From: a virus | Lineage: Duplodnaviria > Caudoviricetes | DNA: 64,000 nt | Reading direction: 5' to 3' (one strand) | Virus record (IMG/VR): IMGVR_UViG_3300009183_004565 | In this document: piece by piece, positions 1-64,000 of the stretch | How the letters are laid out: each line of letters begins with the position of its first letter | Position numbering within the stretch: the first letter of the stretch is position 1 | The notes under the pieces: generated by a model | The model's input: only the letters and a program-made list of their open reading frames with translations | The model's database searches: none | What the model was told of the DNA's origin: nothing | Translations under genes and position numbers: made by a program

Positions 1-723
1 GGTGGTAACGTAAGCGAACCAACAATGACATCATTGTTACGCTTTATTCTTATGGCGCAACAAGTTGGACTTAACTGGTCATTGGATACCATGGTCAATG
101 AGAGTTTGGTTACTCGTGCCCGTAATAATCTAATGGCTAAAATGATGACCAACAAGTCTGCTACACACTTTATGTTTATTGATGCTGATATTCGTTTCCA
201 ACCTGAATCCATTCTACAAATGATGGCCTGTGATAAAGACGTTATTGGTGGATTGTATCCCAAGAAAGCATTACCAGTTAATTATGTTATTAACTTACGT
301 CGCGAAACTAAAGTACAAGGCGATATCTTTACTGTAGACACAATGGGCACTGGATTCTTGTTATTCAAGCGCCACGTATATGAACAACTGTGTGTAGCAC
401 ATCCAGAATGCAAGTATGTGGACGATGTTGGTTTAGGTAAACAGTATGAACCTACAATGTTTAGCATCTTTGATGTTGGCATTGACGAAAAAGGACACTA
501 CTTGTCTGAGGATTGGTTGTTCTGTCGTAGATGGTGTGCGCTAGGTGGCGAAATCTGGGCACATGGTAAAGTACTGCTGAATCACATCGGACACTATGAG
601 TTTGTTGGTGATCTAAGCAAGATGCCATCATTTACTCATCCTCCAGGCGAAACAGCAGATGTAGGTGCTGGTCCTGCTGCATTGCAGGATGCTATTAAAA
701 TGGCACAGAAGACACCTGCCTGA
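1..723 (+). CDS. GT-A fold (GT2-like) glycosyltransferase, 5'-truncated by window edge
   Basis: Frame is open from base 1 (GGNVSEPTM...). HFMFIDAD (DxD), VIGGLYPKK, GTGFLL, LSEDWLFC, HIGHYEF motifs. Confidence 0.75.
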   Translation, partial: GGNVSEPTMTSLLRFILMAQQVGLNWSLDTMVNESLVTRARNNLMAKMMTNKSATHFMFIDADIRFQPESILQMMACDKDVIGGLYPKKALPVNYVINLRRETKVQGDIFTVDTMGTGFLLFKRHVYEQLCVAHPECKYVDDVGLGKQYEPTMFSIFDVGIDEKGHYLSEDWLFCRRWCALGGEIWAHGKVLLNHIGHYEFVGDLSKMPSFTHPPGETADVGAGPAALQDAIKMAQKTPA

Positions 724-1199
724 TGAGTACAGAGACCCTCCATTTTAAAATTGGGTTGAGTACTAACTCAACTGCCAAAATGCCAGAATTTACCCTAGGT
801 GTAAACGGTACAACATATTTTAAAGGAACATTAAGTTCCGGGGGGTCCACTGAATATTTTGAGTTTGATGCTGAGATACAAGAAGGGGATGGGGTATTCG
901 AACTCTGTCTCCTTAATAAGCAGGAAACTGATACTGTAAAAGGTGACAACGGAGAGATCTTAGAAGATATGCTACTTAACGTAGACAGCGTTGAAATAGA
1001 TGATATTGGTCTGGGATTTTTGCTATGGACTCATAGCAAATATTTTCCAACGTACCCCGAAAGTTATATTGAATATTGTAAAACCGCTGGTAACGATTTA
1101 CCAGAATCCGTGTTAAACTGTGTGACCATGGGGTGGAACGGGACTTGGAAAATCCCTTTTACTAGCCCTTTCTTTGTTTGGCTATTAGAAAATCTTTAA
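723..1199 (+). CDS. hypothetical beta-rich protein; paralogue of 28120..28689
   Basis: 158-aa ORF coupled to upstream stop (TGATG). C-terminal WNGTWKIPFTSPFFVWL resembles FNGRLNFNFSTPIYDFL of 28120..28689. Confidence 0.6.
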   Translation: MSTETLHFKIGLSTNSTAKMPEFTLGVNGTTYFKGTLSSGGSTEYFEFDAEIQEGDGVFELCLLNKQETDTVKGDNGEILEDMLLNVDSVEIDDIGLGFLLWTHSKYFPTYPESYIEYCKTAGNDLPESVLNCVTMGWNGTWKIPFTSPFFVWLLENL

Positions 1200-1201
1200 A
1201 C

Positions 1202-1207
1202 TAAATA
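1202..1207 (+). promoter_or_regulatory. T4-like late promoter core TAAATA
   Basis: Intergenic TAAATA 21 nt before ATG 1229; the same hexamer recurs in many short intergenic gaps (T4 late consensus TATAAATA). Confidence 0.55.
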
Positions 1208-1228
1208 TAGCAATAGAATGGTAAAATC

Positions 1229-2131
1229 ATGTTTATTGCTAGTTTATTTGAAAATTATATTACTGAAGCTGGAGCAAACTTAGTAGTCCTATATCCTGGA
1301 AGATTTCAACCCTTTCATTTAGGACACAGAGAAGTATTTCAATCCCTTCAAGGTAAATTTGGACGCGATAGCGTGTATATTGCCACTAGCAATAAAACAG
1401 AATTACCAAAAAGCCCCTTTAATTTCACAGATAAAAGCATACTAATGCATGCCGCTGGTATTCCTGGCGATCGCATACTTGAAGTTGCAAGTCCTTATAA
1501 ACTCCCTGCTCAGTTTGATGCTGCAAATACTATCTTTATAGCCGCAATAGGTGCACCTGATGTGCAGCGCCTGTCGCCGGACAGTATTAAAAAGGATGGC
1601 ACAGAAGGATACTTTAAAACTTTTAAAAGTATAAAAGAATGTGCTACAGCTGACAAACATGGCTATGTTATTGTAGCCGAAGAACGTCACAAAGTCATTA
1701 ACATTGCCGGACAGCAGATAGATGTTAGTCACGGCACACAAACCCGCGAAGCATGGAATTTAGTAAGAGACAATCCCAAACAACGTAGCGAATTCTTGTT
1801 ACAAATGTACGGTAGAGATGATGCAGAACTAGGGCGTGTACTGGACAAAATTGCTCGCCCGGTCACTGAAGAAGCAGCCGGAGTTGGCGTAGTTAAAAAC
1901 GGTAATGATCCACGTTATAGCATGGCCACCATGGGCAACGATAATGATGTAACTGCTGCTACACTTCCCAAGATGATGAAGGGCTACCGTTTAACAGAAC
2001 GCTATAATAAATTACAAGAAGAAATAGCATCTTTAAAAGAAAAGTGGTCAACCAAGTATAAAAAAAGCATCAACTGCAATAACCCAAAAGGGTTCAGCCA
2101 GCGAGCACATTGCCAAGGTAGAAAAAAATAA
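1229..2131 (+). CDS. HxGH nucleotidyltransferase (cytidylyltransferase-like) with N-terminal putative capsid-targeting propeptide and C-terminal basic Cys module
   Basis: YPGRFQPFHLGH motif; domain starts right after MFIASLFENYITE; C-terminal KWSTKYKKSINCNNPKGFSQRAHCQGRKK. Confidence 0.75.
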   Translation: MFIASLFENYITEAGANLVVLYPGRFQPFHLGHREVFQSLQGKFGRDSVYIATSNKTELPKSPFNFTDKSILMHAAGIPGDRILEVASPYKLPAQFDAANTIFIAAIGAPDVQRLSPDSIKKDGTEGYFKTFKSIKECATADKHGYVIVAEERHKVINIAGQQIDVSHGTQTREAWNLVRDNPKQRSEFLLQMYGRDDAELGRVLDKIARPVTEEAAGVGVVKNGNDPRYSMATMGNDNDVTAATLPKMMKGYRLTERYNKLQEEIASLKEKWSTKYKKSINCNNPKGFSQRAHCQGRKK

Positions 2132-2439
2132 TGTTACAGCACATCAAAGCTGATGTACATTGTTTATGGGACGATCATTTACCAATCTATCGCATATTTG
2201 TAGACGACGATTTGATAACAGAAAGAACATTTATCTGGCACTGTTATCGAGTTGTAATACGTGAGAATTTAGTTTGTGATTTAGAACCCGGAATACACAC
2301 ACTCAGAGTTGAAGCTGTTAATATTAGCGAAAACGGTGGCTTTAGATTTGAAAATTTTATACTCGAAGGCCGGACTGATGCGGAACATCCTAATCATCAT
2401 GATCCACAATACAAACAGATCACCTTTATTGTAAACTAA
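2131..2439 (+). CDS. hypothetical protein
   Basis: 102-aa ORF overlapping the upstream stop (TAATG). Confidence 0.6.
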   Translation: MLQHIKADVHCLWDDHLPIYRIFVDDDLITERTFIWHCYRVVIRENLVCDLEPGIHTLRVEAVNISENGGFRFENFILEGRTDAEHPNHHDPQYKQITFIVN

Positions 2440-2445
2440 TAAATA
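2440..2445 (+). promoter_or_regulatory. T4-like late promoter core TAAATA
   Basis: AATAAATA in the 28-nt gap before 2468; AGGT SD-like site follows. Confidence 0.55.
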
Positions 2446-2467
2446 CTAATTATTATAGGTAATTGAC

Positions 2468-3415
2468 ATGAAACCAACAGAATTTATTGTAGAAACTAGC
2501 CAAATTGCACAAGAAGCAGATAACATGCATGCTGACCATGAAGTACAAATGGCCAGATCTGATTGCTATAGTGCAGCCAAATACGCCATTGAGCTACATC
2601 GTATGCTTAAAGAGATCAGCGAACAACAAGGACTGGATGGCTGGGTAAGCGAAAAGATTACACTAGCAAATGATTACTTACGCTCAGTGCATGAGTATCT
2701 AGGGCACGAAATGGCACATGGTCAAGAGCAGGCCATGATGAGCTTCACTGCAGAAGCTGCAGAGTATGCCGTTGATCAATTGCTAGTAGAAGATGATTAC
2801 GATGATGCTGTGGCTGATTTCTTATCCAAGAACAAACCTACAGTAGGTAAAACACACAAGCCAAGAAAATCAGAACGTTTAGGCGGTAGTAGACATATTG
2901 GCGGTGGTGGAGAAAAAATGAAAGCAAGTCGCACAGGAATAAGTTCTAAGCCAACAGGTAAAGCTGTTGCAGGTCAAGCTAGTCTAGGCGAGGATGGCCA
3001 GAAAGGCATGAGTCGTGCTGCTAAAGGCTATGAGAAGTACGGCAAAGAGGGCATGCAAGCATTAGCCAAGGCCGGACGTGAAGGAAAAGATTTAACTAAG
3101 ATTAGAGACAAGTACAACAAATACGATAAAGGTGTATCAGAAGTGGCAATGAGTCCTGCTCCAACTCCACAAAAAAGTGGCATTCCATCAGATGCAACAA
3201 CCACAGTACCAGGAATGAAGGCTACCCCGGCTGATTTAAAGAAAGCTAACTCAAGTGCAGTTATTGGCGAAATGGCCACAGGTGGTGGATCCAGTTCGGG
3301 CGGTATTGCTACAAGCATGGGCGGCCCAGGACATAAATCAACATCGGGCGTTCCCAAGAAGGTTGGTAATGTACACAAGTCAAAAAAAATTGCAGTGGGC
3401 AAAGGCGTTTACTAA
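2468..3415 (+). CDS. modular low-complexity protein, candidate internal head protein
   Basis: N-terminus MKPTEFIVE resembles T4 internal-protein signal MKTYQEFIAE; internal LVE/LGE/VSE/IGE module boundaries. Confidence 0.65.
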   Translation: MKPTEFIVETSQIAQEADNMHADHEVQMARSDCYSAAKYAIELHRMLKEISEQQGLDGWVSEKITLANDYLRSVHEYLGHEMAHGQEQAMMSFTAEAAEYAVDQLLVEDDYDDAVADFLSKNKPTVGKTHKPRKSERLGGSRHIGGGGEKMKASRTGISSKPTGKAVAGQASLGEDGQKGMSRAAKGYEKYGKEGMQALAKAGREGKDLTKIRDKYNKYDKGVSEVAMSPAPTPQKSGIPSDATTTVPGMKATPADLKKANSSAVIGEMATGGGSSSGGIATSMGGPGHKSTSGVPKKVGNVHKSKKIAVGKGVY

Positions 3416-3975
3416 TGAGCGACATGCGTGACCTACTAGAGAAGATGTCATTTGCCGGACAGGCAGCGGGGCAAAAGCCCGGTGACCAAGTTCGTGGCAG
3501 TGAACCAATGCCTAAAAAGGGCGGAGGTAAAAAACATCCTTACGCTGGTCGTCTAGTAGGTGGCACTGATGAAAGCATTGACTATTGTGATGCATGCGAT
3601 CGTGTTAAGAGTAAATGTATCTGTGATGAAAAATCATCATTGAAAGAAGAATTTGATCAGTATCTTGCTGAGTACGGTGCACCAGGGTCTGCTATTGGCA
3701 ACGATACTGGCACTAATCCTCAAGAACAGGCAGCATTACGTCAACAACAAACTGCACAAAAACAAGAAATAAACAATCAACTTGCGGGACTAGTGGCGCA
3801 AGTAACTGGTGCACGAGCACAAATTGCACAGATTAACAAACAATTTCCTCAGGGTGCTAATCCAGTGGAAAAATCAATGGCACTAAGAGATATGCAAGGT
3901 CAAAGAATAGGTTTGCAAAATCAAATTGAAGATCTAATGACCCAAATTGCAGCATTGCGCTCACAAGCATTATAA
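3415..3975 (+). CDS. modular protein with CxxC/CxC segment and Gln-rich coiled coil, candidate internal head protein
   Basis: MSDMRDLLE start; YCDACDRVKSKCIC; QQQ-rich helix; TAATG coupling. Confidence 0.6.
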   Translation: MSDMRDLLEKMSFAGQAAGQKPGDQVRGSEPMPKKGGGKKHPYAGRLVGGTDESIDYCDACDRVKSKCICDEKSSLKEEFDQYLAEYGAPGSAIGNDTGTNPQEQAALRQQQTAQKQEINNQLAGLVAQVTGARAQIAQINKQFPQGANPVEKSMALRDMQGQRIGLQNQIEDLMTQIAALRSQAL

Positions 3976-3986
3976 GAGAGATAGAA

Positions 3987-6023
3987 ATGTTTTTAGAAGA
4001 TTTTTACAATAAAAAGAATACACCCGAAGGCTTTGGTGCTGCAGTCAGTAATGTTGCCGCAAAGGTAGGTGACACATTGGCAAATGCATTGCCAAAAGAG
4101 ATGCAACCATTTAATAACGATACTGCTGCAAAAAATTATGCAAGTCTTAGGCCAGTAAAAAATCCTGTTAAAGAGAACTCAGGAGTTACCAAGCACAATG
4201 ATTACGATCGCTGGAGTGACGAAGTTGCCGCTGCAGGTGGTGAGATACACCCGCAGCGGGATGGAAATCGTTTGGTGGCACAAAGCTGGGACGGTGACGT
4301 CATTGGTGAATTTAATCTTAGAACCAATCAAGGTTATATTAACAGACAGCAAGGTGTGGCGGAAGGCAAAGGTGATTTTGCACAAGCCATTGAAAATCTA
4401 CACGGTTGGCATGAAGTAGAATCAAACAATCCTGACATAAGAATTTGGGAGTTTGATGATCGTGAAGGCGGTCACTACGCTCAAGGAACAGTGTATTACA
4501 TTGAGAAAACTGGTCGCATACAAATAGAGTTTGAAGACCATGACGGGTATCACGGTGGTGATGTAACTGATGCTTTTGATTCCATTGGTGATGCTATGAA
4601 TGTGTTAAAGAATATCACAGTGCAGATTAGACCAAACACCGGCAAAGCACGAGATTTTGATAAACTTGGTGGAAGAACTGTTGCAGGCCCAGATGATCTA
4701 TATAAAACTGATCGTGTAGGCCGGAAAGGTACCTTGAACAAGAGTCGCATGGATGCTATGAAAACATCTAGTCCGTATCGCAAGACAGGCCCCGAAGGTC
4801 AATTACCAGAGTCTGCTTTAGCAGAAGCCACAGGTGATCCAAAATTTGACAAGATGCTTAAAGGTATTACAGGTAAAAGGAAAGTAGCCAAACAACAAAA
4901 AACAGATACCAAACAACAGGCACGTGATGCTTTTGGTGGTATGTTTGGTGGCGGTAATCCTGCTGATAAACTTGGCATCAGAAAGAAAAACGTAGACGAA
5001 GGTAGTGAACTGCCTCCTAATGTAGTAGACATGATCAAGAAAATTGCTCAAAGTACTGCAGCTCCCGAACACAAAAAGGCCATGATCAACGCCTTGATAG
5101 CAAAATATCGTGACTCGGCCATGGCAGAAACTTACGGTGCTGAGTTACATACCAAGCACAAGAAGAATAGATTCAAACAACTTCAAAAAATAAAGAAAAC
5201 ACAGAAAAAAGCATTTGGTCTAGACGAAGCTGGCTGCACAATGACCAAGGAGGGTCGCGAATGCCCAATGCATGGTTTACAGGAATGCCCTGGTTACGGA
5301 ATGATGGAAACTTCTGCACAAAATAAATTGCACCAGCGTCATCAAGAAATTAGAAAGAAAAGTGGACTGCCACATCCTGATCATTACTTAAAGATGATGA
5401 AACAAAAGCAAGCAGAAATTGATGCATTACGATCAGAGATTGCTGCAGACAAGGCGAAAGGGCTAGGCGAAGCACGTAAGCCCGACTATAACTTTGATAT
5501 AGAAGATATCAAGAAACTTGAAAAAATAAGAGACTTGTCTACGTTAAAAACGTTAGCGTTTGATTTGATCAGTAAACCTAGTGCCAAGCCAATGAAGCCA
5601 GAAAAAGTTGAATGGTTCAGATCAGCTCTAGAGCGTATGGATAGTCCACTTAAAGTTATCAAGTTGATGTACGACTTGATGTTGAGTGGTGAAGGACATC
5701 AAGTGATTGGATCACGTAACAGCATGAAGGCCAACAGCTATCGCGGACGTTTTAGCGAACAAGAAGATATTAACGAACACATTGAACGTTACGTTGAGGA
5801 ACTTGGCCGTGCCGGATATGAAGTAGTTACTGAGTCGGCTATTGCTTGTCCTGAATGTGGCGGACCTGCATACAGCAATCCAATGTTGGCAGAGAAACAA
5901 GATGCTTGTTATCATAAAGTGAAAAGTCGTTACAAAGTATGGCCCAGTGCATACGCATCAGGTGCACTAGTTCGTTGCCGAAAAGTAGGCGCCAATAATT
6001 GGGGCAACAAGAGTAAAAAATGA
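3987..6023 (+). CDS. 678-aa modular polyprotein-like protein, candidate internal head protein
   Basis: About 15 [LIVMF]-x-E sites (e.g. GVAE|G, ALAE|A, NVDE|G, AMAE|T, GLDE|A, GLGE|A, VVTE|S, MLAE|K) separate compositionally distinct modules. Confidence 0.7.
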   Translation: MFLEDFYNKKNTPEGFGAAVSNVAAKVGDTLANALPKEMQPFNNDTAAKNYASLRPVKNPVKENSGVTKHNDYDRWSDEVAAAGGEIHPQRDGNRLVAQSWDGDVIGEFNLRTNQGYINRQQGVAEGKGDFAQAIENLHGWHEVESNNPDIRIWEFDDREGGHYAQGTVYYIEKTGRIQIEFEDHDGYHGGDVTDAFDSIGDAMNVLKNITVQIRPNTGKARDFDKLGGRTVAGPDDLYKTDRVGRKGTLNKSRMDAMKTSSPYRKTGPEGQLPESALAEATGDPKFDKMLKGITGKRKVAKQQKTDTKQQARDAFGGMFGGGNPADKLGIRKKNVDEGSELPPNVVDMIKKIAQSTAAPEHKKAMINALIAKYRDSAMAETYGAELHTKHKKNRFKQLQKIKKTQKKAFGLDEAGCTMTKEGRECPMHGLQECPGYGMMETSAQNKLHQRHQEIRKKSGLPHPDHYLKMMKQKQAEIDALRSEIAADKAKGLGEARKPDYNFDIEDIKKLEKIRDLSTLKTLAFDLISKPSAKPMKPEKVEWFRSALERMDSPLKVIKLMYDLMLSGEGHQVIGSRNSMKANSYRGRFSEQEDINEHIERYVEELGRAGYEVVTESAIACPECGGPAYSNPMLAEKQDACYHKVKSRYKVWPSAYASGALVRCRKVGANNWGNKSKK

Positions 6024-6409
6024 AATACCGAGAACTGCTAGAAGCCTGCTGGAAAGGATATCATAAAGAGGGCATGAAAACCATGTTCGGAAAAAGGTAT
6101 CCCAATTGCGTTAAAAATAAAAAATCCAACGAAGACATTGATACATCTCAGTTTGCAGAATCGGAACTAGAAGAAGATTTGCACAAATGGTTTAAAGAAA
6201 AGTGGGTGCGATTTGGCCCAGATGGAAAAATTCGTGGCGAGTGTGGCGGTCGAGATGACAGCGAAGGCAAACCAAAATGCTTGCCTGCTAGTAAAGCACA
6301 TGCCTTGGGTAAAAAAGGACGTTCCAGTGCCGGTGCTAGAAAACGCAGACAAGATCCAAATCCGGAACGCCATGGCAAGGCAATTAACGTAGCAACCAAA
6401 AAGAAATGA
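6020..6409 (+). CDS. basic Cys-containing two-module protein, candidate internal head protein
   Basis: MKYRELLE|ACWKGY...PNCVK and ELEE|DLHKWFKEKW...CGG...KPKCLP; ATGA coupling. Confidence 0.65.
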   Translation: MKYRELLEACWKGYHKEGMKTMFGKRYPNCVKNKKSNEDIDTSQFAESELEEDLHKWFKEKWVRFGPDGKIRGECGGRDDSEGKPKCLPASKAHALGKKGRSSAGARKRRQDPNPERHGKAINVATKKK

Positions 6410-6825
6410 GAAATTTAATTAGACTAGTTGAAGCTGCTGAAAAAGATTGCCCCATTGCCACTCACGACATTGATGTCAATTTGAAACACAGGCAGCGAGC
6501 CATAGATGAGTACTACTACGGTCCTGCCAATCCTGACAAGCCCGGCAGCTATTGGAAAGACGCTGCTCGACGTTGGAACATAGATGAAAAAACTGCCCGA
6601 ACTATGCAGTGTGGCAACTGTGCAGCATTTGATGTTTCGGACAAGATGTGGGCCTGTATGGAAGCCGGCATCAAAGGTGATGATCAAGCCGTAGATGCCA
6701 TGGCTACTGTACAAAAAGCCGATTTGGGCTACTGTAATTTTTTACATTTTAAATGTGCTGGTACTAGAAGCTGTACTGCTTGGGTGACAGGCGGATCAAT
6801 TGATAACAAGGATCGCACCGAATGA
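6406..6825 (+). CDS. Cys-rich putative metal-binding protein, candidate internal head protein
   Basis: MRNLIRLVE|A start; CGNC, GYC..FKC, RSC motifs. Confidence 0.65.
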   Translation: MRNLIRLVEAAEKDCPIATHDIDVNLKHRQRAIDEYYYGPANPDKPGSYWKDAARRWNIDEKTARTMQCGNCAAFDVSDKMWACMEAGIKGDDQAVDAMATVQKADLGYCNFLHFKCAGTRSCTAWVTGGSIDNKDRTE

Positions 6826-7235
6826 AAACTCATGAATTCGCATCAATAAGCAAAAAGAACCGTGGAATAAAAGAATCAAGAAGTAAATCAATTGAAGACT
6901 TCAAGCCTGCCAATCAAGCCTTGGACGATTTGAAAAGCCGATATTTGCCTGATTGGGAAATGATAGATCATCAAACACTACAGGCCAAATACGTGGCCCA
7001 AGATCATAGACATGCACTAAAGTTTGTGGCATTTATAAATCAACTTTGTGAACAGATGGATCATTTTGCCGAAGTAACTCAAGATGTAGCCGAGGTTGCT
7101 GTTAAAACAGCCACGTTTGATGTAAAAGGATTGACCATACTTGATTTTCAATTGGCAATGCGTGTAGATGCTTATGCTCGAATGCATAATATTGAGCAGG
7201 TACGCATGCAAGGTAATTTTGGGATGCATCCATAA
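6822..7235 (+). CDS. pterin-4-alpha-carbinolamine dehydratase (PCD/DCoH)-like protein with degenerate His motifs
   Basis: LPDWEM...HALKFVAFINQLCEQMDHFAEV...TFDVKGLTILDFQLA matches the PCD pattern; canonical HHP and TH read HFA and TF. Confidence 0.65.
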   Translation: MKTHEFASISKKNRGIKESRSKSIEDFKPANQALDDLKSRYLPDWEMIDHQTLQAKYVAQDHRHALKFVAFINQLCEQMDHFAEVTQDVAEVAVKTATFDVKGLTILDFQLAMRVDAYARMHNIEQVRMQGNFGMHP

Positions 7236-7238
7236 CTC

Positions 7239-7856
7239 ATGATAAAAGTTTGCGATTACAACATCTTGTTGGATCCTGTCTGTACCAAACCTAATCATAA
7301 CATATTTGATTCAGAAGATTTTCGATACTACGACAAAGACGGATTTGAATTAAACCGTGCCGAAATTGGATTTTACCAAGCCATGAATTACAAATTAGAT
7401 CGATCACTTAATCATCTCTGCTTTCAACAAGACTGGCTGAAAATAAACAGTGCTGGATTGTATCTTGATCATTGTTTGATTTTACATAGATGCAGATACG
7501 ATAAAGAAGCCCAAGATCAATTGTTTACGTTACGAAAAACTATACCAGCAGCCAGCTTGGTGATGAATACCATTGCCAAATGGGGATTTGATTTTGCTCT
7601 TGATGCTGTAGATGATGACTACAATCTTTATGAAGTGTTGCACGTCGAATGCGATTACACATCATATGACAAATTTTGCCATCAGCTTGATCATGTTCAA
7701 AACAAACTAATGCAAATTGACTGGCAAGATGCTGCTCAACAAATACTCAGCAATAAAGAAAAATGGAATGGTTTAAAAGGATTCGAGCAGAATCACTGGA
7801 AGGCTAATTTTTTGCTAGGTTGGAACAAGTCAGAGTACACCGAAAAAACAATTTAA
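7239..7856 (+). CDS. hypothetical protein
   Basis: 205-aa ORF in operon; YYDKDGFEL, KWGFDFALD, EVLHVE motifs; function not recognised. Confidence 0.6.
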   Translation: MIKVCDYNILLDPVCTKPNHNIFDSEDFRYYDKDGFELNRAEIGFYQAMNYKLDRSLNHLCFQQDWLKINSAGLYLDHCLILHRCRYDKEAQDQLFTLRKTIPAASLVMNTIAKWGFDFALDAVDDDYNLYEVLHVECDYTSYDKFCHQLDHVQNKLMQIDWQDAAQQILSNKEKWNGLKGFEQNHWKANFLLGWNKSEYTEKTI

Positions 7857-7870
7857 CCAAGGAGAATCAA

Positions 7871-8014
7871 ATGGCAAAAGCATCAACTAGCGGTAAAAAT
7901 GTAATTCAAAAAATTGTAAAATTAACTAGTCAGGGCGGTCGTAATCCCAAGACCAGTGCAATGAACAAGTCAAAAAGACAGAGTCATAAACAGAGTAGAG
8001 GACAAGGTAGATAA
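7871..8014 (+). CDS. small basic protein (47 aa)
   Basis: ATG 7871 preceded by AAGGAGA SD (better than the ORF-track start 7820); K/R/S-rich, ends SRGQGR. Confidence 0.65.
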   Translation: MAKASTSGKNVIQKIVKLTSQGGRNPKTSAMNKSKRQSHKQSRGQGR

Positions 8015-8017
8015 ATA
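8012..8017 (+). promoter_or_regulatory. T4-like late promoter core TAAATA
   Basis: Overlaps the stop of 7871..8014, 18 nt before dps. Confidence 0.5.
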
Positions 8018-8035
8018 CCTATTATAGGGTTCGTT

Positions 8036-8470
8036 ATGGAAGAATTAATCAAAACTAGTAAAGTGGCTTTTGCCAGCGAATATGCTTTTATGATCAAAGC
8101 ACAGTTTTTTCACTGGAACATAGAAGGTCCAAACTTTCCACAATATCATGAATTATTAAATACAATTTACAACGAAGTGCAGGAACAACTAGATCCCTTT
8201 GCCGAAAACATCCGCAAGCTTGGTGCATGGACTCCAGCTAGTTTTACAAGATTCAGTATGTTGAGTCAAATTGAAGATGAAACACAGATCATGCCTGCTG
8301 AAGCAATGTTGGCAGAATTGTATCAAGACTGTGAAAAAATGATCCAAATGTTTCAAGTGGTTTACATGCTAGCTGAGCAAAATAGAGAATTTGGACTAGC
8401 CAACTTCTACGCAGACCGTCAAGATGCTCACGCAAAACATTGTTGGATGCTTCGCTCAACACTTAAATAA
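8036..8470 (+). CDS. dps: Dps/ferritin-like DNA protection protein
   Basis: KAQFFHWNIEGPNFPQYHELL, QLDPFAENIRKLG, HAKHCWMLRS Dps signatures. Confidence 0.9.
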   Translation: MEELIKTSKVAFASEYAFMIKAQFFHWNIEGPNFPQYHELLNTIYNEVQEQLDPFAENIRKLGAWTPASFTRFSMLSQIEDETQIMPAEAMLAELYQDCEKMIQMFQVVYMLAEQNREFGLANFYADRQDAHAKHCWMLRSTLK

Positions 8471-8471
8471 C

Positions 8472-8496
8472 AATGCGGCTTAGGCCGCATTTTTTT
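8472..8496 (+). terminator. rho-independent terminator
   Basis: AATGCGGC-ttag-GCCGCATT 8-bp stem followed by a T run, directly after the dps stop. Confidence 0.85.
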
Positions 8497-8517
8497 AATA
8501 ATTATATTCAAGGTATT

Positions 8518-9093
8518 ATGCTAATTGTTTATATTCACGGCGCCAGCGCAACTGGAGAAAGTTTTAACTATATTCGTGATCATATTAAAGGTCACGAAGA
8601 ATTAGTCATTGACTACGACAGTCGCAATGGCTTTGAAAAGAATCTAGCCGATATGCGTTATCAATTAAGTGAGTTTCATAGTATGTTTTTTATATGTCAC
8701 AGTCTAGGTGGTATATATGCATTACATCTAGCCGACGAAATGCCTGAACGTGTTCTAGGTGCAATTACGTTAAGTACTCCATATGGCGGGGCTGAGATAG
8801 CTGATGTTGCAAAATACTTTTTGCCATACAGTAGATTATTAAAAGATATTGGGCCCAACTCATGGGCAATGCGGCAAGCAAGGAAGATAGAAATACATCA
8901 TCCTTGGACCAATGTAGTTACCGTTACAGGTAATGCGCCTTGGGTAGTACAACCAAATGACGGGGTAGTTACCATTGCCAGTCAGCGTCATCATGGTCAA
9001 GACATGGAGTTAGTAGAATTAGAATCCAACCACTATGAAGTGGTACTAAGTGATCAAACAGTAAAGATAATTCAAGAAAGGTTACCACAATGA
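8518..9093 (+). CDS. alpha/beta hydrolase
   Basis: VYIHG, CHSLGG nucleophile elbow, STPYGG, NDGVV, terminal NHYE; start moved to 8518 because ATG 8473 lies inside the terminator. Confidence 0.85.
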   Translation: MLIVYIHGASATGESFNYIRDHIKGHEELVIDYDSRNGFEKNLADMRYQLSEFHSMFFICHSLGGIYALHLADEMPERVLGAITLSTPYGGAEIADVAKYFLPYSRLLKDIGPNSWAMRQARKIEIHHPWTNVVTVTGNAPWVVQPNDGVVTIASQRHHGQDMELVELESNHYEVVLSDQTVKIIQERLPQ

Positions 9094-9287
9094 TAGGCGA
9101 AATGTTAGTATGGGGATTTTTCAGCGCACTAGGTTGGATGAGTGCAAACTACACAGTAGAAAAAGTGTTTCCCGAAAAACAAATTAAAGAAGAACAAGTG
9201 TGTTCCATATGGCAAGAAGAAAAACAGTCAGACGGCACTGTACATAGAACAAGAATCTGCGAACCAAACATAAAGACTTCACCTTAG
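9090..9287 (+). CDS. small membrane-anchored or exported protein
   Basis: Hydrophobic N-terminus, Cys pair; ATGA coupling. Confidence 0.55.
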   Translation: MIGEMLVWGFFSALGWMSANYTVEKVFPEKQIKEEQVCSIWQEEKQSDGTVHRTRICEPNIKTSP

Positions 9288-9346
9288 GACCGTGAGGGCG
9301 CGGCTGCTGCGCTACCCACGGGAGTCGTGCCCCAAGGGTTGAAGTG
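9276..9346 (+). ncRNA. putative structured cis-regulatory RNA (unassigned family)
   Basis: GC-rich island with nested stems ACTTCA/TGAAGT, CCTT/AAGG, CCGTG/CACGG, GCGC/GCGC and a 7-nt GGCTGCT loop; outer stem covers the GTG at 9344. Confidence 0.55.
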
Positions 9347-10237
9347 AGCAATAACATTTACGATACTATGCGAATTCAATTTGATTTTATACAAGGTCCA
9401 ATGAGTCTAGAGATTGCGTTACTAGACAATCCTGCTGTTCAGGAATGGGCCAGGAGATTTGTAGGAACAAATTTAAAATTAAGATCAAACTTCTTTGATA
9501 ATTTGTATGTTAGAGCGTGGGATCCTACATACGTACAACAATGTTTAGATAAACTATATATTGACTTATCAGAATTAGCATCCCTAGGATTCCCATATAC
9601 CGGTGTTATGCCAACATGCTTAGATGAAATTACGCGAACATGGACCAATCATTTGCATAGATATTTTACTCATACATTATGGGATGTATGCGAGCAATGT
9701 GATCATCACGCCTCTGATCGCATAAAAGATCTATTGCACGATGTTAACATTTATGTTCACGAAATAGAAGATCATTATCCAAACGAGGCCGAAGGGTTGG
9801 CTGTTGATAGTATTCCAGAAATTTACTTGTCGTCGGAACCAAGTTATAAAGAAAACATCTGGTGGACTATTCCCGACGAGCACAGGCAATACCACAGCAA
9901 AGAATATGCTGATGTAATTATGGGCTCACAGATTCAAGGCAAAACTCTACTCAGGAATTACTTAGATGGCGATAATCCCAACGATAGAGATACTACCGGT
10001 CATTGGGTCGCCGCTGGTGCGTTGAGAATAATGACTACCGACGCTAGGCAAAGAATATACCAAAGTGTAGGATTTAACAATTGGTTACAACGATGGGGAG
10101 TCAATCCTGACGCTGCATACTATGATTTTCCGCTTGGCAACATAACAAATAAAAATCTTTTTCCCCTTATTGTCGATGCTTTTAGTCACGACCACCAAAA
10201 GGGACGATCGCATGTTACAGCATCATATTTTGAATAA
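9344..10237 (+). CDS. hypothetical protein, paralogue 1 of a radical-SAM-adjacent His/Glu family
   Basis: LHRYF, NIYVHEIE, QIQGKTL...YLDGD, FNNWL, DFPLGNI align with 30750, 60641 and 63004 ORFs. Start may be GTG 9344 or ATG 9368. Confidence 0.65.
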   Translation: MSNNIYDTMRIQFDFIQGPMSLEIALLDNPAVQEWARRFVGTNLKLRSNFFDNLYVRAWDPTYVQQCLDKLYIDLSELASLGFPYTGVMPTCLDEITRTWTNHLHRYFTHTLWDVCEQCDHHASDRIKDLLHDVNIYVHEIEDHYPNEAEGLAVDSIPEIYLSSEPSYKENIWWTIPDEHRQYHSKEYADVIMGSQIQGKTLLRNYLDGDNPNDRDTTGHWVAAGALRIMTTDARQRIYQSVGFNNWLQRWGVNPDAAYYDFPLGNITNKNLFPLIVDAFSHDHQKGRSHVTASYFE

Positions 10238-10243
10238 CGTATA

Positions 10244-11398
10244 TTGTCAATGAATCCAAACTACTGCCCTGATTTATTTACTAACCTGTTTGTTCAAAAA
10301 TATGATGCTACACATGCAGAACTTGCATATTGTTGTATAAGCGAAAGAACTACTCCAACAAATAAAATAGACTTTTTTCATAAAAAATTGGAAGATGGAC
10401 GACAATATTTTTTATCAACCGGCGAGTTGCCCAAAGATTGTCAGGTATGTGTAGATTGTGAAAATAACGGAACAATATCACGACGTTTAGCAGAACTGTC
10501 GTATGAACATAGACCTTATACATTTGATCGAGACGTGCTGAGATTACAGTATAACTGTGACAACATTTGTAATTTAAAATGTATTGGGTGTGGTGGATGG
10601 TATAGTTCTGCTTGGATCGAAGATGAAATTAAACTTGGGAGCTTCGGAAGAATTGATCCTACCACCTCAGAAATATTTATTTTTAAACCAACTAAACACA
10701 ATTCAATAATATTAGATCTGGATGTATCTAAAGTGCATTCGGTATATTTCAATGGCGGAGAGCCATTGATGACCAAAGATCACTTAAGAGTATTACAATA
10801 TCTAGTAGAAAACGGAAAACCAAGTAATCAGATTCCAAAAGATATCCATGTTACTTATAATACAAATGCAACTCACCCACTAACAGATGAAATGATAAAA
10901 ATGTGGGAGCAATTTGCTTCTGTACACCTAGTGGCCAGTATTGACGGAATTCATGATTCGTTTGAATATATAAGATTCCCAGCTAATTGGAACAAGGTTG
11001 TAGAAAATATTAATAATTATAGAAATGCTGGAATCCAAACATCTTTTGGTATTAATATTGGTGTTCACAATGTGATGTATTATAAAGAGTTGGAGCAGTT
11101 TTGTTTTGATAATTCTATAGAGTTAACTTATCAGCATGATACCCAAGGAGTGTTATCCTTAGTAAATTTACCAAAACACTTAATACCAACGGTATTGGAG
11201 TATCTTGAAACTTTACCCCAAACCAAAACTAAAGAAATATTAATAAACTGTGTATCCAAGATTCAACAACCGGATGTTTCAGCGTGGGTCAATTGGCTTA
11301 GTAAATTAGATTCCATACGTGGGAATAATTGGAAAAAAAGTTTGCATCGCCTTTATGATTTAGACCCTAAATATTTTGACTCTATTGAAATATTGTAG
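10244..11398 (+). CDS. radical SAM protein with twitch/SPASM-type Cys cluster
   Basis: CNLKCIGC, YFNGGEPL, YNTNAT, ASIDG; N-terminal YCP...YCC...CQVC. Confidence 0.9.
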   Translation: MSMNPNYCPDLFTNLFVQKYDATHAELAYCCISERTTPTNKIDFFHKKLEDGRQYFLSTGELPKDCQVCVDCENNGTISRRLAELSYEHRPYTFDRDVLRLQYNCDNICNLKCIGCGGWYSSAWIEDEIKLGSFGRIDPTTSEIFIFKPTKHNSIILDLDVSKVHSVYFNGGEPLMTKDHLRVLQYLVENGKPSNQIPKDIHVTYNTNATHPLTDEMIKMWEQFASVHLVASIDGIHDSFEYIRFPANWNKVVENINNYRNAGIQTSFGINIGVHNVMYYKELEQFCFDNSIELTYQHDTQGVLSLVNLPKHLIPTVLEYLETLPQTKTKEILINCVSKIQQPDVSAWVNWLSKLDSIRGNNWKKSLHRLYDLDPKYFDSIEIL

Positions 11399-11404
11399 TA
11401 TAAT
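11376..11404 (+). promoter_or_regulatory. sigma70-type promoter
   Basis: TTGACT-17-TATAAT, then AGGAG SD before 11432. Confidence 0.85.
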
Positions 11405-11431
11405 CATATTCTTAACCTATAGGAGTCGCAG

Positions 11432-11692
11432 ATGACATCAAGAATGTTTAGTTCTGAGCAAAAAGCAAAACTTACACAAATTATCAACGAAGGGATGGCA
11501 GTCATGCAAGAAGTCGAAGATCTCAATGCAGGATTAGCCGATACTGTCAAAGCCATTGCAGAAGAAATGGAAATTAAACCAGCTATCCTTAAGAAAGCCA
11601 TTCGCATTGCACACAAAGCCAGACTCGGTGACGAAAATGCCGATCATGAGGAGCTTAACACTATTCTTGAAACAGTAGGCAAAACTCTTTGA
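11432..11692 (+). CDS. T4 DsbA/GapR-like dsDNA-binding protein
   Basis: 86-aa helical protein, ...DTVKAIAEEMEIKPAILKKAIRIAHK pattern, upstream of the polymerase. Confidence 0.6.
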   Translation: MTSRMFSSEQKAKLTQIINEGMAVMQEVEDLNAGLADTVKAIAEEMEIKPAILKKAIRIAHKARLGDENADHEELNTILETVGKTL

Positions 11693-11979
11693 ACGAGTTA
11701 TTGCATAAAACTTTTGCCTGGATACAAGAGGATTGGCGTAGCCACAAATTAAGATTTTTTGTTGAAATATTAGGCTGGGCATGTAGTATTGGGTGTGCGC
11801 TTACGTTTGCGCTCACTGTGCCCAATCCTCCTTTATTTGTGTTATATCCAATTTGGATCATTGGGTGTTTACTATACACATGGGCTTCATGGAGTCGACG
11901 TAGTTTTGGTATGTTACTTAATTACCTGTTATTAACAACTATAGACTCAATTGGTCTTGCAAGATTACTACTTAACTAG
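11689..11979 (+). CDS. small membrane protein
   Basis: Three hydrophobic segments; overlapping start/stop coupling. Confidence 0.65.
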   Translation: MNELLHKTFAWIQEDWRSHKLRFFVEILGWACSIGCALTFALTVPNPPLFVLYPIWIIGCLLYTWASWSRRSFGMLLNYLLLTTIDSIGLARLLLN

Positions 11980-11985
11980 TATAAT
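11957..11985 (+). promoter_or_regulatory. sigma70-type promoter, probably giving a leaderless polymerase mRNA
   Basis: TTGCAA-17-TATAAT, 5 nt before ATG 11991; no SD. Confidence 0.65.
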
Positions 11986-11990
11986 AAACT

Positions 11991-14651
11991 ATGAGTTACA
12001 TTGACGCCTTGTACGACAGAAATGCAGACCGTATCCACATTGTGGAACGAGTCAACGATGAACGAGTATATCGAGAATATCCAGCCAATCACATATTTTA
12101 CTACGATGACCCACGTGGGAAGTATCGCACCGTATACGGAACTCCAGTAAGTAGATTCTCTAGTCGTTCAAATAAAGAATATCAAAAAGAGTTACGCATT
12201 AACAGTAACAAACGTCTTTGGGAATCGGATATCAATCCTGTATTCCGTTGCCTTGAAGAAAACTATTCTGGAACAACCTCTCCAAAACTACACACGGCAT
12301 TCTTTGACATTGAGGTTGACTTTGATCCAGTAAAAGGATTTAGTAAGCCCGAAGATCCGTTTAATCCAATTACTGCTATTTCCATTTATATGGATTGGTT
12401 GGACAAAATGGTTACATTGGTTATTCCGCCAAAGAGCTATAGTTGGGAGACTGCACAAGAAATTTGCAATCAATTTGATAACTGTTTCTTATTTGAACGT
12501 GAACAAGATCTACTTAGTACATTCTTGGATCTCATTGACGATGCAGATATACTAAGTGGCTGGAACTCAGAAGGCTTTGATATTCCGTACATGACCATGC
12601 GTATTACTCGTGTGTTGAGCAAAGATGATACACGTAGATTCTGTTTGTGGGGGCAACTACCCAAGCAACGTACATTCGAACGCTTTGGTGCAGAGAACTT
12701 GACCTTTGACTTGATTGGTCGTGTGCATATGGACTATATGCAACTGTATCGTAAGTACACATATGAAGAACGTCACAGTTATTCACTTGACGCCATTGGT
12801 GAATATGAACTAGACGAGCGTAAAACACAATACGAAGGTACACTGGATCAACTGTACAACAAAGACTTTCCCGAGTTTATCAAGTATAATCGACAAGATA
12901 CTATGCTTGTTGCCAAACTAGATAAGAAATTACGATTCCTAGATCTAGCCAATGAACTTGCACATGATAATACTGTGCTACTGCCCACTACTATGGGTGC
13001 AGTGGCAGTTACCGAGCAGGCAATTATTAATGAAGCACATCAACGTGGTATGGTAGTACCTAACAGGAAAGGTAGAGATGATCAAGGTGACACGCAAGCG
13101 GCAGGTGCCTATGTTGCTTTTCCCAAAAGGGGCATGCACGACTGGATCGGAGCCATTGACATCAACTCGCTCTATCCCTCGGCTATTAGAGCCCTTAACA
13201 TGGCGCAAGAAAGTATTGTTGGGCAACTCCGACCAATAATGACAGACAAATATATTCAAGATAAAATGACTGCAGGCAGCAGTTTTGCTGATGCCTGGGA
13301 AAACATGTTTGGTAGTCTTGAGTATACTGCGGTAATGGCAGGAGAGCCAGGAACTGAAATTACCGTTGACTGGGAAGCCGGCGGATCGGATGTAATGAGT
13401 GCTGCTGATATATGGAGATTAATCTTTGACTCAAATAAACCTTGGATGCTTAGTGCAAACGGCACAATCTTTAGCTACGAACAAAAAGCCATTGTACCCG
13501 GATTACTGGAACGATGGTACGCGGAACGAAAAGAGCTCCAGGCAAAGAAAAAGGAATCCACAACCGACGAAGACAAAGCCTTCTGGGACAAACGACAACT
13601 TGTCAAGAAGATTAACCTTAACAGTCTCTACGGAGCAATCCTTAATCCTGGATGTAGATTTTTCGACAAAAGGATTGGTCAAAGCACTACTCTCACTGGA
13701 CGAATCATTGCTAGGCACATGGATGCATATATCAATGAGTGCATCATGGGGGAATACGACCATGTGGGCGAAAGCATCATCTATGGAGACACTGACTCAT
13801 GTTATTTTACAGCTTGGCCGGCTATCCGAAGTGAAGTTGAATCAGGACGAATGGAATGGAATAAAGAAATTTGTGCCCAACTGTACGACACCATTGCGGA
13901 ACAAGTTAACGACAGCTTCCCAGCATTTATGGAACGAGCTTGCCATGTGCCGAGGTCTATGGGTGGACTCATTAAAGGTGGTCGCGAACTCGTGGCCTCC
14001 AAAGGGCTCTTTATTAAAAAGAAGCGATATGCAGTCCTCATATATGATCTCGAAGGAGTCAGGCTTGACAGTCATGGCAAGCCCGGCAAGGTCAAGGCTA
14101 TGGGTCTTGACCTAAAGCGTTCAGACACGCCCAAGGTTGTGCAAGACTTCTTGAGTGAACTGTTAACTGCTGTGCTAACTGGTGCAGCACGGGAAGAAAT
14201 ATACGATCGTGTTCGTGAATTTAAAATAGCATTCCAAGACCGACCTGCATGGGAAAAAGGTACACCTAAACGTGTAAACAACTTGACCAAGTATGGCAAA
14301 GAAGAAGAACGTCTAGGCCGTGCTAACATGCCCGGACATGTTCGTGCTGCTCTTAACTGGAACAATCTACGTCGTATGCATGGCGATCAATACAGCTTGG
14401 CCATTGTTGATGGTATGAAAACCATTGTTTGTAAATTAAAAGATAATCCGTTAGGATATACTAGTGTTGGTTATCCCACAGATGAAACTCATATTCCGCA
14501 ATGGTTTAAGGATTTACCTTTTGATGATGGACTCATGGAAGCCACTATTGTAAATCAGAAGGTAGAAAATCTATTAGGTGTACTAGAGTGGGATATTCCC
14601 AATCATACTGATATCAAAACAACATTTGATAGCTTGTTTAGTTTTGAGTAA
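11991..14651 (+). CDS. polB: family B DNA polymerase (gp43-like) with 3'-5' exonuclease
   Basis: Exo FFDIEV, GWNSEGFD, YNRQD; pol DINSLYPS, KINLNSLYG, YGDTDS; no intein-sized insertion. Confidence 0.97.
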   Translation: MSYIDALYDRNADRIHIVERVNDERVYREYPANHIFYYDDPRGKYRTVYGTPVSRFSSRSNKEYQKELRINSNKRLWESDINPVFRCLEENYSGTTSPKLHTAFFDIEVDFDPVKGFSKPEDPFNPITAISIYMDWLDKMVTLVIPPKSYSWETAQEICNQFDNCFLFEREQDLLSTFLDLIDDADILSGWNSEGFDIPYMTMRITRVLSKDDTRRFCLWGQLPKQRTFERFGAENLTFDLIGRVHMDYMQLYRKYTYEERHSYSLDAIGEYELDERKTQYEGTLDQLYNKDFPEFIKYNRQDTMLVAKLDKKLRFLDLANELAHDNTVLLPTTMGAVAVTEQAIINEAHQRGMVVPNRKGRDDQGDTQAAGAYVAFPKRGMHDWIGAIDINSLYPSAIRALNMAQESIVGQLRPIMTDKYIQDKMTAGSSFADAWENMFGSLEYTAVMAGEPGTEITVDWEAGGSDVMSAADIWRLIFDSNKPWMLSANGTIFSYEQKAIVPGLLERWYAERKELQAKKKESTTDEDKAFWDKRQLVKKINLNSLYGAILNPGCRFFDKRIGQSTTLTGRIIARHMDAYINECIMGEYDHVGESIIYGDTDSCYFTAWPAIRSEVESGRMEWNKEICAQLYDTIAEQVNDSFPAFMERACHVPRSMGGLIKGGRELVASKGLFIKKKRYAVLIYDLEGVRLDSHGKPGKVKAMGLDLKRSDTPKVVQDFLSELLTAVLTGAAREEIYDRVREFKIAFQDRPAWEKGTPKRVNNLTKYGKEEERLGRANMPGHVRAALNWNNLRRMHGDQYSLAIVDGMKTIVCKLKDNPLGYTSVGYPTDETHIPQWFKDLPFDDGLMEATIVNQKVENLLGVLEWDIPNHTDIKTTFDSLFSFE

Positions 14652-14657
14652 ATATGA

Positions 14658-15620
14658 ATGTATACAATTATTGATAATGTATGGCATAAATCAATGAAAC
14701 TACATCAACTAGTAGGATTACGAAACGAATTGCAAGAATCAATTGAACTCTCTACGATTCTACAAGGTGTACAAAAAAATCAAGATACGTTAAATCACAT
14801 TATTTTTCAAGCAGACGAAAAGTATGGGCAGAGAATTGCTGACTTGTCCAAAAAGCATGCTCGAGTGATTGAAGTAGTACAAGAAGATTTACAAGAAATT
14901 AAACAGTTAGTTGAAGAGTTAAATGCCGAGATATCTCATGAAACTGCTCGTTTCTTTCATGAAAATTATCAAACAGAATGCATGTTTACAGATCCAAGAG
15001 AGATACGTAATCATAAATTGTTGGAAATGGCCGAAGGCAGCAGAGAAGTATTAGAATCAAGAGTAGGTCTATATTGTGACTGGAAATATGCCACGTTAGA
15101 AATAGGATGCAGGGATGGCGAATGGACCAAAAAACTAATTGCTGCAGATCCATTGTACATTACTGATATCAACGAGGAGTTTCTTATAAGCACTGTTAAT
15201 CAGTTTACCAAGGAATATCAAGCACGACTCCGAAAGTATTTGGTTAAAGATTATCAGATATCTAACTTACCTATAAACCAATTTGGATTTATTTTTAGTT
15301 ACAATTTTTTTAATTATCTAAGCCTAGACAGTATTAAACAATTGTTAATTCAAGCCAACCAATGGTTAAAACCTGGTGGCGTAATGATGTTTACTTATAA
15401 CAATGCCGACATGAGTGCCAGTGCTGGCATGTGTGAAGGTTACTTTATGACCTATGTTCCAAAAAGCATGTTGGCCCCAATGGTAGAAAGTCTAGGGTAC
15501 GAAATAATAAGTGCCCCGGACTATAATCCCTCGACTAGTTGGATTGAAATTAGGAAGCCCGGAATTTTAAAAACTGTCAAAGCTCACCAAGCATTAGGTG
15601 AAATAGTACACAGAGGTTAG
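14658..15620 (+). CDS. class I SAM-dependent methyltransferase with N-terminal coiled coil
   Basis: TLEIGCRDGEW (motif I), YITD, FGFIFSYNFFNY, LKPGG; true start may be 14694 (MKLHQL). Confidence 0.75.
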   Translation: MYTIIDNVWHKSMKLHQLVGLRNELQESIELSTILQGVQKNQDTLNHIIFQADEKYGQRIADLSKKHARVIEVVQEDLQEIKQLVEELNAEISHETARFFHENYQTECMFTDPREIRNHKLLEMAEGSREVLESRVGLYCDWKYATLEIGCRDGEWTKKLIAADPLYITDINEEFLISTVNQFTKEYQARLRKYLVKDYQISNLPINQFGFIFSYNFFNYLSLDSIKQLLIQANQWLKPGGVMMFTYNNADMSASAGMCEGYFMTYVPKSMLAPMVESLGYEIISAPDYNPSTSWIEIRKPGILKTVKAHQALGEIVHRG

Positions 15621-15649
15621 TTGACTTTTCTAAATACAATAGTTACAAT
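15621..15649 (+). promoter_or_regulatory. sigma70-type promoter with nested late TAAATA
   Basis: TTGACT-17-TACAAT; TAAATA at 15631-15636; AGGAG SD before 15674. Confidence 0.7.
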
Positions 15650-15673
15650 TACAAATATTCTTAGGAGAAATAA

Positions 15674-16405
15674 ATGCGAGATTACTTACTCGATATAGTA
15701 TCACACACTCATAGTTTGGGTGTTATTGATTTAGTTAAAATTACCGGTACTGATTCGTTGACTCTTGTTAACGCAGTTGGCGAAGAACGTGTGGCTATTG
15801 TGGAAGCACAATTTCATAATCCTGTTCCAGAGTTTATGGGTACCTTTGGTATGCCTAATCTGGGCAAACTTAATACCATTCTTAATATTCCTGAGTACAA
15901 GGAAGATGCCAAACTGTCTATTATCTCTAAAGACGTCGAAGGTGTCAAGACACCCGAAGGCATTCATTTTGAAAACAAAGAAGGAGATTTTAAAAATAGT
16001 TATCGATTCATGAGTGCCAATGTAGTAAACAACACTTTGCAAACAGTTAAGTTTAAAGGTGTTAAATGGGGAGTAGAAATTGAACCCAGCGTGACTTCGA
16101 TACAGAAACTTCGATTTCAAGCACAAGCCAATAGTGAAGAAACAAGTTTTATTGCCAAAGTTGAAAATGGTAATTTAGTATTCTATTTTGGTGATCATAG
16201 TAGTCATGCTGGTAACTTTGTGTTTGCACACGATGTAGCAGGAACATTGACCAAAGCATGGCATTGGCCAATTGCTGCTGTAATTAGTATTTTGGCATTG
16301 CCTGGTGATAAAATGATTAGATTCAGTGACGAAGGTGCAGCTCAAATTACGGTGGATTCTGGATTAGCCGTTTATAATTATATCTTGCCAGCACAAACCA
16401 AGTGA
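15674..16405 (+). CDS. probable DNA polymerase sliding clamp (gp45-like)
   Basis: 243 aa, alternating beta/alpha pattern ending YNYILPA, close to polB, own strong promoter and SD. Confidence 0.55.
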   Translation: MRDYLLDIVSHTHSLGVIDLVKITGTDSLTLVNAVGEERVAIVEAQFHNPVPEFMGTFGMPNLGKLNTILNIPEYKEDAKLSIISKDVEGVKTPEGIHFENKEGDFKNSYRFMSANVVNNTLQTVKFKGVKWGVEIEPSVTSIQKLRFQAQANSEETSFIAKVENGNLVFYFGDHSSHAGNFVFAHDVAGTLTKAWHWPIAAVISILALPGDKMIRFSDEGAAQITVDSGLAVYNYILPAQTK

Positions 16406-17046
16406 TAGATTTTATAGAATATTATAAAACAAAGGGTCATGTGTTCGGCGAATGTATGAGTAAAGCCGACACTGACCTTATGTACGTTAATATTCCTAAA
16501 AATGCCAGTTCATGGACCAAACCTAATTTAAAAGATTGGGGATGGGAGAATTACAACTATCATACTGATAATTTGTATCATAAACATGCTATAATAGTTT
16601 TGCGTAATCCAGTTGAACGTTGGTTAAGTGGCATTGCTGAATACATGTATCTGTACCATAGAAATTTAGATACAGCACATTTTTCAAATTGTTTTTTTGA
16701 TTTAGTATTTGATAGAATAGCATTTGACGATCACACCGAACAACAAGTATTATTCTTAGAAGGATTGAATCTTACTAACTGTACTTTCTTTTGGTGTGGA
16801 TCTCAATATAGAGAACTATTCAGTCATTTTTTAAATAATCGCGGAATGAGTAATAGATATTTCAATTACGATTATCAACATGTGACACAAGATGATCCTA
16901 TCAGAAGTCAATTCAAACAAACTTTTAAACAGGTACTAGATAAAAATTCTAAATACACTACGAATTTGGATAATTTTTTTTCTAAAGACTACAAACTAAT
17001 TAGATCTATTAATTTTTATGACAATCATTCAATCTTTTCAAATTAG
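16402..17046 (+). CDS. sulfotransferase family 2-like protein
   Basis: YVNIPKNASSW (5'-PSB-like) and LRNPVERWLSG (3'-PB-like). Confidence 0.65.
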   Translation: MIDFIEYYKTKGHVFGECMSKADTDLMYVNIPKNASSWTKPNLKDWGWENYNYHTDNLYHKHAIIVLRNPVERWLSGIAEYMYLYHRNLDTAHFSNCFFDLVFDRIAFDDHTEQQVLFLEGLNLTNCTFFWCGSQYRELFSHFLNNRGMSNRYFNYDYQHVTQDDPIRSQFKQTFKQVLDKNSKYTTNLDNFFSKDYKLIRSINFYDNHSIFSN

Positions 17047-17668
17047 AGGACTAATTGACCCAACAGAAAAATTTATATTCCTGGATGTATCAAAAAATGC
17101 CTCTACAAAGATTCTAAATACTCTGCGTAATGCCGAATGGACCAATTTGCCTGTTATGGAACGAAAAGAAAAAAATAATTTTCTTAACGACAAAATACTT
17201 TTTTCTGTACTAAGGGAACCATATGAGAGATGGGTAAGCGGATTTACAACATATGCTAAGTTGCCAGGAGCCAGGGGAACTCTTAATCTCTCGTTGTATA
17301 GATTATTAAACTCAGATCATTGGTACATTACTTTACAATCAATATTTGACTTTAGTGATAATTTTGAATTTGATATTCATACTCAATTACAATGCAATTG
17401 TTTTGACAGTTATAATGATACAAATACAGATATTAACTTTTTTCTACTTAACGAAAATGTTTGGTCCAATTTGCAAAATTGGTGCGATACTGTTAATTTA
17501 GAAATATTTTTTAACGATCGTTATGTAAATCAAACAGCCAAATCAAATTTAATATATAATCGAATAGTATCGTTTCTAGATACAAATCCTCGTTATAAAG
17601 AAAAATTAATGACTTGGTTACAACCTGATTACGATTTTTTTAACTCAGTGAAATTTGTTGCCCAATGA
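17018..17668 (+). CDS. sulfotransferase family 2-like protein
   Basis: FLDVSKNASTKI and LREPYERWVSG. Confidence 0.65.
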   Translation: MTIIQSFQIRGLIDPTEKFIFLDVSKNASTKILNTLRNAEWTNLPVMERKEKNNFLNDKILFSVLREPYERWVSGFTTYAKLPGARGTLNLSLYRLLNSDHWYITLQSIFDFSDNFEFDIHTQLQCNCFDSYNDTNTDINFFLLNENVWSNLQNWCDTVNLEIFFNDRYVNQTAKSNLIYNRIVSFLDTNPRYKEKLMTWLQPDYDFFNSVKFVAQ

Positions 17669-18309
17669 AATTAATAAAATACTGGTACGCGGACTCTCTA
17701 ATAGATCCAGATCAAAAATTTTGGTATCTTCCAATATATAAAAATGCCAGCACTAAGATTACCTCATGTTTAAAAAGAAAGAATTGGGATACACTAATTC
17801 GCACCAATATAATCAACGAAGATAAGTTTGTTAATAAATCTGTGCAATTTGCAATACTTCGCGACCCATACGAGCGTTGGATCTCTACTTATGTTTCTTA
17901 TATTAAAAATCCTATATTTGATCAATCTTCTTTGAATTCTCTGTTAGCATCAAAAAATAAAGATGATTTTGTTGAATTGCTATTTAATCGTGCACCTATT
18001 CAAGAATTTGATATGTATACCAATTTACAATCTGTAGCACTTTTAGATCATCCAGACTTAAAAAAAATTAACTTTTTTTGGCTCAATGGTCAGACTGGAT
18101 ATCAATTAAATAAATGGCTTCAGTCTCATAATGAAATAACATCATTGAATAACAGTATAGAAAACGGGATTGATAAAAAAGACCCACTATACCGAGAAGT
18201 AATTTCTTTTTTATTTAATTACAAGAATCATAAAATTAAAAACAAAATAATGGATTATTTACAACCAGACTACGATTTTATAAGCGGAATTAATTTTTAT
18301 GCAAGATAA
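17665..18309 (+). CDS. sulfotransferase family 2-like protein
   Basis: YLPIYKNASTKI and LRDPYERWIS. Confidence 0.65.
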   Translation: MKLIKYWYADSLIDPDQKFWYLPIYKNASTKITSCLKRKNWDTLIRTNIINEDKFVNKSVQFAILRDPYERWISTYVSYIKNPIFDQSSLNSLLASKNKDDFVELLFNRAPIQEFDMYTNLQSVALLDHPDLKKINFFWLNGQTGYQLNKWLQSHNEITSLNNSIENGIDKKDPLYREVISFLFNYKNHKIKNKIMDYLQPDYDFISGINFYAR

Positions 18310-19846
18310 TTTAACAAGTAAACAAAATGATTACGCAGTATTCTTACCTGCTATCTCGGGCTTCTATGCAACTTTTATAGGAAAGCAGCGTGTTAACAAC
18401 GACTATGTTGACCCTGCACGTTTTCCTGTAGGACTAACTGACTTAGAGCAAATGAATTGGCTTAACAGTCAGCAATCTTGGTTTCCGTATCGCTGGAGTT
18501 TGTATTCAGGTGGTCATGCCAATTTGGATTTAACCAAAGACGATCCAAGCGAGGACATGGTTCGTAAACGCGAACCGGGTACATTCATGTTAGGTGACTC
18601 AGGTGGATTCCAAATTGCCAAGGGTTTATGGGAAGGTGATTGGAAAGCCAACTCAGGTTGCCCCAAGGCTCAAGGTAAACGCGAAGCGGTACTTAAATGG
18701 CTGGATGGCATTGCTGATTACGGCATGATTCTTGATATACCTACCTGGGTAACTAAAGATCCCAAGGCCAGCGCCGCCTGTCAAATCAAAACAGTTCCTG
18801 AAGCTATTGCAGCAACAAAGTTTAACAATGAATACTTTATTGCAAACAGAAAAGGCAAAGACAACGGTGGTGCCAAGTTCTTAAATGTGTTACAAGGTTC
18901 TACACACACCAATGCAGAATCTTGGTATCAAGAAATGAAAAAGTATTGCGATCCTGCACAGTATCCTGGCAAACACTTTGATGGGTGGGCAATGGGCGGA
19001 CAGAACATGTGTGATGTACATTTAATCCTAAAGCGATTGATTGCATTACGTTACGACAATTTACTACAAGAAGGTGTTCATGATTGGATGCACTTCTTGG
19101 GTACTTCAAAACTAGAGTGGGCATTACTACTCACAGATATACAGAGATCAATACGCCGATATGTTAACCCTTCTTTTACTATTTCCTTTGACTGTGCTAG
19201 TCCTTTCCTTGCTACGGCGAATGGACAAGTCTACCACGAAATTGACCTTACCCCAGGACAAAAATGGTCCTATAGAATGAATCCCAGTGCCGACGATAAA
19301 AAATATTCCACAGATACTCGCAGTTACAAAGACGGCACTATACAAGACGGTTTCTGGAAACATTTTGACGAAAGTCCGATTAGCCAACGTTTACAAATGA
19401 AAGATATTTGTATATATAAACCCGGCGACCTAAATAAGAATGGCAAGGAAGGCAAGACTTCTTGGGATAGTTTCAGTTATGCATTGCTAATGGGGCATAA
19501 CGTATGGACGCACATTGAATCAGTTCAACGTGCCAATCGTGAATATGATGCCGGCAACTATCCTGCTATGATGCAGTATAGTGGCCCCGGACAAGATAAG
19601 TTTAAAGATATCATTGATAGTATTTTTGCTGCGCCTGACAAACAAACAGCACTTGATATCGTTGAACATTATAGTAAGTATTGGATGGAAATTGTTGGCA
19701 CTAGAGGCAACAAAGGTAAAAAAGCGTTGAATTCTGAAACAATGATGGATGTGCATTTTGAATTAGAAGGCAGTAGTGTTAAAGTAGAGAAGTCCAAGAA
19801 AGAAAAACCCTTGGCAATTTTAAATCCAGATCTTTTTGAGGTATAA
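18299..19846 (+). CDS. dpdA: TGT-fold guanine transglycosylase, DpdA-like (7-deazaguanine insertion into DNA)
   Basis: TGT motifs DSGGFQ, LDIP, NVLQG, GWAMGG, HFLG, SFDCAS; folE/queD/queE in the same region. Confidence 0.8.
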   Translation: MQDNLTSKQNDYAVFLPAISGFYATFIGKQRVNNDYVDPARFPVGLTDLEQMNWLNSQQSWFPYRWSLYSGGHANLDLTKDDPSEDMVRKREPGTFMLGDSGGFQIAKGLWEGDWKANSGCPKAQGKREAVLKWLDGIADYGMILDIPTWVTKDPKASAACQIKTVPEAIAATKFNNEYFIANRKGKDNGGAKFLNVLQGSTHTNAESWYQEMKKYCDPAQYPGKHFDGWAMGGQNMCDVHLILKRLIALRYDNLLQEGVHDWMHFLGTSKLEWALLLTDIQRSIRRYVNPSFTISFDCASPFLATANGQVYHEIDLTPGQKWSYRMNPSADDKKYSTDTRSYKDGTIQDGFWKHFDESPISQRLQMKDICIYKPGDLNKNGKEGKTSWDSFSYALLMGHNVWTHIESVQRANREYDAGNYPAMMQYSGPGQDKFKDIIDSIFAAPDKQTALDIVEHYSKYWMEIVGTRGNKGKKALNSETMMDVHFELEGSSVKVEKSKKEKPLAILNPDLFEV

Positions 19847-20053
19847 ATGTACAAAGCTAAAATTAAACAACTTGAAGAATCTCATCGTGTGTTAAACAAA
19901 CAGATAGACGACATGGAACGTAATCATCCTCATGTTGAAGTTGATCGACTTGCTGAAATGAAAAAGAAAAAACTACTTGTTAAAGACGAAATCAGCCGTC
20001 TTAATAAGTTACAATGGGATCACGATCATGAAACGGTACACGGCGATGAATAG
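19847..20053 (+). CDS. DUF465/YdcH-like small coiled-coil protein
   Basis: LEESHRVLNKQID...LKKKKLLVKDEI pattern. Confidence 0.7.
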   Translation: MYKAKIKQLEESHRVLNKQIDDMERNHPHVEVDRLAEMKKKKLLVKDEISRLNKLQWDHDHETVHGDE

Positions 20054-20555
20054 AAACGGACATAACAATGCAAGCCTTTTTGTAGGCACTGAAGTAGAAC
20101 ATACACCTGCATTTGATTTAAAGACACTATTTGTTGTTGATATACAATCTATAGAATTAATCGAAGCCGCATACCTTGCACATAAATGCGAACACATATA
20201 CTTTGGTGCTAATCAAAGTTTTGCACCCAACGGTACTGCTAATTATTTTACTTTATGGGAAGAAATGATTACCCATTTTCTTAAGAAAGATCGTTTGTGT
20301 ACGTTGGATTTTGATGTATCCCATGTTGAATATGTATTGGAATATGGGTTCACCGAATATCATAATTTTATCCCAATGATTTCGGTTAAATTGCCCTATA
20401 TACAACAATTAGGATATAATGCTATAATTAAGCTCGACGATAAAGATTTTAATGCAACCAATCCTGGTGTATGGTGTCATAGTGTACACAAGTTACAAAA
20501 TCGTCGAGTGTTCACTGACTGGTCTAAATACACCAAAGACGAGATTATTAAATGA
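20046..20555 (+). CDS. hypothetical protein in the dpd cluster
   Basis: In-frame ATG 20046 overlapping the upstream gene end; FVGTEVEHTP, HIYFGANQSF, NPGVWCH, FTDW motifs. Confidence 0.65.
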   Translation: MNRNGHNNASLFVGTEVEHTPAFDLKTLFVVDIQSIELIEAAYLAHKCEHIYFGANQSFAPNGTANYFTLWEEMITHFLKKDRLCTLDFDVSHVEYVLEYGFTEYHNFIPMISVKLPYIQQLGYNAIIKLDDKDFNATNPGVWCHSVHKLQNRRVFTDWSKYTKDEIIK

Positions 20556-20980
20556 ATCAAGAACAAAGACAAACAGCAGATAGAATTATAGAACGTGCCG
20601 AAAGACAAATTTGGGTAACTTTTAGGCGCGAAGGTATCCATAAATACCCAGCAGCATTGGAGGAACCACAACTTGCGGATGTATCTTTTCTTGGCTATCC
20701 TCATCGCCATATCTTTCATTTCCGGGTGTCAATTGATGTGTTCCACAATGACCGGGACATCGAATTCATCCAATTCAAACGCTGGCTCGAAGGGCTGTAT
20801 AGTGCTAGTACACTCATTTTAGATTATAAAAGTTGCGAAATGATTGCTGATGACTTATATGTCCAAATTGCTAGTAAATTTCCCGGACGTAATGTTATAA
20901 TCAACGTGAGTGAAGACGGCGAAAATGGCTGTACTATCACTTACAATACACACCAACCTTATCAATCAATGAAAATTTAA
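20552..20980 (+). CDS. dpdL: QueD-paralogue T-fold protein, DpdL-like (putative CDG decarboxylase)
   Basis: EGIHKYP, LGYPHRHIFHF (LxxxHRHxF), DRDIEF, SCEMIA, VSEDGENG; adjacent to dpdA, with a separate canonical queD present. Confidence 0.65.
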   Translation: MNQEQRQTADRIIERAERQIWVTFRREGIHKYPAALEEPQLADVSFLGYPHRHIFHFRVSIDVFHNDRDIEFIQFKRWLEGLYSASTLILDYKSCEMIADDLYVQIASKFPGRNVIINVSEDGENGCTITYNTHQPYQSMKI

Positions 20981-20981
20981 T

Positions 20982-21356
20982 ATGGTTAAAGCTCCTCCAT
21001 GTATAGTATTAGGGTGCGGAAGATCTTCTTCTTACATTAATAGAAACCAAGATGGCACAAAAAAATATCGAAATACCTGTAGCAAACATCATAAAACGAA
21101 TTTAAACATGTCTAAAAAAGATTATTGCGAAAATATTGATGGTCGCCTTGGATTTAAATGTACCACTACTATCTTAGGTCCGTATCAATTACAAGTAGAT
21201 CACGTTGACGGAGATCGTTACAATAACGATCCAAAAAATCTTCAGACTTTGTGTGCTTGTTGTCACGCTCATAAAACGCATAAAGAAAAAAATCATCTTA
21301 GACGTTACAATAAAAAAATACAAACTACATTTAATTCAATTTTCAACTTTCAATAA
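20982..21356 (+). mobile_element. free-standing HNH homing endonuclease
   Basis: LQVDHVDGDRYNNDPKNLQTLCACCHAHKT HNH motif plus Zn-binding Cys. Confidence 0.85.
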
Positions 21357-21373
21357 AAATCTAAGGAGCAACT

Positions 21374-22297
21374 ATGCCCCGAGTAAAAAAGTCTGCTGCA
21401 CTAGATGCCGAGCACGAAAAACTCATTGCGGTTTTAAAGTTTACACCACGTACCTATAAAATTTCATTGTGGGGATATGGTGGCGAATCTGTTATGGGTA
21501 CCGTACCTCGCGAAATCTACGATTACTTTAAACAGCGTAGACTTGATGTTAGTGGCTTTGCATGGGACAGCGACTACGCCGAAGAAAACAATATTCCCGA
21601 AGCGATGTGGCCATTCTCTCCTGGTTCATGGTACGAGTGTGATGATATAGCACATGTCAATGGTGTTGTATTAGATAGTGGCACTGTACACATTGAAGAT
21701 GAAAACGGTGACGAAATTCTCCAGTGTGGGATTGATGCTTTCCAAGACGAAGACTGTCCTGAATTAGATTACACAGACGAAACCTTTATTGACGATAAGC
21801 CGCCAGGCACTATAGTATTCATTGGCAACAGTAACGAAAAAGGTACGTTCTTTGAAGGCAGTATTGATCTTAGTGCCCCGTTTGATATCAACAAACTAAC
21901 TTTCAAAATTGAAGACGTAGACGGCAGTGAAGTTGTCTGCGGAATAGAATACGACGGCGAGTCGATTGATAACTATGGTGGCGATACCACTGGCAAGAGT
22001 TCAGAATTTGGATTCTATGTTGCAGGATCAATGAAGAATGGTAAGTGGGAACGTTATCGTAACGAAGATGATTGCACTTACGAAATGACTGCATGGTTTC
22101 CAAAAAACACCAAACCTGTGCGCGAAGGTGTTTATGAAATTGATGCAGGTAATAAAGAAAAATGGCCAAACTTTAGTCCAACTACAGCACGATGGACAGG
22201 CACACGATGGCTCAGTGTCTGGGCAGATGACACTCCCGAAACACCAGAAGTAAAAATAAAACAATGGCGTGGCATTGCCTACGATCCAAACAACTAA
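21374..22297 (+). CDS. acidic hypothetical protein
   Basis: 307-aa ORF with AAGGAG SD. Confidence 0.65.
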   Translation: MPRVKKSAALDAEHEKLIAVLKFTPRTYKISLWGYGGESVMGTVPREIYDYFKQRRLDVSGFAWDSDYAEENNIPEAMWPFSPGSWYECDDIAHVNGVVLDSGTVHIEDENGDEILQCGIDAFQDEDCPELDYTDETFIDDKPPGTIVFIGNSNEKGTFFEGSIDLSAPFDINKLTFKIEDVDGSEVVCGIEYDGESIDNYGGDTTGKSSEFGFYVAGSMKNGKWERYRNEDDCTYEMTAWFPKNTKPVREGVYEIDAGNKEKWPNFSPTTARWTGTRWLSVWADDTPETPEVKIKQWRGIAYDPNN

Positions 22298-22319
22298 CCT
22301 TAATAACTAGGAGAATAAA

Positions 22320-22538
22320 ATGGCCGCAGCATGGCTCAAGAAGTATCTAAAGATGAAACCCGAAGTCAATCAAATCTTTGAAGACCTCGAGAAATACAAA
22401 GAGTTTTGTGTAACATACGGTTACATCTACGACGAGCGTCACTTGTACAACGAAAAAACACCTTGGGGCGAGTTCGAACGTGTACAACGTGGCAAATGGC
22501 CCAAGATGAATTGGTATGCCAAGAAGGAACGTACCTAA
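22320..22538 (+). CDS. hypothetical protein
   Basis: 72-aa ORF with AGGAGA SD. Confidence 0.65.
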   Translation: MAAAWLKKYLKMKPEVNQIFEDLEKYKEFCVTYGYIYDERHLYNEKTPWGEFERVQRGKWPKMNWYAKKERT

Positions 22539-22542
22539 TTAA

Positions 22543-23088
22543 ATGAACGTTTTAACTTACGATCATGTACTCCCAACTTGGTTAGAGGAGTCTGGAGAAA
22601 ATCAGTTCTATAGATTTCCTTTAGAATATAATCATCGCACAAAAGATGAAAATCCTCCATTTTTTGGTAAGTGTCTATACAACAAAAAAACAGGAGTATA
22701 TGTTCAATCTCCTTATTTTGTAGATGCTTTGTGTGATTGTATTAGGTATGACCTTGTGAATAAAATTGACCCAAGTGCAACATTCAATGAATTTCAAAGA
22801 GTGATTGTAAACGGGCAGATAGGTGGTATGTCTCCTGGTAGACATCCTGACTATGATGATCGTAATATGTGGACTGCTGTTTATTTCCTGTTAGGAAATT
22901 CAGGAGACCTAGTATTTTATCTTGATAACACTACTAAGAAGATCAAGTTTAGAAAACATAGATTGGTAGTGTTTAATAGTCGTATAGAACACGAAGCACT
23001 AGCACCCAATGAAGGTGATTGGAGAATGAGCATTGGTATCAATTGGTATATGGATACCAAATTTAATGAAATTGTAAAAGGAAAATAA
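22543..23088 (+). CDS. 2OG-Fe(II) oxygenase
   Basis: HPD...TAVYFL...GDLVF...LVVFNSRIEHEA...RMSIG facial triad and RxS. Confidence 0.8.
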   Translation: MNVLTYDHVLPTWLEESGENQFYRFPLEYNHRTKDENPPFFGKCLYNKKTGVYVQSPYFVDALCDCIRYDLVNKIDPSATFNEFQRVIVNGQIGGMSPGRHPDYDDRNMWTAVYFLLGNSGDLVFYLDNTTKKIKFRKHRLVVFNSRIEHEALAPNEGDWRMSIGINWYMDTKFNEIVKGK

Positions 23089-24281
23089 TGCGTAAATTAT
23101 GGTATATGGGTCTAGAACCCTATAAAGCACGATACACTCTACAGTTACAAGAGTGGAATCGTGCTGTATTTGACCGCCGTGGCATCAACTACGAAATAGT
23201 AGAAGGCGAAACGCTAAGTAACGACCAAGCCATTGTAACCGGACAAGTGCTAGATGCACATGGTCGTACATACTTTGGTATGAGCCAACTGATGAATCTT
23301 GTTCGCAAGATGAAAGCAGGAGAAGTTACCAATGAAGATGTTGTATACTTCGAAGACATGTTTCAACCTGGTATCGAGAGCTTGCCTTATATCATGCAGC
23401 AGTGCGATCCTGCTATGCGTCCCAAGATTGCTGTTCGTTGTCTTGCACAAAGCATTGACCCAGATGACTTTGTTCATGTCTGGGGCATGCAACAGTGGAT
23501 GGGGCATTATGAAAAGATGGTAGATAGTTTTGCCGATATCGTTCTTGCCAGTAACGAAGAAATGGTTATGCACATGAAGGTTGCAGGATGGCAGGCTCCT
23601 GTGTATAATATTAGTGGACTGGCATTTGGCAAAGAGGAAGTACGTGGTCGTGTGGCCGGTGCACTAAAGCCATTCCATGGTCGTAAGTATCGTGTGGGAT
23701 TTGCTGCCCGATGGGATCAAGAGAAGCAACCAGACTTTTACATGGATCTAATAGAAGAATATCACCGTCGTGCCAGTTTTGTGTTTAATGATTGGCCCAA
23801 TGTTGAGTTCTGCGTATTCAGTGGCAGTAAACTAAAAAGCAATAACGACAGTTACATGGCTCGTACTCGACGTATGCAGGCTGAAGGTAAACTTGTCGTT
23901 CATGAGGACTTGGAAAAAAATGATTATTATAATTTACTCAATGATACTCGTGTGTTATTCAATTGCGCTTTACAAGACTGGGTTAGTAACACTGTCAGCG
24001 AAGCCGACACTCTGGGATGTAATGTGTTATATCCCGCATATCGTAGTTTTCCTGAGTCTTTTGCTAACGATCATGAAAGACTTTACATTCCTTGGAGTAT
24101 AGATGACGCAATTACTAAACTTAATAAGCTATTGGAGCATCCTCATCCCGGTATGGGCACCATTAGTGATTGGACTGGGGGTACCATTGATCGCATTGTG
24201 GACATTCTAGAAGGCAAGGGCGAACAGTGGCAGCGCATGAGTACCGACTATCGTAAACATACACACGAGCACAAGTATTAA
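23088..24281 (+). CDS. GT-B (GT4-like) glycosyltransferase
   Basis: VGFAARWDQEKQP, VLFNCALQDWVSNTVSEADTLGCNVLYP C-terminal GT1/GT4 pattern. Confidence 0.75.
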   Translation: MRKLWYMGLEPYKARYTLQLQEWNRAVFDRRGINYEIVEGETLSNDQAIVTGQVLDAHGRTYFGMSQLMNLVRKMKAGEVTNEDVVYFEDMFQPGIESLPYIMQQCDPAMRPKIAVRCLAQSIDPDDFVHVWGMQQWMGHYEKMVDSFADIVLASNEEMVMHMKVAGWQAPVYNISGLAFGKEEVRGRVAGALKPFHGRKYRVGFAARWDQEKQPDFYMDLIEEYHRRASFVFNDWPNVEFCVFSGSKLKSNNDSYMARTRRMQAEGKLVVHEDLEKNDYYNLLNDTRVLFNCALQDWVSNTVSEADTLGCNVLYPAYRSFPESFANDHERLYIPWSIDDAITKLNKLLEHPHPGMGTISDWTGGTIDRIVDILEGKGEQWQRMSTDYRKHTHEHKY

Positions 24282-25255
24282 TGAAAATAGTTATCACAGG
24301 AGGATGTGGCTACATTGGTAGTCACATCGCACGAGCACTAAAACAACACAATGCAGATAATTGTGTATACATTATTGACCGTGTGCGTAGAGATCATACA
24401 CTTCAAGATGTAGACGGCTACCTACACGAAGATTATGCCAGCAAGAACAGTTTGCTATGGATTACGGAACTAGAACCTGATGTTATTGTGCATTGTGCAG
24501 GCAGCAGTCTTGTTGGCGAGAGTATGACCAATCCTGCTGAGTATTATGAAAACAATATTGCAAAGACTATTACTCTATTGTCGCATGTAAAAGATCTACG
24601 TAAGAAACCTTTGATACTGTTTAGTAGTAGTGCCAGTGTGTACGGCAATCCTGCGACTGTTCCGGTATATGAGTCAGATCCCAAACTGCCTATCAGTCCA
24701 TATGGTGTTAGCAAACATGTTACTGAACGACTATTAAGTGACTATCATGCAGCATACGGTGTTCCTAGTGTGTGCTTTAGATATTTTAATGCAGCCGGAG
24801 CAGAACCTTTTGCACATGACCTTGGGCAAGCACCTGGTGCCAGTCATATCGTTGCTAGAATACTAGAAGCCAAACTTGCTGGGAAATCGTTTACGCTTAA
24901 TGGTGCAGATTATAACACACCGGATCGTACTTGTATTCGTGATTACATACACGTATGGGATTTGGCTGACGCACACATACGTGCCATTGAGTGGATGAAC
25001 AATGAGAATGAGAAACGTGCTGCAGTGATGAATCTTGGTACTCAACATGGTATTAGCAATCAAGAGATTATTGATTATGTAACAGTAAACTACGGTGGCA
25101 TTGATGTTGTAGTTGGGCCAAGGCGCCCCGGAGATCCAGATCGACTTGTTGCTGATGCAAGTGTAGCATATGCTTTATTAAAATGGAAACCTGTCTACTC
25201 AACGATCAATCAAATTGTTGATAGTGCATACAAATGGTATACTCGTGAGCTTTGA
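24281..25255 (+). CDS. galE: UDP-glucose 4-epimerase
   Basis: ITGGCGYIGSH, FSSSASVYG, PYGVSK (YxxxK), FRYFNAAGA, RDYIHVWDLADAH. Confidence 0.9.
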   Translation: MKIVITGGCGYIGSHIARALKQHNADNCVYIIDRVRRDHTLQDVDGYLHEDYASKNSLLWITELEPDVIVHCAGSSLVGESMTNPAEYYENNIAKTITLLSHVKDLRKKPLILFSSSASVYGNPATVPVYESDPKLPISPYGVSKHVTERLLSDYHAAYGVPSVCFRYFNAAGAEPFAHDLGQAPGASHIVARILEAKLAGKSFTLNGADYNTPDRTCIRDYIHVWDLADAHIRAIEWMNNENEKRAAVMNLGTQHGISNQEIIDYVTVNYGGIDVVVGPRRPGDPDRLVADASVAYALLKWKPVYSTINQIVDSAYKWYTREL

Positions 25256-25829
25256 TCGCATATTGGAGTTTGAACAAGCACTGGCCGAATACACAGGTGC
25301 GCCATACGCAATCATGACTGATTGTTGTACTCATGCTATTGAGTTGTGTCTAAGATTTCAAAAGCCCACTCATTGTGCATTTACTGCTTTTACCTATCTG
25401 TCTGTGCCAATGACCATGCACAAACTAGGAATTGAGTACAGATTGATTCCCGAAGTATGGACTGGCGAATATCAATTCCACGGAACCACAATTTGGGATA
25501 GCGCACGTAGGCTAGAGCGAGGAATGTATCGAGCAGGACAGATGCAATGTCTCAGCTTCGGTTACACTAAGCCTTTACAAATAGGCCGTGGTGGTGCTAT
25601 ACTGTTAGACAATGAACAAGCATACAACACTATAACGGAACAACGATATGATGGGCGCAAATTATCAGTTACACCCTGGCAGGAACAAAAAACCTTCATG
25701 GTGGGCTATCATTATAGACCGACTCCGGAAGAAGCTGCGATTGGATTAATAAAATTGCGCGATGTTAATGAACTGCCTAAATATCACGAATATCCTGATC
25801 TAAGAGATATTAAAATTATTGGAGAATAA
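25245..25829 (+). CDS. short DegT/DnrJ-like PLP-dependent enzyme
   Basis: FEQALAEYTGAPYAIMTDCCTHAIELC, WDSA, CLSFGYTKPLQIGRGGAIL; much shorter than a full DegT; GTG 25245 is the likely start. Confidence 0.7.
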   Translation: MSFDRILEFEQALAEYTGAPYAIMTDCCTHAIELCLRFQKPTHCAFTAFTYLSVPMTMHKLGIEYRLIPEVWTGEYQFHGTTIWDSARRLERGMYRAGQMQCLSFGYTKPLQIGRGGAILLDNEQAYNTITEQRYDGRKLSVTPWQEQKTFMVGYHYRPTPEEAAIGLIKLRDVNELPKYHEYPDLRDIKIIGE

Positions 25830-25830
25830 G

Positions 25831-26661
25831 TTGACCACAAAAGAATTTACACCAAATCCAGTATTAAACGAAACACCTGATAAAGAATTTGTTCCTATGG
25901 AACTGGAATCTATGTATGTGGCTTTACCACAAAAGGTATATGTGAAAGCTGGCGAAGCTGCTGCCGCTAAACAATCATATTTGTCGGATGCTATTCGTGC
26001 CAGGATGAAACGTGACGGTAAAAGATACTGGGCAGGAGATAACATCAGTGACTATCTAGCGGACAGTGACAAAGAACATCTAATCAGCGAAGCCGCAGAA
26101 GCATTTGAACTAGTACTAGACCGTTTGCTGATTGATCGCGAAAATGATCCTAACAGTCGAGGTACAGCACGACGCCTGGCTAAAATGTACTTCAACGAAA
26201 TAATGGCAGGTAGATATGAAACGGCACCAGACGCAACGGCTTTTCCAAATGATTCGGAGGAAAGATATGAAGGTATGCTTGTGGTTAGAAGTGAACTTCG
26301 CAGTATGTGTAGCCATCATCACCAGCCCGTTACTGGTGTTGCTTATATTGGTATTATCGCCGCTAATAAACTTATCGGTCTTAGTAAGTATACTCGTATT
26401 GCTCAGTGGTGCGCTCGTCGTGGCACACTACAAGAAGAGCTGTGTAATGATATCGCTAGAGAGATTATGAAGGCCACTGATGCTAAAGATGTAGCAGTAT
26501 ATGTACAAGCGATACATGGATGTTGCGAAAATCGCGGCATTATGGCACATAGTTCGTTAACTCAAACTACAGTATTAAAGGGAACATTCAAAGATGATCC
26601 TCATACTAAGAAGGAATTCTTCGACAACATTAAACTACAACAAGAATTTGCACCAAGGTAA
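25831..26661 (+). CDS. folE: GTP cyclohydrolase I
   Basis: SMCSHHHQP, GLSKYTR, LQEEL, HGCCENRG; TTG 25831 follows a GGAG SD. Confidence 0.95.
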   Translation: MTTKEFTPNPVLNETPDKEFVPMELESMYVALPQKVYVKAGEAAAAKQSYLSDAIRARMKRDGKRYWAGDNISDYLADSDKEHLISEAAEAFELVLDRLLIDRENDPNSRGTARRLAKMYFNEIMAGRYETAPDATAFPNDSEERYEGMLVVRSELRSMCSHHHQPVTGVAYIGIIAANKLIGLSKYTRIAQWCARRGTLQEELCNDIAREIMKATDAKDVAVYVQAIHGCCENRGIMAHSSLTQTTVLKGTFKDDPHTKKEFFDNIKLQQEFAPR

Positions 26662-26677
26662 TTTGCTCCAACCGCCT

Positions 26678-26683
26678 TAAATA
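26678..26683 (+). promoter_or_regulatory. T4-like late promoter core TAAATA
   Basis: Intergenic, followed by AAGGAG SD and ATG 26702. Confidence 0.45.
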
Positions 26684-26701
26684 TAAGGTAAAGGAGCAAA
26701 A

Positions 26702-27031
26702 ATGTCAGACGAACAAGAAGAGTTTAAAAAAAAATTACAAGCCCTAAAGCCCAAAAAAAAGAAGTTAGCCGTTCCTGAAGGTTTCTTAGACGATGCTAAA
26801 AGTTACGAAGGCAAATTAGAAGCTGTTAAAATAATCTCAGAGCGAGAAAAAGATCGAGTTATTTTGATATTTAAAAAAATGATTGCACAAGGTAAAGAAG
26901 ATGCAATACGTATTGAACGAGAAAAACTAGAAGCTAAACGAGCAGCTGAAGCTAAAGAAGCATTAGAAAGAGCAGCAAAGATAGCAAAAGAAAAGTTAGC
27001 CAAAAAATCATTATTTGGTAAAAAGAAGTAA
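26702..27031 (+). CDS. K/E/A-rich coiled-coil hypothetical protein
   Basis: 109-aa ORF with strong SD. Confidence 0.6.
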   Translation: MSDEQEEFKKKLQALKPKKKKLAVPEGFLDDAKSYEGKLEAVKIISEREKDRVILIFKKMIAQGKEDAIRIEREKLEAKRAAEAKEALERAAKIAKEKLAKKSLFGKKK

Positions 27032-27049
27032 ATTCAATTAATCAAGGAG

Positions 27050-27244
27050 ATGTATATGAAACTCAACGACAAGCTAGTAAAATGCAACGATCATTTTACT
27101 GTCTATATGTACGACAATGGCTATATGGTTGAAATTGGTGGACGTGACGACAACGACGAATGGGTTACTGCCAAAGTTCTTTGCACAGATTTTAAAGAAC
27201 TAACCAATCTTATCGAAGAAGCTACCATAATGGAACGTGACTAA
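27050..27244 (+). CDS. hypothetical protein
   Basis: 64-aa ORF with AAGGAG SD. Confidence 0.6.
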   Translation: MYMKLNDKLVKCNDHFTVYMYDNGYMVEIGGRDDNDEWVTAKVLCTDFKELTNLIEEATIMERD

Positions 27245-27777
27245 TGAAAAAGTTAATTATCTCGGATGCTGAATTTAAAAAATTAGTTCACAAGCTCTGC
27301 AGAGATATTGCCAATAGCGATTGGCGACCTGACTATGTTGTAGGTTTAACTCGTGGTGGACTTACTGCTGCTGCCATGATCAGTCATTATTTTGATGTTC
27401 CTATGGAAACATTGAAGCCAAGATCGGAAAGCAATTGCTGGATGGCTGAAGATGCATTTGGATATATTCCAGACGGTCCGCTACGTGAAGGCATAGATAA
27501 ACGCAGTGACGCTACATTTAAAAAGAAAATTCTTGTTGTCGATGACATTAACGATACCGGTTCTACACTTGAATGGATACGTGAAGATTGGCAATCAAGT
27601 TGTTTGCCCAACGACGAATCTTGGAAATATGTATGGAACAAGAACGTGCGTTTTGCTGTATTAATCAATAACGAATCCAGTAACTATGAGCATGTGGATT
27701 ATTCAGGTCGTAACATTAATAAACTTGATGATCCGTGTTGGGTAGTGTTCCCCTGGGAAAATTGGTGGGAGGCATGA
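27244..27777 (+). CDS. type I purine phosphoribosyltransferase
   Basis: VVGLTRGG, ILVVDDINDTGSTL PRPP loop, WVVFPWE (xanthine-guanine PRT-like). Confidence 0.9.
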   Translation: MKKLIISDAEFKKLVHKLCRDIANSDWRPDYVVGLTRGGLTAAAMISHYFDVPMETLKPRSESNCWMAEDAFGYIPDGPLREGIDKRSDATFKKKILVVDDINDTGSTLEWIREDWQSSCLPNDESWKYVWNKNVRFAVLINNESSNYEHVDYSGRNINKLDDPCWVVFPWENWWEA

Positions 27778-28112
27778 TTGCCTTACCGCCAGGCTGTACT
27801 GTTACCTATGCTGTTTGGGTCGATGTAAATCGACTCACCAACGAAATGGTTGAATGGTATCGTCAAGTTGATGGCAAGGTTTACGAAGATCGTTGGTATG
27901 ATACTCGAGGTAGAGAACAAACAGTAAACTACGTGAGTTATGGCAAGAGCAAACGATGCCATCATCATCACAACGGTCAAGGTGGTACTAGGTTACACTT
28001 CCACGGTGATGATGCTAGTGCGGCCAGTATGTTTATATTAAAGTTTTTCAATCACGTAACTAGTAATAATTTACAAGACGTAATGGAACGTCATGCTCAC
28101 GAGGTTGACTAA
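27774..28112 (+). CDS. hypothetical protein
   Basis: ATGA-coupled start at 27774 (MIALPPGC). Confidence 0.6.
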   Translation: MIALPPGCTVTYAVWVDVNRLTNEMVEWYRQVDGKVYEDRWYDTRGREQTVNYVSYGKSKRCHHHHNGQGGTRLHFHGDDASAASMFILKFFNHVTSNNLQDVMERHAHEVD

Positions 28113-28119
28113 GTAAATT

Positions 28120-28689
28120 ATGATCAATGTAGGAATATATCTAGAATCTAAGCCATTTAATGATAATTGGCCAAAAATTAAAATCTATCATAACAATAGT
28201 CTACTCGACGATGTAATTTGTCATCAGTCACTAGAGTTACATTATCAAATTAAACCTAGCGTTGATAACCTTCTCTCAATTGAGATGTACGGAAAAAGAT
28301 TCGGCGATGGCGGAATATATGATGTGGACAGTAACGGACAAGGACAAGAAATTCAAATTAAAGATATTACTTTTGATGATGTGTCAATTGATCACTTGTT
28401 GTCAAAAGTTGAATTTGAAACCCACTGGACTGAACACCAGCTTTCTTCACACAACGAAGAATTTAGATCTAAATATAATAGATATCAATCCAACGGTATG
28501 ATAGTCTTTAACGGAAGACTGAATTTTAATTTTTCAACTCCTATATATGATTTTTTAATTGATAAAAAGTATAAAGTTGATCATAACAAAGACATTGCTT
28601 ATTTTAGTAACAGCACGGAACTATTTAATTTTCATCTTGGATTAAGTAAATTAGAAGAAATTAAAAAAATTATTACAGAAAATGAATAA
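28120..28689 (+). CDS. hypothetical beta-rich protein; paralogue of 723..1199
   Basis: AT-rich ORF overlapping the B12 radical SAM start; shared C-terminal motif. Confidence 0.55.
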   Translation: MINVGIYLESKPFNDNWPKIKIYHNNSLLDDVICHQSLELHYQIKPSVDNLLSIEMYGKRFGDGGIYDVDSNGQGQEIQIKDITFDDVSIDHLLSKVEFETHWTEHQLSSHNEEFRSKYNRYQSNGMIVFNGRLNFNFSTPIYDFLIDKKYKVDHNKDIAYFSNSTELFNFHLGLSKLEEIKKIITENE

Positions 28690-30187
28690 AAAAGTTTTAG
28701 TATTATCAGTTCCGCGACTCGAACCACATCGCCCCCCAATTAGTGCTACTCTTGTTGCTACTGTATGCAAAAATCACGGTTGTGATGTTAAGTTACGAGA
28801 TCTAAATATTGAATTTTATCATTATTGTAAATTAAATAATATAGAATATCAAAAATTTGATCCAATTTGGGATAGATATGTAGAACCATCAAATTTAGAA
28901 CTATCACATATACACACTCATATAGATAATTTTATTGCAACTGAAGATTTGCATTCTTACGATATCATTATGATCAGTGTATTTGGCTCAAGTAGCCATT
29001 ACTTCACTGAAATGTTATTAAAAAAAATTGCAGTAGATAGATCTTATAAAATTTTATTAGGTGGTTCGGGAGCATTTGTGTCTATTATGAATCGTGGGCA
29101 TAATTCTTTTGTTGTGGAGATGCAAAAACAAAATCTAATAGACGATTTTATAAAAGGCGAGTGCGAAGAATCCTTAAAATATTATTTAGACGGTAAAGAA
29201 TATCCAGGAATTAATAACTATGATCCTGTGCAGATTGATGATTTAGATTCATTACCGTTAATTGATTATAGTTTTGTTGACTTAGATGCTTATGAATATC
29301 TCACTGAAACTAAAGATGTTTATGTAGAAGGTAGTAGGGGATGTGTACGTAAATGTACTTATTGTGATGTTCAGAAATTTTGGCCAAAATATCGTTTCAG
29401 AAGTGGTCAGCATATTGCACACGAGCTTATTAACAATTACGAAAAATTTGGCATTAAAAAATTTTACTTTACTGATAGCTTAGTTAACGGAAGTTTAAAA
29501 TCATTCAATCAGATGTGCGATATTCTTGCTAATTACCCATATAGCAAAGAAATTAGCTGGGGAGGACAATTTATTTTCAGAAATGAAAGAACTGTGCCAC
29601 CGGAGCATTTTGAAATGATCGCTAAGGCCGGCGGTACTAATACTTTTTACGTAGGAATAGAAACTGGCAGTGATCAAGTTAGAAAACAAATGGGTAAAAA
29701 TTTTACCAACGAAGATATTAGTTATCAACTTGAAGAATTTAAAAAGAATAAATTGAAATGTACTTTTTTAATGTTTCCTGGCTATATTACAGAAACTGAA
29801 AAGGATCATCAAGACACATTAGATATGTTTTTAAGATGGCAAAAGTATGTAGCCAGTGGAACTATCAATGGTTTAGAATTAGGTAGTCCTTTGATAGTTC
29901 TCGAAGGAACCCCACTAGCTAGTATGATTGATGAGTATCAAATTGCATTTTTAGAGAGTGATAGAATTACTACTGGTAATTTCTGGGTATCAAAATTAAA
30001 TCCAAGTTTTGATTTTGAGCAGCGAGCTATTAGGCAAATCAGACTATACGAAGAAGCTGCAAAATATAAATGGCCTATTTGGAGATTTGAATCAAGAGCT
30101 GAAGAATTAAAACAAACTCTAATTAGATTTTATGAAATAAAAGAAAAAAATCCAACATATAAGATAACACCAATTAAAATTAATTAA
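28682..30187 (+). CDS. cobalamin-binding radical SAM enzyme (class B methyltransferase-like)
   Basis: N-terminal B12-binding pattern (HRPP, DLN, ILLGG), EGSRGCVRKCTYCD, FTDSLVNG, VGIETGS, FPGYITET. Confidence 0.85.
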   Translation: MNKKVLVLSVPRLEPHRPPISATLVATVCKNHGCDVKLRDLNIEFYHYCKLNNIEYQKFDPIWDRYVEPSNLELSHIHTHIDNFIATEDLHSYDIIMISVFGSSSHYFTEMLLKKIAVDRSYKILLGGSGAFVSIMNRGHNSFVVEMQKQNLIDDFIKGECEESLKYYLDGKEYPGINNYDPVQIDDLDSLPLIDYSFVDLDAYEYLTETKDVYVEGSRGCVRKCTYCDVQKFWPKYRFRSGQHIAHELINNYEKFGIKKFYFTDSLVNGSLKSFNQMCDILANYPYSKEISWGGQFIFRNERTVPPEHFEMIAKAGGTNTFYVGIETGSDQVRKQMGKNFTNEDISYQLEEFKKNKLKCTFLMFPGYITETEKDHQDTLDMFLRWQKYVASGTINGLELGSPLIVLEGTPLASMIDEYQIAFLESDRITTGNFWVSKLNPSFDFEQRAIRQIRLYEEAAKYKWPIWRFESRAEELKQTLIRFYEIKEKNPTYKITPIKIN

Positions 30188-30193
30188 TAAATA
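30188..30193 (+). promoter_or_regulatory. T4-like late promoter core TAAATA
   Basis: AATAAATA immediately upstream of the queD leader RNA. Confidence 0.5.
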
Positions 30194-30204
30194 CTGTTCT
30201 ACAC

Positions 30205-30273
30205 AGCGGCCTTTCTGGCATTCATCCCGCTTTACAAATTCTGCAAGCCTATGCTAAAATCTTAACATAGGAG
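30205..30273 (+). ncRNA. candidate preQ1-I-like riboswitch variant in the queD 5' leader
   Basis: P1 AGCGG/CCGCT, loop ending CATC, A-rich tail; loop TGGCAT can pair with ATGCTA, which competes with an SD-sequestering CCTATG/CATAGG hairpin. Confidence 0.55.
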
Positions 30274-30280
30274 AAAAACA

Positions 30281-30778
30281 ATGCAACCTGTTGTATATAA
30301 ATTTACTAGTACCAAAGAGTATCACGACGCCTTTCCTTGCGCTTACCGGCAATGGCGTGCCGATAGTCATTGTAATCTAATACACGGCTATTCATTTAGT
30401 ATGAAGTTCTACTTTGGTACTAACGACTTAGACGTTCGTAATTGGGCAGCTGACTACGGTGGACTTAAAGAACTTAAAAAGATTCTTGAAGATCAATTTG
30501 ACCACACATTAATTGTAGCCGAGGACGATCCCGAACTTGCAACATTTAAGTTGTTACAAGAACGGAACATGGCCAAGATTGTCATACTACCACGTTTAGG
30601 CTGTGAAGGCCTAGCTGACTCGCTGTACAAATATGTGAATGGTGTTTATATTCCTGATATGTGGGGACCTAGTGAAGCTGAACGCTTATGGTGTTATCGT
30701 GTAGAGGTTAGAGAGACACAAGCAAACATGGCGTACCGAGAAGGTCACCGTGAATGGAACGAGGATCTGTTTGCGTAA
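30281..30778 (+). CDS. queD: 6-carboxy-5,6,7,8-tetrahydropterin synthase
   Basis: CAYRQ, SHCNLIHGY, DYGGLKELK, FDHTL, VEVRET; AGGAG SD. Confidence 0.9.
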   Translation: MQPVVYKFTSTKEYHDAFPCAYRQWRADSHCNLIHGYSFSMKFYFGTNDLDVRNWAADYGGLKELKKILEDQFDHTLIVAEDDPELATFKLLQERNMAKIVILPRLGCEGLADSLYKYVNGVYIPDMWGPSEAERLWCYRVEVRETQANMAYREGHREWNEDLFA

Positions 30779-31592
30779 GTTCGTTATACGATGTGCCCGG
30801 AATCCGGATGGTCAAGAATTCTTAGACTTAGAATTCAATATTCGTCCGGGCTCTTACTCCGGCAAATGGATAGACTGCATACGTAGTGTGGAACACTTAC
30901 CTCCACATCAATACGGATTTCCCAAATGGCTAGAACACGATGCCGGTGTATACGAGCAACGTATTGCAGATGCATTAAACAACAACACAGATATACAAGA
31001 GTTTTTATTAGACTCTAACATTGATAGAACCGTGATCAATCAAGACTTGGTCAATGCTGTCCATAGATATATTGAGCACAATCATCAACATGCCGCCGAA
31101 CATCTTGTGTTACACAATGACATACATTACTTAGAAAGTATTTGGGAAGGTGCAACTGATGTTGTGTTCAAGAAGTTACAGTGGGTACCACCAGGGCTAA
31201 TAATTGACATGACCTTGGATGACTATAAAGAATTTACTACAGAACCATGCACTAACTTTATACAAGACGATTTTAGTCATGTAGGACGTAGTCCACATAA
31301 CAGTTACCTATATCAAGATGACTCCAGTCTGTACACTAGTTGTGTTATACAACATAAAGTTGGTTCAGGTGCTAAATGGTTTATTCCTGATGATAGTCAT
31401 ATCTTTAAGGACGAACGTGGATTCAGATCGTGGGTCAGTGAACATCAAGCGTTTTTTAAAAAGCAATGGGCGATAGAAACTAATAACGATCCTAGGCTTT
31501 GTTTTGGCCGTATTATTATTGCCGAAGGTGTGGAAGATTATAGTCGGATTGATAGGACATTTGACTTCGTAGTAAAAGCTTTTATTATCTAA
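30750..31592 (+). CDS. hypothetical protein, paralogue 2 of the radical-SAM-adjacent His/Glu family
   Basis: VHRYIE, NDIHYLE, SHVGRSP...YLYQD, FRSWV, DPRLCFG; sits between queD and queE. Confidence 0.6.
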   Translation: MNGTRICLRKFVIRCARNPDGQEFLDLEFNIRPGSYSGKWIDCIRSVEHLPPHQYGFPKWLEHDAGVYEQRIADALNNNTDIQEFLLDSNIDRTVINQDLVNAVHRYIEHNHQHAAEHLVLHNDIHYLESIWEGATDVVFKKLQWVPPGLIIDMTLDDYKEFTTEPCTNFIQDDFSHVGRSPHNSYLYQDDSSLYTSCVIQHKVGSGAKWFIPDDSHIFKDERGFRSWVSEHQAFFKKQWAIETNNDPRLCFGRIIIAEGVEDYSRIDRTFDFVVKAFII

Positions 31593-31613
31593 ATATTTGT
31601 AGTATAATACATT

Positions 31614-32456
31614 ATGTCAAAAATTAAAATTGCAGAGCTGTTTTACAGCATACAAGGAGAAGGTCGTTACATGGGTGTGCCTAGTGTGTTCTTGCGAACA
31701 TTTGGGTGTAACTTTAAATGTGCCGGCTTTGGTATGCCTCGAGGACAATTAAGTACAGAGGCAGATTTGGTTGATCCGGAAAAATATAAATTCTACGATA
31801 AACTACCTTTAGTTAGCACAGGTTGCGATAGTTACGCTAGTTGGGATCCAAGATTTAAAGATCTTAGTCCCATGCTCGAAAGCGATGCTATTGCGGATCG
31901 TATCATGGAGATATTGCCTTTTAACGAGTGGCGAGATGAACACTTGGTTATTACAGGTGGAGAACCTTTACTAGGGTGGCAACGTGCTTATCCGGACTTG
32001 TTAAATCATCCTCGGATGGCAGGACTTAAAGAAATTACCTTTGAAACTAATGGTACTCAAAAGCTAACTCCAGAATTTAAACATTATTTAGGAGAGTGGA
32101 CTGCTGAAAACTGGGATAGAGAAGTTACATTTAGTGTAAGTGCTAAACTAAGTTGTAGCGGCGAAAGTAGAGAAGAAGCACTACAACCAGAAGTTGTTTG
32201 CGAATATCAATCTGTAGGAAATACCTATCTTAAATTTGTTGTAGCAACAGACGACGATGTAGAAGAAGCATTATGGACCGTACAAGTTTATAGACAAGCA
32301 GGATTTACAGGGCATGTATATCTGATGCCCACAGGTGGTGTTGAGAGTGTGTATGCATTAAACAATCGTCGTGTAGCAGAACTTGCTATGAAACACGGAT
32401 TAAGATACAGCGATAGATTACAAGTACCGCTATTTAAAAATGAATGGGGTACTTAA
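31614..32456 (+). CDS. queE: 7-carboxy-7-deazaguanine synthase (radical SAM)
   Basis: ELFYSIQGEG, FLRTFGCNFKC, CDS, ITGGEP, FETNGT, VSAKL. Confidence 0.93.
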   Translation: MSKIKIAELFYSIQGEGRYMGVPSVFLRTFGCNFKCAGFGMPRGQLSTEADLVDPEKYKFYDKLPLVSTGCDSYASWDPRFKDLSPMLESDAIADRIMEILPFNEWRDEHLVITGGEPLLGWQRAYPDLLNHPRMAGLKEITFETNGTQKLTPEFKHYLGEWTAENWDREVTFSVSAKLSCSGESREEALQPEVVCEYQSVGNTYLKFVVATDDDVEEALWTVQVYRQAGFTGHVYLMPTGGVESVYALNNRRVAELAMKHGLRYSDRLQVPLFKNEWGT

Positions 32457-32629
32457 TGGAATCGCATAAAAGAACTATAGCAAGATCAATAGTGTGGAGG
32501 ATCATTGCTACGCTAGTAACCGCTATATGGGCAGGATGGTCTGGTGCTATTCTTGCTAACATTGTTTTGACAGTACTACATTACATACATGAGCGTGTAT
32601 GGTTAAAAATTAAATGGGGAAGAGAATGA
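32456..32629 (+). CDS. DUF2061-like small membrane protein
   Basis: ESHKRTIARSIVWR...HYIHERVWLKIKWG; TAATG coupling to queE. Confidence 0.8.
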   Translation: MESHKRTIARSIVWRIIATLVTAIWAGWSGAILANIVLTVLHYIHERVWLKIKWGRE

Positions 32630-33024
32630 TTTTTGATTGGCTAACACGTAAACCTAAACAAGAACCTAAAGAAGAGAAACCCAAGACACATAAGATTAAG
32701 GCAAAGACTGCTAAAGAACTCGCAACAGAAGCGGGTGAACCTTATGTGAGTGTGGTCACTGTGGAACTAGATCCTGATGATGTAGGCAATGGTGCATTTG
32801 AATTAGACTGGAATGAAATTTTTATTGCACGATTAGTAAAGGCCGGGTTCCAGCAGAAAAAAGATGATACTGATGCTGATATTGTGGATCGTTGGTTTCA
32901 AACAGTATGTAAAAATATCATTGCAGAAAACTACGAACAATGGGAAGTTAATCAACCGTTAGATGCTCGACCACGTATGGTTGATCGAAGAGACCTTGGC
33001 GGAGGAAGAACCGAAGTCTCATGA
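32626..33024 (+). CDS. hypothetical protein
   Basis: ATGA-coupled; GAFELDWN motif. Confidence 0.65.
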   Translation: MIFDWLTRKPKQEPKEEKPKTHKIKAKTAKELATEAGEPYVSVVTVELDPDDVGNGAFELDWNEIFIARLVKAGFQQKKDDTDADIVDRWFQTVCKNIIAENYEQWEVNQPLDARPRMVDRRDLGGGRTEVS

Positions 33025-33698
33025 TTTTGTACGTGAATGGTGACAGTCATAGTGCAGGTGCCGAAGCAGTTAATGATTTTGGCTTTGCCGAGGACGACGG
33101 TTTGTATTACGGACTAGGTAGACAACCTCATCCTGACAACTTGCAGGTCAGTTATGGATGCAATATTGCTAACGAACTATCGGCTATATTGCATTGTGAT
33201 GCCGAATCGGCCAGTTCAAATACGAGAATTATAAGAACCACAAGACAATATCTTACGGAATATACTCCAGATGCCGTTATAATTGGGTGGAGTACCTGGG
33301 AAAGAGAAGAGTGGTTACACGAAGATGTTTATTGGCAGGTCAATGCCGGCGGTGTTGGACATGATTGGCCTGGCCCAATAAAAGAACGATACAAAGAATA
33401 TGTTGTCAACTTAGATTGGGACTTGGCAGAACAGCAGGCCCATAAAGCAATATACGAACTACATACTGAATTATCAGATCTCAAAATTCCTCATTTGTTT
33501 TTTAATACTTACAGTTATTTTAAACAACCAGTCGTTGATTGGCACGAGAATTATTTTTATCCGTACGACCAAAACTTAACTTATTATAAATGGTTAACCG
33601 ATTACGGCTTTGAATCAAAACCAAGCTACCATTTTGGAGCTGCTGCTCATAGAAAATGGGCAGAATTTCTTTTACCGCACTTGACACGATTGTTATAA
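33021..33698 (+). CDS. SGNH/GDSL hydrolase-like protein
   Basis: YVNGDSHSAG block I, SN..I.R, IIGWS, C-terminal HFGAAAH. Confidence 0.65.
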   Translation: MILYVNGDSHSAGAEAVNDFGFAEDDGLYYGLGRQPHPDNLQVSYGCNIANELSAILHCDAESASSNTRIIRTTRQYLTEYTPDAVIIGWSTWEREEWLHEDVYWQVNAGGVGHDWPGPIKERYKEYVVNLDWDLAEQQAHKAIYELHTELSDLKIPHLFFNTYSYFKQPVVDWHENYFYPYDQNLTYYKWLTDYGFESKPSYHFGAAAHRKWAEFLLPHLTRLL

Positions 33699-34295
33699 TT
33701 ATTTCTTATATCCTAAATTAGGTTTACCCAACTTAGCTTGGCGTATCTTTTCTTTAGTTTCATCTGATATTGGTCCTTTGATTTTACCTGACCAATGTCC
33801 AATTCTGTTTAATGCCTTACCTGTTTTTGAAATTTTATCTTTTATTTCTTGTGATTTTGGTCCGTGGGATTTGCCTTTGTTTGAAGAGGTACAGCCAGTC
33901 ATTATTTGTCGTAAATGCTCTTTTTGTTCTTCTGACATAGGTTTACCTTTGTTATGTGCTGGCTTTGATTTCTTTACACCTTTAAGTAATCCGCTAGTGC
34001 CACCGATGCCGCCTGCTGCAAGATTCCAACCAATGTGTATTGTCGGTCTTAATTCTTTTTCAAAATCATAACAGGATTCTTCTGTACCAATGTAAATAAT
34101 ATCGTATATTATTTCAGACTCATTATTTTTGATTTCCTCATGCAATCTATAACGTTGTTTTGAACTTTGATGTTCGGTAAATCGTCTTGATGGATCTATA
34201 GATACCCCAATATATCCATCATTCCAAGAATGATTTGATAAATGGATCCAATAAACTGAACAGATAAATTTTTGATGTAAATACATTGCTGACAT
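33699..34295 (-). mobile_element. GIY-YIG homing endonuclease with NUMOD3 repeats
   Basis: VYWI...GYIGVS...RF.EH; GWN...GG; repeated HxxEtKxKIS/GK NUMOD3-like units; opposite strand to neighbours. Confidence 0.85.
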
Positions 34296-34354
34296 TGCTC
34301 CATAATGTTAGAGTAGTTGGGAACGCCAATTCCGCGAACTACAATCTTATTTAT
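34291..34354 (-). promoter_or_regulatory. late promoter plus two-hairpin 5' leader of the GIY-YIG gene
   Basis: Minus-strand TAAATA (34353-34348), hairpin GTAGTT...GGAA/TTCC...AACTAC, then ACATT-atggagc-AATGT hairpin holding the SD in the loop and the AUG in the stem. Confidence 0.65.
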
Positions 34355-34372
34355 CCAAAATTTATTTTTTTG

Positions 34373-34401
34373 TTGACATTATTCAAATTAAATGCTACTA
34401 T
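34373..34401 (+). promoter_or_regulatory. sigma70-type promoter, probably giving a leaderless rnh mRNA
   Basis: TTGACA-17-TACTAT, 6 nt before ATG 34408; no SD. Confidence 0.7.
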
Positions 34402-34407
34402 TATTAA

Positions 34408-35403
34408 ATGAAAAAAAGATTCTTGGTCGTAGATACCGCAAATACATTCTTCCGAGCCAGACACAGTGCCCATCGTCAAAGCGATACTTGGGATAAACTG
34501 GGTTTTGCTATTCATGTAACACTTGGTAGTGTTAATAAAGCATGGCGCGATCAGAAAGCCGATCATGTTGTATTCTGCTTAGAAGGTCGCAGTTGGCGCA
34601 AAGACTTTTACGAACCGTATAAAAAGAATCGTGCTGTTGCCCGTGCCGCACTTACCGAAGCCGAAGCAGAAGAAGATCGACTGTTCTGGGAAACCTTTGA
34701 TGAACTTAAAACATTCTTAAGCGAAAAAACTAACTGTACAGTATTGCGTCACGAAAACTTAGAAGCAGATGATCTTATTGCTGGTTGGATACAAAGTCAT
34801 CCCGAGGATCATCATACTATTGTCAGCAGCGACACTGACTTCTATCAACTACTGGCATCAAATGTAAATCAGTACAATGGTATCAGTGATGAGCTTCATA
34901 CACTAGCGGGTATCCTGGACAAAAAGGGTAAACCGGTAATTGATAAAAAGACAAAAGAACCTAAAAAAATTCCAGATCCTTCGTGGATCTTGTTTGAGAA
35001 ATGTATGCGTGGTGATCCCACTGACAATGTGTTCTCGGCATATCCTGGTGTTAGGACCAAAGGCTCCAAGAACAAGGTTGGGCTCCAAGAGGCCTATGAG
35101 GATAGAGATAAAAAAGGATTCAACTGGAACAATCTGATGTTACAGCGGTGGACTGATCATAATGGCGAAGAACATCGTGTACTAGATGATTATCAACGCA
35201 ATGTACAGCTAGTAGATCTTACTGCACAGCCCGACGAAGTCAAAGCCAAAATTGCAGCAACTATTGCCGAAGGCGCAGTAAAGCGAAGTCGTCCCATGGT
35301 AGGCGCACAGTTCTTGAAGTTCTGTGGCAAGTATGAGTTGAATAAATTAAGCGAACACAGTCAACACTATGCAGAAATGCTAGGTACGGAGTATCCTGGA
35401 TGA
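34408..35403 (+). CDS. rnh: T4 RNase H-like 5'-3' exonuclease/flap endonuclease
   Basis: VVD.AN, WRKDFY..YK.NR, LEADDLIA, VSSDTDFYQL, MRGDPTDNV. Confidence 0.9.
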   Translation: MKKRFLVVDTANTFFRARHSAHRQSDTWDKLGFAIHVTLGSVNKAWRDQKADHVVFCLEGRSWRKDFYEPYKKNRAVARAALTEAEAEEDRLFWETFDELKTFLSEKTNCTVLRHENLEADDLIAGWIQSHPEDHHTIVSSDTDFYQLLASNVNQYNGISDELHTLAGILDKKGKPVIDKKTKEPKKIPDPSWILFEKCMRGDPTDNVFSAYPGVRTKGSKNKVGLQEAYEDRDKKGFNWNNLMLQRWTDHNGEEHRVLDDYQRNVQLVDLTAQPDEVKAKIAATIAEGAVKRSRPMVGAQFLKFCGKYELNKLSEHSQHYAEMLGTEYPG

Positions 35404-35774
35404 CCACGTGGTTGGTATTGACTTTATTGTTAGTTAAACACTGTCTGGCTGATTTTTGCTGGCAAACCAATCGTATGCTAAAAGACAAAGGACACTTTGG
35501 TAGACTTGGTGGCTTTCAACATGCTGGACTTCACGGTGCATTGACCTATGTTATCCTAATGCATTTTTTAAATCTGCAGGCCTGCGTTATGTTGGCTGCA
35601 TTTGATATGATTATACACTATGTCATTGATTGGGCTAATAGACGTATATCTGTTAGGTTAACTACAGAAGATAATGCGTATTGGGTATGGTTTGGCATTG
35701 ACCAATTACTACACTATTTGACTTATCTATTGATTGGGTTTACAGTTTCAATTTTATTAACAGAATATATATGA
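35400..35774 (+). CDS. DUF3307-like membrane protein
   Basis: KHCLADF.WQ, HAGLHG, HY.ID, GIDQLLH. Confidence 0.8.
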   Translation: MTTWLVLTLLLVKHCLADFCWQTNRMLKDKGHFGRLGGFQHAGLHGALTYVILMHFLNLQACVMLAAFDMIIHYVIDWANRRISVRLTTEDNAYWVWFGIDQLLHYLTYLLIGFTVSILLTEYI

Positions 35775-36127
35775 TTAAATCAATTGGTGGTGGAGAGTAT
35801 GTAATGGTACAAGGTGGTGTAACCATACCAAATAGTCTCCTTCACAGCAACGTACAGAACGAATTAAGAGTCACAGGCAATTTACGATATAATGCCAATG
35901 TTAGTCAACTTGAAGTATATGATGGCCACGATTGGCGCATGTTCAATACCTCGCATGCCGCTGTGGATCTAACTGCTCAAGCTAAAGAAATTCTTGGCTG
36001 GGCAGAACATAAAATGCACGAAGAAAAGAAACTACGGGCGATGATGGAGCGGCATCCAGGACTAAAAGACTTGCACGACAAGTTAGAAATGATGAAGATA
36101 CTTTGTTACAAAGAGGATAAAAAATAA
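35771..36127 (+). CDS. hypothetical protein
   Basis: Coupled ORF; GNLRYNAN..QLEVYDG..W. Confidence 0.6.
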   Translation: MIKSIGGGEYVMVQGGVTIPNSLLHSNVQNELRVTGNLRYNANVSQLEVYDGHDWRMFNTSHAAVDLTAQAKEILGWAEHKMHEEKKLRAMMERHPGLKDLHDKLEMMKILCYKEDKK

Positions 36128-36483
36128 TGAAATGGTTTAGACGAATTGTTTGGCGAATGACCAAACGTGCCTGGGAAGACAATGACGAGTTCGAACATGA
36201 ACAACAGCACAAAATATCAAGTAATTCACATTCAGTTTCTGTGCGGCGTAGTCGTGGCAATCTGTCAAGAATGTTTGATGAAGCTGATTCGGAACCTGCT
36301 CGACTACGTGCATCAAGTATGAACTTTAGACTGTATGCCTGTGTTGGTGGACACATACTTGAAACTTCTATCTATAATGAAAAAGACGATGAAACTGATC
36401 ATACCTTGTATATGATCAAAGACGATGAGGATTTTGCCAAACAAGTATCACAATCTATTATGTTGGAGATGATGAAACGATGA
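36127..36483 (+). CDS. hypothetical protein
   Basis: TAATG-coupled ORF; C-half resembles 36480..36746 (F....GG.I). Confidence 0.6.
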   Translation: MKWFRRIVWRMTKRAWEDNDEFEHEQQHKISSNSHSVSVRRSRGNLSRMFDEADSEPARLRASSMNFRLYACVGGHILETSIYNEKDDETDHTLYMIKDDEDFAKQVSQSIMLEMMKR

Positions 36484-36746
36484 GTAATTATAATATGTCT
36501 GCAACAGCAGTTGGTCCGTTGACTATGGGACAGATATCACCAATTGACATCGGAGGTTACTCTGACAAATCTAAATTACCTAATAAAAAAATATCCTTTG
36601 ATGTACATACTGCACACGGTGGTTATGTTATTAAAGTGTCAAAGGGATACGGTGCAGAAGATGATATGTATGTTGTCTCAGATGATCAAGACCTAGGCCA
36701 AGAACTTGGTAAAATTGTTACACATCACACACTGGCAAAAGAATGA
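36480..36746 (+). CDS. hypothetical protein
   Basis: ATGA-coupled 88-aa ORF. Confidence 0.6.
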   Translation: MSNYNMSATAVGPLTMGQISPIDIGGYSDKSKLPNKKISFDVHTAHGGYVIKVSKGYGAEDDMYVVSDDQDLGQELGKIVTHHTLAKE

Positions 36747-37219
36747 TAAACGAACGAATTGCAAAACCTGTTGTTAAAGATAAATTCTGGGTAGTCGAAG
36801 ATCAAGGACAAAAGATTGCTACCATCCAAGCACGTAACGATGGGGGTTTTGTTTACGTACACGACGATTTAAGAGAATACTTTCCATCAGTGAAAATTCT
36901 AAAACAAAAGTATCAGATTAAATTTTCCACTGTTGATAAAAATAAAACAAAAACTAATAATACAGTGTATGATTATCCAGTAACTGGGCGAGTGTACAAT
37001 CAAGTATTCGATATCCTAAGACGATTACCTATCTATACTAAAACACCCAAGAGTAAAAGTTTTTTCTGTGCAGGATATTACCTAATAGAATTAAACAATG
37101 CATGGACCGTACAATACTGTCCAAAAAATATTACCTTGTGTAGATACGACTTTGTTGGACCATACAAAAGTGAAGAAGAAGTTAACCAAGTGTTAAAGGA
37201 AAAAAATGCAAAATATTAG
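36743..37219 (+). CDS. hypothetical protein
   Basis: ATGA-coupled 158-aa ORF. Confidence 0.65.
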   Translation: MINERIAKPVVKDKFWVVEDQGQKIATIQARNDGGFVYVHDDLREYFPSVKILKQKYQIKFSTVDKNKTKTNNTVYDYPVTGRVYNQVFDILRRLPIYTKTPKSKSFFCAGYYLIELNNAWTVQYCPKNITLCRYDFVGPYKSEEEVNQVLKEKNAKY

Positions 37220-37421
37220 TCTAGCAATTCAAAACTTCAACAATCGTGTCAAGCAAATGAATCAAAGTGGTAGTAAACAACTTGTACTTAACATTGATGA
37301 AGCTCGTAATTTGCACTCGGATATATATGCTTTACTGGCCAATTTGGCAGAAGCAGTATCTACTCCTAGAAATACAGAAGAACCAGTCACACCCGGACTC
37401 GATGGCGGGGGCTTTAAGTAA
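37206..37421 (+). CDS. hypothetical protein
   Basis: 71-aa ORF ending GLDGGGFK. Confidence 0.6.
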   Translation: MQNISLAIQNFNNRVKQMNQSGSKQLVLNIDEARNLHSDIYALLANLAEAVSTPRNTEEPVTPGLDGGGFK

Positions 37422-37440
37422 TCTACGCCGTTTAAAGTCA

Positions 37441-37446
37441 TAAATA
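37441..37446 (+). promoter_or_regulatory. T4-like late promoter core TAAATA
   Basis: CATAAATA in the gap before 37469; AAGGA SD follows. Confidence 0.55.
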
Positions 37447-37468
37447 CACAGTTCAAGGAAAGTCTACG

Positions 37469-37756
37469 ATGTCCAGACCTAAACCAACAGTGTTGTTAGA
37501 ACACGTTAATAAAACTAACTTCAAGAGCGATCAGGTATTAAGCAGCGAAGGAATCTGGGCGGTTTTCTACGACAATAAACCCATTAATCTTAAAACTCAT
37601 AATATTCTATTGCACTATCCTGGTCCAAAATACAAAAAGGTCTCTTTTAGTAATAGCGGACATGCTATCAATCTTTGCAAAAAACTTAACACATTGTTCA
37701 AGACCGATAAATTCACCGTGGTCTTAATGAAACAAGGTGACCAAATCTACCCTTAA
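37469..37756 (+). CDS. hypothetical protein
   Basis: MSRPKP start; GPKYKKVSFSN.GHA motif. Confidence 0.65.
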   Translation: MSRPKPTVLLEHVNKTNFKSDQVLSSEGIWAVFYDNKPINLKTHNILLHYPGPKYKKVSFSNSGHAINLCKKLNTLFKTDKFTVVLMKQGDQIYP

Positions 37757-38102
37757 TCAATCGCATTATACTCGTGTCTTTTTAGAAGCTGCGGGTATAG
37801 GAATGGACAACTTTGAGTATTATCGTCGGGATTGGTGGTTTAATCATACTGTTCCCGCCAATCTCAGACTAAGCAAATCCGGCATCGTGTTTGTTGAAAA
37901 GTATGCCAAAATTACAACGTATCAAATTGAACTTGCCAACCCATTACTAAGCAGAACATTCGTACAATTGTCACGCCTGTTTACTTGTCCTTACTATATT
38001 AAAAAAAATAATAAAATTGTATTACTTGGAGAAGAAGAAACTGTGTTGCTAAGTTTGCATGCCAACAATCTACAGCAATATTTGGATAACTTGCAACTTT
38101 AG
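37737..38102 (+). CDS. hypothetical protein
   Basis: 121-aa ORF overlapping the upstream gene end. Confidence 0.6.
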   Translation: MTKSTLNQSHYTRVFLEAAGIGMDNFEYYRRDWWFNHTVPANLRLSKSGIVFVEKYAKITTYQIELANPLLSRTFVQLSRLFTCPYYIKKNNKIVLLGEEETVLLSLHANNLQQYLDNLQL

Positions 38103-38108
38103 CAACGG

Positions 38109-38137
38109 TTGACAGTAATTTTCTTTTTTTATATACT
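38109..38137 (+). promoter_or_regulatory. sigma70-type promoter
   Basis: TTGACA-17-TATACT; AAGGAG SD before 38173. Confidence 0.8.
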
Positions 38138-38172
38138 ACACTTCTTTAAATAACTTCATTAAAGGAGTAGCA

Positions 38173-39345
38173 ATGTCTGCGGATAATGTAAATCAATTGC
38201 GTACAGTGGTTCGAGGAGCAAATCCTTTTGCTCCTATTGCAAAAATTAAAAATCAACAGTTGTCAAATAAAAAAGGCAAATACGAAGCATTGCCACAACG
38301 AGCACAACCGTTAATTGCTTCTTCTAAAATTCAAGAAGCAATTAATATTCTGAAACAACGACTAAACGGTGAAGTATATATTCAAGAACATTTTGGACGT
38401 CTGATGGAAGTTGATGAAAGTTTAATTGACATCAATATTGATATACAAAGGTTTTTGGAAGAACTTCATATTGCTGATAATATTATTACTTTATTTGATC
38501 CGCGTATTATGCAACCTCTTAATGTTATCTTTATTAAAGAGACTGGACGTTACAGTTCATGGGAGGGGCAACAAAGTGGTACAGCGTTTTATCTCATGAA
38601 ACATTTTGGATTAATTGCACCTGGTACTAAGATTCAATGTAAGGTAGTTGACGACGATCTTGTTGTGCCAGGAAGCACTGATGTTGGAGAAGCTGTTGGT
38701 AATTATGGATTTAGACGGCTTGGCGGCAGTGGTCGTAAATCTATTGATGCTTTCTTTGTCCATCGTAGTCGTGTTAACGGCAAAAGACTTTACGGATCAA
38801 ATTTGACCGAAGATGTACAGAGCCACGAGTTACAAGAGATACTAGAGAAAAATAATATGTTTCCTGCTCCTGCAGTAGAAGCAAAAGGTCAGCAGGCACA
38901 GCCAGGAATGGTTACTTATATTACTGGTGTAAACAATATCGGACATCACGGTGCAGAAACAGAAGAAATCTTTGAAATGGGTAAGGAAGATTTACAATGG
39001 GCACTAAACTGGCATAATACTTATTTTGCTAACGAAAAAGGTGTTGATGGTGGTTTTATTCTTGCATTTGGTCGTTTAAGTGCAGAAGCTCGTGATGAGA
39101 ATGTTGAACTTACTCCCGAACTTGAACTTGATTTATATAATCATATTCGTGCTACTTACGGAAGCCCAAAAGGATTTCATGCAGACTGCAAAACTAGACT
39201 CAAGAAATTTCAAATTGCAAATAATCTTAAAGATTCCTGGTCTGATTCCTGTCTTACTCCTATTTTAATTATTGATTATCTAAATGCGGGCGGACAATGT
39301 GCTGTTCCTCAAGTGAAAGGCATGACAACATATGGTGGAATCTAA
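38173..39345 (+). CDS. putative ParB/Srx (DGQHR-like) domain protein
   Basis: IDIQR...FDP..MQPLNV...YSSWEGQQSG resembles the DGQHR-type ParB-N core. Confidence 0.45.
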   Translation: MSADNVNQLRTVVRGANPFAPIAKIKNQQLSNKKGKYEALPQRAQPLIASSKIQEAINILKQRLNGEVYIQEHFGRLMEVDESLIDINIDIQRFLEELHIADNIITLFDPRIMQPLNVIFIKETGRYSSWEGQQSGTAFYLMKHFGLIAPGTKIQCKVVDDDLVVPGSTDVGEAVGNYGFRRLGGSGRKSIDAFFVHRSRVNGKRLYGSNLTEDVQSHELQEILEKNNMFPAPAVEAKGQQAQPGMVTYITGVNNIGHHGAETEEIFEMGKEDLQWALNWHNTYFANEKGVDGGFILAFGRLSAEARDENVELTPELELDLYNHIRATYGSPKGFHADCKTRLKKFQIANNLKDSWSDSCLTPILIIDYLNAGGQCAVPQVKGMTTYGGI

Positions 39346-39703
39346 TTTAGATTATTACTTTTACCTTTGGCGTAATCGGATTGTGCTAGATGATGATCTT
39401 ATAGTCACTCGAACCTGTTTCGGAATTACTGGCAATCCGTTTGGCCCAAACGGTCGTCTCAACGGATACGAAGGACACAACGGAAAATTAATTCAGTTTG
39501 CAGATATGTGGATTGGTCCAAAACGTCCTATTAAAGATCTTGAAGACCATATAAAGGCAGAATTCTATGATTATGCAGTCACGGGCCATTTAGGATTTAG
39601 ATACGAATGGATAAACGAAGAAGTCGAGTACGATCAAATTAAATCTTGGGTAGAGTGGGAAGTTAGTGGACATCCAAGCATTAGCAAATATGTAATAGTG
39701 TAA
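39332..39703 (+). CDS. hypothetical protein, weakly GIY-YIG-like
   Basis: YYFYL...CFGIT.N...RL..Y; overlaps the end of 38173..39345. Confidence 0.45.
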   Translation: MVESNLDYYFYLWRNRIVLDDDLIVTRTCFGITGNPFGPNGRLNGYEGHNGKLIQFADMWIGPKRPIKDLEDHIKAEFYDYAVTGHLGFRYEWINEEVEYDQIKSWVEWEVSGHPSISKYVIV

Positions 39704-39715
39704 AATTAACAACCG

Positions 39716-39744
39716 TTGACCAAAAATGCCCGTTTTGCTATAAT
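39716..39744 (+). promoter_or_regulatory. strong sigma70-type early promoter (copy 1)
   Basis: TTGACC-17-TATAAT with TG-extended -10; AACCGTTG...CCCGTTTTGCTATAAT. Confidence 0.85.
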
Positions 39745-39801
39745 AATAGAGTAGTAAAGCGGGCATTGCTTTTGTAGCAACTAGTTGTTAAAAAGTAACC
39801 G

Positions 39802-39830
39802 TTGCACATAATTCCCCGTTTTGCTATAAT
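39802..39830 (+). promoter_or_regulatory. strong sigma70-type early promoter (copy 2)
   Basis: TTGCAC-17-TATAAT; same AACCGTTG...CCCGTTTTGCTATAAT frame as copy 1. Confidence 0.8.
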
Positions 39831-39860
39831 GTTTGTACGTTAACTAATAAGGAGTCGTAA

Positions 39861-40241
39861 ATGTCTAAACTTTTTACTTTTGCCGGCACTTGTACAGAAA
39901 AAGGCGCTACTGTTTACAAATTTGCTAACGACGCTAAACGTGCCAAAGCATTAGAGCGTTTTGGTTGCACAGATGTTAACATGATTGAGCTGCCGTTTGC
40001 AATGGGTAAAGAAGCGGCTGTTGATTATCTTGGTACACAAGGCATTACAGCAGGCAAAATGCCCCGTGTTGCTAAAACTGCAACTGTTGCTAAAGTAGCA
40101 AAGGTTGCTAAAACTGCAACTGTTGTTAAAACGGCAAAGCGTGTTGGCGACAAGCCGCGCAAAAATCAAAGCCCAGAGGATTTTGCTATTGCATGGTTTG
40201 CAGACAAAGAAGCTCGCGTTAATGCAAAATTTGGATTCTAA
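39861..40241 (+). CDS. basic Ala/Lys-rich early protein with histone-like repeats
   Basis: AAGGAG SD; VAKTATVAKVAKVAKTATVVKTAK. Confidence 0.7.
   Translation: MSKLFTFAGTCTEKGATVYKFANDAKRAKALERFGCTDVNMIELPFAMGKEAAVDYLGTQGITAGKMPRVAKTATVAKVAKVAKTATVVKTAKRVGDKPRKNQSPEDFAIAWFADKEARVNAKFGF
40068..40125 (+). repeat. 22-bp intragenic direct repeat
   Basis: GTTGCTAAAACTGCAACTGTTG at 40068 and 40104. Confidence 0.9.
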
Positions 40242-40250
40242 TAGTTTGAT

Positions 40251-40282
40251 AGTCTGTGGTGTAACAGCCACAGACTTTAATT
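40251..40282 (+). terminator. hairpin, probable terminator or processing stem
   Basis: AGTCTGTGG-tgtaacag-CCACAGACT 9-bp stem then TTAATT. Confidence 0.55.
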
Positions 40283-40330
40283 CACTGTTTAACTATAATA
40301 TGTTTTCACATGTTGACAAGGAGAACTTAA

Positions 40331-41437
40331 ATGGCAGTAACTGAAAGTCGTACTGTAACACCCGAAGAAGCACGTAGTCGTATGTTGCGCTGCTTCAAGC
40401 ATAAGCGTCCTGTGTTCCTCTGGGGGCCGCCAGGCGTAGGCAAATCCGAAGTAGTAGCAGACATTGCTACAGAGCTCGGTGGCTACATGATTGACTTGCG
40501 ACTATCGCAAATGGAGCCAACTGACATTCGCGGCATCCCGTTCTTTAACAAGAACAACGAGAAGATGGATTGGGCACCACCCATTGACTTGCCCGACGAC
40601 GAGCTCGCTGCACAGTATCCTATTGTTGTGTTGTTGCTTGACGAGATGAACTCAGCGGCACCTGCAGTGCAGGCAGCGGCCTATCAGTTGATTCTGAATC
40701 GACGCATTGGCAAATACAAGTTGCCGGACAATGTTGTTATGGTAGCTGCAGGCAATCGTGACAGCGACAAAGGTGTTACGTTCCGTATGCCTAGTCCGTT
40801 GGCAAATCGTTTCTTGCACTTAGAAGTACGTCCAGACTTTCAATCATGGCAGAACTGGGCTGTTAAAAACAAGATCCACTCGGATGTTGTTGGTTACTTG
40901 AGTTTTGCCAAAGCCGACATGTTTGACTTTGATCCACGTAGTAACAGTCGTTCATTCGCTACACCACGTACTTGGACCTTTGCTAGCGAGTTCTGTCATG
41001 ACAAGGATATGTCTGACGCAGAATTGACTGACTTGATTGCAGGTTGTGTTGGCGAAGGTACTGCTGTTAAGTTTATGGCGCATCGCAAACATGCTGCTAA
41101 CTTGCCCAAGCCCGAAGACATTCTGGCAGGCAAGGTCAAAGAGTTAAAGACCAAAGAAGTTTCGGCAATGTATTCTTTGACTACGAGTATGTGTTATGAG
41201 TTGCAAGACTACTACACCAAGAACGGCAAAGACAAGTTGGCTGAGTTCCACAAAATGGCAGACAACTTCCTGCGATTTATGATGGATAACTTTACAACTG
41301 AAGTTACTGTTATGGGTGCTCGTGTTGCATTGACTACATACAATCTGCCAATGGTTCCTGGCAAGATGCCTAGCTTTGACGAGTTCCATCAGCGTTTTGG
41401 CAAGTATGTTTTAGCAGCAGCAGGCAGTTCTAAATAA
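40331..41437 (+). CDS. MoxR-like AAA+ ATPase
   Basis: Walker A GPPGVGKS, Walker B LLLDEMN, VAAGNR, LANRF, TPRTW. Confidence 0.9.
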   Translation: MAVTESRTVTPEEARSRMLRCFKHKRPVFLWGPPGVGKSEVVADIATELGGYMIDLRLSQMEPTDIRGIPFFNKNNEKMDWAPPIDLPDDELAAQYPIVVLLLDEMNSAAPAVQAAAYQLILNRRIGKYKLPDNVVMVAAGNRDSDKGVTFRMPSPLANRFLHLEVRPDFQSWQNWAVKNKIHSDVVGYLSFAKADMFDFDPRSNSRSFATPRTWTFASEFCHDKDMSDAELTDLIAGCVGEGTAVKFMAHRKHAANLPKPEDILAGKVKELKTKEVSAMYSLTTSMCYELQDYYTKNGKDKLAEFHKMADNFLRFMMDNFTTEVTVMGARVALTTYNLPMVPGKMPSFDEFHQRFGKYVLAAAGSSK

Positions 41438-41491
41438 TCTGAGTCGCGTGTGAGGCAGGGGCAGGACCTGGTCCGTAAGACCCTTTTTATT

Positions 41492-41821
41492 ATGCAATTT
41501 ATTCTTGAAAAATTAGACGGGAGGCATACCGGACACGAACTGTGGAAGTATCGTGTGTATATGCTACAGTATGTGTTATACCAGCACAGCAACGATAGAT
41601 TCAAAGGTTTTCACGATTTGAGAGTTTGGATGACCGAGCAATATGGTCCGAGTTGTGAACGAAATTACTATATAAACACAGCCGAAGCACATAAAGCCTA
41701 CAAAGGGCACGAACTGTTTAATCCGCCTTGGTGTTGGCACATAGATGTCAGCCAAGGAGACTTGTACATCTACATTAAAGATGATGCAACATTGAGTAAT
41801 ATCCAATTAAAATGGCTTTGA
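41492..41821 (+). CDS. hypothetical protein
   Basis: Likely start ATG 41492 (MQFILEKLDGRH) after a T-rich tract. Confidence 0.6.
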   Translation: MQFILEKLDGRHTGHELWKYRVYMLQYVLYQHSNDRFKGFHDLRVWMTEQYGPSCERNYYINTAEAHKAYKGHELFNPPWCWHIDVSQGDLYIYIKDDATLSNIQLKWL

Positions 41822-41846
41822 CAGTAAATCCATTTTGTTATATAAT
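41818..41846 (+). promoter_or_regulatory. strong sigma70-type early promoter
   Basis: Consensus TTGACA-17-TATAAT; AAGGAGG SD before 41871. Confidence 0.9.
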
Positions 41847-41870
41847 ATGTTTACACGTTAAGGAGGCGAC

Positions 41871-43130
41871 ATGGCAGAATCTACTGTAATTGACAAAGCA
41901 AAAGTTAAGACTGTAACTAACCCAAAGACGGACGCGGCTGCTCGCGAAAAACTTACTACTGCTCGCATTGGCTTGCTGCTAAAGGCTCCGTTCTTTGGAC
42001 AGTTGGCTACACGTATGACGCTTACTAATGCCGACGAATGGTGCGGTACTGCTGCTACAGACGGACGCAAGTTCTATTACAATAGCGAGTTTGTTAACAA
42101 CATGCCGCTTAAACAACTTGAGTTCTTGGTTGGACACGAGATCCTGCATGCTGTATATGATCACATGGGACGCCGCGGCGACCGACTGCCTCGGCTGAGT
42201 AATATTGCTGCTGATTATTGTGTTAACCAAGACTTGGTTGAACAACGTATTGGCGAAAAGATTAGTGTAGTACCTATCTTGTTTGATTCTAAGTTCAAAG
42301 GGCAAAGCTACGAAGAAGTATATGATTACTTGTACGAGAACGCAGACAAGATCAATATGGAACAGCTGGAGCAGATGATTCTCGACGAGCACTTGGAAGA
42401 TGACGGTGACGGTGACGGTGACGGCGACGGTGAAGATGGCAAAGGTCGCCCTCGACTGAGCAAAGAAGAAGCACAGGCTATCCGCGATGAGATCAAAGGT
42501 GCTGTTATTGCTGCGGCACAGAGTGCAGGTGCAGGTAACTTGCCTAGCGGTGTCAAGCGTTTACTCAAAGACATGACTGAGCCAGTAATTGGCTGGAAGG
42601 AATTATTACAGCAACAGATTCAAAGTGTTGTCAAGAATGACTTTAGCTGGGCACGGCCAAGTCGTAGGGGTTGGCACATGGATGCCATATTGCCTGGCTT
42701 GAAGCCCGGTGAGATGATTGATGTGTGCATTGCCATGGACCAGTCGGGCAGTATCAGCGAAGAAGATAGCAAGGCATTTTTGGGTGAGATCAAAGGTATC
42801 ATGGAAGCATTCGACGAGTACAAGATTACACTGTGGTGCTTTGACACAGACATCTATAACGTGCAGACATACACGTCAGACAACATTGACGACATCATGG
42901 AGTATGAACCTCAAGGCGGTGGCGGCACTGACTTTATGGCCAATTGGGAGTTCATGAAAGCGAATGCGATTGAACCCAAGAAGTTCATTATGTTTACTGA
43001 TGGTATGCCGTTTGGTGAGTGGGGCGAAGAGCAGTATTGCGAAACTGTTTGGATCATTAAAGGTAACCCAGGTTGCGAACCACCATGGGGCATTTGGGCA
43101 CATTACGAAGAAGCAGCGAAAGGACGTTGA
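41871..43130 (+). CDS. metallopeptidase-like (HExxH) plus VWA domain protein, MoxR partner
   Basis: TAATDG, GHEILH, acidic DG linker, MIDAS-like DQSGS, GGGTDF, FTDG. Confidence 0.9.
   Translation: MAESTVIDKAKVKTVTNPKTDAAAREKLTTARIGLLLKAPFFGQLATRMTLTNADEWCGTAATDGRKFYYNSEFVNNMPLKQLEFLVGHEILHAVYDHMGRRGDRLPRLSNIAADYCVNQDLVEQRIGEKISVVPILFDSKFKGQSYEEVYDYLYENADKINMEQLEQMILDEHLEDDGDGDGDGDGEDGKGRPRLSKEEAQAIRDEIKGAVIAAAQSAGAGNLPSGVKRLLKDMTEPVIGWKELLQQQIQSVVKNDFSWARPSRRGWHMDAILPGLKPGEMIDVCIAMDQSGSISEEDSKAFLGEIKGIMEAFDEYKITLWCFDTDIYNVQTYTSDNIDDIMEYEPQGGGGTDFMANWEFMKANAIEPKKFIMFTDGMPFGEWGEEQYCETVWIIKGNPGCEPPWGIWAHYEEAAKGR
42402..42431 (+). repeat. (GACGGT)n hexamer tract encoding an Asp-Gly linker
   Basis: Five units, one of them GACGGC. 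Confidence 0.9.
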
Positions 43131-43131
43131 T

Positions 43132-43407
43132 ATGAAACGAGCTTGGCGATTTATTAAATGGTGTTTTGTTGGTATGGGGTTGGCTGAATGGTACCTGCTG
43201 TCAGGAAGTTTTTGTTTAGGCTCCGGACTAGCTGCAATAGCACAAGGTGACAATGAGTCTAAGCAATTTTGGTTTGGTGCTGCTGCAGTTATAGCAATAA
43301 TTGCTATGCTTAGTTTTATCTTACAAGGTATCAAGTCAATGTGGAATCGTTTCAAAGAAGATGACGAACGAGCCTTTAACATACTTAAAGATAAAGATCT
43401 AAAATGA
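43132..43407 (+). CDS. small membrane protein
   Basis: Start ATG 43132 (MKRAWRF); two hydrophobic helices. Confidence 0.6.
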   Translation: MKRAWRFIKWCFVGMGLAEWYLLSGSFCLGSGLAAIAQGDNESKQFWFGAAAVIAIIAMLSFILQGIKSMWNRFKEDDERAFNILKDKDLK

Positions 43408-43595
43408 AAGAATCAACAATTATATGGATTGCTGTTGTGCTATTAATAGCAACATTGTGTGTAGTTCATTTAATGAATAAACCTCAAGGTATGTGGATTA
43501 ATTGTGACATAGCAGAAATTAGTCCAGACTATACCAACGCAATCAAGGAAGCCTGTAGAAAAGCAAGGAGTGATAATGATTATAGACCTAAATAA
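43404..43595 (+). CDS. small membrane-anchored protein
   Basis: N-terminal TM helix; INCDIAEISPDY...C. Confidence 0.6.
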   Translation: MKESTIIWIAVVLLIATLCVVHLMNKPQGMWINCDIAEISPDYTNAIKEACRKARSDNDYRPK

Positions 43596-43794
43596 TGAAG
43601 CAGTGGATGGCCTTATTAAAAGCATCTTGATTCAAGACTACAAAGGATTACTTGAAGATACTGATCGTTTAAACAAGCTCAAAAATAAAGGAGCACATCA
43701 ACTAAAAGATATCGAACACAACTTGCGTTATATTGAGGCAATGGAAACACTAATGGAATATTATGTTGGATTCCAATGGAAGGATCAACTGTGA
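43570..43794 (+). CDS. hypothetical protein
   Basis: 74-aa helical ORF in the early operon. Confidence 0.55.
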   Translation: MIMIIDLNNEAVDGLIKSILIQDYKGLLEDTDRLNKLKNKGAHQLKDIEHNLRYIEAMETLMEYYVGFQWKDQL

Positions 43795-44195
43795 AACACG
43801 TAGGCATAGCTGTTGGTATGGACATGTTCGAACGTATTGATCGTGTTCGCGAACTGGCTGATCATTATGGATTCAGACTAGGCAAGATACCATATAACAG
43901 TTATGGTGCAACTGACAATATTGACAATATTGCACTATATCCAAAAGATCAAAGTCTACCTGTGTACAGTCGTGATGCTTGTTTTTTTAGTGGCAACTTG
44001 GTCGAACTTGAAAACTTCTTCGAAGGTATTCGTTGGTCAAGAAACTATGATCAAATGATTGGTGCAATGTCTGCACAACGTCGCGAACAGTTTGAAGCAA
44101 AAGAGATTGCAAGATTAGCCAAAATACAGTATAATCAAGAACGTGCAGAAACTTTTAAAACACTTAAAAAGGAATTTGATAATGGAACCGATTGA
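43791..44195 (+). CDS. hypothetical protein
   Basis: GTGA-coupled start at 43791. Confidence 0.6.
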   Translation: MKHVGIAVGMDMFERIDRVRELADHYGFRLGKIPYNSYGATDNIDNIALYPKDQSLPVYSRDACFFSGNLVELENFFEGIRWSRNYDQMIGAMSAQRREQFEAKEIARLAKIQYNQERAETFKTLKKEFDNGTD

Positions 44196-44475
44196 CTTCA
44201 ACAATGTTAAAGCCAGCAAAAAAGTAAAGAAGTTGATTGCTGAATTGCAATATCGTGTACTGCAAACAGAGGATGCACTCGAAGATATTGCTCGTGCTGC
44301 TGAGATTGCCGAAGTAACCGGACAAGTTGAAATGATGAGTATCTTTGTACAACAGGCAAATGAATTACTTCGAGATCGTATTGTTCGCCCGGATTCAAGT
44401 ATTGCTGCCGACAATTATAAAATGACTATTGTTACAGACGACGATCCGGTAGAGGACAATAAGAATGTTACGTAA
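44182..44475 (+). CDS. hypothetical protein
   Basis: ATG 44182 after AAGGA; coiled-coil. Confidence 0.6.
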   Translation: MEPIDFNNVKASKKVKKLIAELQYRVLQTEDALEDIARAAEIAEVTGQVEMMSIFVQQANELLRDRIVRPDSSIAADNYKMTIVTDDDPVEDNKNVT

Positions 44476-44755
44476 CGGTGAAGCTAATCCGTTAAATGTA
44501 CACGGGCTTCGCGAACTAGAGCGTTGCCCGCCTCATTTTGTACAAGTACAATTTGATCTAAGGTGTTCCCGTAAACAAATCACTGATTGGATTTGGGAAA
44601 ACTTTGAAGGTCGTTTTTGGTTTGGTGATTGGTTTTATACTAACAATACTGGTGTCATTGCAATGGATACTTGTGCCGCATTTGAACTACCTGGCGAAGC
44701 AAGTATGTTTGGATTATGTTTGGACCAAATACAGGCTAATACCTACTACAAATAA
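44465..44755 (+). CDS. hypothetical protein
   Basis: NPLNVHGLR...PPHF...WIWENFEGRF...FE motif. Confidence 0.6.
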   Translation: MLRNGEANPLNVHGLRELERCPPHFVQVQFDLRCSRKQITDWIWENFEGRFWFGDWFYTNNTGVIAMDTCAAFELPGEASMFGLCLDQIQANTYYK

Positions 44756-44781
44756 AAATATTCCTGTGGTTATTGTTTGAG

Positions 44782-44787
44782 TAAATA
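44782..44787 (+). promoter_or_regulatory. T4-like late promoter core TAAATA
   Basis: Intergenic, followed by GGAG SD and ATG 44812. Confidence 0.5.
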
Positions 44788-44811
44788 ATAGTAGTTATTT
44801 ACGGAGAACAT

Positions 44812-45042
44812 ATGGAACAAGAAACTCAACCAGAAGCACCAAGTTTATCACTAAACGATTTGGTACTTCTTCTTAATCTAGTCAGAGTCACTGCAGACCG
44901 CGGTGCAATCAAAGCAGAAGAAATGTCAGCTGTGGGCGCAGTCTACGAAAAGCTGGGCAAATTTCTGCAAGCAAGTGGTGCATTAAATCAATCTGCACCT
45001 ACACCCCCAGAATCTGAAGCATCAGACGATTCAAACGCATAA
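44812..45042 (+). CDS. hypothetical protein
   Basis: 76-aa ORF with GGAG SD. Confidence 0.65.
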   Translation: MEQETQPEAPSLSLNDLVLLLNLVRVTADRGAIKAEEMSAVGAVYEKLGKFLQASGALNQSAPTPPESEASDDSNA

Positions 45043-45058
45043 TACCTAGGAGACTTAT

Positions 45059-45757
45059 ATGTTAAAGCACGTTGGCAAACACAACGATAAAAGATGTGTT
45101 ATTGTATTTCGAAAGATACCTGAACTTGAGCATATGGCTCTTGTTGTTTACAGTGATCTATTACCACGTATGACACACGATGAAATTATGCGGGCAGTTG
45201 AAAGTCCTCAAGGACAAGAGGCAATGGACATCTCCGAAGTTCTATTTAGAACTATCATGGCAGACGGAAACAACTGCCTAGAGAGTCTACATCGCAACGG
45301 ACTAATGAAAAAAGTTCCAACTAATCAAGTGTTAGTGACACCTACCACTACTTCAAGTGTACGTCTTGATGAACTCAACGACATCTTAGATGAAATGGCC
45401 AAAGGTAAAGAAGCAATGGAACGATTACAGAACATCGATTCTAATCGCGGATTTACAGGTAAAAAGAATAACACTGACAAGAATCAACCACGACGTGCCG
45501 AAATCCAAGAACTTGGTGAGCGTAAAATGCGTGAAGCCCAAGGAAATACTAGCGCAGCCGACATGCTAGCTGGTATGCTAAGTGACAACGATCTAGCCGT
45601 ACAACGACTAGAACAAGCACAAAGAATGGAAGCTAGTGCTAAACAACTTTTAGAAGAAGCAGCACGTCTTAAAGCAGAAGCAGGCAGTCTAGATCCTAAG
45701 GTAAACAATGTCGGAACAAAAACCAAAAAAACCACGACAAAAAAGCAAACGGCTTAA
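45059..45757 (+). CDS. hypothetical protein with C-terminal coiled coil
   Basis: AGGAG SD; MLKHVGKH start; basic tail. Confidence 0.7.
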   Translation: MLKHVGKHNDKRCVIVFRKIPELEHMALVVYSDLLPRMTHDEIMRAVESPQGQEAMDISEVLFRTIMADGNNCLESLHRNGLMKKVPTNQVLVTPTTTSSVRLDELNDILDEMAKGKEAMERLQNIDSNRGFTGKKNNTDKNQPRRAEIQELGERKMREAQGNTSAADMLAGMLSDNDLAVQRLEQAQRMEASAKQLLEEAARLKAEAGSLDPKVNNVGTKTKKTTTKKQTA

Positions 45758-46049
45758 CTTAAACAGCAAAGCAAAATGGGAATCTATTTTAAAATCCGTA
45801 GAGAAAAAAGAGATCCCAATTGCTATGCTGGAAAGTATAAATGTTAATCTTGCAGACGGTACTATAGTTAAAATCAATATACGTGAACTATTATCCGAAG
45901 GTGCTGATCCTGATGATCTAGAGCATGAGATAAAAGATAAACTCAGAGCACTAGACAATATAATTGATGATATTGATTTTTTCATCAGTGTAAAAGAGGT
46001 AGCCAAGATTGTTCAACCAGCTACCGACGAACTATTAAAAAATTTATGA
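45708..46049 (+). CDS. hypothetical protein
   Basis: 113-aa ORF upstream of DHFR. Confidence 0.6.
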   Translation: MSEQKPKKPRQKSKRLNLNSKAKWESILKSVEKKEIPIAMLESINVNLADGTIVKINIRELLSEGADPDDLEHEIKDKLRALDNIIDDIDFFISVKEVAKIVQPATDELLKNL

Positions 46050-46555
46050 TTTGTACTATATTTGCTACAGACCAAATGGGAACATTTGGTAACCGAGGTA
46101 CTTTACCTTGGCCAATGGATCCTGAGGATATGTCTTGGTTTCGAGAACATACTCATGATCAAATTGTTGTAATGGGACGACGTACATGGGACGATCCTAA
46201 AATGAAGAAGCCGTTACCTAATAGAGTTAATTGTGTTATTAGCAATAGCCCTATTGTAGGGTACCCTAGTGTACGACGACTGTCGGGTGATTATAAAAAA
46301 CAAATCAAGGATCTACAAACGTTATTCCCAAATAAAAATATTTTTATACTCGGCGGTCCTGAACTCATAATGGACTGTAAAGATTTAATAGACTATGCTT
46401 ATGTAACACATCGCAAAGGTGCAGCACATAGTGACGTTCGTATTGATCTTCGAGCGTTTATGACCGGAATGCGAATAACTAGTAGTCGACCTAGCACAGA
46501 TAAAATGTTAAACTTTAGTATCTACAAAAATATAGATATCTTCAGACCTTTATAA
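46046..46555 (+). CDS. folA: dihydrofolate reductase
   Basis: GTLPWP...EDMSWF, VVMGRRTW, PLPNRVN, FILGG. Confidence 0.92.
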   Translation: MICTIFATDQMGTFGNRGTLPWPMDPEDMSWFREHTHDQIVVMGRRTWDDPKMKKPLPNRVNCVISNSPIVGYPSVRRLSGDYKKQIKDLQTLFPNKNIFILGGPELIMDCKDLIDYAYVTHRKGAAHSDVRIDLRAFMTGMRITSSRPSTDKMLNFSIYKNIDIFRPL

Positions 46556-47473
46556 ATGGAACAACAATACTTAACAGCATTGCGTGAAGTTTTAGAAACT
46601 GGAACACGCAGAGATGATCGCACGGGTGTGGGTACCATATCTAAATTTGGTATGCAGCAACGATACGATCTGTCCCAGGGATTTCCTGCTGTCACTACCA
46701 AGAAATTAGCGTGGCGGGCTTGTGTAGGTGAACTACTTTGGTTCATCGAAGGCAGTGGTAGCGAGCGCAGGCTTGCAGAACTCACACACGGCATTGCTGA
46801 CGGTAAGGCGACTATATGGACTCCCAATGCACTTGCTCCTTATTGGAAACCCCGGGCCAAATTTGATGGTGACTTGGGTCGGGTATACGGAGTACAATGG
46901 CGTCATTGGCGTACAATTAAACCGCGTGAACCAAATGCTACATTCAAAGACGGTTTTGGATCTACTTATCGTAGGATAGGTAGTGAAGTAGAATTACGAG
47001 AAGTAGACCAATTACGCCAATTGATTGACGGTATTCGCAAAGACCCATATGGTCGTAGACATATATTAACAGCATGGAATCCTGGTGAGCTAGATCAAAT
47101 GGCTCTACCACCTTGTCATTGCTTTGCGCAGTTTTATGTCTCCGACGGTCGGTTGTCGTGCCAAATGTACCAGCGTTCTTGTGATATGTTTTTAGGTGTA
47201 CCTTTTAACATAGCAAGCTATAGTTTACTAACACATATGATTGCTCATGTGTGCGGTCTTCAGGTAGGCGAGTTCGTTCACGTACTCGGCGACGCACATA
47301 TATATTTGGATCATATAGATCAGGTAAACGAACAATTGAAGCGTGAACCATTACCTGCTCCACGACTACTGCTAAGTCCGGGTATACAAGAAATCACAGA
47401 GTTTACCATGGGTGATATTGTGCTACATGACTATCAATCGCATGGTGCTATTAAAGCCCAAATGGCGGTATAA
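46556..47473 (+). CDS. thyA: thymidylate synthase (classical)
   Basis: DRTGVGT, ELLWFI, YGVQWR, MALPPCH, YQRSCD, PFNIASY, GDAHIY. Confidence 0.97.
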   Translation: MEQQYLTALREVLETGTRRDDRTGVGTISKFGMQQRYDLSQGFPAVTTKKLAWRACVGELLWFIEGSGSERRLAELTHGIADGKATIWTPNALAPYWKPRAKFDGDLGRVYGVQWRHWRTIKPREPNATFKDGFGSTYRRIGSEVELREVDQLRQLIDGIRKDPYGRRHILTAWNPGELDQMALPPCHCFAQFYVSDGRLSCQMYQRSCDMFLGVPFNIASYSLLTHMIAHVCGLQVGEFVHVLGDAHIYLDHIDQVNEQLKREPLPAPRLLLSPGIQEITEFTMGDIVLHDYQSHGAIKAQMAV

Positions 47474-48435
47474 TGATTACTATGCTAGTGGGCGATACAA
47501 CAGAATATCTATCTGTTGCGGCAAAAAAATATAGTAATAATGCAAGTTTGATTACCGAAGATAATTTCAGAAATATTTCAAACGGAGTTTATTATATTAG
47601 TCTTGGCGATTTTACATCTATTAAAAATTTTGTATTGGCTTTACATAGCGCAAATAGATTAATTTATTGTCCACCAAAATACTGGACCGACACTGATAGA
47701 AATAATTTTAGTTATATGCAAAAGTGGACGGAATTTTACTTACATGCATATAGTGGTTATAAAAAAGTCGAGGGAATAGAGCAAGTATCTAATATCAGTG
47801 ACACTGATGCAATGTTGTCACTTGTTGATACTAGAAAAGTTGATTCTCAGCAATTATGGGTTGCAGGATGTAGTGTGTCTGCCGGTGACTGGTTAAACCC
47901 CGAAGACAGATATGGTCAAATATTATCGAACAAATTAGAAATTCCTGTATCATTTTTAGCGAAAAGCGGAAGTTCTATTAAATGGGCTTCGGATCAGATT
48001 TTACGTTCTGATATACGAAAAGATGATATTGTAATTTTTGGATTGACTTCTGCATGCAGATTCAATTATTATCAAAATAAAAAAGTTCTACATGTCAATA
48101 GTTCTTTTTATGAATCATTTCCAGAATTTAATAATTTAATTAATATTACCACACTTGACAGCGAAAATAGTATATATCAATCAATAATAAGTGTTTATCA
48201 GGTAATTAATTTTTGCAAGGCAATTGATGCCAAATTGATACTGGCGGGAATATTCGTTGAAAATGAAGAACTATCACACTTTTCGTCTATACCAGGTTAT
48301 CGTCACTTGTACGGATTTTTTGGCCTAAATATCGACGACATGTTTATTGATTTTGCGGACGACAATCTGCATCCTGGGCCACTAATGCACCAATGGTACG
48401 CAGACCAAATATTGAATTTTATAAAAGAAAAATAA
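47473..48435 (+). CDS. SGNH hydrolase-like protein with N-terminal extension
   Basis: WVAGCSVSAG, GSS..W, FGLT, DNLHPG...H. Confidence 0.65.
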   Translation: MITMLVGDTTEYLSVAAKKYSNNASLITEDNFRNISNGVYYISLGDFTSIKNFVLALHSANRLIYCPPKYWTDTDRNNFSYMQKWTEFYLHAYSGYKKVEGIEQVSNISDTDAMLSLVDTRKVDSQQLWVAGCSVSAGDWLNPEDRYGQILSNKLEIPVSFLAKSGSSIKWASDQILRSDIRKDDIVIFGLTSACRFNYYQNKKVLHVNSSFYESFPEFNNLINITTLDSENSIYQSIISVYQVINFCKAIDAKLILAGIFVENEELSHFSSIPGYRHLYGFFGLNIDDMFIDFADDNLHPGPLMHQWYADQILNFIKEK

Positions 48436-48439
48436 CTTT

Positions 48440-48670
48440 ATGGTACTACATTCATTTACAATGGGAGATGTAGAAGATCCTTATCTCTACGCAGGGTTCC
48501 CAATCTCTGAATGGCAGCAAACAGAAATGGGACAATGGGTTATGGCGAATGTAATAGAAGAACCAGTGTTTACTATAGCACCTGATATTCTTAGCATGGG
48601 GCATCGTGTAGTAATAACAGGTAAACTTACCCCCGAAGCAGAAACTTATTTCACACTAAAATATCGATGA
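48440..48670 (+). CDS. hypothetical protein
   Basis: GDVEDP.LYA..PI..W motif; coupled to the epimerase. Confidence 0.6.
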   Translation: MVLHSFTMGDVEDPYLYAGFPISEWQQTEMGQWVMANVIEEPVFTIAPDILSMGHRVVITGKLTPEAETYFTLKYR

Positions 48671-49638
48671 AAATACTTGTAACTGGTGCTGCTGGTTTTA
48701 TTGGGCATAACGTTGTTCGTTTTTTAGAGCAACAAGAAAACGAAATCTTTGGATTAGATAATAGAACAAACTATGGATTTATTCCCAAAGACGAAGCAGA
48801 ATATTTGTTTAAAGAACGTGCTAAAAGAATACATACGTTTCCAATGGTTGGGGATATACGCAATAACGATGATATACAACAGCGTGTAGGAATGTTTGGT
48901 ATTAAGACTATTGTTCATCTTGCCAGTTTTCCAAGACAGAAGGTAGTAGAACAAAATCCAGCACTAGCCAGTGAAGTTATGAGTACCGGATTAATTAATT
49001 TACTTGAGGCTGCTAGAACACATCGGATTAAACGTTTTGTATACATTAGTAGCAGCATGGTATACGGAGACTTTGAAAATGATGTTGATGAAGCTTCCCC
49101 GTGTAATCCAATTGGCCAATATGGCATCATGAAGTACATGGGCGAGAAGTTGGTTGAAGATTATGCTCGCAAATACGGATTTGAATATGTAATTATACGT
49201 CCCAGTGCTGTATACGGTGAATATGATGTAGAGGATCGTGTGGTCAGTAAGTTTATGTTAGGTGCCATGCGTGGCGAAACATTACGAGTTAAAGGTGCCG
49301 GAGAAGTATTAGACTTTACCTATGTAGAAGATGCTGCAATGGGCATTGCACAGGCCACTACAAATAACCTAGCTGCAAATAAAATTTATAATATCACTCG
49401 CAGCGATACAAAATTAACTACATTACGCGAAGCAGCAGAAATAGCAATCGCAATAGCAGGCAAAGGCTCAATTGAAATACAAGATAGAGATCTGAGTTTT
49501 CCTAAACGTGGTCGTTTAAATATTGAACGTGCAGTGAAAGATTTTAATTATAACCCAACAGTTAATGTAGAAGAAGGATTCCGTCGTTACTACGATTGGT
49601 TTCAGAGATCATATTACTGGCAGCAAAAAATAGGATAA
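48667..49638 (+). CDS. NAD-dependent sugar epimerase/dehydratase
   Basis: VTGAAGFIG, HLAS, YISSSMVYG, YGIMK (YxxxK), RPSAVYG, DFTYVED. Confidence 0.92.
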   Translation: MKILVTGAAGFIGHNVVRFLEQQENEIFGLDNRTNYGFIPKDEAEYLFKERAKRIHTFPMVGDIRNNDDIQQRVGMFGIKTIVHLASFPRQKVVEQNPALASEVMSTGLINLLEAARTHRIKRFVYISSSMVYGDFENDVDEASPCNPIGQYGIMKYMGEKLVEDYARKYGFEYVIIRPSAVYGEYDVEDRVVSKFMLGAMRGETLRVKGAGEVLDFTYVEDAAMGIAQATTNNLAANKIYNITRSDTKLTTLREAAEIAIAIAGKGSIEIQDRDLSFPKRGRLNIERAVKDFNYNPTVNVEEGFRRYYDWFQRSYYWQQKIG

Positions 49639-49641
49639 TAT

Positions 49642-50232
49642 ATGAATAAATTGTCGTACGACTGGTGGTTAGATATGTCAGATATGGAGTTCTTTGCTTG
49701 GTACGAAGATATTTTTACTAACGAAGAACTAGATACAATAGAAAAATTAGTGTCCGATAATGATCTTTATATTGGGGAAATATCAGGCGACACTAAAGAT
49801 ACTACTATTAGAGATAGTAAAATTAATTTTATAGAATCTAACATTGAATCTAATAAATGGATATTTGAAAGATTTACTGGATTAATCAACAATGCCAATG
49901 AACGATTTTTTAAATTTGAATTAAGTCGATTAGAATCATTACAATACACTGTGTATAACAAAGGACAATTTTATCGGGATCATATGGATCTTGGATATAA
50001 AAATCCAAATAATGCTATTCGTAAATTGAGCTTTACTATGCAATTATCTAATCCTGCTGATTACGATGGTGGCGAACTATTGATCAAACATGGATCAACT
50101 CCTGACGTTGCACGTAAAAATCGAGGTGCTATTACAGTCTTTCCTTCGTATATTATGCATGAAGTGACTCCTGTTACACGAGGTACACGTAAAAGTATTG
50201 TTGGTTGGGTAACTGGTCCTCGCTGGCGATGA
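49642..50232 (+). CDS. 2OG-Fe(II) oxygenase (prolyl-hydroxylase/PKHD-like)
   Basis: FYRDHMD, RKLS...L....YDGGEL, FPSY..HEVTPVTRG.RKSIVGW. Confidence 0.88.
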   Translation: MNKLSYDWWLDMSDMEFFAWYEDIFTNEELDTIEKLVSDNDLYIGEISGDTKDTTIRDSKINFIESNIESNKWIFERFTGLINNANERFFKFELSRLESLQYTVYNKGQFYRDHMDLGYKNPNNAIRKLSFTMQLSNPADYDGGELLIKHGSTPDVARKNRGAITVFPSYIMHEVTPVTRGTRKSIVGWVTGPRWR

Positions 50233-51329
50233 GCATAATTCCTTTTTTTGGTGTTGCTAGACAATATGCAAACTTGCGAGAGGAAATACTTGATGTTACT
50301 GATCGTGTATACTCTACTGGTCGGGTTTTAGACGGCGAATACACTAGAGAGTTTGAATTACAGATAGCAAGACGATGCCAGAGAGCGTATGCACTTGCAG
50401 TCAACTCCGGCACTCAGGCCTTAATCTTTGCACAGATGGCCACCATGGATCGCCCGCCATATTCAGTTTTAATTCCCACAGTTAGTTTTGTAGCCACTAT
50501 TAATAGTGTGCTTATGAATAATCATACCCCGGTATTCTGCGATGTTGATTATAAAGGATTACTGGATCTTGATTCATATTCGTATAAGCTAGATCAAAGT
50601 GTTGGTGCAGTTATGTATGTAAATCTATTTGGTAACTGCCTTGACTGGGATAGATTCCAAATGCATACCAAGTTCTTTAATGATGATCTAGTTATAATCG
50701 AAGATGCTGCACAAAGCTTTGGTGCCAGTTATAAAGGTACGCCTAGTGGCAAGATGGGTGATGTAAGTGTGTTAAGTTTTGACCCAACCAAGAATCTAAA
50801 CAACTACGGATCGGGTGGTATGATACTTACAGACGATTTTCAAATATACGAAACCGTTCGCGGACTTAGAGACAACGGCAAAATCATACACGACACCCCA
50901 GGCACTAACAGTAAGATGAGCGAGGCTGACTGTGCTCAGATGTTGATTAAACTAGGACACTTTGACGCATGGCAGCGTCGTAGATCGGAAATTGCCAACT
51001 ACTACATACAAGAACTATATCAATACGTAGACATTCTTACTTCCAACGAAGGAGTAGAACATGCCTGGCATAAGTTTGTTATTAGAACAGAACATAGATC
51101 TGCATTAATGAGTCACTTATCATATCAAGGAATTGAAACCAAGGTACACTACGACTATGCATTATACGATCTAGGTGTAGGATTTAATTATGTAGATTAT
51201 AGTCGAGATTTATACACAGAAACAAGTACTTTTACTAGAGAATGTTTAAGTTTACCCGTATATCCTGAACTGTCCGATGCAGAAGTAGAAACTGTAGTAG
51301 AAAAAATTAAGCAGTATATAGATTATTAA
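50229..51329 (+). CDS. DegT/DnrJ/EryC1/StrS sugar aminotransferase
   Basis: VNSGTQAL, SFVAT, IEDAAQSFG, SFDPTKNL...GSGGM; ATGA-coupled start 50229. Confidence 0.92.
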   Translation: MSIIPFFGVARQYANLREEILDVTDRVYSTGRVLDGEYTREFELQIARRCQRAYALAVNSGTQALIFAQMATMDRPPYSVLIPTVSFVATINSVLMNNHTPVFCDVDYKGLLDLDSYSYKLDQSVGAVMYVNLFGNCLDWDRFQMHTKFFNDDLVIIEDAAQSFGASYKGTPSGKMGDVSVLSFDPTKNLNNYGSGGMILTDDFQIYETVRGLRDNGKIIHDTPGTNSKMSEADCAQMLIKLGHFDAWQRRRSEIANYYIQELYQYVDILTSNEGVEHAWHKFVIRTEHRSALMSHLSYQGIETKVHYDYALYDLGVGFNYVDYSRDLYTETSTFTRECLSLPVYPELSDAEVETVVEKIKQYIDY

Positions 51330-53523
51330 ATCTATTCTTCAACCAAGCCCATTCAAAACTTAACATAAGTTTATCGTAGTCCCCCGCAACTTCTTCGTAG
51401 TAATTTACAGCATCAGCTGATCCACGCAAGCACCATTCGGCATAATCACCATCTGCTACTGTTAACCAAGTGTTTAATCTGTGCTCAGTCTCTAGTGTAG
51501 GTTGTGTGGCCATAAAGTGTTTTAACTTAACTACTTCACGGAATGCTGTGCGCCAAGTCATCCAAGGATCTTGATTGAATCGTGCTATTCCACTTAATAA
51601 AGGTACACTCTCATGAGGCTGACTTAATGTAAAGTCAATACCAGGATTGTTATTCTCTAGTACTAGTTTCTTATTATACGCAATCATACCTTGATGTCCA
51701 TACACCAATCCGTTGACAGGATTTTGTGCATTAAAGATATAGTGTTTGGGCTCTTGCCAATAGTCTGGTTGCCAATCATACCAAGGAAAACTTCCGCCCG
51801 CTACTTCAAGTTTGGCAAATACAGCAAAGAACCAAGGCGTGGCGCTTGCACGGGCTGCTGCTTGATATGCTGCCACACGGCCGTCGACTCCCTGTATCCA
51901 TGTAACTGCACTGTTTGTCATGTATTCAGTGTGACGATACATCATTTCTTCATCAGGTTCGCCGTTACTAATGAATACGATATCCAGCGGTGGCACACTT
52001 GAGTAACGTTTAATCTCTTTGTTTATGTAAGGATAATCATATACTTGTCGCTTAATATAACTTTTTGCTTCCCTAGGCACAAGAGATGTAGATCCACTTT
52101 GACTTATTGGAATAATAGTTCTGTCTTCGGCTCTCCAAAGACACGGAACAGTGTAATTATTCATGATATAATCTCCAACACTAGAAAAAATAGCATACGG
52201 AAAATCAAATTGATACTGTTGTATTGCATCAACAATAGTATCTTCAGAATAGTTTACTAACGTGGGAGGAAATCTTTCTACTTGTTGGTCAGTGCAATAA
52301 TTAATTACATTAAACCAATCAAGTATTGCTAATTCATACAATTGGCGTTTAAACGATTCAACGTGAATAAAGAAAGTGTCTCCCCTTCGTTGATTGTCGC
52401 TAGCAAATACATGAACCATTTCTTTTTGTGATGGATCTGGGTGCCATGTAAAGTCAAAATCTGTGTAATCGCAGATACTACTAATAATCCAAACAAACTC
52501 AGTAGTTGCTAGATTGACTATACGCTTAAAAACATTTAAATGATTATCAACATAACGTGTTAATTTGATATCAGGATAAGATTCTTGTAGTGTTTTGAAC
52601 TGATTGTTGCTTTGTGGATTTAAAAAATCCATGTAAAAGATTTGCGTGGCATTGTTACGTATGCGCTGATTACTCATATACTTGATACCTGCGGTTCCGC
52701 GATATACAGGACCACCATCACGTTGCCATTGTGTAGGAAAATGATATTCGTAGTCCGGTTCATCTAAATCAGGGTGCCATGAATAGTCAAAATCTGAGTC
52801 ATTGATTCCGCTAGGAATATCCCAATTGCTGCGATCTTCTAACTTACTTACTTGTTGACTATACACATACTTGATACCTGCAGATCCGGGATATACCGGT
52901 CCTCCATTACGTTGCCATTGTGTACCAAAACGATATTCGTAGGGCGGATCTAAGGGATTAGGATGCCAGGAATAATCAAAGTTGGTATCATTGATGTTGC
53001 TGGGTATAATCCAGTTGCGTTTATCTTCAGTGACTGTAACAGTAAAATCATTACATAACTTAATTCCAGTTGCACCTGGTACATGATAAACTAATCCGCA
53101 ACTGGTTTGATGTTGACTGGCAAAGTGATACGTGTAAGGAGGGTCGTGCGAATCAGGATGCCAACTACGATCTATGCCCAAGTAGCACAATAGTTTTGGG
53201 ACAAGTAATTTCCAGTTTTCTTCATTGCTCAATCTTGTTACAGATTGTTCTGTGCGCCAATTCCATTCTTTATTATGCGCAGTATCTTTGTTTGCTAGAT
53301 ACACATCGCCGTTGCGTTGCCACTGACTAGAGAATACATGAACATGATCTTGTTCCCAAGGTGCCGGATTCCAATCAAAATCAAAATTGGTGTAATCATT
53401 ACCACCATAAATATACCAGTAGAATCGAGTTCTACTCTTATCAGCAGCATCCTCTAAACTGTTAGCAGGCTGTTCATGTGCAAATCTATTGGGCTTGGGC
53501 CCAAAATAAAAAACATCAAACAT
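51307..53523 (-). CDS. repeat-containing glycosyltransferase-like protein
   Basis: Six F(D/P)xxW(H/N/Q)P modules; C-terminal LDIVFISNGEP...YG..G...WRTAFRE GT-A-like domain. Confidence 0.65.
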   Translation of the reverse strand: MFDVFYFGPKPNRFAHEQPANSLEDAADKSRTRFYWYIYGGNDYTNFDFDWNPAPWEQDHVHVFSSQWQRNGDVYLANKDTAHNKEWNWRTEQSVTRLSNEENWKLLVPKLLCYLGIDRSWHPDSHDPPYTYHFASQHQTSCGLVYHVPGATGIKLCNDFTVTVTEDKRNWIIPSNINDTNFDYSWHPNPLDPPYEYRFGTQWQRNGGPVYPGSAGIKYVYSQQVSKLEDRSNWDIPSGINDSDFDYSWHPDLDEPDYEYHFPTQWQRDGGPVYRGTAGIKYMSNQRIRNNATQIFYMDFLNPQSNNQFKTLQESYPDIKLTRYVDNHLNVFKRIVNLATTEFVWIISSICDYTDFDFTWHPDPSQKEMVHVFASDNQRRGDTFFIHVESFKRQLYELAILDWFNVINYCTDQQVERFPPTLVNYSEDTIVDAIQQYQFDFPYAIFSSVGDYIMNNYTVPCLWRAEDRTIIPISQSGSTSLVPREAKSYIKRQVYDYPYINKEIKRYSSVPPLDIVFISNGEPDEEMMYRHTEYMTNSAVTWIQGVDGRVAAYQAAARASATPWFFAVFAKLEVAGGSFPWYDWQPDYWQEPKHYIFNAQNPVNGLVYGHQGMIAYNKKLVLENNNPGIDFTLSQPHESVPLLSGIARFNQDPWMTWRTAFREVVKLKHFMATQPTLETEHRLNTWLTVADGDYAEWCLRGSADAVNYYEEVAGDYDKLMLSFEWAWLKNRFNNLYTA
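52681..53058 (-). repeat. tandem 189-bp (63-aa) intragenic duplication
   Basis: CTTGATACCTGC...ACGTTGCCATTGTGTA...GATATTCGTAG begins at 52681 and again at 52870. Confidence 0.8.
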
Positions 53524-54733
53524 GTATAATATTCACAGTCATTACGAACATATCTTTTCTTTTTTAAAAACTGTTGTTAAAGATCCTGTACTTCTAAGTT
53601 TTTATCCATTTGGCTCTACTAAATTTGAAAATGTTGAATACATGCATTGCAACGGTGATGGAACATCACCGGTAATAGTTTGCTATGATCAAGAACCAAT
53701 ATTGGATAGTTGTGTTGAAACATTTAGACAAGTTAAACAAATGTATTCACCGGGCGGAGATCGAAGCATAATACTACTTAATACAGAAACAAATAGCAAA
53801 ATAAAAAACAAACTGCTAGAAGAATTTAAATTTGGCGATTGTTCTTGCTTCTTTCATATCTTTGCTGCAGCAGATTGGTATCGCGGGTACCAGCATTGTG
53901 TCGAATTAATAGACCCTTCAAAGCGTAAAATTAAAAAGAAATACATAACCTTTAATCGTATTACTGGTAACAGTCGAGCTTATCGTAGTCTTTTTGTTGC
54001 CGAACTTGATAAGAATAATCTAATAGAGCACGGGCATGTTAGTTATAGCGATACTTGTCCAGAACACGGACACTATAGCACAAGTATACACGAAATAATT
54101 GAAAAACACAATGTTTCTACGGAGTACGTGTTAGCATGTAAAACAATTTTGGATAGTATTACCTTTCCGTTGCGTATTGATTTTAAAGATACTGCTCTTA
54201 TACCAAACGGTAGCCAAACACTAAATGCTATACCAGAAATGATGGAAAGTTTTTTACATGTAGTAACTGAAACATGCTTCTGGGAAACTAAAGATCATTT
54301 AACTGAAAAAATATTTAAACCTATTGTGGCCAGACAACCTTTTGTATTACTTGGGTGTGCCAATAATTTAAAATATTTAAAAAACTACGGATTTAAAACG
54401 TTTGATTCCTGGTGGGATGAGAGTTACGATAAAATTCAAGATCCTGTAGAAAGAATTCAAGCTGTGGTAAAAATTATCAAAGACATATGTGCAATGCCCG
54501 AGGACGAATTGGAAGCAACGCTTCGTGGCATGCAATATGTTTTAAATTACAATTACAATTTATTTTACAGTAAAGAATTTGTTCAACGTGAGTGGAATAA
54601 TTTAAAACAAAGTCTTACACAGGCAGTTGTTCAACATCCACCCCGCTCGCCTGGAGGAACTCCAATCCTAGATCATCTCTATATTTCTCTTGATAATACA
54701 CCTGCTGAATACCAGACTGGTATATCAGTTTAG
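53522..54733 (+). CDS. GT-B-like protein with GT10 (fucosyltransferase)-like motif
   Basis: FLHVVTET...HLTEKIFKPI...PFVLLG resembles the GT10 FxxxENxxxDYxTEK...VP..G motif; the last ~39 aa overlap dCMP deaminase antisense. Confidence 0.55.
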   Translation: MYNIHSHYEHIFSFLKTVVKDPVLLSFYPFGSTKFENVEYMHCNGDGTSPVIVCYDQEPILDSCVETFRQVKQMYSPGGDRSIILLNTETNSKIKNKLLEEFKFGDCSCFFHIFAAADWYRGYQHCVELIDPSKRKIKKKYITFNRITGNSRAYRSLFVAELDKNNLIEHGHVSYSDTCPEHGHYSTSIHEIIEKHNVSTEYVLACKTILDSITFPLRIDFKDTALIPNGSQTLNAIPEMMESFLHVVTETCFWETKDHLTEKIFKPIVARQPFVLLGCANNLKYLKNYGFKTFDSWWDESYDKIQDPVERIQAVVKIIKDICAMPEDELEATLRGMQYVLNYNYNLFYSKEFVQREWNNLKQSLTQAVVQHPPRSPGGTPILDHLYISLDNTPAEYQTGISV

Positions 54734-55037
54734 CGCATTCAAGACAAGGGCTATGAGTAACAAATAAAGTAGCTTGATCCCCGGAATCGTTTGACTTTGC
54801 CAACTTTGCAATAGCATTTGATTCGGCGTGTAGTACTTCTGCTTTTGTTTTTAATGATCCATCTTCGGATACATCCTCACAAACATTGCTCCATCCGGCT
54901 GGCATTCCATTATATCCAATGGAAATAATTCTATCATCCTTGACTACGATAGCACCAACTTTTAATCTACGTGCGTGACTTAATTCAGCAAATGTGTGTG
55001 CTGTCTGCATATAAGCACGTTTAAACTTTTCCTTCAC
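54615..55037 (-). CDS. dCMP deaminase
   Basis: VGAIVV, GYNG, HAESNA, SPCLEC. Confidence 0.93.
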   Translation of the reverse strand: MKEKFKRAYMQTAHTFAELSHARRLKVGAIVVKDDRIISIGYNGMPAGWSNVCEDVSEDGSLKTKAEVLHAESNAIAKLAKSNDSGDQATLFVTHSPCLECAKLIYQSGIQQVYYQEKYRDDLGLEFLQASGVDVEQLPV

Positions 55038-55402
55038 TCTACACCCATTTGCTTTCTAATTGCAGTTGCCGATATTGCCTGTGTGGTATCATCAAACGTT
55101 TCTTGTTCTATTAGGTATCCTACATCTCTACCATACGTAATATTTACAATATTAGGAACCACTAAAATTTCATACATTCCTTTGTAAATAGGATCAAGAT
55201 CTGCACGAATATAATTCTTTACTTCTTCTAGACCAAAAGGGTTACTATAGTTCCATCCTTGACAATCTCGTATCATAATGCAGACCTGCCCGGTCTTAGC
55301 AATAGCACGTTCAAATAATGCACGATGACCTGCATGCCAAGGTTGCCACCGTCCTAGCATTTGTACTGTAGGCTTTTGCCAATCAAAAGTTTTTTCTGTC
55401 AT
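55034..55402 (-). CDS. minimal HxGH nucleotidyltransferase
   Basis: GRWQPWHAGH, IMIRD, NPF, YGRDVGY, ISATAIR; coupled to APS kinase. Confidence 0.85.
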   Translation of the reverse strand: MTEKTFDWQKPTVQMLGRWQPWHAGHRALFERAIAKTGQVCIMIRDCQGWNYSNPFGLEEVKNYIRADLDPIYKGMYEILVVPNIVNITYGRDVGYLIEQETFDDTTQAISATAIRKQMGVE

Positions 55403-56034
55403 GGTTTACCCCATTTAATTTTATGCCATATACGTTCATGAAAATAGTATAAAACAATCTTTGTAAAAAATTCAATGCTGGCTATTCCTGCTGCAAGATG
55501 AGGTTGCCCGGTTAATAACCAACTAACAACAAATGTATCAAGGCTGCCAGTGAATCTCCATGTAACTGCTTTGGTAATAGATCTGATACGACTCTCTTGT
55601 CGCTGTTTAAAATTCATTGCAAGTTTATTTGCAATCGTATTGGCCCAGCGTTCGGCGCTTTTCGCCATAATACGATAATCGTATTGCTCGGGTGCTACAA
55701 ATACTCTATTAGTATCTTCATAACGACTAGTATCAATAGTATCCAACCAGATAACCAAATTGGCTCCATATGCCTCCCTCATTGCAGGTAAAGGAGCAAC
55801 AAAGTCACTAATTACAAAGTCTGCACTAGACTTTTCTGCCAGGTCTCGCATACGGTGCCCTTGGCGTATACGACCTGCTTCACTAAAATCCCAATCGTCG
55901 AATCGTTCACGTACCTCATCAGCATTAAACCATTCAACCGTAAAACCTTTATTGTGTAATTCTGTTTGAAGGGCTGTGGCTAGATAAGTTTTACCCGAAC
56001 CAGGAAGTCCCATTATTAATATTCGAACGCTCAT
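55399..56034 (-). CDS. cysC: adenylyl-sulfate (APS) kinase-like protein fused to a C-terminal DUF2061 domain
   Basis: MGLPGSGKT, NADEVR, DFS..GR..Q, FVAP; C-terminal ES..RS..KA.TWR...YYFHERIW.KIKWG. Confidence 0.75.
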   Translation of the reverse strand: MSVRILIMGLPGSGKTYLATALQTELHNKGFTVEWFNADEVRERFDDWDFSEAGRIRQGHRMRDLAEKSSADFVISDFVAPLPAMREAYGANLVIWLDTIDTSRYEDTNRVFVAPEQYDYRIMAKSAERWANTIANKLAMNFKQRQESRIRSITKAVTWRFTGSLDTFVVSWLLTGQPHLAAGIASIEFFTKIVLYYFHERIWHKIKWGKP

Positions 56035-56035
56035 A

Positions 56036-56698
56036 TTAATTCCATTTTTGTATCCATTGATTGGATAATAAATTAAATTTACTTATATCTAAATTAACTT
56101 CGCCAATCTGATAGTTGCTAATTAACTGAAATAATTGTTGTGCTAACTGGTTATTGTTACTCCTACTAAGGTGATTTGGTCTTTTGTCGTTAACGAGACT
56201 GCCATCTTTAGATGCTATTTCATCTAAGCTGATTGCTGATAAACTCGGAGAGACTTTCATACCATTAAGCACATATTTTTGATTCTGGGGAAACGAAAAT
56301 AAATGTACAACTTTAATGTTATTCCATTGTTGATTTATTTCTTCAAACCATTTTAACTGCGCCCAACTTAAAAACATTTCGTTGTGTATATACTTATAAT
56401 ATAAACCAATTGCACGATTTAACTCATTGTTTGACTCTAAATTTGAAAAATTTACTTGATTAATTTCCTCATCAGTTGTCGGTATACGTTGTGCATTTGT
56501 ATGTACAAATACGATTATTTCACAGTTATCAATATGTTCCGGGGGCAATCTCTCTAAAAAACTTTTTACACTCCACCAAGAGCCTCCAGCTAAACCAAAA
56601 TTAATAAGATTCATGTCTAGTGACTTAGCCAGTAGTCTAGGCCAGAAATTTGGAGTAGTACAAAAACTATCACCAACTATAATTATATTTTTCAACAC
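56036..56698 (-). CDS. SGNH hydrolase-like protein
   Basis: IVGDSFC, GLAGGS, RPNHL. Confidence 0.6.
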   Translation of the reverse strand: MLKNIIIVGDSFCTTPNFWPRLLAKSLDMNLINFGLAGGSWWSVKSFLERLPPEHIDNCEIIVFVHTNAQRIPTTDEEINQVNFSNLESNNELNRAIGLYYKYIHNEMFLSWAQLKWFEEINQQWNNIKVVHLFSFPQNQKYVLNGMKVSPSLSAISLDEIASKDGSLVNDKRPNHLSRSNNNQLAQQLFQLISNYQIGEVNLDISKFNLLSNQWIQKWN

Positions 56699-56769
56699 TA
56701 AAACCTTTATTGTCTAATTTCTTTTAAAAGGCTGCTAGACTAGTAGTCCCATTATTAATATTTGAATGC

Positions 56770-58038
56770 TCATTGTTCTTCCAACCATGGAAATAAGCTA
56801 CGCCAATTGGTATTGCGTCTACGATCTATTTCATCTAAATAAATTTTTAATGTTTCGATCATATCATTGTTTGCTGGTGTAGTATCTACTTGTTTGTAAA
56901 TTCCCGTCATATGCTCATAGTTTTGATTTTGATAATCTGTGTCTCTTGGCATTAAATTTAAAATTTGTTCAAATTCGTTTTTGAATAATCCAGGAACAAA
57001 AATATCAGGCATCATGTACGGAGGAGCATTTGCTGTCATGAAACTGAAACTGATTTTTCTTTTAGGATCATTGTTCCATGATGCTAGTCTAATGGTATTC
57101 CATTCATTTATTTTGGCAATATATTCGGGCATTGTTTTAATGCTTAACGCATTAATTGCAGCATTTACACAAAGAACAATATCCTTGTCCAACAGATACT
57201 CCATGTTAGCAGTATACTCATTTAAATCTAATCCGTATCTAATATACTCTTGCTGTGGTCCCCAGCAATCCAAACTTCCGGTAATTTGCAATTCCTTAAT
57301 TTTTTTATCTTGTTTAAGTTTTATCATCTTATTGATAATATTTTTAAACTTATTAGGATTTACTTTTAAATTACTGATCAAAGTAAATCTCATATTAGGT
57401 GCTGGAAATTTTTCAAAAAAATCTAAACACATTTCTAATTCAGGCTGATGAAAAGGTTCGCCACCCAGTATATGTAGATCTTGTAGGCCATGACCATATT
57501 TTTCTAACCATTGAAAAAACTTTTCTCGCATTTGGTCATATTCTTTATTAAATCCTACTTGTTCAGTGGTCTTTAAAAGAATCTGCTTATTTTGAAAATT
57601 TCCAAATCTATTATTTTCTGCTTCCCACATAGAACTAAAATGCGGTCCGCAATATAAACAACTCATGTTACATGTATTAGAAAAATAAACTTCTAGTATT
57701 TTTGGAGTTACAACATTTGTACTATTATCTTCAAGAAGTTCATCCGGAACTTCGTAATGCATGCTAGACAATTGAAATTGTCTGTCGCTAACACCTCCTG
57801 CTTCTTCTATTTTTTGACAGTATTCGCATCCTGCTTTTGGCCATTCGCCTTGGCGCATCATCTCTCGAGTTGCAATTTTACGAGGAGTATTATGAAATGA
57901 ATCAAATGTGTCAACTGTAATTTTATCGTGATTGACTCTATGACAACTGCTAGTGGTTCCTATGTTTAAAAAAACGGTGGACCAAGTCCATTTTAAAAGA
58001 CACGCTGTATCTGATTTGATTGGGAATATTTGTTTCAA
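56770..58038 (-). CDS. radical SAM protein with twitch/SPASM-type Cys cluster
   Basis: ACLLKW...SCH...CEYC; CNMSCLYC; ILGGEP; LISN; GSLD. Confidence 0.9.
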   Translation of the reverse strand: MKQIFPIKSDTACLLKWTWSTVFLNIGTTSSCHRVNHDKITVDTFDSFHNTPRKIATREMMRQGEWPKAGCEYCQKIEEAGGVSDRQFQLSSMHYEVPDELLEDNSTNVVTPKILEVYFSNTCNMSCLYCGPHFSSMWEAENNRFGNFQNKQILLKTTEQVGFNKEYDQMREKFFQWLEKYGHGLQDLHILGGEPFHQPELEMCLDFFEKFPAPNMRFTLISNLKVNPNKFKNIINKMIKLKQDKKIKELQITGSLDCWGPQQEYIRYGLDLNEYTANMEYLLDKDIVLCVNAAINALSIKTMPEYIAKINEWNTIRLASWNNDPKRKISFSFMTANAPPYMMPDIFVPGLFKNEFEQILNLMPRDTDYQNQNYEHMTGIYKQVDTTPANNDMIETLKIYLDEIDRRRNTNWRSLFPWLEEQ

Positions 58039-59519
58039 CTTAATACCTTTACTTTATATAGTTGTTCAAATCTATCTGCGTCTACTCGGTCGTTGACCAT
58101 TGGCTCACCTCGAATATTTAAGCTAGTATTAAGTAACATAGGACAGTCAGTCATTACAAACCATTTCTCTAAGAGTTCTCTAATCCCTGAACCATCTCGT
58201 GGTACCGTTTGTACTCGGCTGGTCCCATCATAATGGCAGATAGCAGGAAACAAGTCAGGATACCAACAACGAGCAACTGACTGCATATAACGGCTAGTAG
58301 TCCACCCAGGGCTGAAATCAAAATACTGATCAGCCATCTCTTCCAATATGACCGGGGCAAAAGGTCTAAATTTTTGACGTCGTTTAATTTCATTTACACG
58401 ATCCTTTATGTCTGCACCGCGTGGATCTGCTAATAAACTACGATTGCCTAAGGCTCTTGGCCCAAATTCTGCACGACCGTTAGCAACACCAACAATGCCA
58501 TTAGCCAGTAGGCAATCAAGAAGGGCATTAACTGGATACTGCCCAGGTATATCATGCCCAAGATAAGCATTGCGCCAGTTGAGACGATGACCGTAGGCCA
58601 GTGCCGCAGCACCAAGGCTGCTACCAGCATCACCAGGATTAGGCATAATCCATATATGTTCAAAGTATTCTCCTAAGTTTCTATTTGCTAAACAGTTAAG
58701 GGCAACACCACCCATATAAACTAAATTTGTGCTCCATTTAAAATTTCTAGCACGACGCATTACATTATATACAAGAGTCTCTAATAGGTCTTGTGCTCCG
58801 GCGGCAATGTCTGTATTGTGTACGTATTCAAGATAATCAGACGGGATACCAGCATGGAAGTTTTCCTTGAATAAAATGTCAACTTCGTCATGTACAAATC
58901 TATGACTCATTAAATCACTAATGTCTCGTTTACCATATGCACTCATGCCCATTAAGATATATTCATCCTCATTGGGTTTAAGGCCGGCACGTTCGGTCAT
59001 TGCACTATACATTAACCCTATGCTATGTGGATATCGTTGTCCCCATAATTTTTTATAGTGTGCCTGACCTCTACTATCATATTCTGCACCGTATATACTA
59101 ATAGTGTCAGACTCGCCAATGGCATCTATTACTACCACTGTGGCACGATCATACGGACTGGTTTGAAAGCCAGCGGCAGCATGACTTAAATGATGGCCAA
59201 AGCTGACTATGTTCTTGGGTGTATTACGTAACCAAGGTCGTGTTTGATCATGAACAATTTGTTTTACGGTTAACTTGTTTAGTTCGATGCCTTCGCCAGA
59301 AACTAATCTACGTAATTGTTTACGCCAAGGGATTTCGTAATACGCAACGGTATCAAGTTCATACCCACATATTTCTTCCATTAGATCCGGAGAGATATCT
59401 GTATCGTTTTTTAATTTACTATAACGCTCACTATGTCCGGCAAACAGTATATCACCTCGACGATTAATTACACTAATCGCTGCGTCGTGAAAACCAGCCG
59501 AGATGCCTAATATGTTCAT
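58035..59519 (-). CDS. carbamoyltransferase (NodU/CmcH/TobZ family)
   Basis: HDAA, HSERYS, HHLSHAA, VIDAIGE, GGVALN, NPGDAG, EFGPRALGNRS, RPFAP, LNTSLN. Confidence 0.95.
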   Translation of the reverse strand: MNILGISAGFHDAAISVINRRGDILFAGHSERYSKLKNDTDISPDLMEEICGYELDTVAYYEIPWRKQLRRLVSGEGIELNKLTVKQIVHDQTRPWLRNTPKNIVSFGHHLSHAAAGFQTSPYDRATVVVIDAIGESDTISIYGAEYDSRGQAHYKKLWGQRYPHSIGLMYSAMTERAGLKPNEDEYILMGMSAYGKRDISDLMSHRFVHDEVDILFKENFHAGIPSDYLEYVHNTDIAAGAQDLLETLVYNVMRRARNFKWSTNLVYMGGVALNCLANRNLGEYFEHIWIMPNPGDAGSSLGAAALAYGHRLNWRNAYLGHDIPGQYPVNALLDCLLANGIVGVANGRAEFGPRALGNRSLLADPRGADIKDRVNEIKRRQKFRPFAPVILEEMADQYFDFSPGWTTSRYMQSVARCWYPDLFPAICHYDGTSRVQTVPRDGSGIRELLEKWFVMTDCPMLLNTSLNIRGEPMVNDRVDADRFEQLYKVKVLS

Positions 59520-60048
59520 TTATTTTTTCTGCTATTCGTTGATGTCCTAGTTCCAACGGATGACCACCAACACCCTTAGGACAGTCTCCCATCCATTCAA
59601 CTAGTCCTTCTTTGGGCCATCCTGGCCATGGTAAGTTTGTTTCCCCTTGTGCCCACGTTTGTATACCAAATGCACTAACAAAAAAATGCGGCACTAAGCG
59701 CATATACAAAAATTCATGCAGTAATTGAACTTGGGTTAAGAATTTCTTTTGAGCCCATTCTTCGTCCCAATCATGAAATACTTCATCAACTACTGCATTA
59801 CCGTACCGACGATTACTAGTTGGTGTTAGGTGTTTATTTGATATTTCAATCCTGTTAGGAGTTGTCCAGGCTACAATAACTTTTAATTGATAATTGCTAG
59901 TGTCATTGACATAATCTACTGTACTACGCAATATATAATCATTACTGGCTCCTGCAACTGCAATATTAACAGAATTCTGTATCAGACTTGGCCAGGCGAT
60001 AGGGCTTTCTTCGCCACTGGTAAAGCTACACCCGTTTACTAAAATCAT
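59473..60048 (-). CDS. SGNH hydrolase-like protein
   Basis: VNGCSFTSG, GASN..I.R, VAWT, GGHPLELGH. Confidence 0.7.
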   Translation of the reverse strand: MILVNGCSFTSGEESPIAWPSLIQNSVNIAVAGASNDYILRSTVDYVNDTSNYQLKVIVAWTTPNRIEISNKHLTPTSNRRYGNAVVDEVFHDWDEEWAQKKFLTQVQLLHEFLYMRLVPHFFVSAFGIQTWAQGETNLPWPGWPKEGLVEWMGDCPKGVGGHPLELGHQRIAEKINEHIRHLGWFSRRSD

Positions 60049-60146
60049 TTGTAAATAAATGGATCTCTTTTACGTAATTCACGTAGTTTACGTCGATACT
60101 TGATTTCTAGTTTAATTCTATTGTAAACGTTTCGTAACCAGTTCAT
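60045..60146 (-). CDS. 33-aa basic peptide missed by the ORF track
   Basis: Manual translation MNWLRNVYNRIKLEIKYRRKLRELRKRDPFIYK*; its stop overlaps the next ATG (ATGA) and it fills the only gap in the operon. Confidence 0.65.
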   Translation of the reverse strand: MNWLRNVYNRIKLEIKYRRKLRELRKRDPFIYK

Positions 60147-60666
60147 TGAATTTTCCTTTTATAAGGTCTGCTGCATCAGAATGGGCTTGTTCCAATGGAT
60201 GTTGTTGTATACCGCACTTGTACTTATTCTCCACAGCCCACTGGTAAAAACCTCTTGGACTTTCTGTTTGGTCCTCCCCTTGGCCCGGAGGAAAGAAAAA
60301 CCAGTTACGGTAATCTAAGTTATCTGTTACTACGCAATTATCTGCACATGTAAACAAATACGGAATATTGTGATACAACAAATATTCTTCTAAATTTTTA
60401 ATATGAAAATCACTGTCTAATGTATAATCTCTACTGGGCCAAGTCCAACACACAATAACAATGTCAACTTTGGACCAGGTCAAGTAATCACGTACACGTT
60501 GAGCTATTTCTCTATTACCCAGTCCAGGGTATGCTGCACACAAGTAATCGTCGGCCAACAATGCAGGAAAGGTTCGACGACTGTACCCATCAGGGCCGCC
60601 ATTGGGACTATCAGCAAGTTCACTACCCCATACAAAACTATCACCTCCAGCTAGAACTGTAGTCAT
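60118..60666 (-). CDS. SGNH hydrolase-like protein
   Basis: AGGDSFVWG, GLGN, VCWT, HPLEQAH. Confidence 0.7.
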   Translation of the reverse strand: MTTVLAGGDSFVWGSELADSPNGGPDGYSRRTFPALLADDYLCAAYPGLGNREIAQRVRDYLTWSKVDIVIVCWTWPSRDYTLDSDFHIKNLEEYLLYHNIPYLFTCADNCVVTDNLDYRNWFFFPPGQGEDQTESPRGFYQWAVENKYKCGIQQHPLEQAHSDAADLIKGKFNELVTKRLQ

Positions 60667-61765
60667 ATCCTGGCTTCATCATATCTATTTGCATCTGTTT
60701 ATAATTATTGTCCGACCAGCTATAATCAAATGTACTACTAACTCCATCTACTTCAATTTTATAGATATCCAAGTGACTGCTTAGTGTATTCCAAACATCT
60801 TGATAATCTGTTGTACCAAAACTTGATTGTAAATCTATTTGTCCAATTGGTAAATACCCGCAACTTAATTTTGGGTCGCGATAATCTCTACCGTTGTCTG
60901 TTAACCATTTTCTAAATTTATCTTGTTCAATGTTGTGCCACGGATGAGGGCCACCATACACAACATCATTTCCCCATTCAACATCAAATTCGCCGCTGTA
61001 ATATTTTAACTCAGTAATTGCTTCGCACACTGTCGCTGTTAGTGGAGGTGCATCTTCATCACGGAACACTTCGTATACTGTTTTTCCTATTTGTGTCCAA
61101 TGCATATATACTCCACCCAATACACGGTCATATCCATTAACAGAAAATAGTTTTCTATGTTCATCAGTTAATTCATATCGTTGAGCATTAATAAATGTTG
61201 TAATTTGACTAGGACGCACCCAGAACGGCAATGTTGCAGCTTTACGCTGACTTAGAATCAAGTTTTCCATTTCATGGCAGATATTGTTTAACTGCCGAAT
61301 AGCATACTTTGTTTCATAGTCTGCCTTGCGATAGTACTCACTTAAATCCCAAACTGTACCTTGTAGTATTTCAAAATGATTATGCAATTTATTTAAGACT
61401 TCATGATTGAGACCATTGTCTGCGTAATCAAATGCTACAACATTTTCTGTTGTATATACATCATCAATTTGATAATCCGTGAAAAAGTTATTGATAGTCG
61501 CTACGGCAGAATTTAATTCATTGCAAAGGTATTCTAGAGTTCTTGCTGTTTGCGGAAACCCCATAAAACAAAAATTCTTTTCTAGTAGATTTTTGTTAGT
61601 TAATAACACTTTTAACGCATCAATCCAATTTTTAGATAATTCGTTATTATGCGAGATTATATTATAATCAAATTGATCGTTATAATCCAATGGGTTGCGT
61701 AATACAACTTTAACTGATGGCGTTCCACCACTCATATACATCTGCTCTTTTTGAAAGTATTTCAT
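60641..61765 (-). CDS. hypothetical protein, paralogue 3 of the radical-SAM-adjacent His/Glu family
   Basis: LHNHFE, NNICHEME, TQIGKT..EVFRDED, FRKWL, DPKLSCGYLPIGQI; start uncertain (61765, 61741 or 61735). Confidence 0.7.
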   Translation of the reverse strand: MKYFQKEQMYMSGGTPSVKVVLRNPLDYNDQFDYNIISHNNELSKNWIDALKVLLTNKNLLEKNFCFMGFPQTARTLEYLCNELNSAVATINNFFTDYQIDDVYTTENVVAFDYADNGLNHEVLNKLHNHFEILQGTVWDLSEYYRKADYETKYAIRQLNNICHEMENLILSQRKAATLPFWVRPSQITTFINAQRYELTDEHRKLFSVNGYDRVLGGVYMHWTQIGKTVYEVFRDEDAPPLTATVCEAITELKYYSGEFDVEWGNDVVYGGPHPWHNIEQDKFRKWLTDNGRDYRDPKLSCGYLPIGQIDLQSSFGTTDYQDVWNTLSSHLDIYKIEVDGVSSTFDYSWSDNNYKQMQIDMMKPGYDYSSSWR

Positions 61766-63026
61766 CCATAGTAATAGATTGACTACGAATAGCTTCTAAT
61801 TGTAACACGCGAGCCTTACCTCGAGCAATACCTAAACGGTATGCTTCTTCACCATATTGCTCTTGAAAAGTAGGGCGTGTTTTAAGTTGAACTAGTATAT
61901 CCTTTAACGGGCCGAGGGGTGTGGTTGGGCCATCCAAAATTTCATCTACCCATACATTTAATATCTTTCTAGGTAGTACTAAAGGTGACATAACTATGTC
62001 CGGGCTAAAACTAAAGACAACTTTGGCTAGTATGTCTACGCCCAAATCGTTACCTAACTGCTGTATATTACCAACTTCAAACATACCCGGAAGGGTAAGT
62101 GTAAAGTCCAATCTCATTTGACGTCTGTTTGTAGCGAGGCCAACTCCTCTTTTAAAGTTTTCAAGCCATTCTGTATAGTTAAGGCCTGTTCGTATATACT
62201 CTCCAATTCTTTCTGTGCCATCGATGCTTGCACATATCTGCCAATCCCGTAACCTACAAAGTATATCACTGTACAAATCAATATTCCGATACCGTACGCG
62301 GCTAAGGTTTGTGTTATATCTTGCATAGACATTTGGTCCATCTCCTAGTTCAATTATACGCTGCATATACCGCCAATGTTGTTCGTACATTAACGGTTCT
62401 CCTCCCACCCAGTACACTTCTTCGATACGGTGGTCCTCTACTGCTGCTGCGAACTCGGCTTCAATTTGAGTTGTTTGGAATTTTTCAATTTGATGTTTGA
62501 TCTCGGGTTTCATCCAATTATTCTTTGGATCCGCCCAGTTGATCATGTTGTGTTGGCGTTGCTCACTTTCCCAAGCACTGCTTAACATGTCTCCACACAT
62601 GCGACATTTGAAGTTACAGAGATTACTGAATCTGTAATCCCACGATACTGGCTTCATTGTGGTATAGCCAGTTGCGTCTGTTTCTTCTACTATTTTATCA
62701 TACTTATGTCCGAATAATTGATTAAAATAACTGCGGTAAACGTCAGTGTTTAATAGTTTATCGTTACATACTTCACACTCAGATAATGTTTCACCGGCCA
62801 TCATGCGGCGGCGCACACTGCGCATACGATCACTGTTCCAGTGTTGTTCTAATGTAACGGGAATATATTTTCCAGTACCAGCACTGGTATCAATATACTG
62901 TTCAAAGTTTTGTGCAGGCTCACGACTGGCGCAGCATAGCCTACGTTCAGTTTGCGGACTTAGATACGTATGCGTCCACGGTGCCATGCATAATGTAGTA
63001 GGTTTAGTTGAATTCAAGTTTTTCAA
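61710..63026 (-). CDS. radical SAM protein with twitch/SPASM-type Cys cluster
   Basis: LCMAPW...LCC...CEVC; CNFKCRMC; YWVGGEPL; YNTN; ASIDG. Confidence 0.92.
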   Translation of the reverse strand: MKNLNSTKPTTLCMAPWTHTYLSPQTERRLCCASREPAQNFEQYIDTSAGTGKYIPVTLEQHWNSDRMRSVRRRMMAGETLSECEVCNDKLLNTDVYRSYFNQLFGHKYDKIVEETDATGYTTMKPVSWDYRFSNLCNFKCRMCGDMLSSAWESEQRQHNMINWADPKNNWMKPEIKHQIEKFQTTQIEAEFAAAVEDHRIEEVYWVGGEPLMYEQHWRYMQRIIELGDGPNVYARYNTNLSRVRYRNIDLYSDILCRLRDWQICASIDGTERIGEYIRTGLNYTEWLENFKRGVGLATNRRQMRLDFTLTLPGMFEVGNIQQLGNDLGVDILAKVVFSFSPDIVMSPLVLPRKILNVWVDEILDGPTTPLGPLKDILVQLKTRPTFQEQYGEEAYRLGIARGKARVLQLEAIRSQSITMDEILSKRADVYEWWNAIS

Positions 63027-63795
63027 ATTCTAAAATTGGTTGTTTTACGATATACATTAAGTCATCTAAATTTGTAACTTTTCCAATTACAGGATAGCCT
63101 GTGTATCTTAAGATTTTTTCTGGGCCATGTAGATGGTAAAAATTATTATCGTTCTTCTTAATATCGTCTAATAATTTTTGATGCTCTGTAAATTTTTTAA
63201 AATTATTAATGACAATATTGATCCCGGGTCTAATAACACTATGAAATTTACACGTCTGTGATATTTTTTGATAATCTTTTTCTAAATAAAGTTGCAACGG
63301 GCTTGCACCAACAAATGGATATTGTAGTTTAATATCACCAATTGTTGTTGAATCTTGAAATTTAAAAAAATCGTCGATTGGTATTGTATTATTGTTATAC
63401 CATTCAATTTGTAACCAATCTTGTCTTGTCACTAAGTGATTTCTTCCTTCATTTAGTAAATGCAAGCACTGATGAATTTCGTGTACCAATTCGTCGCAAT
63501 CTGCAGGTATACTATCAAACCCTTTTTCTAATAATACTTCAATGTCTTTATGTAACCTAGATGCAACTTCATGGTCGCCAGGTGTATAATCCCAATCCCA
63601 GCCAAGTTTATAGTTGGCTTCCTTAACTAAATCACTCATGTACTCAATGGTATATTTTGCTGGATCCCTAAAAATAGGCATTTGATTATTATAATTTTTG
63701 TAAAGTAAATTATAATAATTCTTGCCAGTTACAGAATCTTCTAATTCTACTGTTAGTGCAGGTAGATCCTTAAAAAAAATTTTAAAATCAAACAT
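63004..63795 (-). CDS. hypothetical protein, paralogue 4 of the radical-SAM-adjacent His/Glu family
   Basis: LHKDIE, LHLLNE, YPFVGASPLQLYLEKD, GYPVIGKV. Confidence 0.6.
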   Translation of the reverse strand: MFDFKIFFKDLPALTVELEDSVTGKNYYNLLYKNYNNQMPIFRDPAKYTIEYMSDLVKEANYKLGWDWDYTPGDHEVASRLHKDIEVLLEKGFDSIPADCDELVHEIHQCLHLLNEGRNHLVTRQDWLQIEWYNNNTIPIDDFFKFQDSTTIGDIKLQYPFVGASPLQLYLEKDYQKISQTCKFHSVIRPGINIVINNFKKFTEHQKLLDDIKKNDNNFYHLHGPEKILRYTGYPVIGKVTNLDDLMYIVKQPILEFEKLEFN

Positions 63796-64000
63796 AGCCC
63801 ATTGCCCGTGCTATTTCCGGATGCGTATTAATAAAGTTCTGTTTTCTGTATGCATCAGTCTGTTGCATCTTACGACAAAATTCTTTACCATCGCTTCCAG
63901 CGCCATTTTTAATAAAGTTTATTATATTATTAATTTCAAGTTGATAACGATTAGATGACCAGAAAGTAGTTGTTAATTTATCAAGCACCAATTCTTGTGC
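63788..64000 (-). CDS. C-terminal fragment of a probable radical SAM/twitch protein (5' end beyond window)
   Basis: ...F..KM..TD.YR.QNF...HPE terminus parallels the ends of the other twitch radical SAM proteins (LD.IR..NW/NF...). Confidence 0.5.
   Translation of the reverse strand, partial: AQELVLDKLTTTFWSSNRYQLEINNIINFIKNGAGSDGKEFCRKMQQTDAYRKQNFINTHPEIARAMGYV

Follow-up and report, generated by a model that had tools for sequence, protein, structure and literature searches.

In phage T4, a capsid-targeting sequence (CTS) marks the internal proteins IPI, IPII and IPIII and the Alt protein, which are substrates of the prohead protease gp21 (Mullaney and Black 1996; PMC9026906, PMC3012670). 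The CTS is 10 residues long (PMC5694885), cleavage follows the rule L/I-x-E, and hydrophobic or aromatic residues at CTS positions 4 and 7 are needed for targeting (PMC9026906). In the jumbo phages phiKZ, 201phi2-1 and SPN3US, head, inner-body and ejection proteins are cut at S/A/G-x-Glu by an S80 protease (PMC5694885, PMC10052503, PMC7411985), and DarA, DarB and Hdf of phage P1 enter the head while it assembles and leave it with the DNA on ejection (PMC9024508, PMC12810830). The loading of the Dar proteins is ordered via protein-protein dependence, and they differ from the genes described here in having neither homology to them nor polyproteins. The polyvalent proteins of phages and conjugative elements, which Iyer, Burroughs, Anantharaman and Aravind reportedly described in 2017, are said to be large mosaics of unrelated domains, with large enzymatic domains and peptidase domains of their own, and are thought to be delivered with the DNA.

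We analyzed a 64,000-nt stretch of DNA (the window) from the IMG/VR record IMGVR_UViG_3300009183_004565, which spans 144 kb and is about 41% complete, and studied the forward-strand genes at 1229–7235, whose reading frames and N-termini agree with their description in an earlier note on this DNA. By its polB and head module, the lineage belongs with T4-like phages of the Rak2/GAP32 type. Our main reading, with a probability of about 0.6, is that these are late genes of a T4-related jumbo myovirus of ~350 kb, of the Rak2/GAP32/Atu_ph07 branch, and encode predicted head cargo. The likeness to the T4 internal proteins and Alt lies in the N-terminal leader of 8–10 residues ending in L/I-x-Glu (MKTYQEFIAE in T4, MKPTEFIVE here), in diverse, fast-changing cargo behind a constant leader, in late expression, which is predicted from promoters for the window, and in cleavage after Glu with few other determinants, likewise predicted here; in relatives of the window phage, the head module is also of T4 type and includes an S77 protease. 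Whereas the T4 cargo consists of single proteins with one propeptide, that of the window includes chains of up to ~11 modules with internal sites. The window joints have a near-invariant form of their own, QGVAE↓G (the arrow marks a predicted cut), which is also conserved as DNA, their P3 is often V or M, and the predicted cargo has no sequence similarity to any T4 internal protein.

The phiKZ group resembles the window phage: its members, too, are jumbo phages, many of their head proteins undergo cleavage after Glu (in some cases at more than one site), and the packaged proteins are ejected into the host. It is, however, another lineage, with an S80 instead of an S77 protease, a small instead of a hydrophobic P3, long propeptides instead of a 9-residue tag and no shuffled mini-module polyproteins; with a T4-like polB and head module and V/L/I/M at P3, the window proteins fall outside the phiKZ-like inner-body type. 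In contrast to the polyvalent proteins, the window modules are mostly 20–150 aa long and of no known family, and their cutting is assigned to the head protease; a single weak fold match to a "large polyvalent protein-associated domain" was obtained (E 6e-3). Literature on DUF6321 and on CTS or polyproteins in jumbo phages or metagenomes yielded no description of such a system.

The mechanism that we propose is as follows. A short N-terminal leader ending in L/I-x-Glu would act like the T4 CTS, docking the protein on the prohead scaffolding core, and a gp21-type (S77) prohead protease would then remove it. In the 678-aa polyprotein and in ORF1229, the S77 protease would also cut after Glu at every joint, where P3 is hydrophobic, P1 is Glu and P1' is small, so that small, independent domains and basic peptides, around a dozen in all, are released. 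The basic products would probably accompany the packaged DNA and follow it into the cell.

The cluster opens with a 300-aa protein (1229..2131, + strand, as are all features below) made up of the leader MFIASLFE↓NYITE↓AG, an HxGH nucleotidyltransferase (NMNAT-like), the joint SLKE↓KW and a basic two-Cys module of 29 aa at the C-terminus (aa 272–300, nt 2042–2128). The next ORF, of 102 aa (2131..2439), has no leader; its homologues adjoin polyprotein genes in several relatives (L004, L005, L010–L012, L020–L024), and it is a conserved neighbor of the polyprotein islands and probably not cargo. A 315-aa protein (2468..3415) with the leader MKPTEFIVE↓T (nt 2468–2494), a helical N-terminal part and a Gly/Ser/Lys-rich basic tail is followed by a 186-aa protein (3415..3975) with the leader MSDMRDLLE↓K (nt 3415–3441) and a coiled coil at the C-terminus. 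Beyond the 678-aa polyprotein (3987..6023) lie a 129-aa basic protein (6020..6409), whose start overlaps the polyprotein stop (ATGA) and which consists of the leader MKYRELLE↓A, a CWKGY...YPNC module and an LHKWFKEKW... module; a 139-aa Cys-rich protein with the leader MRNLIRLVE↓A (6406..6825); and a 137-aa pterin-4a-carbinolamine dehydratase (6822..7235; Pfam Pterin_4a, NCBIfam) with the 18-aa extension MKTHEF...GIKE↓S. One relative, the 356-kb JGI contig L025, is syntenic with the window.

As the earlier note had pointed out, late-type cores precede ORFs 1229 and 2468: a late-promoter-like TAAATA (CTAAATA) at 1202..1207, 27 nt before the former, and an ATAAATA at 2439..2445, 28 nt before the latter and heading a tightly packed run of genes at 2468–7856. 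TAAATA occurs within 60 nt upstream of 37 of the 214 genes, and at –24 to –30 before some 19 genes of the record, tail-fibre-like genes included. This shared spacing predicts that the cluster is expressed late, alongside the structural genes.

The earlier note had given leaders to seven genes, and they fall into two groups. Five (ORFs 1229, 2468, 3415, 6020 and 6406) have short leaders, all with L/I at P3 and E at residue 8–9, while those of ORFs 3987 and 6822 are longer and less regular. A leader-like [LIVMF]-x-E ending at residue 8–10 was found in five of the eight forward ORFs at 1229–7235 versus 11 among the record's remaining 206 ORFs (Fisher p=6e-5, for a definition made post hoc); a looser rule, accepting any [LIVMF]-x-E in the first 12 residues, gave 6/8 versus 41/206 (p=0.0017). 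The closest match in the window to T4 MKTYQEFIAE is MKPTEFIVE of ORF2468 (F-I-x-E), in which the equivalent of T4 CTS residue 7 is F; in the other window leaders it is L, I or M. Relatives keep the leaders as MKPTEFI(V/I)E (MKPTEFIVE itself in L025 and L006), MS(D/H)MRDLLE, MKYRELLE/MRFREITE and MRNLIRLVE/MRDLLNLFE, the last of these as MRDLLNLFE↓A in the counterparts of ORF6406 in L020–L023, and MKTHEF...GIKE of ORF6822 corresponds to ...VINE↓S in L006. MFLE, proposed earlier as the leader end of ORF3987, reads MFLD in the syntenic L025 and is therefore not a conserved site; the leader more likely ends at E14, which is followed by Gly both here (NTPE↓G) and in L025 (NIAE↓G). Among the features that count against the head-cargo reading are the degenerate leader of the polyprotein itself (NTPE, where P3 is T) and the P3 of the joints, which is mostly V or M, unlike the L/I of T4.

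Within the 678-aa mosaic polyprotein, cuts are predicted after E14 (with a question mark), E126, E280, E338, E381, E414, E441, E495, E597, E616 and E636, the Glu codons of the last ten lying at 4362, 4824, 4998, 5127, 5226, 5307, 5469, 5775, 5832 and 5892; the chain ends in a basic two-Cys module of 42 aa (KQDACYHKVKSRYKVWPSAYASG...; 5895..6020). Public data hold more than 7,800 partial homologues of this protein. Among 119 homologues, 144 of the 387 HSP ends fell within 2 aa of the sites, in comparison with 50±20 for random sites, and none of 2000 random sets reached 144; the modular chain closed by hydrophobic-x-Glu that the earlier note had described is borne out by this coincidence of breakpoints and Glu sites. 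The motif is kept at the ten sites in 43–98% of distinct homologue contexts, versus 3.5% at control positions, and the joint consensus, x-G-[VLIM]-x-E↓G/A/T with the canonical form QGVAE↓G, is independent of the upstream module. E126 is the sole invariant column of alignment A2. RFSE591 was considered as a joint and rejected: its support was 3/16 when the upstream module differs, and INE597 fitted the homologues better. The suggested test of motif enrichment came out clearly for the joint-type pattern, which is enriched about 8-fold (seven in the polyprotein versus 0.63 in shuffles, with 0/1000 shuffles reaching seven), and only mildly for the loose [LIVMF]xE (2.72 versus 1.98 per 100 aa, p=0.015).

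Across orthologous joints, Glu at P1 and V/L/I/M at P3 are kept at the ten sites, and P2 is variable. Constancy confined to P3, P1 and P1' with a free P2 is the pattern expected from a protease subsite rule. In an AlphaFold2 (AF2) model of the polyprotein, short linkers of low pLDDT that contain joint sites (residues 122–128, 378–393, 406–421, 434–442, 494–497 and 589–595) lie between domains predicted with confidence.

Conservation of the canonical joint extends to its DNA: CAAGGTGTGGCGGAAGGC. Its copy in the window, CAA GGT GTG GCG GAA GGC (QGVAE↓G; 4350..4367), is the sole exact one, with 0.02 expected. Among joints from protein-ascertained loci, 8/16 use one 15-mer despite its rare codons (GTG 15%, GCG 6%), giving P ~5e-22 on the assumption that joints are independent, and 37 of 71 further joints have the identical 15-mer, with flanks that carry no information; raw match counts were uninformative for this 15-mer and for the control alike, and the comparison was drawn instead from frames containing more than one joint and from codon usage. 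Synonymous positions are conserved across unrelated loci, far beyond codon usage. Conservation as DNA means that part of the joint's constancy does not come from selection on the peptide, and it suggests a role as an in-frame recombination joint: QGVAE↓G, kept as an 18-nt DNA word, would probably serve as a crossover point for the exchange of modules between cargo genes. Canonical G[VI]AE joints were not significantly commoner where the upstream module differs (11/81 versus 24/273, p=0.2, by a crude classification). We tentatively suggest, as a possibility that the odds do not favor, a dual joint in which the peptide QGVAE↓G is a cutting site for the head protease and the DNA CAAGGTGTGGCGGAAGGC an in-frame crossover word, allowing free exchange of modules between genes and genomes with every new chain packageable and cleavable. 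If so, these phages would have an inbuilt means of evolving injected proteins combinatorially.

The same data bear on the best-surviving alternative, namely that the joints are flexible linkers or recombination scars only, that the multidomain chains stay intact with no proteolysis, and that the N-termini are ordinary amphipathic ones. The conservation of synonymous positions in the canonical joint reflects a constraint on DNA and not on the peptide, and the joints do lie in predicted disordered linkers. Nevertheless, nine of the ten polyprotein joints differ from one another in DNA and still retain the hydrophobic P3, the P1 Glu and the small P1', and among orthologous joints the variation affects P2 and spares P1 and P3. 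Leader ends and joints can, moreover, replace each other before the same module. The C-terminal module of ORF1229 directly follows the leader in L013 (MRATEFVAE↓KWSQKY), and the ORF6406 module is found in L004 inside a 363-aa protein, behind ...RLSE↓E; the occurrence of the KWS and ACWKGY modules after either a leader or an internal joint (KWSQKYKSSINC, ACWKGY) indicates that the two are equivalent sites. The leaders also cluster in these genes and resemble those of prohead core proteins, and we regard the absence of proteolysis as improbable.

The likeness to prohead core proteins comes from relatives. Neither Peptidase_S77 nor a Gp23/capsid gene was found in the 144-kb record, which as a fragment is uninformative about their absence, and the link to an S77 enzyme thus rests on related phages. 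The protease is present in the cultured Vibrio phage 2.275.O and in three further genomes, G007, G008 and G010; neither it nor Gp23 was found in a genome rated "99% complete" (G006), and five smaller IMG/VR fragments yielded no protease. G007, whose polB is 72% identical to that of the window phage and whose S77 gene lies at L277:3641–4273, carries the canonical-joint 15-mer and has a head module in T4 order, with core proteins that begin MILNEFFNKE and MNKFEQLIE and resemble the cargo leaders.

We consider it unlikely that another cytoplasmic protease, of the host or a second phage enzyme, cuts after Glu and that the products act late in the infected cell, unpackaged. The joint pattern shows only Glu specificity and a hydrophobic P3, no protease was found in the 144-kb record, and the pterin-4a-carbinolamine dehydratase (PCD) and NMNAT enzymes would be useful in the producing cell, too. 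On the other side, Pfam, PHROG and NCBIfam profile searches found no protease domain in or beside the cluster, structural genes have late-type promoters of this kind, too, and for two of the protein types related proteins occur in purified virions. The pattern is that of gp21-type enzymes, which are active inside proheads (PMC9026906).

The virion evidence comes from cyanophages. Four small window modules recur in ORF29 of S-SCSM1, a virion protein by LC-MS/MS (PMC9602691, whose supplement is without peptide-level data for ORF29 or ORF91). The C-terminal module of ORF3987 is 85–90% identical, over ~40 aa, to a module of the cyanophage "gp114"/S-SCSM1 ORF29 and was found in 365 phage records (tblastn); both ORF6020 modules lie inside S-SCSM1 ORF29 (BLASTP E 1e-12 and 4e-11), and phrog_727 matches ORFs 3987 and 6020. 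WPSAYASG, CWxGY..YPNC and LHKWF..KC modules are common to gp114/ORF29 and ORFs 3987 and 6020, and the cyanophage joints likewise have the form x-x-E↓G/A (GVSE↓G, AMTE↓G, QVSE↓G). The comparison of ORF2468 with S-RIM8 gp114 gave E=0.44, too weak to count as shared modules. DUF6321 (PF19846), which gp114/ORF29 contains, gave no Pfam match in the window ORFs and was found in P0001, P0002 and some homologues.

The cyanophage polyproteins differ from those of the window in that S-SCSM1 ORF29 and S-RIM8 gp114 have no N-terminal CTS-like leader and sit in a structural gene block; as these virion polyproteins are leaderless, a leader is not the sole route into the virion. The virion proteomes of S-SCSM1, S-CBWM1, S-SZBM1 and S-CREM2 include NMNAT-like proteins (PMC9602691, PMC10665884). 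The N-terminus of this cyanophage cytidylyltransferase/NMNAT-like core enzyme, MK(K/S)FxxF(L/I)xE↓A, is a close copy of the 10-residue T4 tag; the RaK2 NMNAT homologue is without it. The authors of the proteomes noted that abundant non-structural proteins may co-purify with virions, and their papers make no mention of leaders or cleavage (PMC9602691, PMC10665884). A place elsewhere in the virion, as accessories of the tail, baseplate or fibres, with Glu motifs unrelated to head maturation, appears about as unlikely as cytoplasmic cutting: in cyanophages the homologous gene lies between tail-fibre or terminase genes and has no CTS-like leader, but the cluster here stands among metabolic and replication genes and not tail genes, its products are small basic peptides and soluble enzymes, and in T4 CTS-like leaders are specific to head cargo.

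Of the packaged payload that the earlier note had envisaged, the predicted targeting to the capsid and the predicted cuts at the Glu sites form the well-supported portion, in silico through T4-rule leaders, P2-free joints and predicted linkers, and indirectly through the S77 protease of relatives and the homologous or analogous proteins detected by experiment in their virions. If the head-cargo reading is true, the capsid-targeting principle of T4 extends beyond T-even phages and underlies, in aquatic jumbo phages and cyanophages, a vast and rapidly shuffling cargo system that numbers more than 7,800 related mosaic proteins in public data, and it would explain the recurring NMNAT-type enzymes in cyanophage virion proteomes. 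A simple sequence rule, leader plus joints, would then predict packaged and injected proteins in uncultured phages and open a large pool of small, function-unassigned domains acting at the first moment of infection. As cultured cyanophages share modules and the leader, strains already available, and perhaps mass-spectrometry data already recorded, could serve to test the idea.

The further suggestion of an effector library for anti-defence or host takeover found no such backing: no module of the cluster matched a known anti-defence family, and no secure fold match was obtained with the whole 678-aa model or with domains 64–215. Candidates from VIA, with Z 8.6 (Med17C), 6.5 (TriTu immunity protein), 6.1 (frataxin) and 4.8 (AcrIIA11), were within the tool's stated noise range and were rejected, as were weak Foldseek matches to PUR/Whirly folds; a protein atlas search returned viral hypothetical proteins or nothing. 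Among the predicted products are several small and strongly basic peptides that carry a Cys pair (pI 9.7–10.5), and these could equally be DNA-bound internal proteins. The recognizable enzymes in the cluster are only two, the dehydratase, whose Pterin_4a match (E 7e-17) covers residues 41–117 only, and the NMNAT-like nucleotidyltransferase. ORF1229 matches Pfam CTP_transf_like (PF01467) with 24.4 bits versus a cut-off of 21, stays below the cut-offs of TIGR00125 and the NCBIfam NMNAT models, and has the HxGH motif in GRFQPFHLGH, in keeping with membership of the NMNAT/cytidylyltransferase superfamily. It was rejected as a close relative of the S-SCSM1 NMNAT: BLAST aligned the motif region only (E 0.057), and the two are distant. 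Its C-terminal module is 80–89% identical to modules in cyanophage proteins, and this KWS..SINC module recurs in other cyanophage records.

The 678-residue polyprotein (ORF3987, 3987-6023) is a genuine mosaic. Its database relatives number over 7,800, most of them 60 to 90% identical across only part of the polyprotein. Among 119 of these, HSP ends concentrate at the Glu sites, with 144 of 387 lying within two residues compared with 50 ± 20 at random sites, which bears out the modular chain described in the earlier note. In a 356-kb syntenic relative (L025), other modules substitute the segment between GVAE/ (the slash marks the predicted cut) and the next module and swap exactly at Glu residues. 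Whatever the upstream module, the sequence nearly always closes with x-(G/S/D)-(V/L/I/M)-x-E, and the next residue is G, A or T, giving the consensus QGVAE/G. At ten joint sites, the motif was found within two residues in 43-98% of distinct contexts versus 3.5% at control positions, and the P1 Glu and the hydrophobic P3 were retained while P2 was free to vary; as read from sequence, this is the pattern expected from a protease subsite rule. The proposed enrichment of the motif in the cluster was only mild for the generic (L/I/V/M/F)-x-E (2.72 versus 1.98 per 100 residues) and held for the joint-type pattern, which the polyprotein contains seven times, compared with 0.63 times in shuffled sequence. 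The joint at INE597 is better supported than that at RFSE591. A second polyprotein, truncated by the record end, lies outside the window, some 64.5 kb upstream (L273:961-1863, minus strand; record positions 143575-144478). It has the joints KPSVAE/G (DNA AGTGTGGCGGAAGGC) and KQGVVE/N, includes a GNAT-like module and ends in a basic two-Cys module.

The ORFs and N-termini of the cluster agree with those listed earlier. Under a post hoc definition of the leader, with (L/I/V/M/F)-x-E at residues 8-10, the eight forward ORFs in 1229-7235 include five with a leader, compared with 11 among the record's 206 other ORFs (Fisher p = 6e-5); a looser rule gave 6/8 and 41/206. P3 was L or I in all five short leaders, fitting the L/I-X-E rule of the T4 protease gp21 and the capsid targeting sequence (CTS) of T4, which is 10 residues long (PMC9026906; PMC5694885), and the leaders are retained among relatives. 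The exception to the earlier list is MFLE of the polyprotein, which reads MFLD in a close relative, and the leader therefore more likely ends at E14 (NTPE/G; NIAE/G in L025). Leader ends and joints are apparently equivalent: the module ACWKGY comes directly after the leaders MKYRELLE/ and MRFREITE/, and KWS(T/Q)KYK.SINC stands behind the leader MRATEFVAE/ in a relative's locus (L013) and behind a SLKE/ joint within ORF1229, which is therefore a two-part chain too. CTS-like starts were also seen outside the cluster, in a 183-residue ORF (MRELIELTE/; record positions 108141-108692, window about -29600) and a 73-residue ORF (MKTFDTFEE/; 112426-112647, about -33500).

An AlphaFold2 model of the polyprotein, built with a 61-row alignment, contained confident domains at 66-121, 129-213, 341-377, 444-490 and 501-570 and short low-confidence stretches at 122-128, 378-393, 406-421, 434-442, 494-497 and 589-595; sites 126, 381, 414, 441, 495 and 591 fall inside the latter. 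In a separate model of residues 64-215, confidence dipped at 125-128 only, and E126 was the sole invariant column in the alignment of that region. The predicted products include both acidic folded domains and small two-Cys peptides that are very basic (pI 9.7-10.5). Neither fold nor atlas searches assigned a secure function to the polyprotein, and the anti-defence or effector role proposed earlier is unsupported.

Neither the prohead protease (S77) nor the Gp23 capsid gene was found in the 144-kb record of the window (CheckV completeness 41%), placing the head module elsewhere. Vibrio phage 2.275.O has an S77 gene, placed in T4 order, and among IMG/VR records carrying the canonical joint S77 is present in G007 (DNA polymerase 72% identical), G008 and G010. 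The G007 head module runs portal, 72-residue ORF, acidic core protein, protease, scaffold and capsid protein; next to S77 (L277:2487-3637), the 72-residue ORF starts MILNEFFNKE and the core protein MNKFEQLIE, while the capsid protein starts MSEQLLE...EALLE/G. True prohead core proteins in this lineage thus begin much like the cargo leaders (compare MFLEDFYNKK of the polyprotein), and because of this resemblance the leaders may mimic core-protein N-termini.

A further link comes from cyanophages. The C-terminal polyprotein module and both modules of ORF6020 recur in cyanophage gp114 and S-SCSM1 ORF29, the latter annotated as a virion protein in its record; for S-SCSM1, 45 virion proteins are reported by LC-MS/MS, 13 with unknown function (PMC9602691). 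The joints of the cyanophage protein likewise end in Glu (GVSE/G, AMTE/G, QVSE/G), with the caveat that it lacks a CTS-like leader. ORF1229 is an NMNAT-like enzyme bearing a leader, and NMNAT-like or cytidylyltransferase proteins have been found in virions of S-SCSM1, S-CBWM1, S-SZBM1 and S-CREM2 (PMC9602691, PMC10665884). The cyanophage NMNAT-like core proteins start with close copies of the T4 CTS, MKTYQEFIAE (MKSFLQFLKE/A, MKKFSAFLTE/A, MRSFLTFLTE/A, MKKFSTFISE/A), a leader not mentioned in the cited virion papers; the RaK2 homologue is leaderless. In S-SCSM1, the NMNAT gene is surrounded by a block of MS-detected virion proteins (ORFs 89-93, L026:16358-21836) with leader-like N-termini (MDSKTFNSLSE/A, MKSFLQFLKE/A) and many internal hydrophobic-x-E sites.

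The core observation of leaders and a Glu-jointed mosaic is confirmed. The cluster is read as a variant form of T4-type CTS/gp21 cargo, and head targeting and cleavage of its proteins are probable (roughly 0.6). Literature searches found no paper describing a leader/joint cargo system; what this analysis adds is the connection to cyanophages, the leaders on core proteins and the conservation of the joint as DNA.

At the DNA level, GGTGTGGCGGAAGGC encodes 8 of 16 distinct GVAEG joints at loci found via protein patterns, despite using the codons GTG (15%) and GCG (6%), rare here (P about 5e-22, provided the joints are independent). Among the matches listed, the 15-mer was in frame as GVAEG in 109 of 120 IMG/VR stretches, 43 frames contained two or more joints, and 37 of 71 further joints were identical to it and 13 differed at the last base only; no frame with a control 15-mer contained another joint. 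The flanks of the further joints had no information content. The window holds one exact copy (4353-4367), and the other nine joints of the polyprotein share the peptide pattern only, implying both a peptide and a DNA constraint. That the latter reflects a crossover word for module exchange stays an idea, as a crude test gave p = 0.2.

The TAAATA late cores noted before ORFs 1229 and 2468 lie 27 and 28 nt upstream, a spacing found at about 19 genes, tail-fibre-like genes among them, and the genes from 2468 to 7856 adjoin or overlap. Between the cluster and a Dps/ferritin-like gene (8036-8470, plus strand; TAAATA at -24) lies a very basic 47-codon ORF (MAKASTSGKN...SRGQGR; 7874-8014, plus strand), conserved in L025 (12259-12402). 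In many relatives (L010-L012, L020-L024), homologues of Dps and the 102-residue ORF2131 flank the polyprotein island, making it a variable island at a fixed genomic position.

DNA polymerase identities (Sinorhizobium phage Phosso, 50%; Atu_ph07, 46%; Vibrio phage 2.275.O, 43.5%; the GAP32/121Q/CBB group, about 42%) and the syntenic relative of the window on a 356-kb contig identify the phage as an uncultured member of the T4-related jumbo myoviruses of about 350 kb. The window, the reverse strand of 15073-79072 in the 144,478-bp IMG/VR record, differs from it at 32 of 64,000 bases. Fifteen mismatches are packed in 52 nt inside a thymidylate-synthase-like gene (47212-47263) and seven in 82 nt near 50.9 kb (50843-50924), suggesting short patches of recombination or variant sequence.

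Follow-up and report, generated by a model that had tools for sequence, protein, structure and literature searches.

Sulfation is a common tailoring of glycans and metabolites, and several well-described systems offer points of comparison for the phage locus considered here. The carbohydrate sulfotransferases of Pfam family PF03567, represented by the structures 3f5f and 5t03, hold a lysine-containing 5'-phosphosulfate loop and an RDPxxRxxS 3'-phosphate helix. The bifunctional PAPS synthases, such as PAPSS1/2 (1x6v) and the Aquifex Sat-APS kinase (2gks), are single polypeptides, and in PAPSS the kinase domain comes first. Tailoring of rhizobial Nod factors combines the NodH sulfotransferase with PAPS synthesis by NodP/NodQ, which are CysDN/CysC-type enzymes, together with the NodU carbamoyltransferase and the NodS methyltransferase. 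Finally, phage DpdA systems modify DNA with 7-deazaguanines; we know of no Dpd system that includes a sulfotransferase, and full-text literature searches turned up no published account of a sulfotransferase, or of a PAPS supply, encoded by a phage.

The window analysed here, a 64,000-nucleotide stretch of DNA from a giant freshwater phage of the Caudoviricetes (IMG/VR record IMGVR_UViG_3300009183_004565), shares features with each of these systems (Table 1). Three tandem sulfotransferase-like reading frames, ST1, ST2 and ST3, are present at 16402-18309, as the initial annotation had proposed, and all three are intact. Together with both flanking genes they overlap one another by 4-29 nt and therefore leave no space for internal promoters; ST1 begins with a GTG codon that overlaps the stop of the 243-aa gene upstream, and the end of ST3 overlaps the start of the 515-aa gene by 11 nt. 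The AT-richness ascribed to the three genes is real, with a GC content of 28.4-29.6% (29.6% in ST1) where the flanking genes have 38-41% and the window as a whole 38.6%. So is their paralogy: ST2 and ST3 are 34% identical (E 6e-36), and ST1 and ST3 are 24% identical (E 6e-11). Since mutual identity within the triplet is just 24-35%, the copies probably differ in the position or the acceptor that they sulfate.

Table 1. Features of the sulfotransferase slot and of the kinase-transferase module, in positions of the 64,000-nucleotide window
Feature	Coordinates	Strand	Description
243-aa gene	15674..16405	+	'Clamp' of the initial annotation; conserved upstream flank of the slot
ST1	16402..17046	+	214-aa sulfotransferase-like protein, common 'clade A' type
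ST2	17018..17668	+	216-aa sulfotransferase-like protein, accessory 'clade B' type
ST3	17665..18309	+	214-aa sulfotransferase-like protein, accessory 'clade B' type
515-aa gene	18299..19846	+	TGT-fold DpdA-like transglycosylase; downstream flank of the slot
122-aa transferase	55034..55402	-	HxGH nucleotidyltransferase, candidate minimal sulfate adenylyltransferase
Kinase	55399..56034	-	APS-kinase-like P-loop kinase with C-terminal DUF2061; 211 aa, trimmed kinase at residues 1 to ~140

Both sequence motifs by which the genes were originally recognized occur in every copy. The KNAS(S/T) element of the 5'-phosphosulfate loop reads KNASS in ST1 and KNAST in ST2 and ST3, and the R(N/E/D)P..RW.S element of the 3'-phosphate site reads RNPVERWLS, REPYERWVS and RDPYERWIS, respectively. 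Among 145 members of the phage sulfotransferase family, the loop lysine is conserved in 142, the asparagine in 131, the alanine in 126 and the serine in 120; the arginine of the 3' motif, R(N/E/D)PxERWxS, is found in all 145 and its serine in 127. Residues K26, R66, P68, R71, W72 and S74 are near-invariant, and the PAPS-binding motifs are kept across 880 family representatives as well as in ST1-3. The Pfam profile Sulfotransfer_2 (PF03567; gathering cut-off 22) matched ST3 at 31.2 bits and ST2 at 22.1 bits, along with 68 of the 145 family members. ST1 gave no direct match to Pfam; it belongs to the A2 family profile and is a paralogue of ST3. ST2 also matched phrog_3347 weakly. When the 145-sequence profile was compared with PDB sequences, marginal matches to 3-O-sulfotransferases were obtained over the 3' motif, which aligned to the equivalent motif of those enzymes, and one low-complexity match was dismissed as spurious; a profile of the three window sequences matched no PDB sequence.

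Structure prediction points the same way. The AlphaFold2 model of ST3 is compact (pLDDT 93.9), and the best 13 rows of its VIA-align comparison are all sulfotransferases, headed by heparan sulfate 2-O-sulfotransferase (3f5f; Z 9.0, rmsd 3.9 over 171 residues); the 6-O-sulfotransferase 5t03 scored Z 7.7. The best Foldseek rows were nearly all sulfotransferases, at E values of 0.03-0.4 and none at E<=0.001. The phage proteins thus have in common with the PF03567 carbohydrate sulfotransferases the fold, seen in the ST3 model, the lysine-containing loop and the 3'-phosphate helix. They differ in their size, which at ~210 aa is about two thirds of the animal catalytic domain, in being soluble and lacking a membrane anchor (sequence analysis found no transmembrane segment in ST1-3), and in identities of only 13-15%. 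These findings support the conclusion that ST1-3 are sulfotransferase-fold proteins that keep both predicted PAPS-binding motifs. The only near-invariant histidine of the family sits in an FDxHTxxQ element C-terminal of the 3' motif (FDDHTEQQ in ST1); this position, 118, is histidine in 136 of the 145 members and tyrosine in ST3. A proposal that His118 is the catalytic base was dropped for want of residue-level structural support.

ST1-3 are divergent copies within a Sulfotransfer_2-like family that our searches detected only in phages. Every true member recovered comes from a single clade of giant phages, and a search of 401 proteobacterial genomes gave just eight weak partial matches of 30-33 bits. 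Nucleotide and protein searches of a collection of deposited phages with the sulfotransferase region found nothing. In the family tree two clades are separated with 99% support: ST1 falls in a 65-row clade that occupies the first position in sulfotransferase-bearing relatives, and ST2 and ST3 fall in the rarer accessory clade B. Orthologues of each of the three copies are kept in relatives.

The initial annotation placed the triplet between a clamp and dpdA, and the second of these assignments has held up better than the first. The 243-aa gene matched nothing in Pfam or NCBIfam and only phrog_12062, of unknown function; it is always syntenic as polB-MTase-243aa. The 515-aa gene contains GDSGGFQ; neither it nor its family matched Pfam or PDB by sequence, and its identification comes from a fold search alone, in which the best 50 Foldseek matches to its AlphaFold2 model (pLDDT 83.4) were all tRNA-guanine transglycosylases (E ~1e-7, probability 1.00). 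As in known Dpd systems, then, a TGT-fold protein with the DSGGFQ motif is encoded here and is followed by genes for FolE, a QueD-like protein and a radical SAM enzyme, which are deazaguanine-synthesis genes. Unlike those systems, this one has an optional sulfotransferase that is absent from most relatives with a DpdA-like gene. The gene order polB-MTase-243aa-ST-515aa was found in all 80 loci gathered with a three-row sulfotransferase alignment, which made the sulfotransferase look as if it always accompanied the replication/DpdA block. That idea was rejected once loci were sampled from the 515-aa gene instead, and the slot proved to be mostly empty: among 80 such loci, no gene is called there in 48, a sulfotransferase fills it in 24, and radical SAM-SPASM or unidentified ORFs make up the rest. 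In one relative (L122) exactly this position, flanked by the 243-aa and 515-aa genes, is taken by a kinase-transferase fusion of the kind discussed below. The triplet is an accessory cassette in a variable slot of a replication gene block, and the sulfotransferases of the slot evolve much faster than the neighboring 515-aa gene (27-87% identity versus 49-98%).

Some 37 kb from the triplet lies a second element that the initial annotation read as an APS-kinase-like gene coupled to a minimal HxGH nucleotidyltransferase. The description is accurate: the two genes overlap by 4 nt at 55034-56034, and the 122-aa product contains GRWQPWHAGH. The kinase scored 39.2 bits against Pfam APS_kinase (PF01583; cut-off 21.1), with residues 2-88 aligned to model positions 2-91 of 152 and nothing aligned beyond position 91. 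Against TIGR00455 (CysC) it reached 38, so far under the cut-off of 138.7 that it is not a CysC equivalog. A profile of the kinase family nevertheless found APS kinases as all ten of its best PDB matches (E 1e-9 to 2e-5), and the matching chains include those of PAPSS1/2 and the Aquifex enzyme. APS kinases are marked by a P-loop, a downstream Asp/Arg pair and Phe-Ser...Arg substrate motifs; the phage protein has a GLPGSGKT P-loop, and its family-invariant NADxVR and WDFSxxGRxRQ elements align to the corresponding APS-kinase stretch, with several canonical residues differing. The C-terminal DUF2061 (75.6 bits) is a two-helix membrane domain for which the literature offers only incidental and uninformative mentions.

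The transferase is harder to place. Its match to Pfam CTP_transf_like (19.2 bits) is under the cut-off, and its profile found NadM NMN adenylyltransferases first in PDB (2qjt, 8.5e-7), with no ATP sulfurylase among the matches at E<=10; the ATP sulfurylase (Sat) profile PF01747 likewise had no match at E<=10 anywhere in the whole 144-kb record. The proposal that the 122-aa protein belongs to the ATP sulfurylase family is accordingly not supported, its nearest solved relatives being NadM-type enzymes. The HxxH motif, H23-A-G-H26 within the family-invariant GRWQPWHxGH, does not discriminate for ATP sulfurylase because it is common to the whole superfamily. At the same time the protein fails the full-length NadM-type cut-off: it is 122 aa long, compared with 168-181 aa in solved NadM enzymes, and NMN adenylyltransferase models (TIGR01527, NF002243) scored 24-30 bits against cut-offs of 127-449, with alignment restricted to the N-terminal 60-70 residues, 13-83. 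Since similarity to ATP sulfurylase is undetectable, a sulfurylase role is suggested by context only. Kinase and transferase form one fused polypeptide in most relatives, as in the bifunctional PAPS synthases and in the kinase-first order of PAPSS. The phage module departs from those enzymes in its transferase half, about a third of the size and with no detectable similarity to ATP sulfurylase, in a kinase that aligns over residues 2-88 only, and in the extra DUF2061 hairpin.

The context in question is the company that the module keeps in other genomes. Of 80 viral loci, 30 have a sulfotransferase gene no more than 3 kb from the module; in 12 SAR86 loci one is placed immediately upstream of it, and SAR116 provides further cases; the adjoining sulfotransferases belong to three Pfam families, Sulfotransfer_3, _1 and _2. 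Sulfotransfer_3 genes were observed no more than 2.5 kb from the transferase gene in 16 of 24 cases, where 5.8 were expected by chance. In SAR86, every one of the 10 genomes searched has 1-4 strong sulfotransferase genes. Three of these genomes, two of them complete chromosomes, were tested for PF01747 and CysD without a match, and in these three the module kinase is the only APS-kinase match above cut-off. Full-text searches for SAR86 with sulfotransferase or ATP sulfurylase found nothing relevant. Among sulfotransferase-bearing relatives of the present phage, both near-complete ones (G001 and G093) also have the module. Conversely, a complete relative of 383 kb (G027) encodes the module along with a DpdA-like protein but gives no match to Sulfotransfer_1, _2, _3 or the phage family, and phages Sano and DLP_6 have the fusion and no member of the phage family; the module is therefore not tied to recognisable phage sulfotransferases. 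In the present genome the module is housed in a ~25-kb glycan block, next to a NodU/CmcH-type carbamoyltransferase and among sugar-tailoring genes. The resemblance to the Nod-factor set is that a dedicated PAPS supply appears to be encoded with a sulfotransferase and glycan-tailoring enzymes. The differences are a trimmed kinase and a 122-aa NMNAT-like transferase in place of NodPQ, the 37 kb between the sulfotransferases and the module, and a phage rather than a symbiosis island as the setting.

Taken together, these observations make it reasonably probable, in our judgment, that the co-transcribed slot genes encode PAPS-dependent sulfotransferases fed by PAPS that the phage makes with the module. 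A phage sulfation pathway is the best reading because the module neighbors sulfotransferases in many unrelated phages and in SAR86 genomes that have no canonical route. The full pathway put forward in the initial annotation is in this sense partly supported, by the sulfotransferase fold and motifs and by the neighborhood link, and not in the membership of the transferase in the ATP sulfurylase family. We envisage that the cassette, one common-type copy (ST1) and two accessory-type copies (ST2 and ST3), would be co-transcribed with the 243-aa and DpdA-like genes to give soluble, cytoplasmic, PAPS-dependent enzymes. The phage itself most likely supplies the donor PAPS, in two steps: sulfate would be converted to APS by the 122-aa HxGH transferase acting as an adenylyltransferase, and the APS would then be phosphorylated to PAPS by the trimmed APS-kinase-like enzyme. 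Each sulfotransferase would hold PAPS with its KNAS(S/T) loop and RxPxxRWxS helix and pass the sulfate to a hydroxyl or amino group. We infer both enzyme activities, and we do the same for the acceptor. A sugar, be it a nucleotide-sugar or the glycan that the block around the module assembles, is close to an even call; a host envelope component or a small molecule is a less likely recipient, for which we would allow a modest chance.

A modification on phage DNA would be another such recipient, with a chance that we put slightly higher than that of the envelope or small-molecule recipient and still well short of probable; we favor a sugar or glycan over DNA. In one form of the DNA proposal the enzymes would sulfate a group on a hypermodified base, such as a sugar borne by a 7-deazaguanine that the adjacent DpdA-like enzyme had put in, and the sulfate would be either the final mark or a leaving group for later chemistry; this form strikes us as improbable. 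It draws on the translational coupling of the triplet to the DpdA-like gene inside the polB-MTase-243aa block, on the retention of that position by distant family members, on the presence of the PAPS module itself in the same slot in L122, and on the deazaguanine-synthesis genes downstream. The initial annotation had likewise seen, in the proximity of replication and dpd genes, a hint of DNA as the target, but location is weak evidence because the slot is variable and mostly empty: it holds nothing in 48 of the 80 relatives with a DpdA-like gene, and elsewhere it carries unrelated cargo. Nor does DNA modification need the sulfotransferases, since G027 has a DpdA-like gene and none of them. By structure the ST3 model comes closest to carbohydrate sulfotransferases. 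The family has a median pI of 6.5, and two of the three copies, ST1 and ST2, are acidic, which is unusual for enzymes on polymeric DNA, although pI is too weak a pointer to DNA binding to settle the acceptor. We know of no sulfated DNA base. A more elaborate version, in which slot sulfotransferases, the DpdA-like enzyme and the phage PAPS pool together sulfate a group on a modified base and the number and type of sulfotransferases vary in an anti-restriction arms race, seems less likely again.

The module could also have nothing to do with sulfate, serving instead as a nucleotide-cofactor unit (an NadR-like nicotinamide riboside kinase with an NMN adenylyltransferase) or in sugar-phosphate activation, with the sulfotransferases drawing on host PAPS. 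The NadM-type nearest relatives of the transferase and its best NCBIfam matches invite this reading, as do the complete phage genomes that have the module and no recognisable sulfotransferase and the sugar-tailoring genes around it. We nonetheless consider it unlikely: the kinase half matches APS kinases and not ribosylnicotinamide kinases, the NMN adenylyltransferase scores fall far below their cut-offs and cover the N-terminal part only, the module adjoins three sulfotransferase families far above chance, and the SAR86 genomes tested have sulfotransferases and no other PAPS route. Least probable of all, by our estimate, is that ST1-3 make up a selfish cassette, or one in decay, with little present function, or that the fold serves another reaction. 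AT-richness, a variable location, the loss of the near-invariant histidine from ST3, the failure of Pfam to detect ST1 and rapid divergence relative to the 515-aa gene would all suit decay; three intact reading frames, PAPS-binding motifs kept in all copies and throughout the family representatives, persisting orthologues of each copy and a compact, high-confidence ST3 model would not.

Should the sulfation pathway that we favor prove correct, giant phages of a large clade, from fresh and marine waters, would have a self-contained route to sulfation, one that includes a miniature, unrecognised type of ATP sulfurylase, and sulfated phage or infected-cell products would exist that nobody has looked for. 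A sulfated modified base, if that were the product, would be the first sulfated DNA. The slot beside DpdA, filled in different phages by sulfotransferases, radical SAM enzymes or a PAPS synthase, supplies natural relatives with and without each for testing the target of modification. The implications would extend beyond phages, because the 122-aa type of transferase appears to be the sole PAPS route in the SAR86 genomes tested; SAR86 is a very abundant ocean lineage, and the observation bears on sulfate use in genome-streamlined marine bacteria. The DUF2061 membrane hairpin behaves as a third, mobile part of the module, and in one locus (L177) the order is kinase-transferase, DUF2061 and then a sulfotransferase of the phage family.

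The sulfotransferase triplet (ST1, ST2 and ST3) and the module formed by an APS-kinase-like gene and a small nucleotidyltransferase gene are a real finding and more than an annotation curiosity. Together they point to a PAPS-dependent sulfation pathway that combines sulfotransferases of an apparently phage-specific family with what is probably an unrecognized, minimal sulfate-activating enzyme. In our literature searches we found no publication dealing with phage sulfotransferases or with this kinase-transferase PAPS module. To the initial annotation we add the variability of the slot that holds the triplet, two sulfotransferase clades, the tRNA-guanine transglycosylase fold of a neighboring protein, three sulfotransferase families beside the module, two loci (L122 and L177) linking the module to the slot and to the triplet's family, and a complete relative (G027) that is a counterexample.

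The viral record containing the window is 144,478 bp long, with a CheckV completeness of 41%; since the genomes of its relatives reach 320-383 kb, it represents only part of a giant phage genome. Three AT-rich paralogous ORFs had been described, correctly in each checkable detail (coordinates, paralogy and GC content). GC content is 28.4-29.6% in the triplet, 38.6% in the window and 38-41% in the flanking genes; ST2 and ST3 are 34% identical (E 6e-36), and ST1 and ST3 24% (E 6e-11). The GTG start codon of ST1 lies inside the stop region of the preceding 243-aa gene, and the overlaps that follow (29 nt for ST1/ST2, 4 nt for ST2/ST3 and 11 nt for ST3/515-aa gene) leave no space for separate promoters, so that co-transcription of the triplet with its flanking genes is the simplest reading. 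Two more islands of low GC content, like the ST region, may mark other recently acquired cargo.

Coordinates of the features discussed (L and G designate loci and genome records other than the window)
Feature	Location	Strand	Remarks
ST1, ST2, ST3	window 16402-17046, 17018-17668, 17665-18309	+	three head-to-tail ORFs; 214, 216, 214 aa
243-aa gene	window 15674-16405	+	precedes the slot
515-aa DpdA-like gene	window 18299-19846	+	follows the slot
APS-kinase-like protein, 211 aa	window 55399-56034	-	N-terminal half resembles APS_kinase (residues 2-88, 39.2 bits); DUF2061 membrane hairpin at the C terminus (75.6 bits)
Transferase, 122 aa	window 55034-55402	-	invariant GRWQPWHxGH
738-aa repeat protein	window 51307-53523	-	several D-F/Y-x-W-H-P-x-P...Y-E-Y-x-F-x-T-Q-W-Q-R-x-G-G-P-V-Y-like repeats
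Low-GC islands	window 28001-30000, 56001-58000		31-32% GC
Slot with kinase-transferase fusion	L122:1822-4883		fusion at 2548-3354; 4-nt overlap with DpdA-like 515-aa gene
Radical SAM genes	L273:2491-3498, L261:2479-3498, L300:2588-3505, L254:3099-4226		same slot or between polB and methyltransferase; two with N-terminal SPASM/twitch domain
PF03601 (YeiH-type) membrane protein locus	L207:4652-6378		SAR86 chromosome CP097973.1
ST, kinase-like, kinase-transferase	G029:C1:155896-158340		177-kb record rated 100% complete; same order in L148-L150

Profile, motif and fold evidence agree with the original sulfotransferase-like call. Pfam Sulfotransfer_2 (PF03567) is matched by ST3 (31.2 bits) and ST2 (22.1 bits, cut-off 22); ST1 has no direct Pfam match. 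A profile of the three proteins retrieved 880 cluster representatives, nearly all of 190-250 aa, at E<=0.001 among 1.84 billion proteins. Within a 145-sequence alignment of the family, 68 members match PF03567 individually, and both predicted PAPS-binding signatures are nearly invariant: K-N-A-S (K 142, N 131, A 126, S 120 of 145) and R-D-P-x-x-R-W-x-S (R 145, P 144, R 142, W 136, S 127). When the AlphaFold2 model of ST3 (mean pLDDT 93.9, pTM 0.89) was compared with about 48,000 representative solved chains, rows 1-13 were all sulfotransferases, headed by heparan sulfate 2-O-sulfotransferase 3f5f (Z 9.0, rmsd 3.9 Å, 171 residues) and continuing with 3-O-, 6-O- and N-sulfotransferases. On the scale of that search, Z values of 7-9 are no better than intermediate; the assignment is nevertheless secure, because the top of the list is family-pure and the motifs are present. 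None of the three proteins contains a hydrophobic segment, and they should therefore be soluble cytoplasmic enzymes. Against the family profile, 401 sampled proteobacterial genomes gave only eight partial, weak matches (30-33 bits, compared with about 80-240 bits for phage members), and the family appears phage-specific as far as sampled. Residue 118, His in 136 of the 145 members (motif FDxHTxxQ) and a possible catalytic base, is Tyr in ST3 and its orthologues, pointing to changed chemistry or to a copy without catalytic activity.

The 82 sulfotransferases of the sampled loci fell into two clades, with 99% SH-aLRT support, in a quick maximum-likelihood tree. Clade A (65 rows) includes ST1 and nearly always occupies the first slot position; clade B (17 rows) holds ST2 and ST3, plus copies that other phages carry downstream of the 515-aa gene. 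The triplet thus consists of one common-type and two accessory-type copies and did not arise by recent triplication.

The slot itself is variable. All 80 viral loci found via the sulfotransferase have the order polB, methyltransferase, 243-aa gene, ST, 515-aa gene, and the distant ST representatives that we looked up share this order. From those loci alone the sulfotransferase appeared to be a fixed partner in a conserved functional unit, a view that we rejected once the 515-aa gene, carried by more than 600 viral contigs, was used to sample that phage clade. Among 80 loci so taken, 48 have nothing called between the 243-aa and 515-aa genes (which abut or overlap in 34 of the 48), 24 have one to three sulfotransferases, and the remainder hold different genes, among them some for N-terminal-SPASM radical SAM enzymes as well as small unknown ORFs. 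In the same loci the 515-aa gene is 49-98% identical and the sulfotransferase 27% to 87%. The radical SAM enzymes of slot loci are of the same kind as those filling a large sugar-tailoring block. The 515-aa protein has no sequence match in Pfam, NCBIfam or PDB; it contains GDSGGFQ, and its model (pLDDT 83.4) returned tRNA-guanine transglycosylases for all of the Foldseek top 50 (probability 1.00, E about 1e-7), which supports the "dpdA" label as far as the predicted fold goes. The sole match of the 243-aa gene is phrog_12062, of unknown function, with none in Pfam or NCBIfam, and its putative "sliding clamp" label comes only from position. The initial annotation placed the triplet correctly between these two genes, but that position counts for little as a sign of a DNA target, the slot being variable and mostly without a sulfotransferase.

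The module is separated from the triplet by about 37 kb. Its kinase scores 38 bits against the CysC equivalog model (cut-off 138.7); rows 1-10 of a PDB search with the family profile are all APS kinases (E 1e-9 to 2e-5), and the post-P-loop stretch (NADxVR, WDFSxxGRxRQ) aligns with the matching APS-kinase stretch. The transferase family is very strongly conserved (75-92% identity over thousands of environmental sequences), and by profile its nearest solved relatives are NadM-type NMN adenylyltransferases (2qjt, 8.5e-7; 1f9a, 3.6e-4). Since no ATP sulfurylase occurs among its PDB sequence matches even at E<=10, and PF01747 has no match in the 144-kb record, the transferase stands outside every known ATP sulfurylase family. 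Of the proposed PAPS supply, the kinase is closest to APS kinases, and the transferase, not a recognized ATP sulfurylase, would be a sulfate adenylyltransferase on gene context; a phage-encoded sulfation pathway is still the best reading, given the ST family and the module's sulfotransferase neighbors. Around the module are genes for a NodU/CmcH-type carbamoyltransferase, SGNH-like and radical SAM proteins, dCMP deaminase and DegT aminotransferase, an arrangement kept in relatives. The 738-aa repeat protein at the edge of this sugar-tailoring block has no Pfam or NCBIfam match.

We take the pair to be a probable PAPS synthase because it forms one polypeptide in most relatives, kinase first (phrog_10255), because of its sulfotransferase neighborhood, because the three SAR86 genomes tested show no other candidate route, and because it co-occurs with sulfotransferases in phages. 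Among 50 viral records with the transferase, 20 also have a Sulfotransfer_3 gene; these genes number 24, and 16 of them are no more than 2.5 kb from the transferase gene (5.8 expected by chance). Of 80 viral loci, 30 have a sulfotransferase no more than 3 kb from the module, and in many cases its gene runs into the beginning of the fusion; L138, from a 31.5-kb record rated 95% complete, is an example of this pairing. This neighborhood ties the module to sulfotransferases in genomes unrelated to the window's phage. Cellular genomes with the module are above all SAR86, with SAR116, Woeseiaceae and Marinoscillum; a Sulfotransfer_3 gene (135 bits) lies immediately upstream of the kinase in 12 SAR86 loci, and a Sulfotransfer_1 gene (90 bits) is the neighbor in a SAR116 genome. 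On contig L177 the kinase-transferase is followed by DUF2061 and then by a Sulfotransfer_2 gene of the same family as ST1-ST3. The module adjoins sulfotransferases of all three families; L177 ties it to the family of the triplet, and L122, where the fusion fills the slot, ties it to the slot. Strong sulfotransferase genes, one to four per genome, occur in 10 of 10 SAR86 genomes searched. In the three tested for PAPS-route genes (two of them complete chromosomes), PF01747 and CysD have no match and the module kinase is the sole APS-kinase-like match above cut-off, which makes the module their only candidate PAPS source. Within the phage clade, the module is present in both near-complete ST-bearing genomes (G001, 98%; G093, 92%) and in 8 of 10 ST-bearing contigs of at least 100 kb, the window's own record counted. 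On one SAR86 chromosome a PF03601 membrane protein, of a family commonly labeled a putative sulfate exporter, is encoded immediately upstream of separate kinase and transferase genes. In G029 and L148-L150 an extra kinase-like gene lies between the Sulfotransfer_3 gene and the fusion.

Evidence counter to this reading comes from the relative G027 (383 kb, completeness 100%), which carries the module and the DpdA-like gene and has no match to Sulfotransfer_1, _2, _3 or the triplet's family. G028 and G030 resemble it, except for a weak Sulfotransfer_1 match in G030, and the cultured phages Sano and DLP_6 have the fusion and no member of the triplet's family. Given G027, Sano and DLP_6, the module must serve something besides ST1-ST3-type enzymes; candidates would be unrecognized sulfotransferases, host enzymes or another reaction. 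The roughly 37 kb between module and triplet in the window, with the module placed among sugar-tailoring genes, also count against the reading.

As acceptor of the sulfate we tentatively favor a sugar or glycan, at somewhat less than an even chance. Sulfated DNA is the boldest and least supported part of the reading, and DNA-borne groups seem unlikely acceptors. DNA sulfation would fit the tight coupling of the sulfotransferases to a DpdA-like gene within the replication block and the single case of the putative PAPS synthase in the same slot, but most relatives carrying the DpdA-like gene have no sulfotransferase. Favoring a sugar or glycan over DNA, the nearest solved structures are carbohydrate sulfotransferases, the PAPS module is embedded in a sugar-tailoring block, other slot occupants are radical SAM tailoring enzymes of the kind found there, and the ST family is neutral to acidic (median pI 6.5). 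Nor do the host envelope or small molecules seem any likelier than DNA.

A third part accompanies the kinase-transferase module, the 52-residue, two-helix membrane domain DUF2061 (seen with it in G003, G004, G005, G007, G010 and G011). It makes up the C-terminal third of the window's kinase, forms a small ORF of its own behind the fusion elsewhere among phages, and is fused ahead of the transferase in protein P0332; it may anchor the module to the membrane or connect it with sulfate uptake.

Follow-up and report, generated by a model that had tools for sequence, protein, structure and literature searches.

Sugar transfer onto an already non-canonical DNA base is known from the T-even phages, whose GT-B glucosyltransferases use a UDP-sugar to modify 5-hydroxymethylcytosine, and the order of an oxygenase followed by a glycosyltransferase is known for TET/JBP systems. 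Among phages with 7-deazaguanine (dDG) in their DNA, phiST of Cellulophaga contains plain dDG and possesses a DpdL/DpdA3 system (Cui, Hutinet et al., NAR 2023, PMC10516641). The motif LxxxHRHxF is that of DpdL (Cui et al. 2023, PMC10516641); dDG was not rebuilt from DpdL and DpdA of phage ACP17 alone, and missing enzymes were suspected (Cui et al., PMC10516641). From phage PA5oct, a "modified G" is known from restriction patterns only (PMC12191111). Outside of DNA, HuiG of the huimycin cluster of Kutzneria albida transfers GlcNAc onto the 2-amino group of a free 7-deazaguanine-derived base (PMC7439116). The present analysis concerns a stretch of 64,000 nucleotides (the window) of the lake jumbo phage IMGVR_UViG_3300009183_004565, in which the known gene set for replacement of guanine by 7-deazaguanine is accompanied by a glycosyltransferase (GT).

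Organization of the deazaguanine gene cluster

Judged by its gene content, the cluster is a QueC-less, DpdL-type dDG system (Table 1). FolE, QueD, and QueE are all present, matching PF01227, PF01242, and phrog_2076, respectively; QueD is 50% identical to QueD of ACP17 and QueE 48% to that of BUCT-ZZ01. The sequence LGYPHRHIF of the DpdL protein fits the LxxxHRHxF that replaces the QueD-type CxxxHGH, and the protein is 57% identical to the ACP17 protein, 35% to phiST gp040, and 62% to DpdL of RHph_I1_18. For QueC, the only match in the window phage was a PP-loop hit of 12.5 bits (144-kb record, 41% complete), and the gene was absent from all 33 GT-bearing phage records examined (three complete relatives and 30 distant ones). 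The DpdA-like protein is 34% identical to EST35_0316 of PA5oct, and its language-model neighbours are TGT (0.93) and DpdA PF23859 (0.88). In an hhalign alignment (probability 56%, E 1e-4), its DSGGFQ/SFDCASP is paired with DSGAHS/SvDStSW in the 318-aa DpdA that other cassettes encode; it had neither a Pfam TGT match nor a PDB match.

Table 1: Predicted features of the cluster, with positions counted from the first nucleotide of the window.
Feature	Position	Strand	Basis or remark
DpdA-like DNA guanine transglycosylase, 515 aa	18299-19846	+	GDSGGFQ motif, TGT/DpdA neighbours
u192, conserved unknown protein between DpdL/DpdA and GT	20046-20555	+	relatives and distant cassettes
DpdL, QueD paralogue, proposed CDG decarboxylase	20552-20980	+	LGYPHRHIF; phrog_17812
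HNH endonuclease, mobile insert	20982-21356	+	PF13392/PF01844
u307, 307 aa, directly upstream of block	21374-22297		not DpdL-like
u72, small basic protein upstream of GT, lineage-specific	22320-22538	+	pI 9.2
2OG-Fe(II) oxygenase-like	22543-23088	+	PF13640 E 7e-5, phrog_274
GT4-like GT-B glycosyltransferase	23088-24281	+	weak PF13524; family and fold
GalE, UDP-hexose 4-epimerase	24281-25255	+	TIGR01179
Short DegT-type PLP enzyme, 204 aa	25215-25829	+	PF01041, 67 bits
FolE, GTP cyclohydrolase I; likely start ATG 25897	25819-26661	+	PF01227 E 2e-40
Type I 6-oxopurine phosphoribosyltransferase (PRTase)	27244-27777	+	PF00156
B12-binding radical SAM enzyme, variable insert	28682-30187	+	PF04055/PF02310, TIGR04479-like
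QueD, CPH4 synthase	30281-30778	+	PF01242 E 4e-14
QueE, CDG synthase	31614-32456	+	phrog_2076 E 1e-52

A previous reading, made from the sequence only, had described positions 22,543 to 27,777 as a block of sugar-transfer and oxidation genes between a dpdL-like gene and queD. All genes named there are found where it had placed them, on the plus strand; the borders of the block had to be corrected. Its left neighbour, u307, is not DpdL-like, and the true DpdL is separated from the block by the HNH endonuclease gene and two unknown ORFs, while queD sits 2.5 kb past the right end. The run from the oxygenase to FolE had been regarded as coupled by overlaps. This holds for the 2OG/GT and GT/GalE junctions, both of which are TAATG with an overlap of one base; the overlaps of GalE with the short DegT (41 nt, given a TTG start at 25215) and of the latter with FolE (11 nt only with a TTG start at 25819; a 67-nt spacer if the first ATG, at 25897, is used) hinge on TTG starts. 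As one conserved unit the run did not stand, the oxygenase being missing from every related locus examined.

The cluster also includes genes of variable occurrence. The protein u192 is encoded in 26/32 relatives and 20/53 distant cassettes, where it often abuts GT, and has a homologue in ACP17 (ASD50402); an ORF of Phosso annotated as "glycosylase" at the equivalent position did not match it at E 0.01. Its AF2 model (pLDDT 83) resembled no known fold convincingly (best Z 7.1). All 32 relatives and none of the 53 distant cassettes contain u72. The B12-binding radical SAM gene occurs in only four of 80 relatives and the HNH insert in three of 80; the C-terminal tail of the HNH endonuclease, TTFNSIFNFQ, mimics the PolB tail. 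The oxygenase, together with u307 and the HNH endonuclease, looks like unrelated cargo gathering in a slot around GT. Its PF13640 match lies below the curated cut-off and suggests a P4H-like enzyme, with no match to the TET_JBP family; its relatives in cultured phages are exclusively hypothetical proteins of cyanomyoviruses (24-34% identity). It fills the variable gap between u72 and GT (0-1485 nt in relatives) and was found in 0/172 related GT loci, including 0/32 close relatives with full flanks. The oxygenase is a one-off insert that stands outside the system.

The glycosyltransferase and its linkage to DpdL

By family and by modelled fold, GT is clearly predicted to be a GT4-type enzyme of the GT-B class. 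The match of the window protein to PF13524 (21.3 bits) is under the curated cut-off of 25; PF00534 was matched by 41/63 family members (E ≤ 0.01), and the family profile matches WlaC, WbaZ, and MshA (E 4e-4 to 9e-3). With the AF2 model (pLDDT 94.7), Foldseek returned at least 500 matches at E ≤ 0.001, of which the best 50 are all GT-B enzymes; BshA, MshA, PimA, glycogen synthase, and SenB are among the best. The retaining GT4 enzymes BshA, MshA, and PimA (E 5e-13 to 4e-11, TM 0.6-0.7) share with the phage protein the donor-site pattern of a conserved Arg/Lys and an acidic-x7-Glu motif, which is here represented by the invariant R208 and K213, the near-invariant Q296-D297, S300 within QDWVSNTVSEA, and the D297..E305 motif. 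They differ in that sequence identity is only 9-13%, that the N-terminal PLExYxERYTxQL is distinctive of the phage GT, and that its family is almost confined to phages. Among the conserved residues of the N-domain, acidic and aromatic ones prevail, and the pI of the family is 5.7, which weakly favours a base-like acceptor. The T4 DNA glucosyltransferases are not among the best 50 Foldseek matches and GT is acidic, both of which count against the pathway proposed below, as does the C-terminal tail of GT, which did not match the clamp-docking tail of PolB.

The number of distinct phage contigs in which GT accompanies deazaguanine genes is well above one hundred. Considering only loci with at least 4 kb of flank on each side of GT, DpdL adjoins it in 32/32 close relatives and in 49/53 distant PolA/PolB phages; since the distant loci were retrieved via GT, these counts give the frequency of DpdL given GT and not that of GT given DpdL. 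For FolE, QueD, and QueE the counts are 46-47 each among the 53 distant loci, and a DpdA is present in 78/97. GT forms part of the core of a QueD-QueE-FolE-DpdL-GT-DpdA cassette that recurs across widely differing phages. Its adjacency to DpdL is kept in podo-like, T4-like, and jumbo phages despite rearranged gene order, as well as in BUCT-ZZ01, ACP17, Phosso, the PA5oct group, BCSR5, and four Logan contigs; in BUDD and X1 both genes are present about 1.5 kb apart. Among 185,579 prokaryote species genomes, the family turned up in just two, each time as the same cassette, and it is almost exclusively phage-borne. It is better conserved than the DNA polymerase, with 77-80% identity in GT where PolB has 60-64%; in comparison with BUCT-ZZ01, identities are 63.5% for GT, 48% for QueE, and 37% for DpdL. 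Taken as a whole, the distribution identifies GT as the key gene and a predicted dedicated member of the cassette rather than a passenger. The tie between sugar transferase and deazaguanine pathway proposed by the sequence-only reading is borne out, and is tighter than its author could know. PhiST makes plain dDG with a DpdL but lacks GT, which is missing from RHph_I1_18 and Bakedbeans as well; it follows that GT is dispensable for dDG itself, and this too counts against the pathway proposed below.

The accessory sugar genes are more restricted. GalE scores 288.1 bits on TIGR01179 (cut-off 262.3), with dehydratase models far below their cut-offs, and contains the motifs SxnYxxxK and SSASVYG. 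It is present in 32/32 relatives of the jumbo lineage, often 3 nt after GT, and in 3/53 distant cassettes, and the suggestion that it supplies the sugar donor fits this lineage. The short DegT protein covers 204 aa of a 360-position model (PF01041 cut-off 19.8 bits); it keeps the PLP lysine in SFGYTK and is devoid of the C-terminal domain, consistently across a family of 192-204 aa with 7456 clusters at 90% identity. Being present in 23/32 relatives and 0/53 distant cassettes, it is apparently a real family limited to this jumbo lineage.

Proposed pathway and competing explanations

The reading that GT adds a hexose to a 7-deazaguanine-derived acceptor, and that virion DNA carries glycosylated 7-deazaguanine, has in our judgement about an even chance. 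It starts from observed gene identities, fold, conserved cassette, phage exclusivity, and QueC absence, and takes its functional part from genomic context. According to their families, FolE, QueD, and QueE would lead to 7-carboxy-7-deazaguanine, which DpdL would decarboxylate to 7-deazaguanine; a TGT-like DpdA would exchange guanine in phage DNA for the latter. GT would sugar a 7-deazaguanine-derived acceptor from a presumed UDP-hexose donor, the product being retained in DNA. The acceptor might be the free base ahead of insertion by DpdA, in the manner of HuiG, which acts on N2 in the case of huimycin, or else dDG residues within DNA. In this lineage, GalE would supply or balance a donor of the UDP-Gal/UDP-GalNAc type, and the short DegT may, in these jumbo phages alone, convert the sugar to its amino form. 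The PRTase would most likely return guanine released by DpdA to GMP and GTP, feeding FolE one-for-one; the 2OG oxygenase would have no role. Counting against this pathway, unsubstituted 7-deazaguanine offers no hydroxyl for classical O-glycosylation. Speaking for it are the HuiG precedent and, in ACP17, the location of GT between the two genes that did not yield dDG alone. The linkage of GT and DpdL predicts a sugar-bearing purine in DNA, of which no describing paper was found; likewise, a literature search retrieved no published glycosylated deazaguanine in DNA, in line with the earlier remark that the combination is not known to be described.

For the PRTase, the synthesis of a deazapurine nucleotide from DG or CDG and PRPP for pre-replicative incorporation, instead of guanine salvage, is conceivable though doubtful. 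TubE and ToyH, which would be the models, are of the same enzyme class, and in BUCT-ZZ01, PA5oct, and four distant phages a PRTase gene falls within the cassette. However, DpdA is found in every lineage examined, the PRTase is missing from most cassettes (4/53 distant ones and 15/32 relatives carry it), and its nearest solved relatives, 1vdm and 4z1o, are ordinary 6-oxopurine PRTases; the likeness to TubE/ToyH extends, by sequence, to membership in the type I class only.

It is unlikely that GT belongs to the pathway with a product outside DNA, in which case a pterin, the carboxylate of CDG, or N9/N2 of free DG would be glycosylated as intermediate or by-product, and the product might serve as a temporary handle, for storage, or as an antimetabolite directed at the host. 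Structurally, GT matches retaining GT4 enzymes that act on small molecules; the pterin glucosyltransferase of Synechococcus PCC 7942 is among them at rank 25, and the cyanobacterial BH4 glucosyltransferase acts on pterin. The match at rank 25, however, is no nearer than dozens of other GT4 enzymes. The acidic and aromatic acceptor domain would agree with such a product, as would the T-fold of DpdL and QueD, which are pterin/purine-binding proteins, the putative nature of the decarboxylase role of DpdL, and the free glycosylated deazapurine yielded by HuiG. Against it stand the company of DpdA (78/97 loci), the location beside the replication genes PolA, PolB, and clamp, and the fact that GT was not found in bacterial secondary-metabolite clusters among the 185,579 prokaryote genomes.

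That GT acts on a target unrelated to deazaguanine, be it in the envelope of the host, on a protein, or on a different DNA base, and is merely co-inherited in a replication/anti-defence region, is quite improbable. GT4 and GalE are common phage auxiliary genes, the GT slot collects the 2OG oxygenase, HNH, and u307, and phiST-type systems function without GT. Yet podo-like, T4-like, and jumbo phages all retain the adjacency to DpdL; beyond the cassette the family is essentially missing, and it never occurred with QueC in 33 records. A linked dCMP/dUMP hydroxymethylase for a second base was not found; the only ThyA-like gene, 22 kb away (46556-47473; 350 bits on PF00303, PCH and PFN motifs kept), looks canonical.

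Finally, the scheme of the sequence-only reading, in which the 2OG oxygenase would hydroxylate a DNA base and GT would glycosylate the new hydroxyl in the style of glucosyl-hmC or base J, has the one-base gene overlap in its favour but is unsupported because the oxygenase, P4H-like rather than TET/JBP-like, below threshold on PF13640, and with cyanomyovirus hypothetical proteins as relatives, is a one-off missing from 172/172 related loci, so that it appears highly improbable here and, as a general mechanism, close to refuted.

Comparison with described systems

With the T-even enzymes (cf. PMC13216743) the locus would share a second layer on a non-canonical base; there, however, the acceptor, a hydroxymethyl pyrimidine, is formed ahead of replication, whereas the window contains no linked hydroxymethylase and the closest folds of GT are GT4 small-molecule enzymes. 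Of the TET/JBP module of oxygenase and glycosyltransferase, no TET_JBP oxygenase is conserved with GT in the 172 related loci. HuiG, compared by gene content and reaction, is likewise a glycosyltransferase whose gene accompanies homologues of FolE, QueD, and QueE; its cluster is a bacterial secondary-metabolite cluster that includes QueC and an O-methyltransferase and lacks DpdA, and its product is a free molecule. PhiST resembles the window in FolE/QueD/QueE without QueC, in the LxxxHRHxF of DpdL, and in a TGT-like DpdA by the replication genes. It differs in having MazG and a small ATPase in place of GT, GalE, DegT, and PRTase, and a DpdA3 of about 259 aa, against 515 aa in the window. The cultured carriers, namely Acidovorax phage ACP17, the Pseudomonas PA5oct group, Synechococcus phage BUCT-ZZ01, and Sinorhizobium phage Phosso, have GT beside DpdL with QueE nearby; FolE is nearby in ACP17, BUCT-ZZ01, and Phosso, but not in PA5oct. 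The short DegT and the 2OG oxygenase are missing from all of them, and an epimerase-like fragment occurs in PA5oct alone; BUCT-ZZ01 and PA5oct share the PRTase with the window. In ACP17, GT sits between the DpdL and DpdA genes.

Gene content of the record and its dDG-type core

The window was taken from a 144-kb IMG/VR record of about 41% completeness. Its lineage is that of freshwater jumbo phages, complete members of which measure 350-375 kb, and its family-B DNA polymerase (PolB) is nearest to that of Sinorhizobium phage Phosso (50%), followed by that of Atu_ph07 (46%). No cultured phage was matched when the region was searched by megablast, and a promoter and terminator scan was indistinguishable from shuffled sequence. 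The genes named in the sequence-only reading were all found where it had placed them, on the plus strand. The ORF directly upstream of the block encodes a 307-aa protein (u307) that is not DpdL-like, DpdL being located farther upstream.

Features of the window. Close relatives, number out of 32 whose flanks extend 4 kb or more on both sides of the glycosyltransferase (GT) gene; distant loci, number of 53 with full flanks, found through the GT itself, so that counts give, for instance, DpdL given GT and not GT given DpdL
Feature	Position	Strand	Remark	Close relatives	Distant loci
PolB	11991-14651		tail TTFDSLFSFE		
Sulfotransferase-like paralogues	16402-18309		PF03567, 1-3 copies		
DpdA-like	18299-19846		515 aa; TGT motif GDSGGFQ	32	
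u192	20046-20555				
DpdL	20552-20980		motif LGYPHRHIF	32	49
HNH endonuclease	20982-21356		tail TTFNSIFNFQ		
u307	21374-22297		pI 4.4, charge -29		
u72	22320-22538				
2OG-Fe(II) oxygenase-like	22543-23088	+	small	0	
GT	23088-24281	+			
GalE	24281-25255	+	above TIGR01179 equivalog cut-off	32	3
Short DegT-type PLP protein	25215-25829	+	204 aa	23	0
FolE	25819-26661	+			46
Purine phosphoribosyltransferase (PRTase)	27244-27777	+	type I	15	4
B12-binding radical SAM enzyme	28682-30187		PhpK-type methyltransferase-like		
QueD	30281-30778				46
280-aa protein	30750-31592		no assigned role		
QueE	31614-32456				47
dCMP/cytidine deaminase	54615-55037	-	PF00383, E 1.5e-23		
APS-kinase-like	55034-56034		fused to DUF2061; 39 bits, above cut-off		
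Radical SAM	56770-58038				

Judged by sequence, FolE, QueD, QueE, DpdL, and the DpdA-like protein would together make up a kit for 7-deazaguanine in DNA (dDG), and this core of the cassette would correspond to the already known dDG system of the type found in Cellulophaga phage phiST. The DpdL motif fits LxxxHRHxF, the signature defining DpdL, which is the proposed decarboxylase of 7-carboxy-7-deazaguanine (CDG) (Cui et al., PMC10516641); the protein is 57% identical to that of phage ACP17 and 35% to phiST gp040. The DpdA-like ORF has TGT and DpdA as its language-model neighbours, and its motifs line up one by one with those of the shorter DpdA encoded in other cassettes. When the record was searched with Pfam TGT and QueC, neither DpdA nor QueC was retrieved, the DpdA-like protein being recognized by motif and profile comparison instead; a PDB phmmer search with DpdA gave no match. 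QueC is absent from this record (41% complete) and from three complete relatives.

The last residues of some DpdA relatives read ...PLFSFGG or ...EDLFG. The C-terminal tail of the HNH endonuclease is close to that of PolB, a presumed clamp-docking peptide, and because of this resemblance the homing endonuclease may borrow the clamp. A clamp-docking tail on the GT was rejected, its terminus THEHKY (...HESKY in relatives) being unlike that of PolB.

Conservation of the glycosyltransferase and its neighbours

Window proteins were mapped onto 80 GT relatives of 77-87% identity, in which the backbone order is PolB, clamp, DpdA, (u192), DpdL, u72, GT, (u307), GalE, (short DegT), FolE, (PRTase), QueD, QueE. 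In a sublineage where PolB identity is 60-64%, the GT, which is under unusually strong constraint, retains 77-80%. The overlap coupling proposed from the sequence is borne out at the oxygenase/GT and GT/GalE junctions, where there are TAATG overlaps, but the oxygenase is not conserved with the GT. It lies in the gap between u72 and the GT, which spans 0 to approximately 1.5 kb in relatives, and its only cultured-phage relatives are cyanomyovirus hypothetical proteins (24-34% identity). The slot is variable and the oxygenase is cargo there; the proposed run is not a single conserved unit.

The shortness of the DegT-type protein, also remarked on earlier, is a consistent family trait. The suspicion of a pseudogene that continues into the FolE ORF through a frameshift was rejected, since the PLP motifs (the lysine in SFGYTK among them) are all in one frame and homologues are uniformly 192-204 aa long over 7456 clusters.

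Several neighbours are less constant. The very acidic u307, situated here between the HNH gene and u72, directly follows the GT in 20 of the 80 relatives and has no family match. Between PRTase and QueE, the B12-binding radical SAM enzyme and the 280-aa protein recur in only four and two of the 80 relatives, respectively, and are therefore variable cargo or lineage-specific tailoring; tblastn with the latter found no match. With u192, no usable Atlas hit and nothing significant in a PDB profile search was obtained, Foldseek E values were 0.05 at best, and VIA-align Z scores were at most 7.1, for generic alpha/beta folds. The label "glycosylase" of the Phosso ORF at the corresponding position was not reproduced by searches with u192.

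Beyond the lineage, a GT homologue of 63.5% identity directly follows the DpdL homologue in the unrelated cyanophage BUCT-ZZ01 (QueE-PRTase-x-QueD-FolE-x-x-DpdL-GT). GT-family genes adjoin DpdL in ACP17, Phosso, the PA5oct group, and BCSR5; in BUDD and X1 the two lie about 1.5 kb apart. A library holding 1.8 billion proteins supplied distant representatives, 27-38% identical to the GT of the window, whose genes are part of FolE/QueD/QueE/DpdL clusters in small PolA phages, and an IMG/VR profile scan added 92 GT loci; a viral scan with P0266 gave no match. A 318-aa DpdA with the motifs IDSGAHS and SvDStSW is present at 78 of 97 loci. None of the 30 distant GT-bearing phage records has QueC, and 21 of these records reach a completeness of 90% or more. 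In 185,579 prokaryotic species genomes there are two occurrences of the GT family, each of them the same cassette, carried on a short MAG contig. When clustered at 90% identity, the family yields at least 8000 clusters. The accompaniment of the GT by DpdL does not hold in reverse: no GT is found anywhere in the genomes of the DpdL-bearing phages phiST, RHph_I1_18, and Bakedbeans.

In the GT-less Rhizobium phage RHph_I1_18, the gene right after DpdL (12408-13232) carries a macro-domain (Appr-1-p processing) annotation, and in phiST this slot is occupied by MazG and a small AAA_18 ATPase; it seems to hold alternative nucleotide- or sugar-phosphate-handling enzymes. Two IMG/VR contigs (L172 and L183) each contain two GT-family copies within one deazaguanine cluster, and in BUCT-ZZ01 the DpdA candidate is preceded upstream by another GT-like ORF, which is a weak match (447 aa, E 2e-6). 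At locus L159 (5710-6408) and eight other distant loci, the GT-DpdL cassette is accompanied by a membrane protein of the Vut_1 family (PF02592, E 1e-42), the family of the preQ0/preQ1 importer YhhQ. A ParB_N-like protein reminiscent of DpdB is found in nine other loci.

Predicted pathway and acceptor of the glycosyltransferase

Solely by gene context, the GT is seen to be an add-on dedicated to the QueC-less branch, and it probably works in the deazaguanine system. Going by the enzyme families, CDG would be formed by FolE, QueD, and QueE and converted by DpdL into 7-deazaguanine, which DpdA would exchange for guanine in DNA. The GT would transfer a hexose from a UDP-sugar onto an acceptor derived from 7-deazaguanine; the 4-epimer would come from GalE in this lineage, in which the short DegT would perhaps aminate the sugar. 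For the PRTase, salvage of the guanine released by DpdA to GMP and GTP, the FolE substrate, is favoured, by which the pathway would be balanced one-for-one; a TubE-like route to a deazapurine nucleotide is an unlikely alternative function.

Pfam Glycos_transf_1 matches 41 of 63 diverse family members. The AlphaFold model of the GT (pLDDT 94.7) has BshA, MshA, PimA, glycogen synthase, and SenB as top structural matches, which are retaining GT4 enzymes with mostly small acceptors; a cyanobacterial pterin glucosyltransferase ranks 25th. As in the donor sites of active GT4 enzymes, R208, K213, and a QDWVS...E motif are conserved; conserved residues of the N-domain are mainly acidic or aromatic, and the family is acidic (median pI 5.7). 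PDB phmmer with the GT gave no match, and the extra part of a 655-aa fusion (P0159) is a low-complexity tail only.

The acceptor could be the free base, which is weakly favoured because of the modelled fold neighbours, the acidic/aromatic acceptor domain, and the precedent set by huimycin, in which HuiG glycosylates a deazaguanine base at N2 (PMC7439116). Alternatively, it could be dDG already in DNA. A hydroxymethyl-pyrimidine acceptor was rejected; ThyA looks canonical. Plain 7-deazaguanine has no hydroxyl group. That virion DNA carries a sugar is put at slightly below an even chance, and hexosylated 7-deazaguanine in the virion DNA of this phage and many DpdL-GT phages is a tentative proposal, marginally more doubtful.

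The sugar might be aminated or sulfated in this jumbo lineage. The sulfotransferase-like paralogues, which match a carbohydrate sulfotransferase family, lie between clamp and DpdA, in many relatives too, and with the APS-kinase-like gene might indicate a sulfated sugar. The latter gene adjoins a small cytidylyltransferase-like gene and the dCMP/cytidine deaminase gene; a further radical SAM gene is also encoded in the window.

Implications and comparison with known systems

For PA5oct, a GT-bearing jumbo phage of therapeutic interest, only a resistance to cleavage at G-containing restriction sites is known (PMC12191111); a sugar could identify its unexplained "modified G". It could also account for the failure to rebuild dDG from DpdL and DpdA of ACP17 alone (Cui et al., PMC10516641). 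The proposal is testable now in the cultured phages PA5oct, ACP17, BUCT-ZZ01, and Phosso. If true, the sugar would give dDG a second layer of protection, directed at DNA glycosylases and at modification-dependent nucleases attacking plain deazaguanines. Anti-dDG glycosylases and END nucleases have recently been described, and the proposal fits an arms race with them. Given the size of the GT family, the modification may be present in a large fraction of freshwater jumbo phages, which would affect sequencing and restriction-based methods.

To our knowledge, the 7-deazaguanine bases of DNA bear small substituents only (CN, amide, aminomethyl, methyl/formyl derivatives, COOH, H). With a dedicated GT as a fixed part of the QueC-less branch, a new chemical class would be added, that of purine analogues bearing a sugar; if true, this would be the first base of purine type to be found glycosylated in DNA of any kind. 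In line with the earlier reading, to which no description of this combination was known, no paper was found on a DpdA3-glycosyltransferase link or on glycosylated deazaguanine in DNA, in a search that did not extend to the supplementary tables accompanying Cui et al. or to a 2024 MMBR review. The main text of Cui et al. (PMC10516641) contains no word starting with "glycosyl". The phiST-type dDG system is described without GT, GalE, short DegT, and PRTase, whereas all four are present in the cluster of the window.
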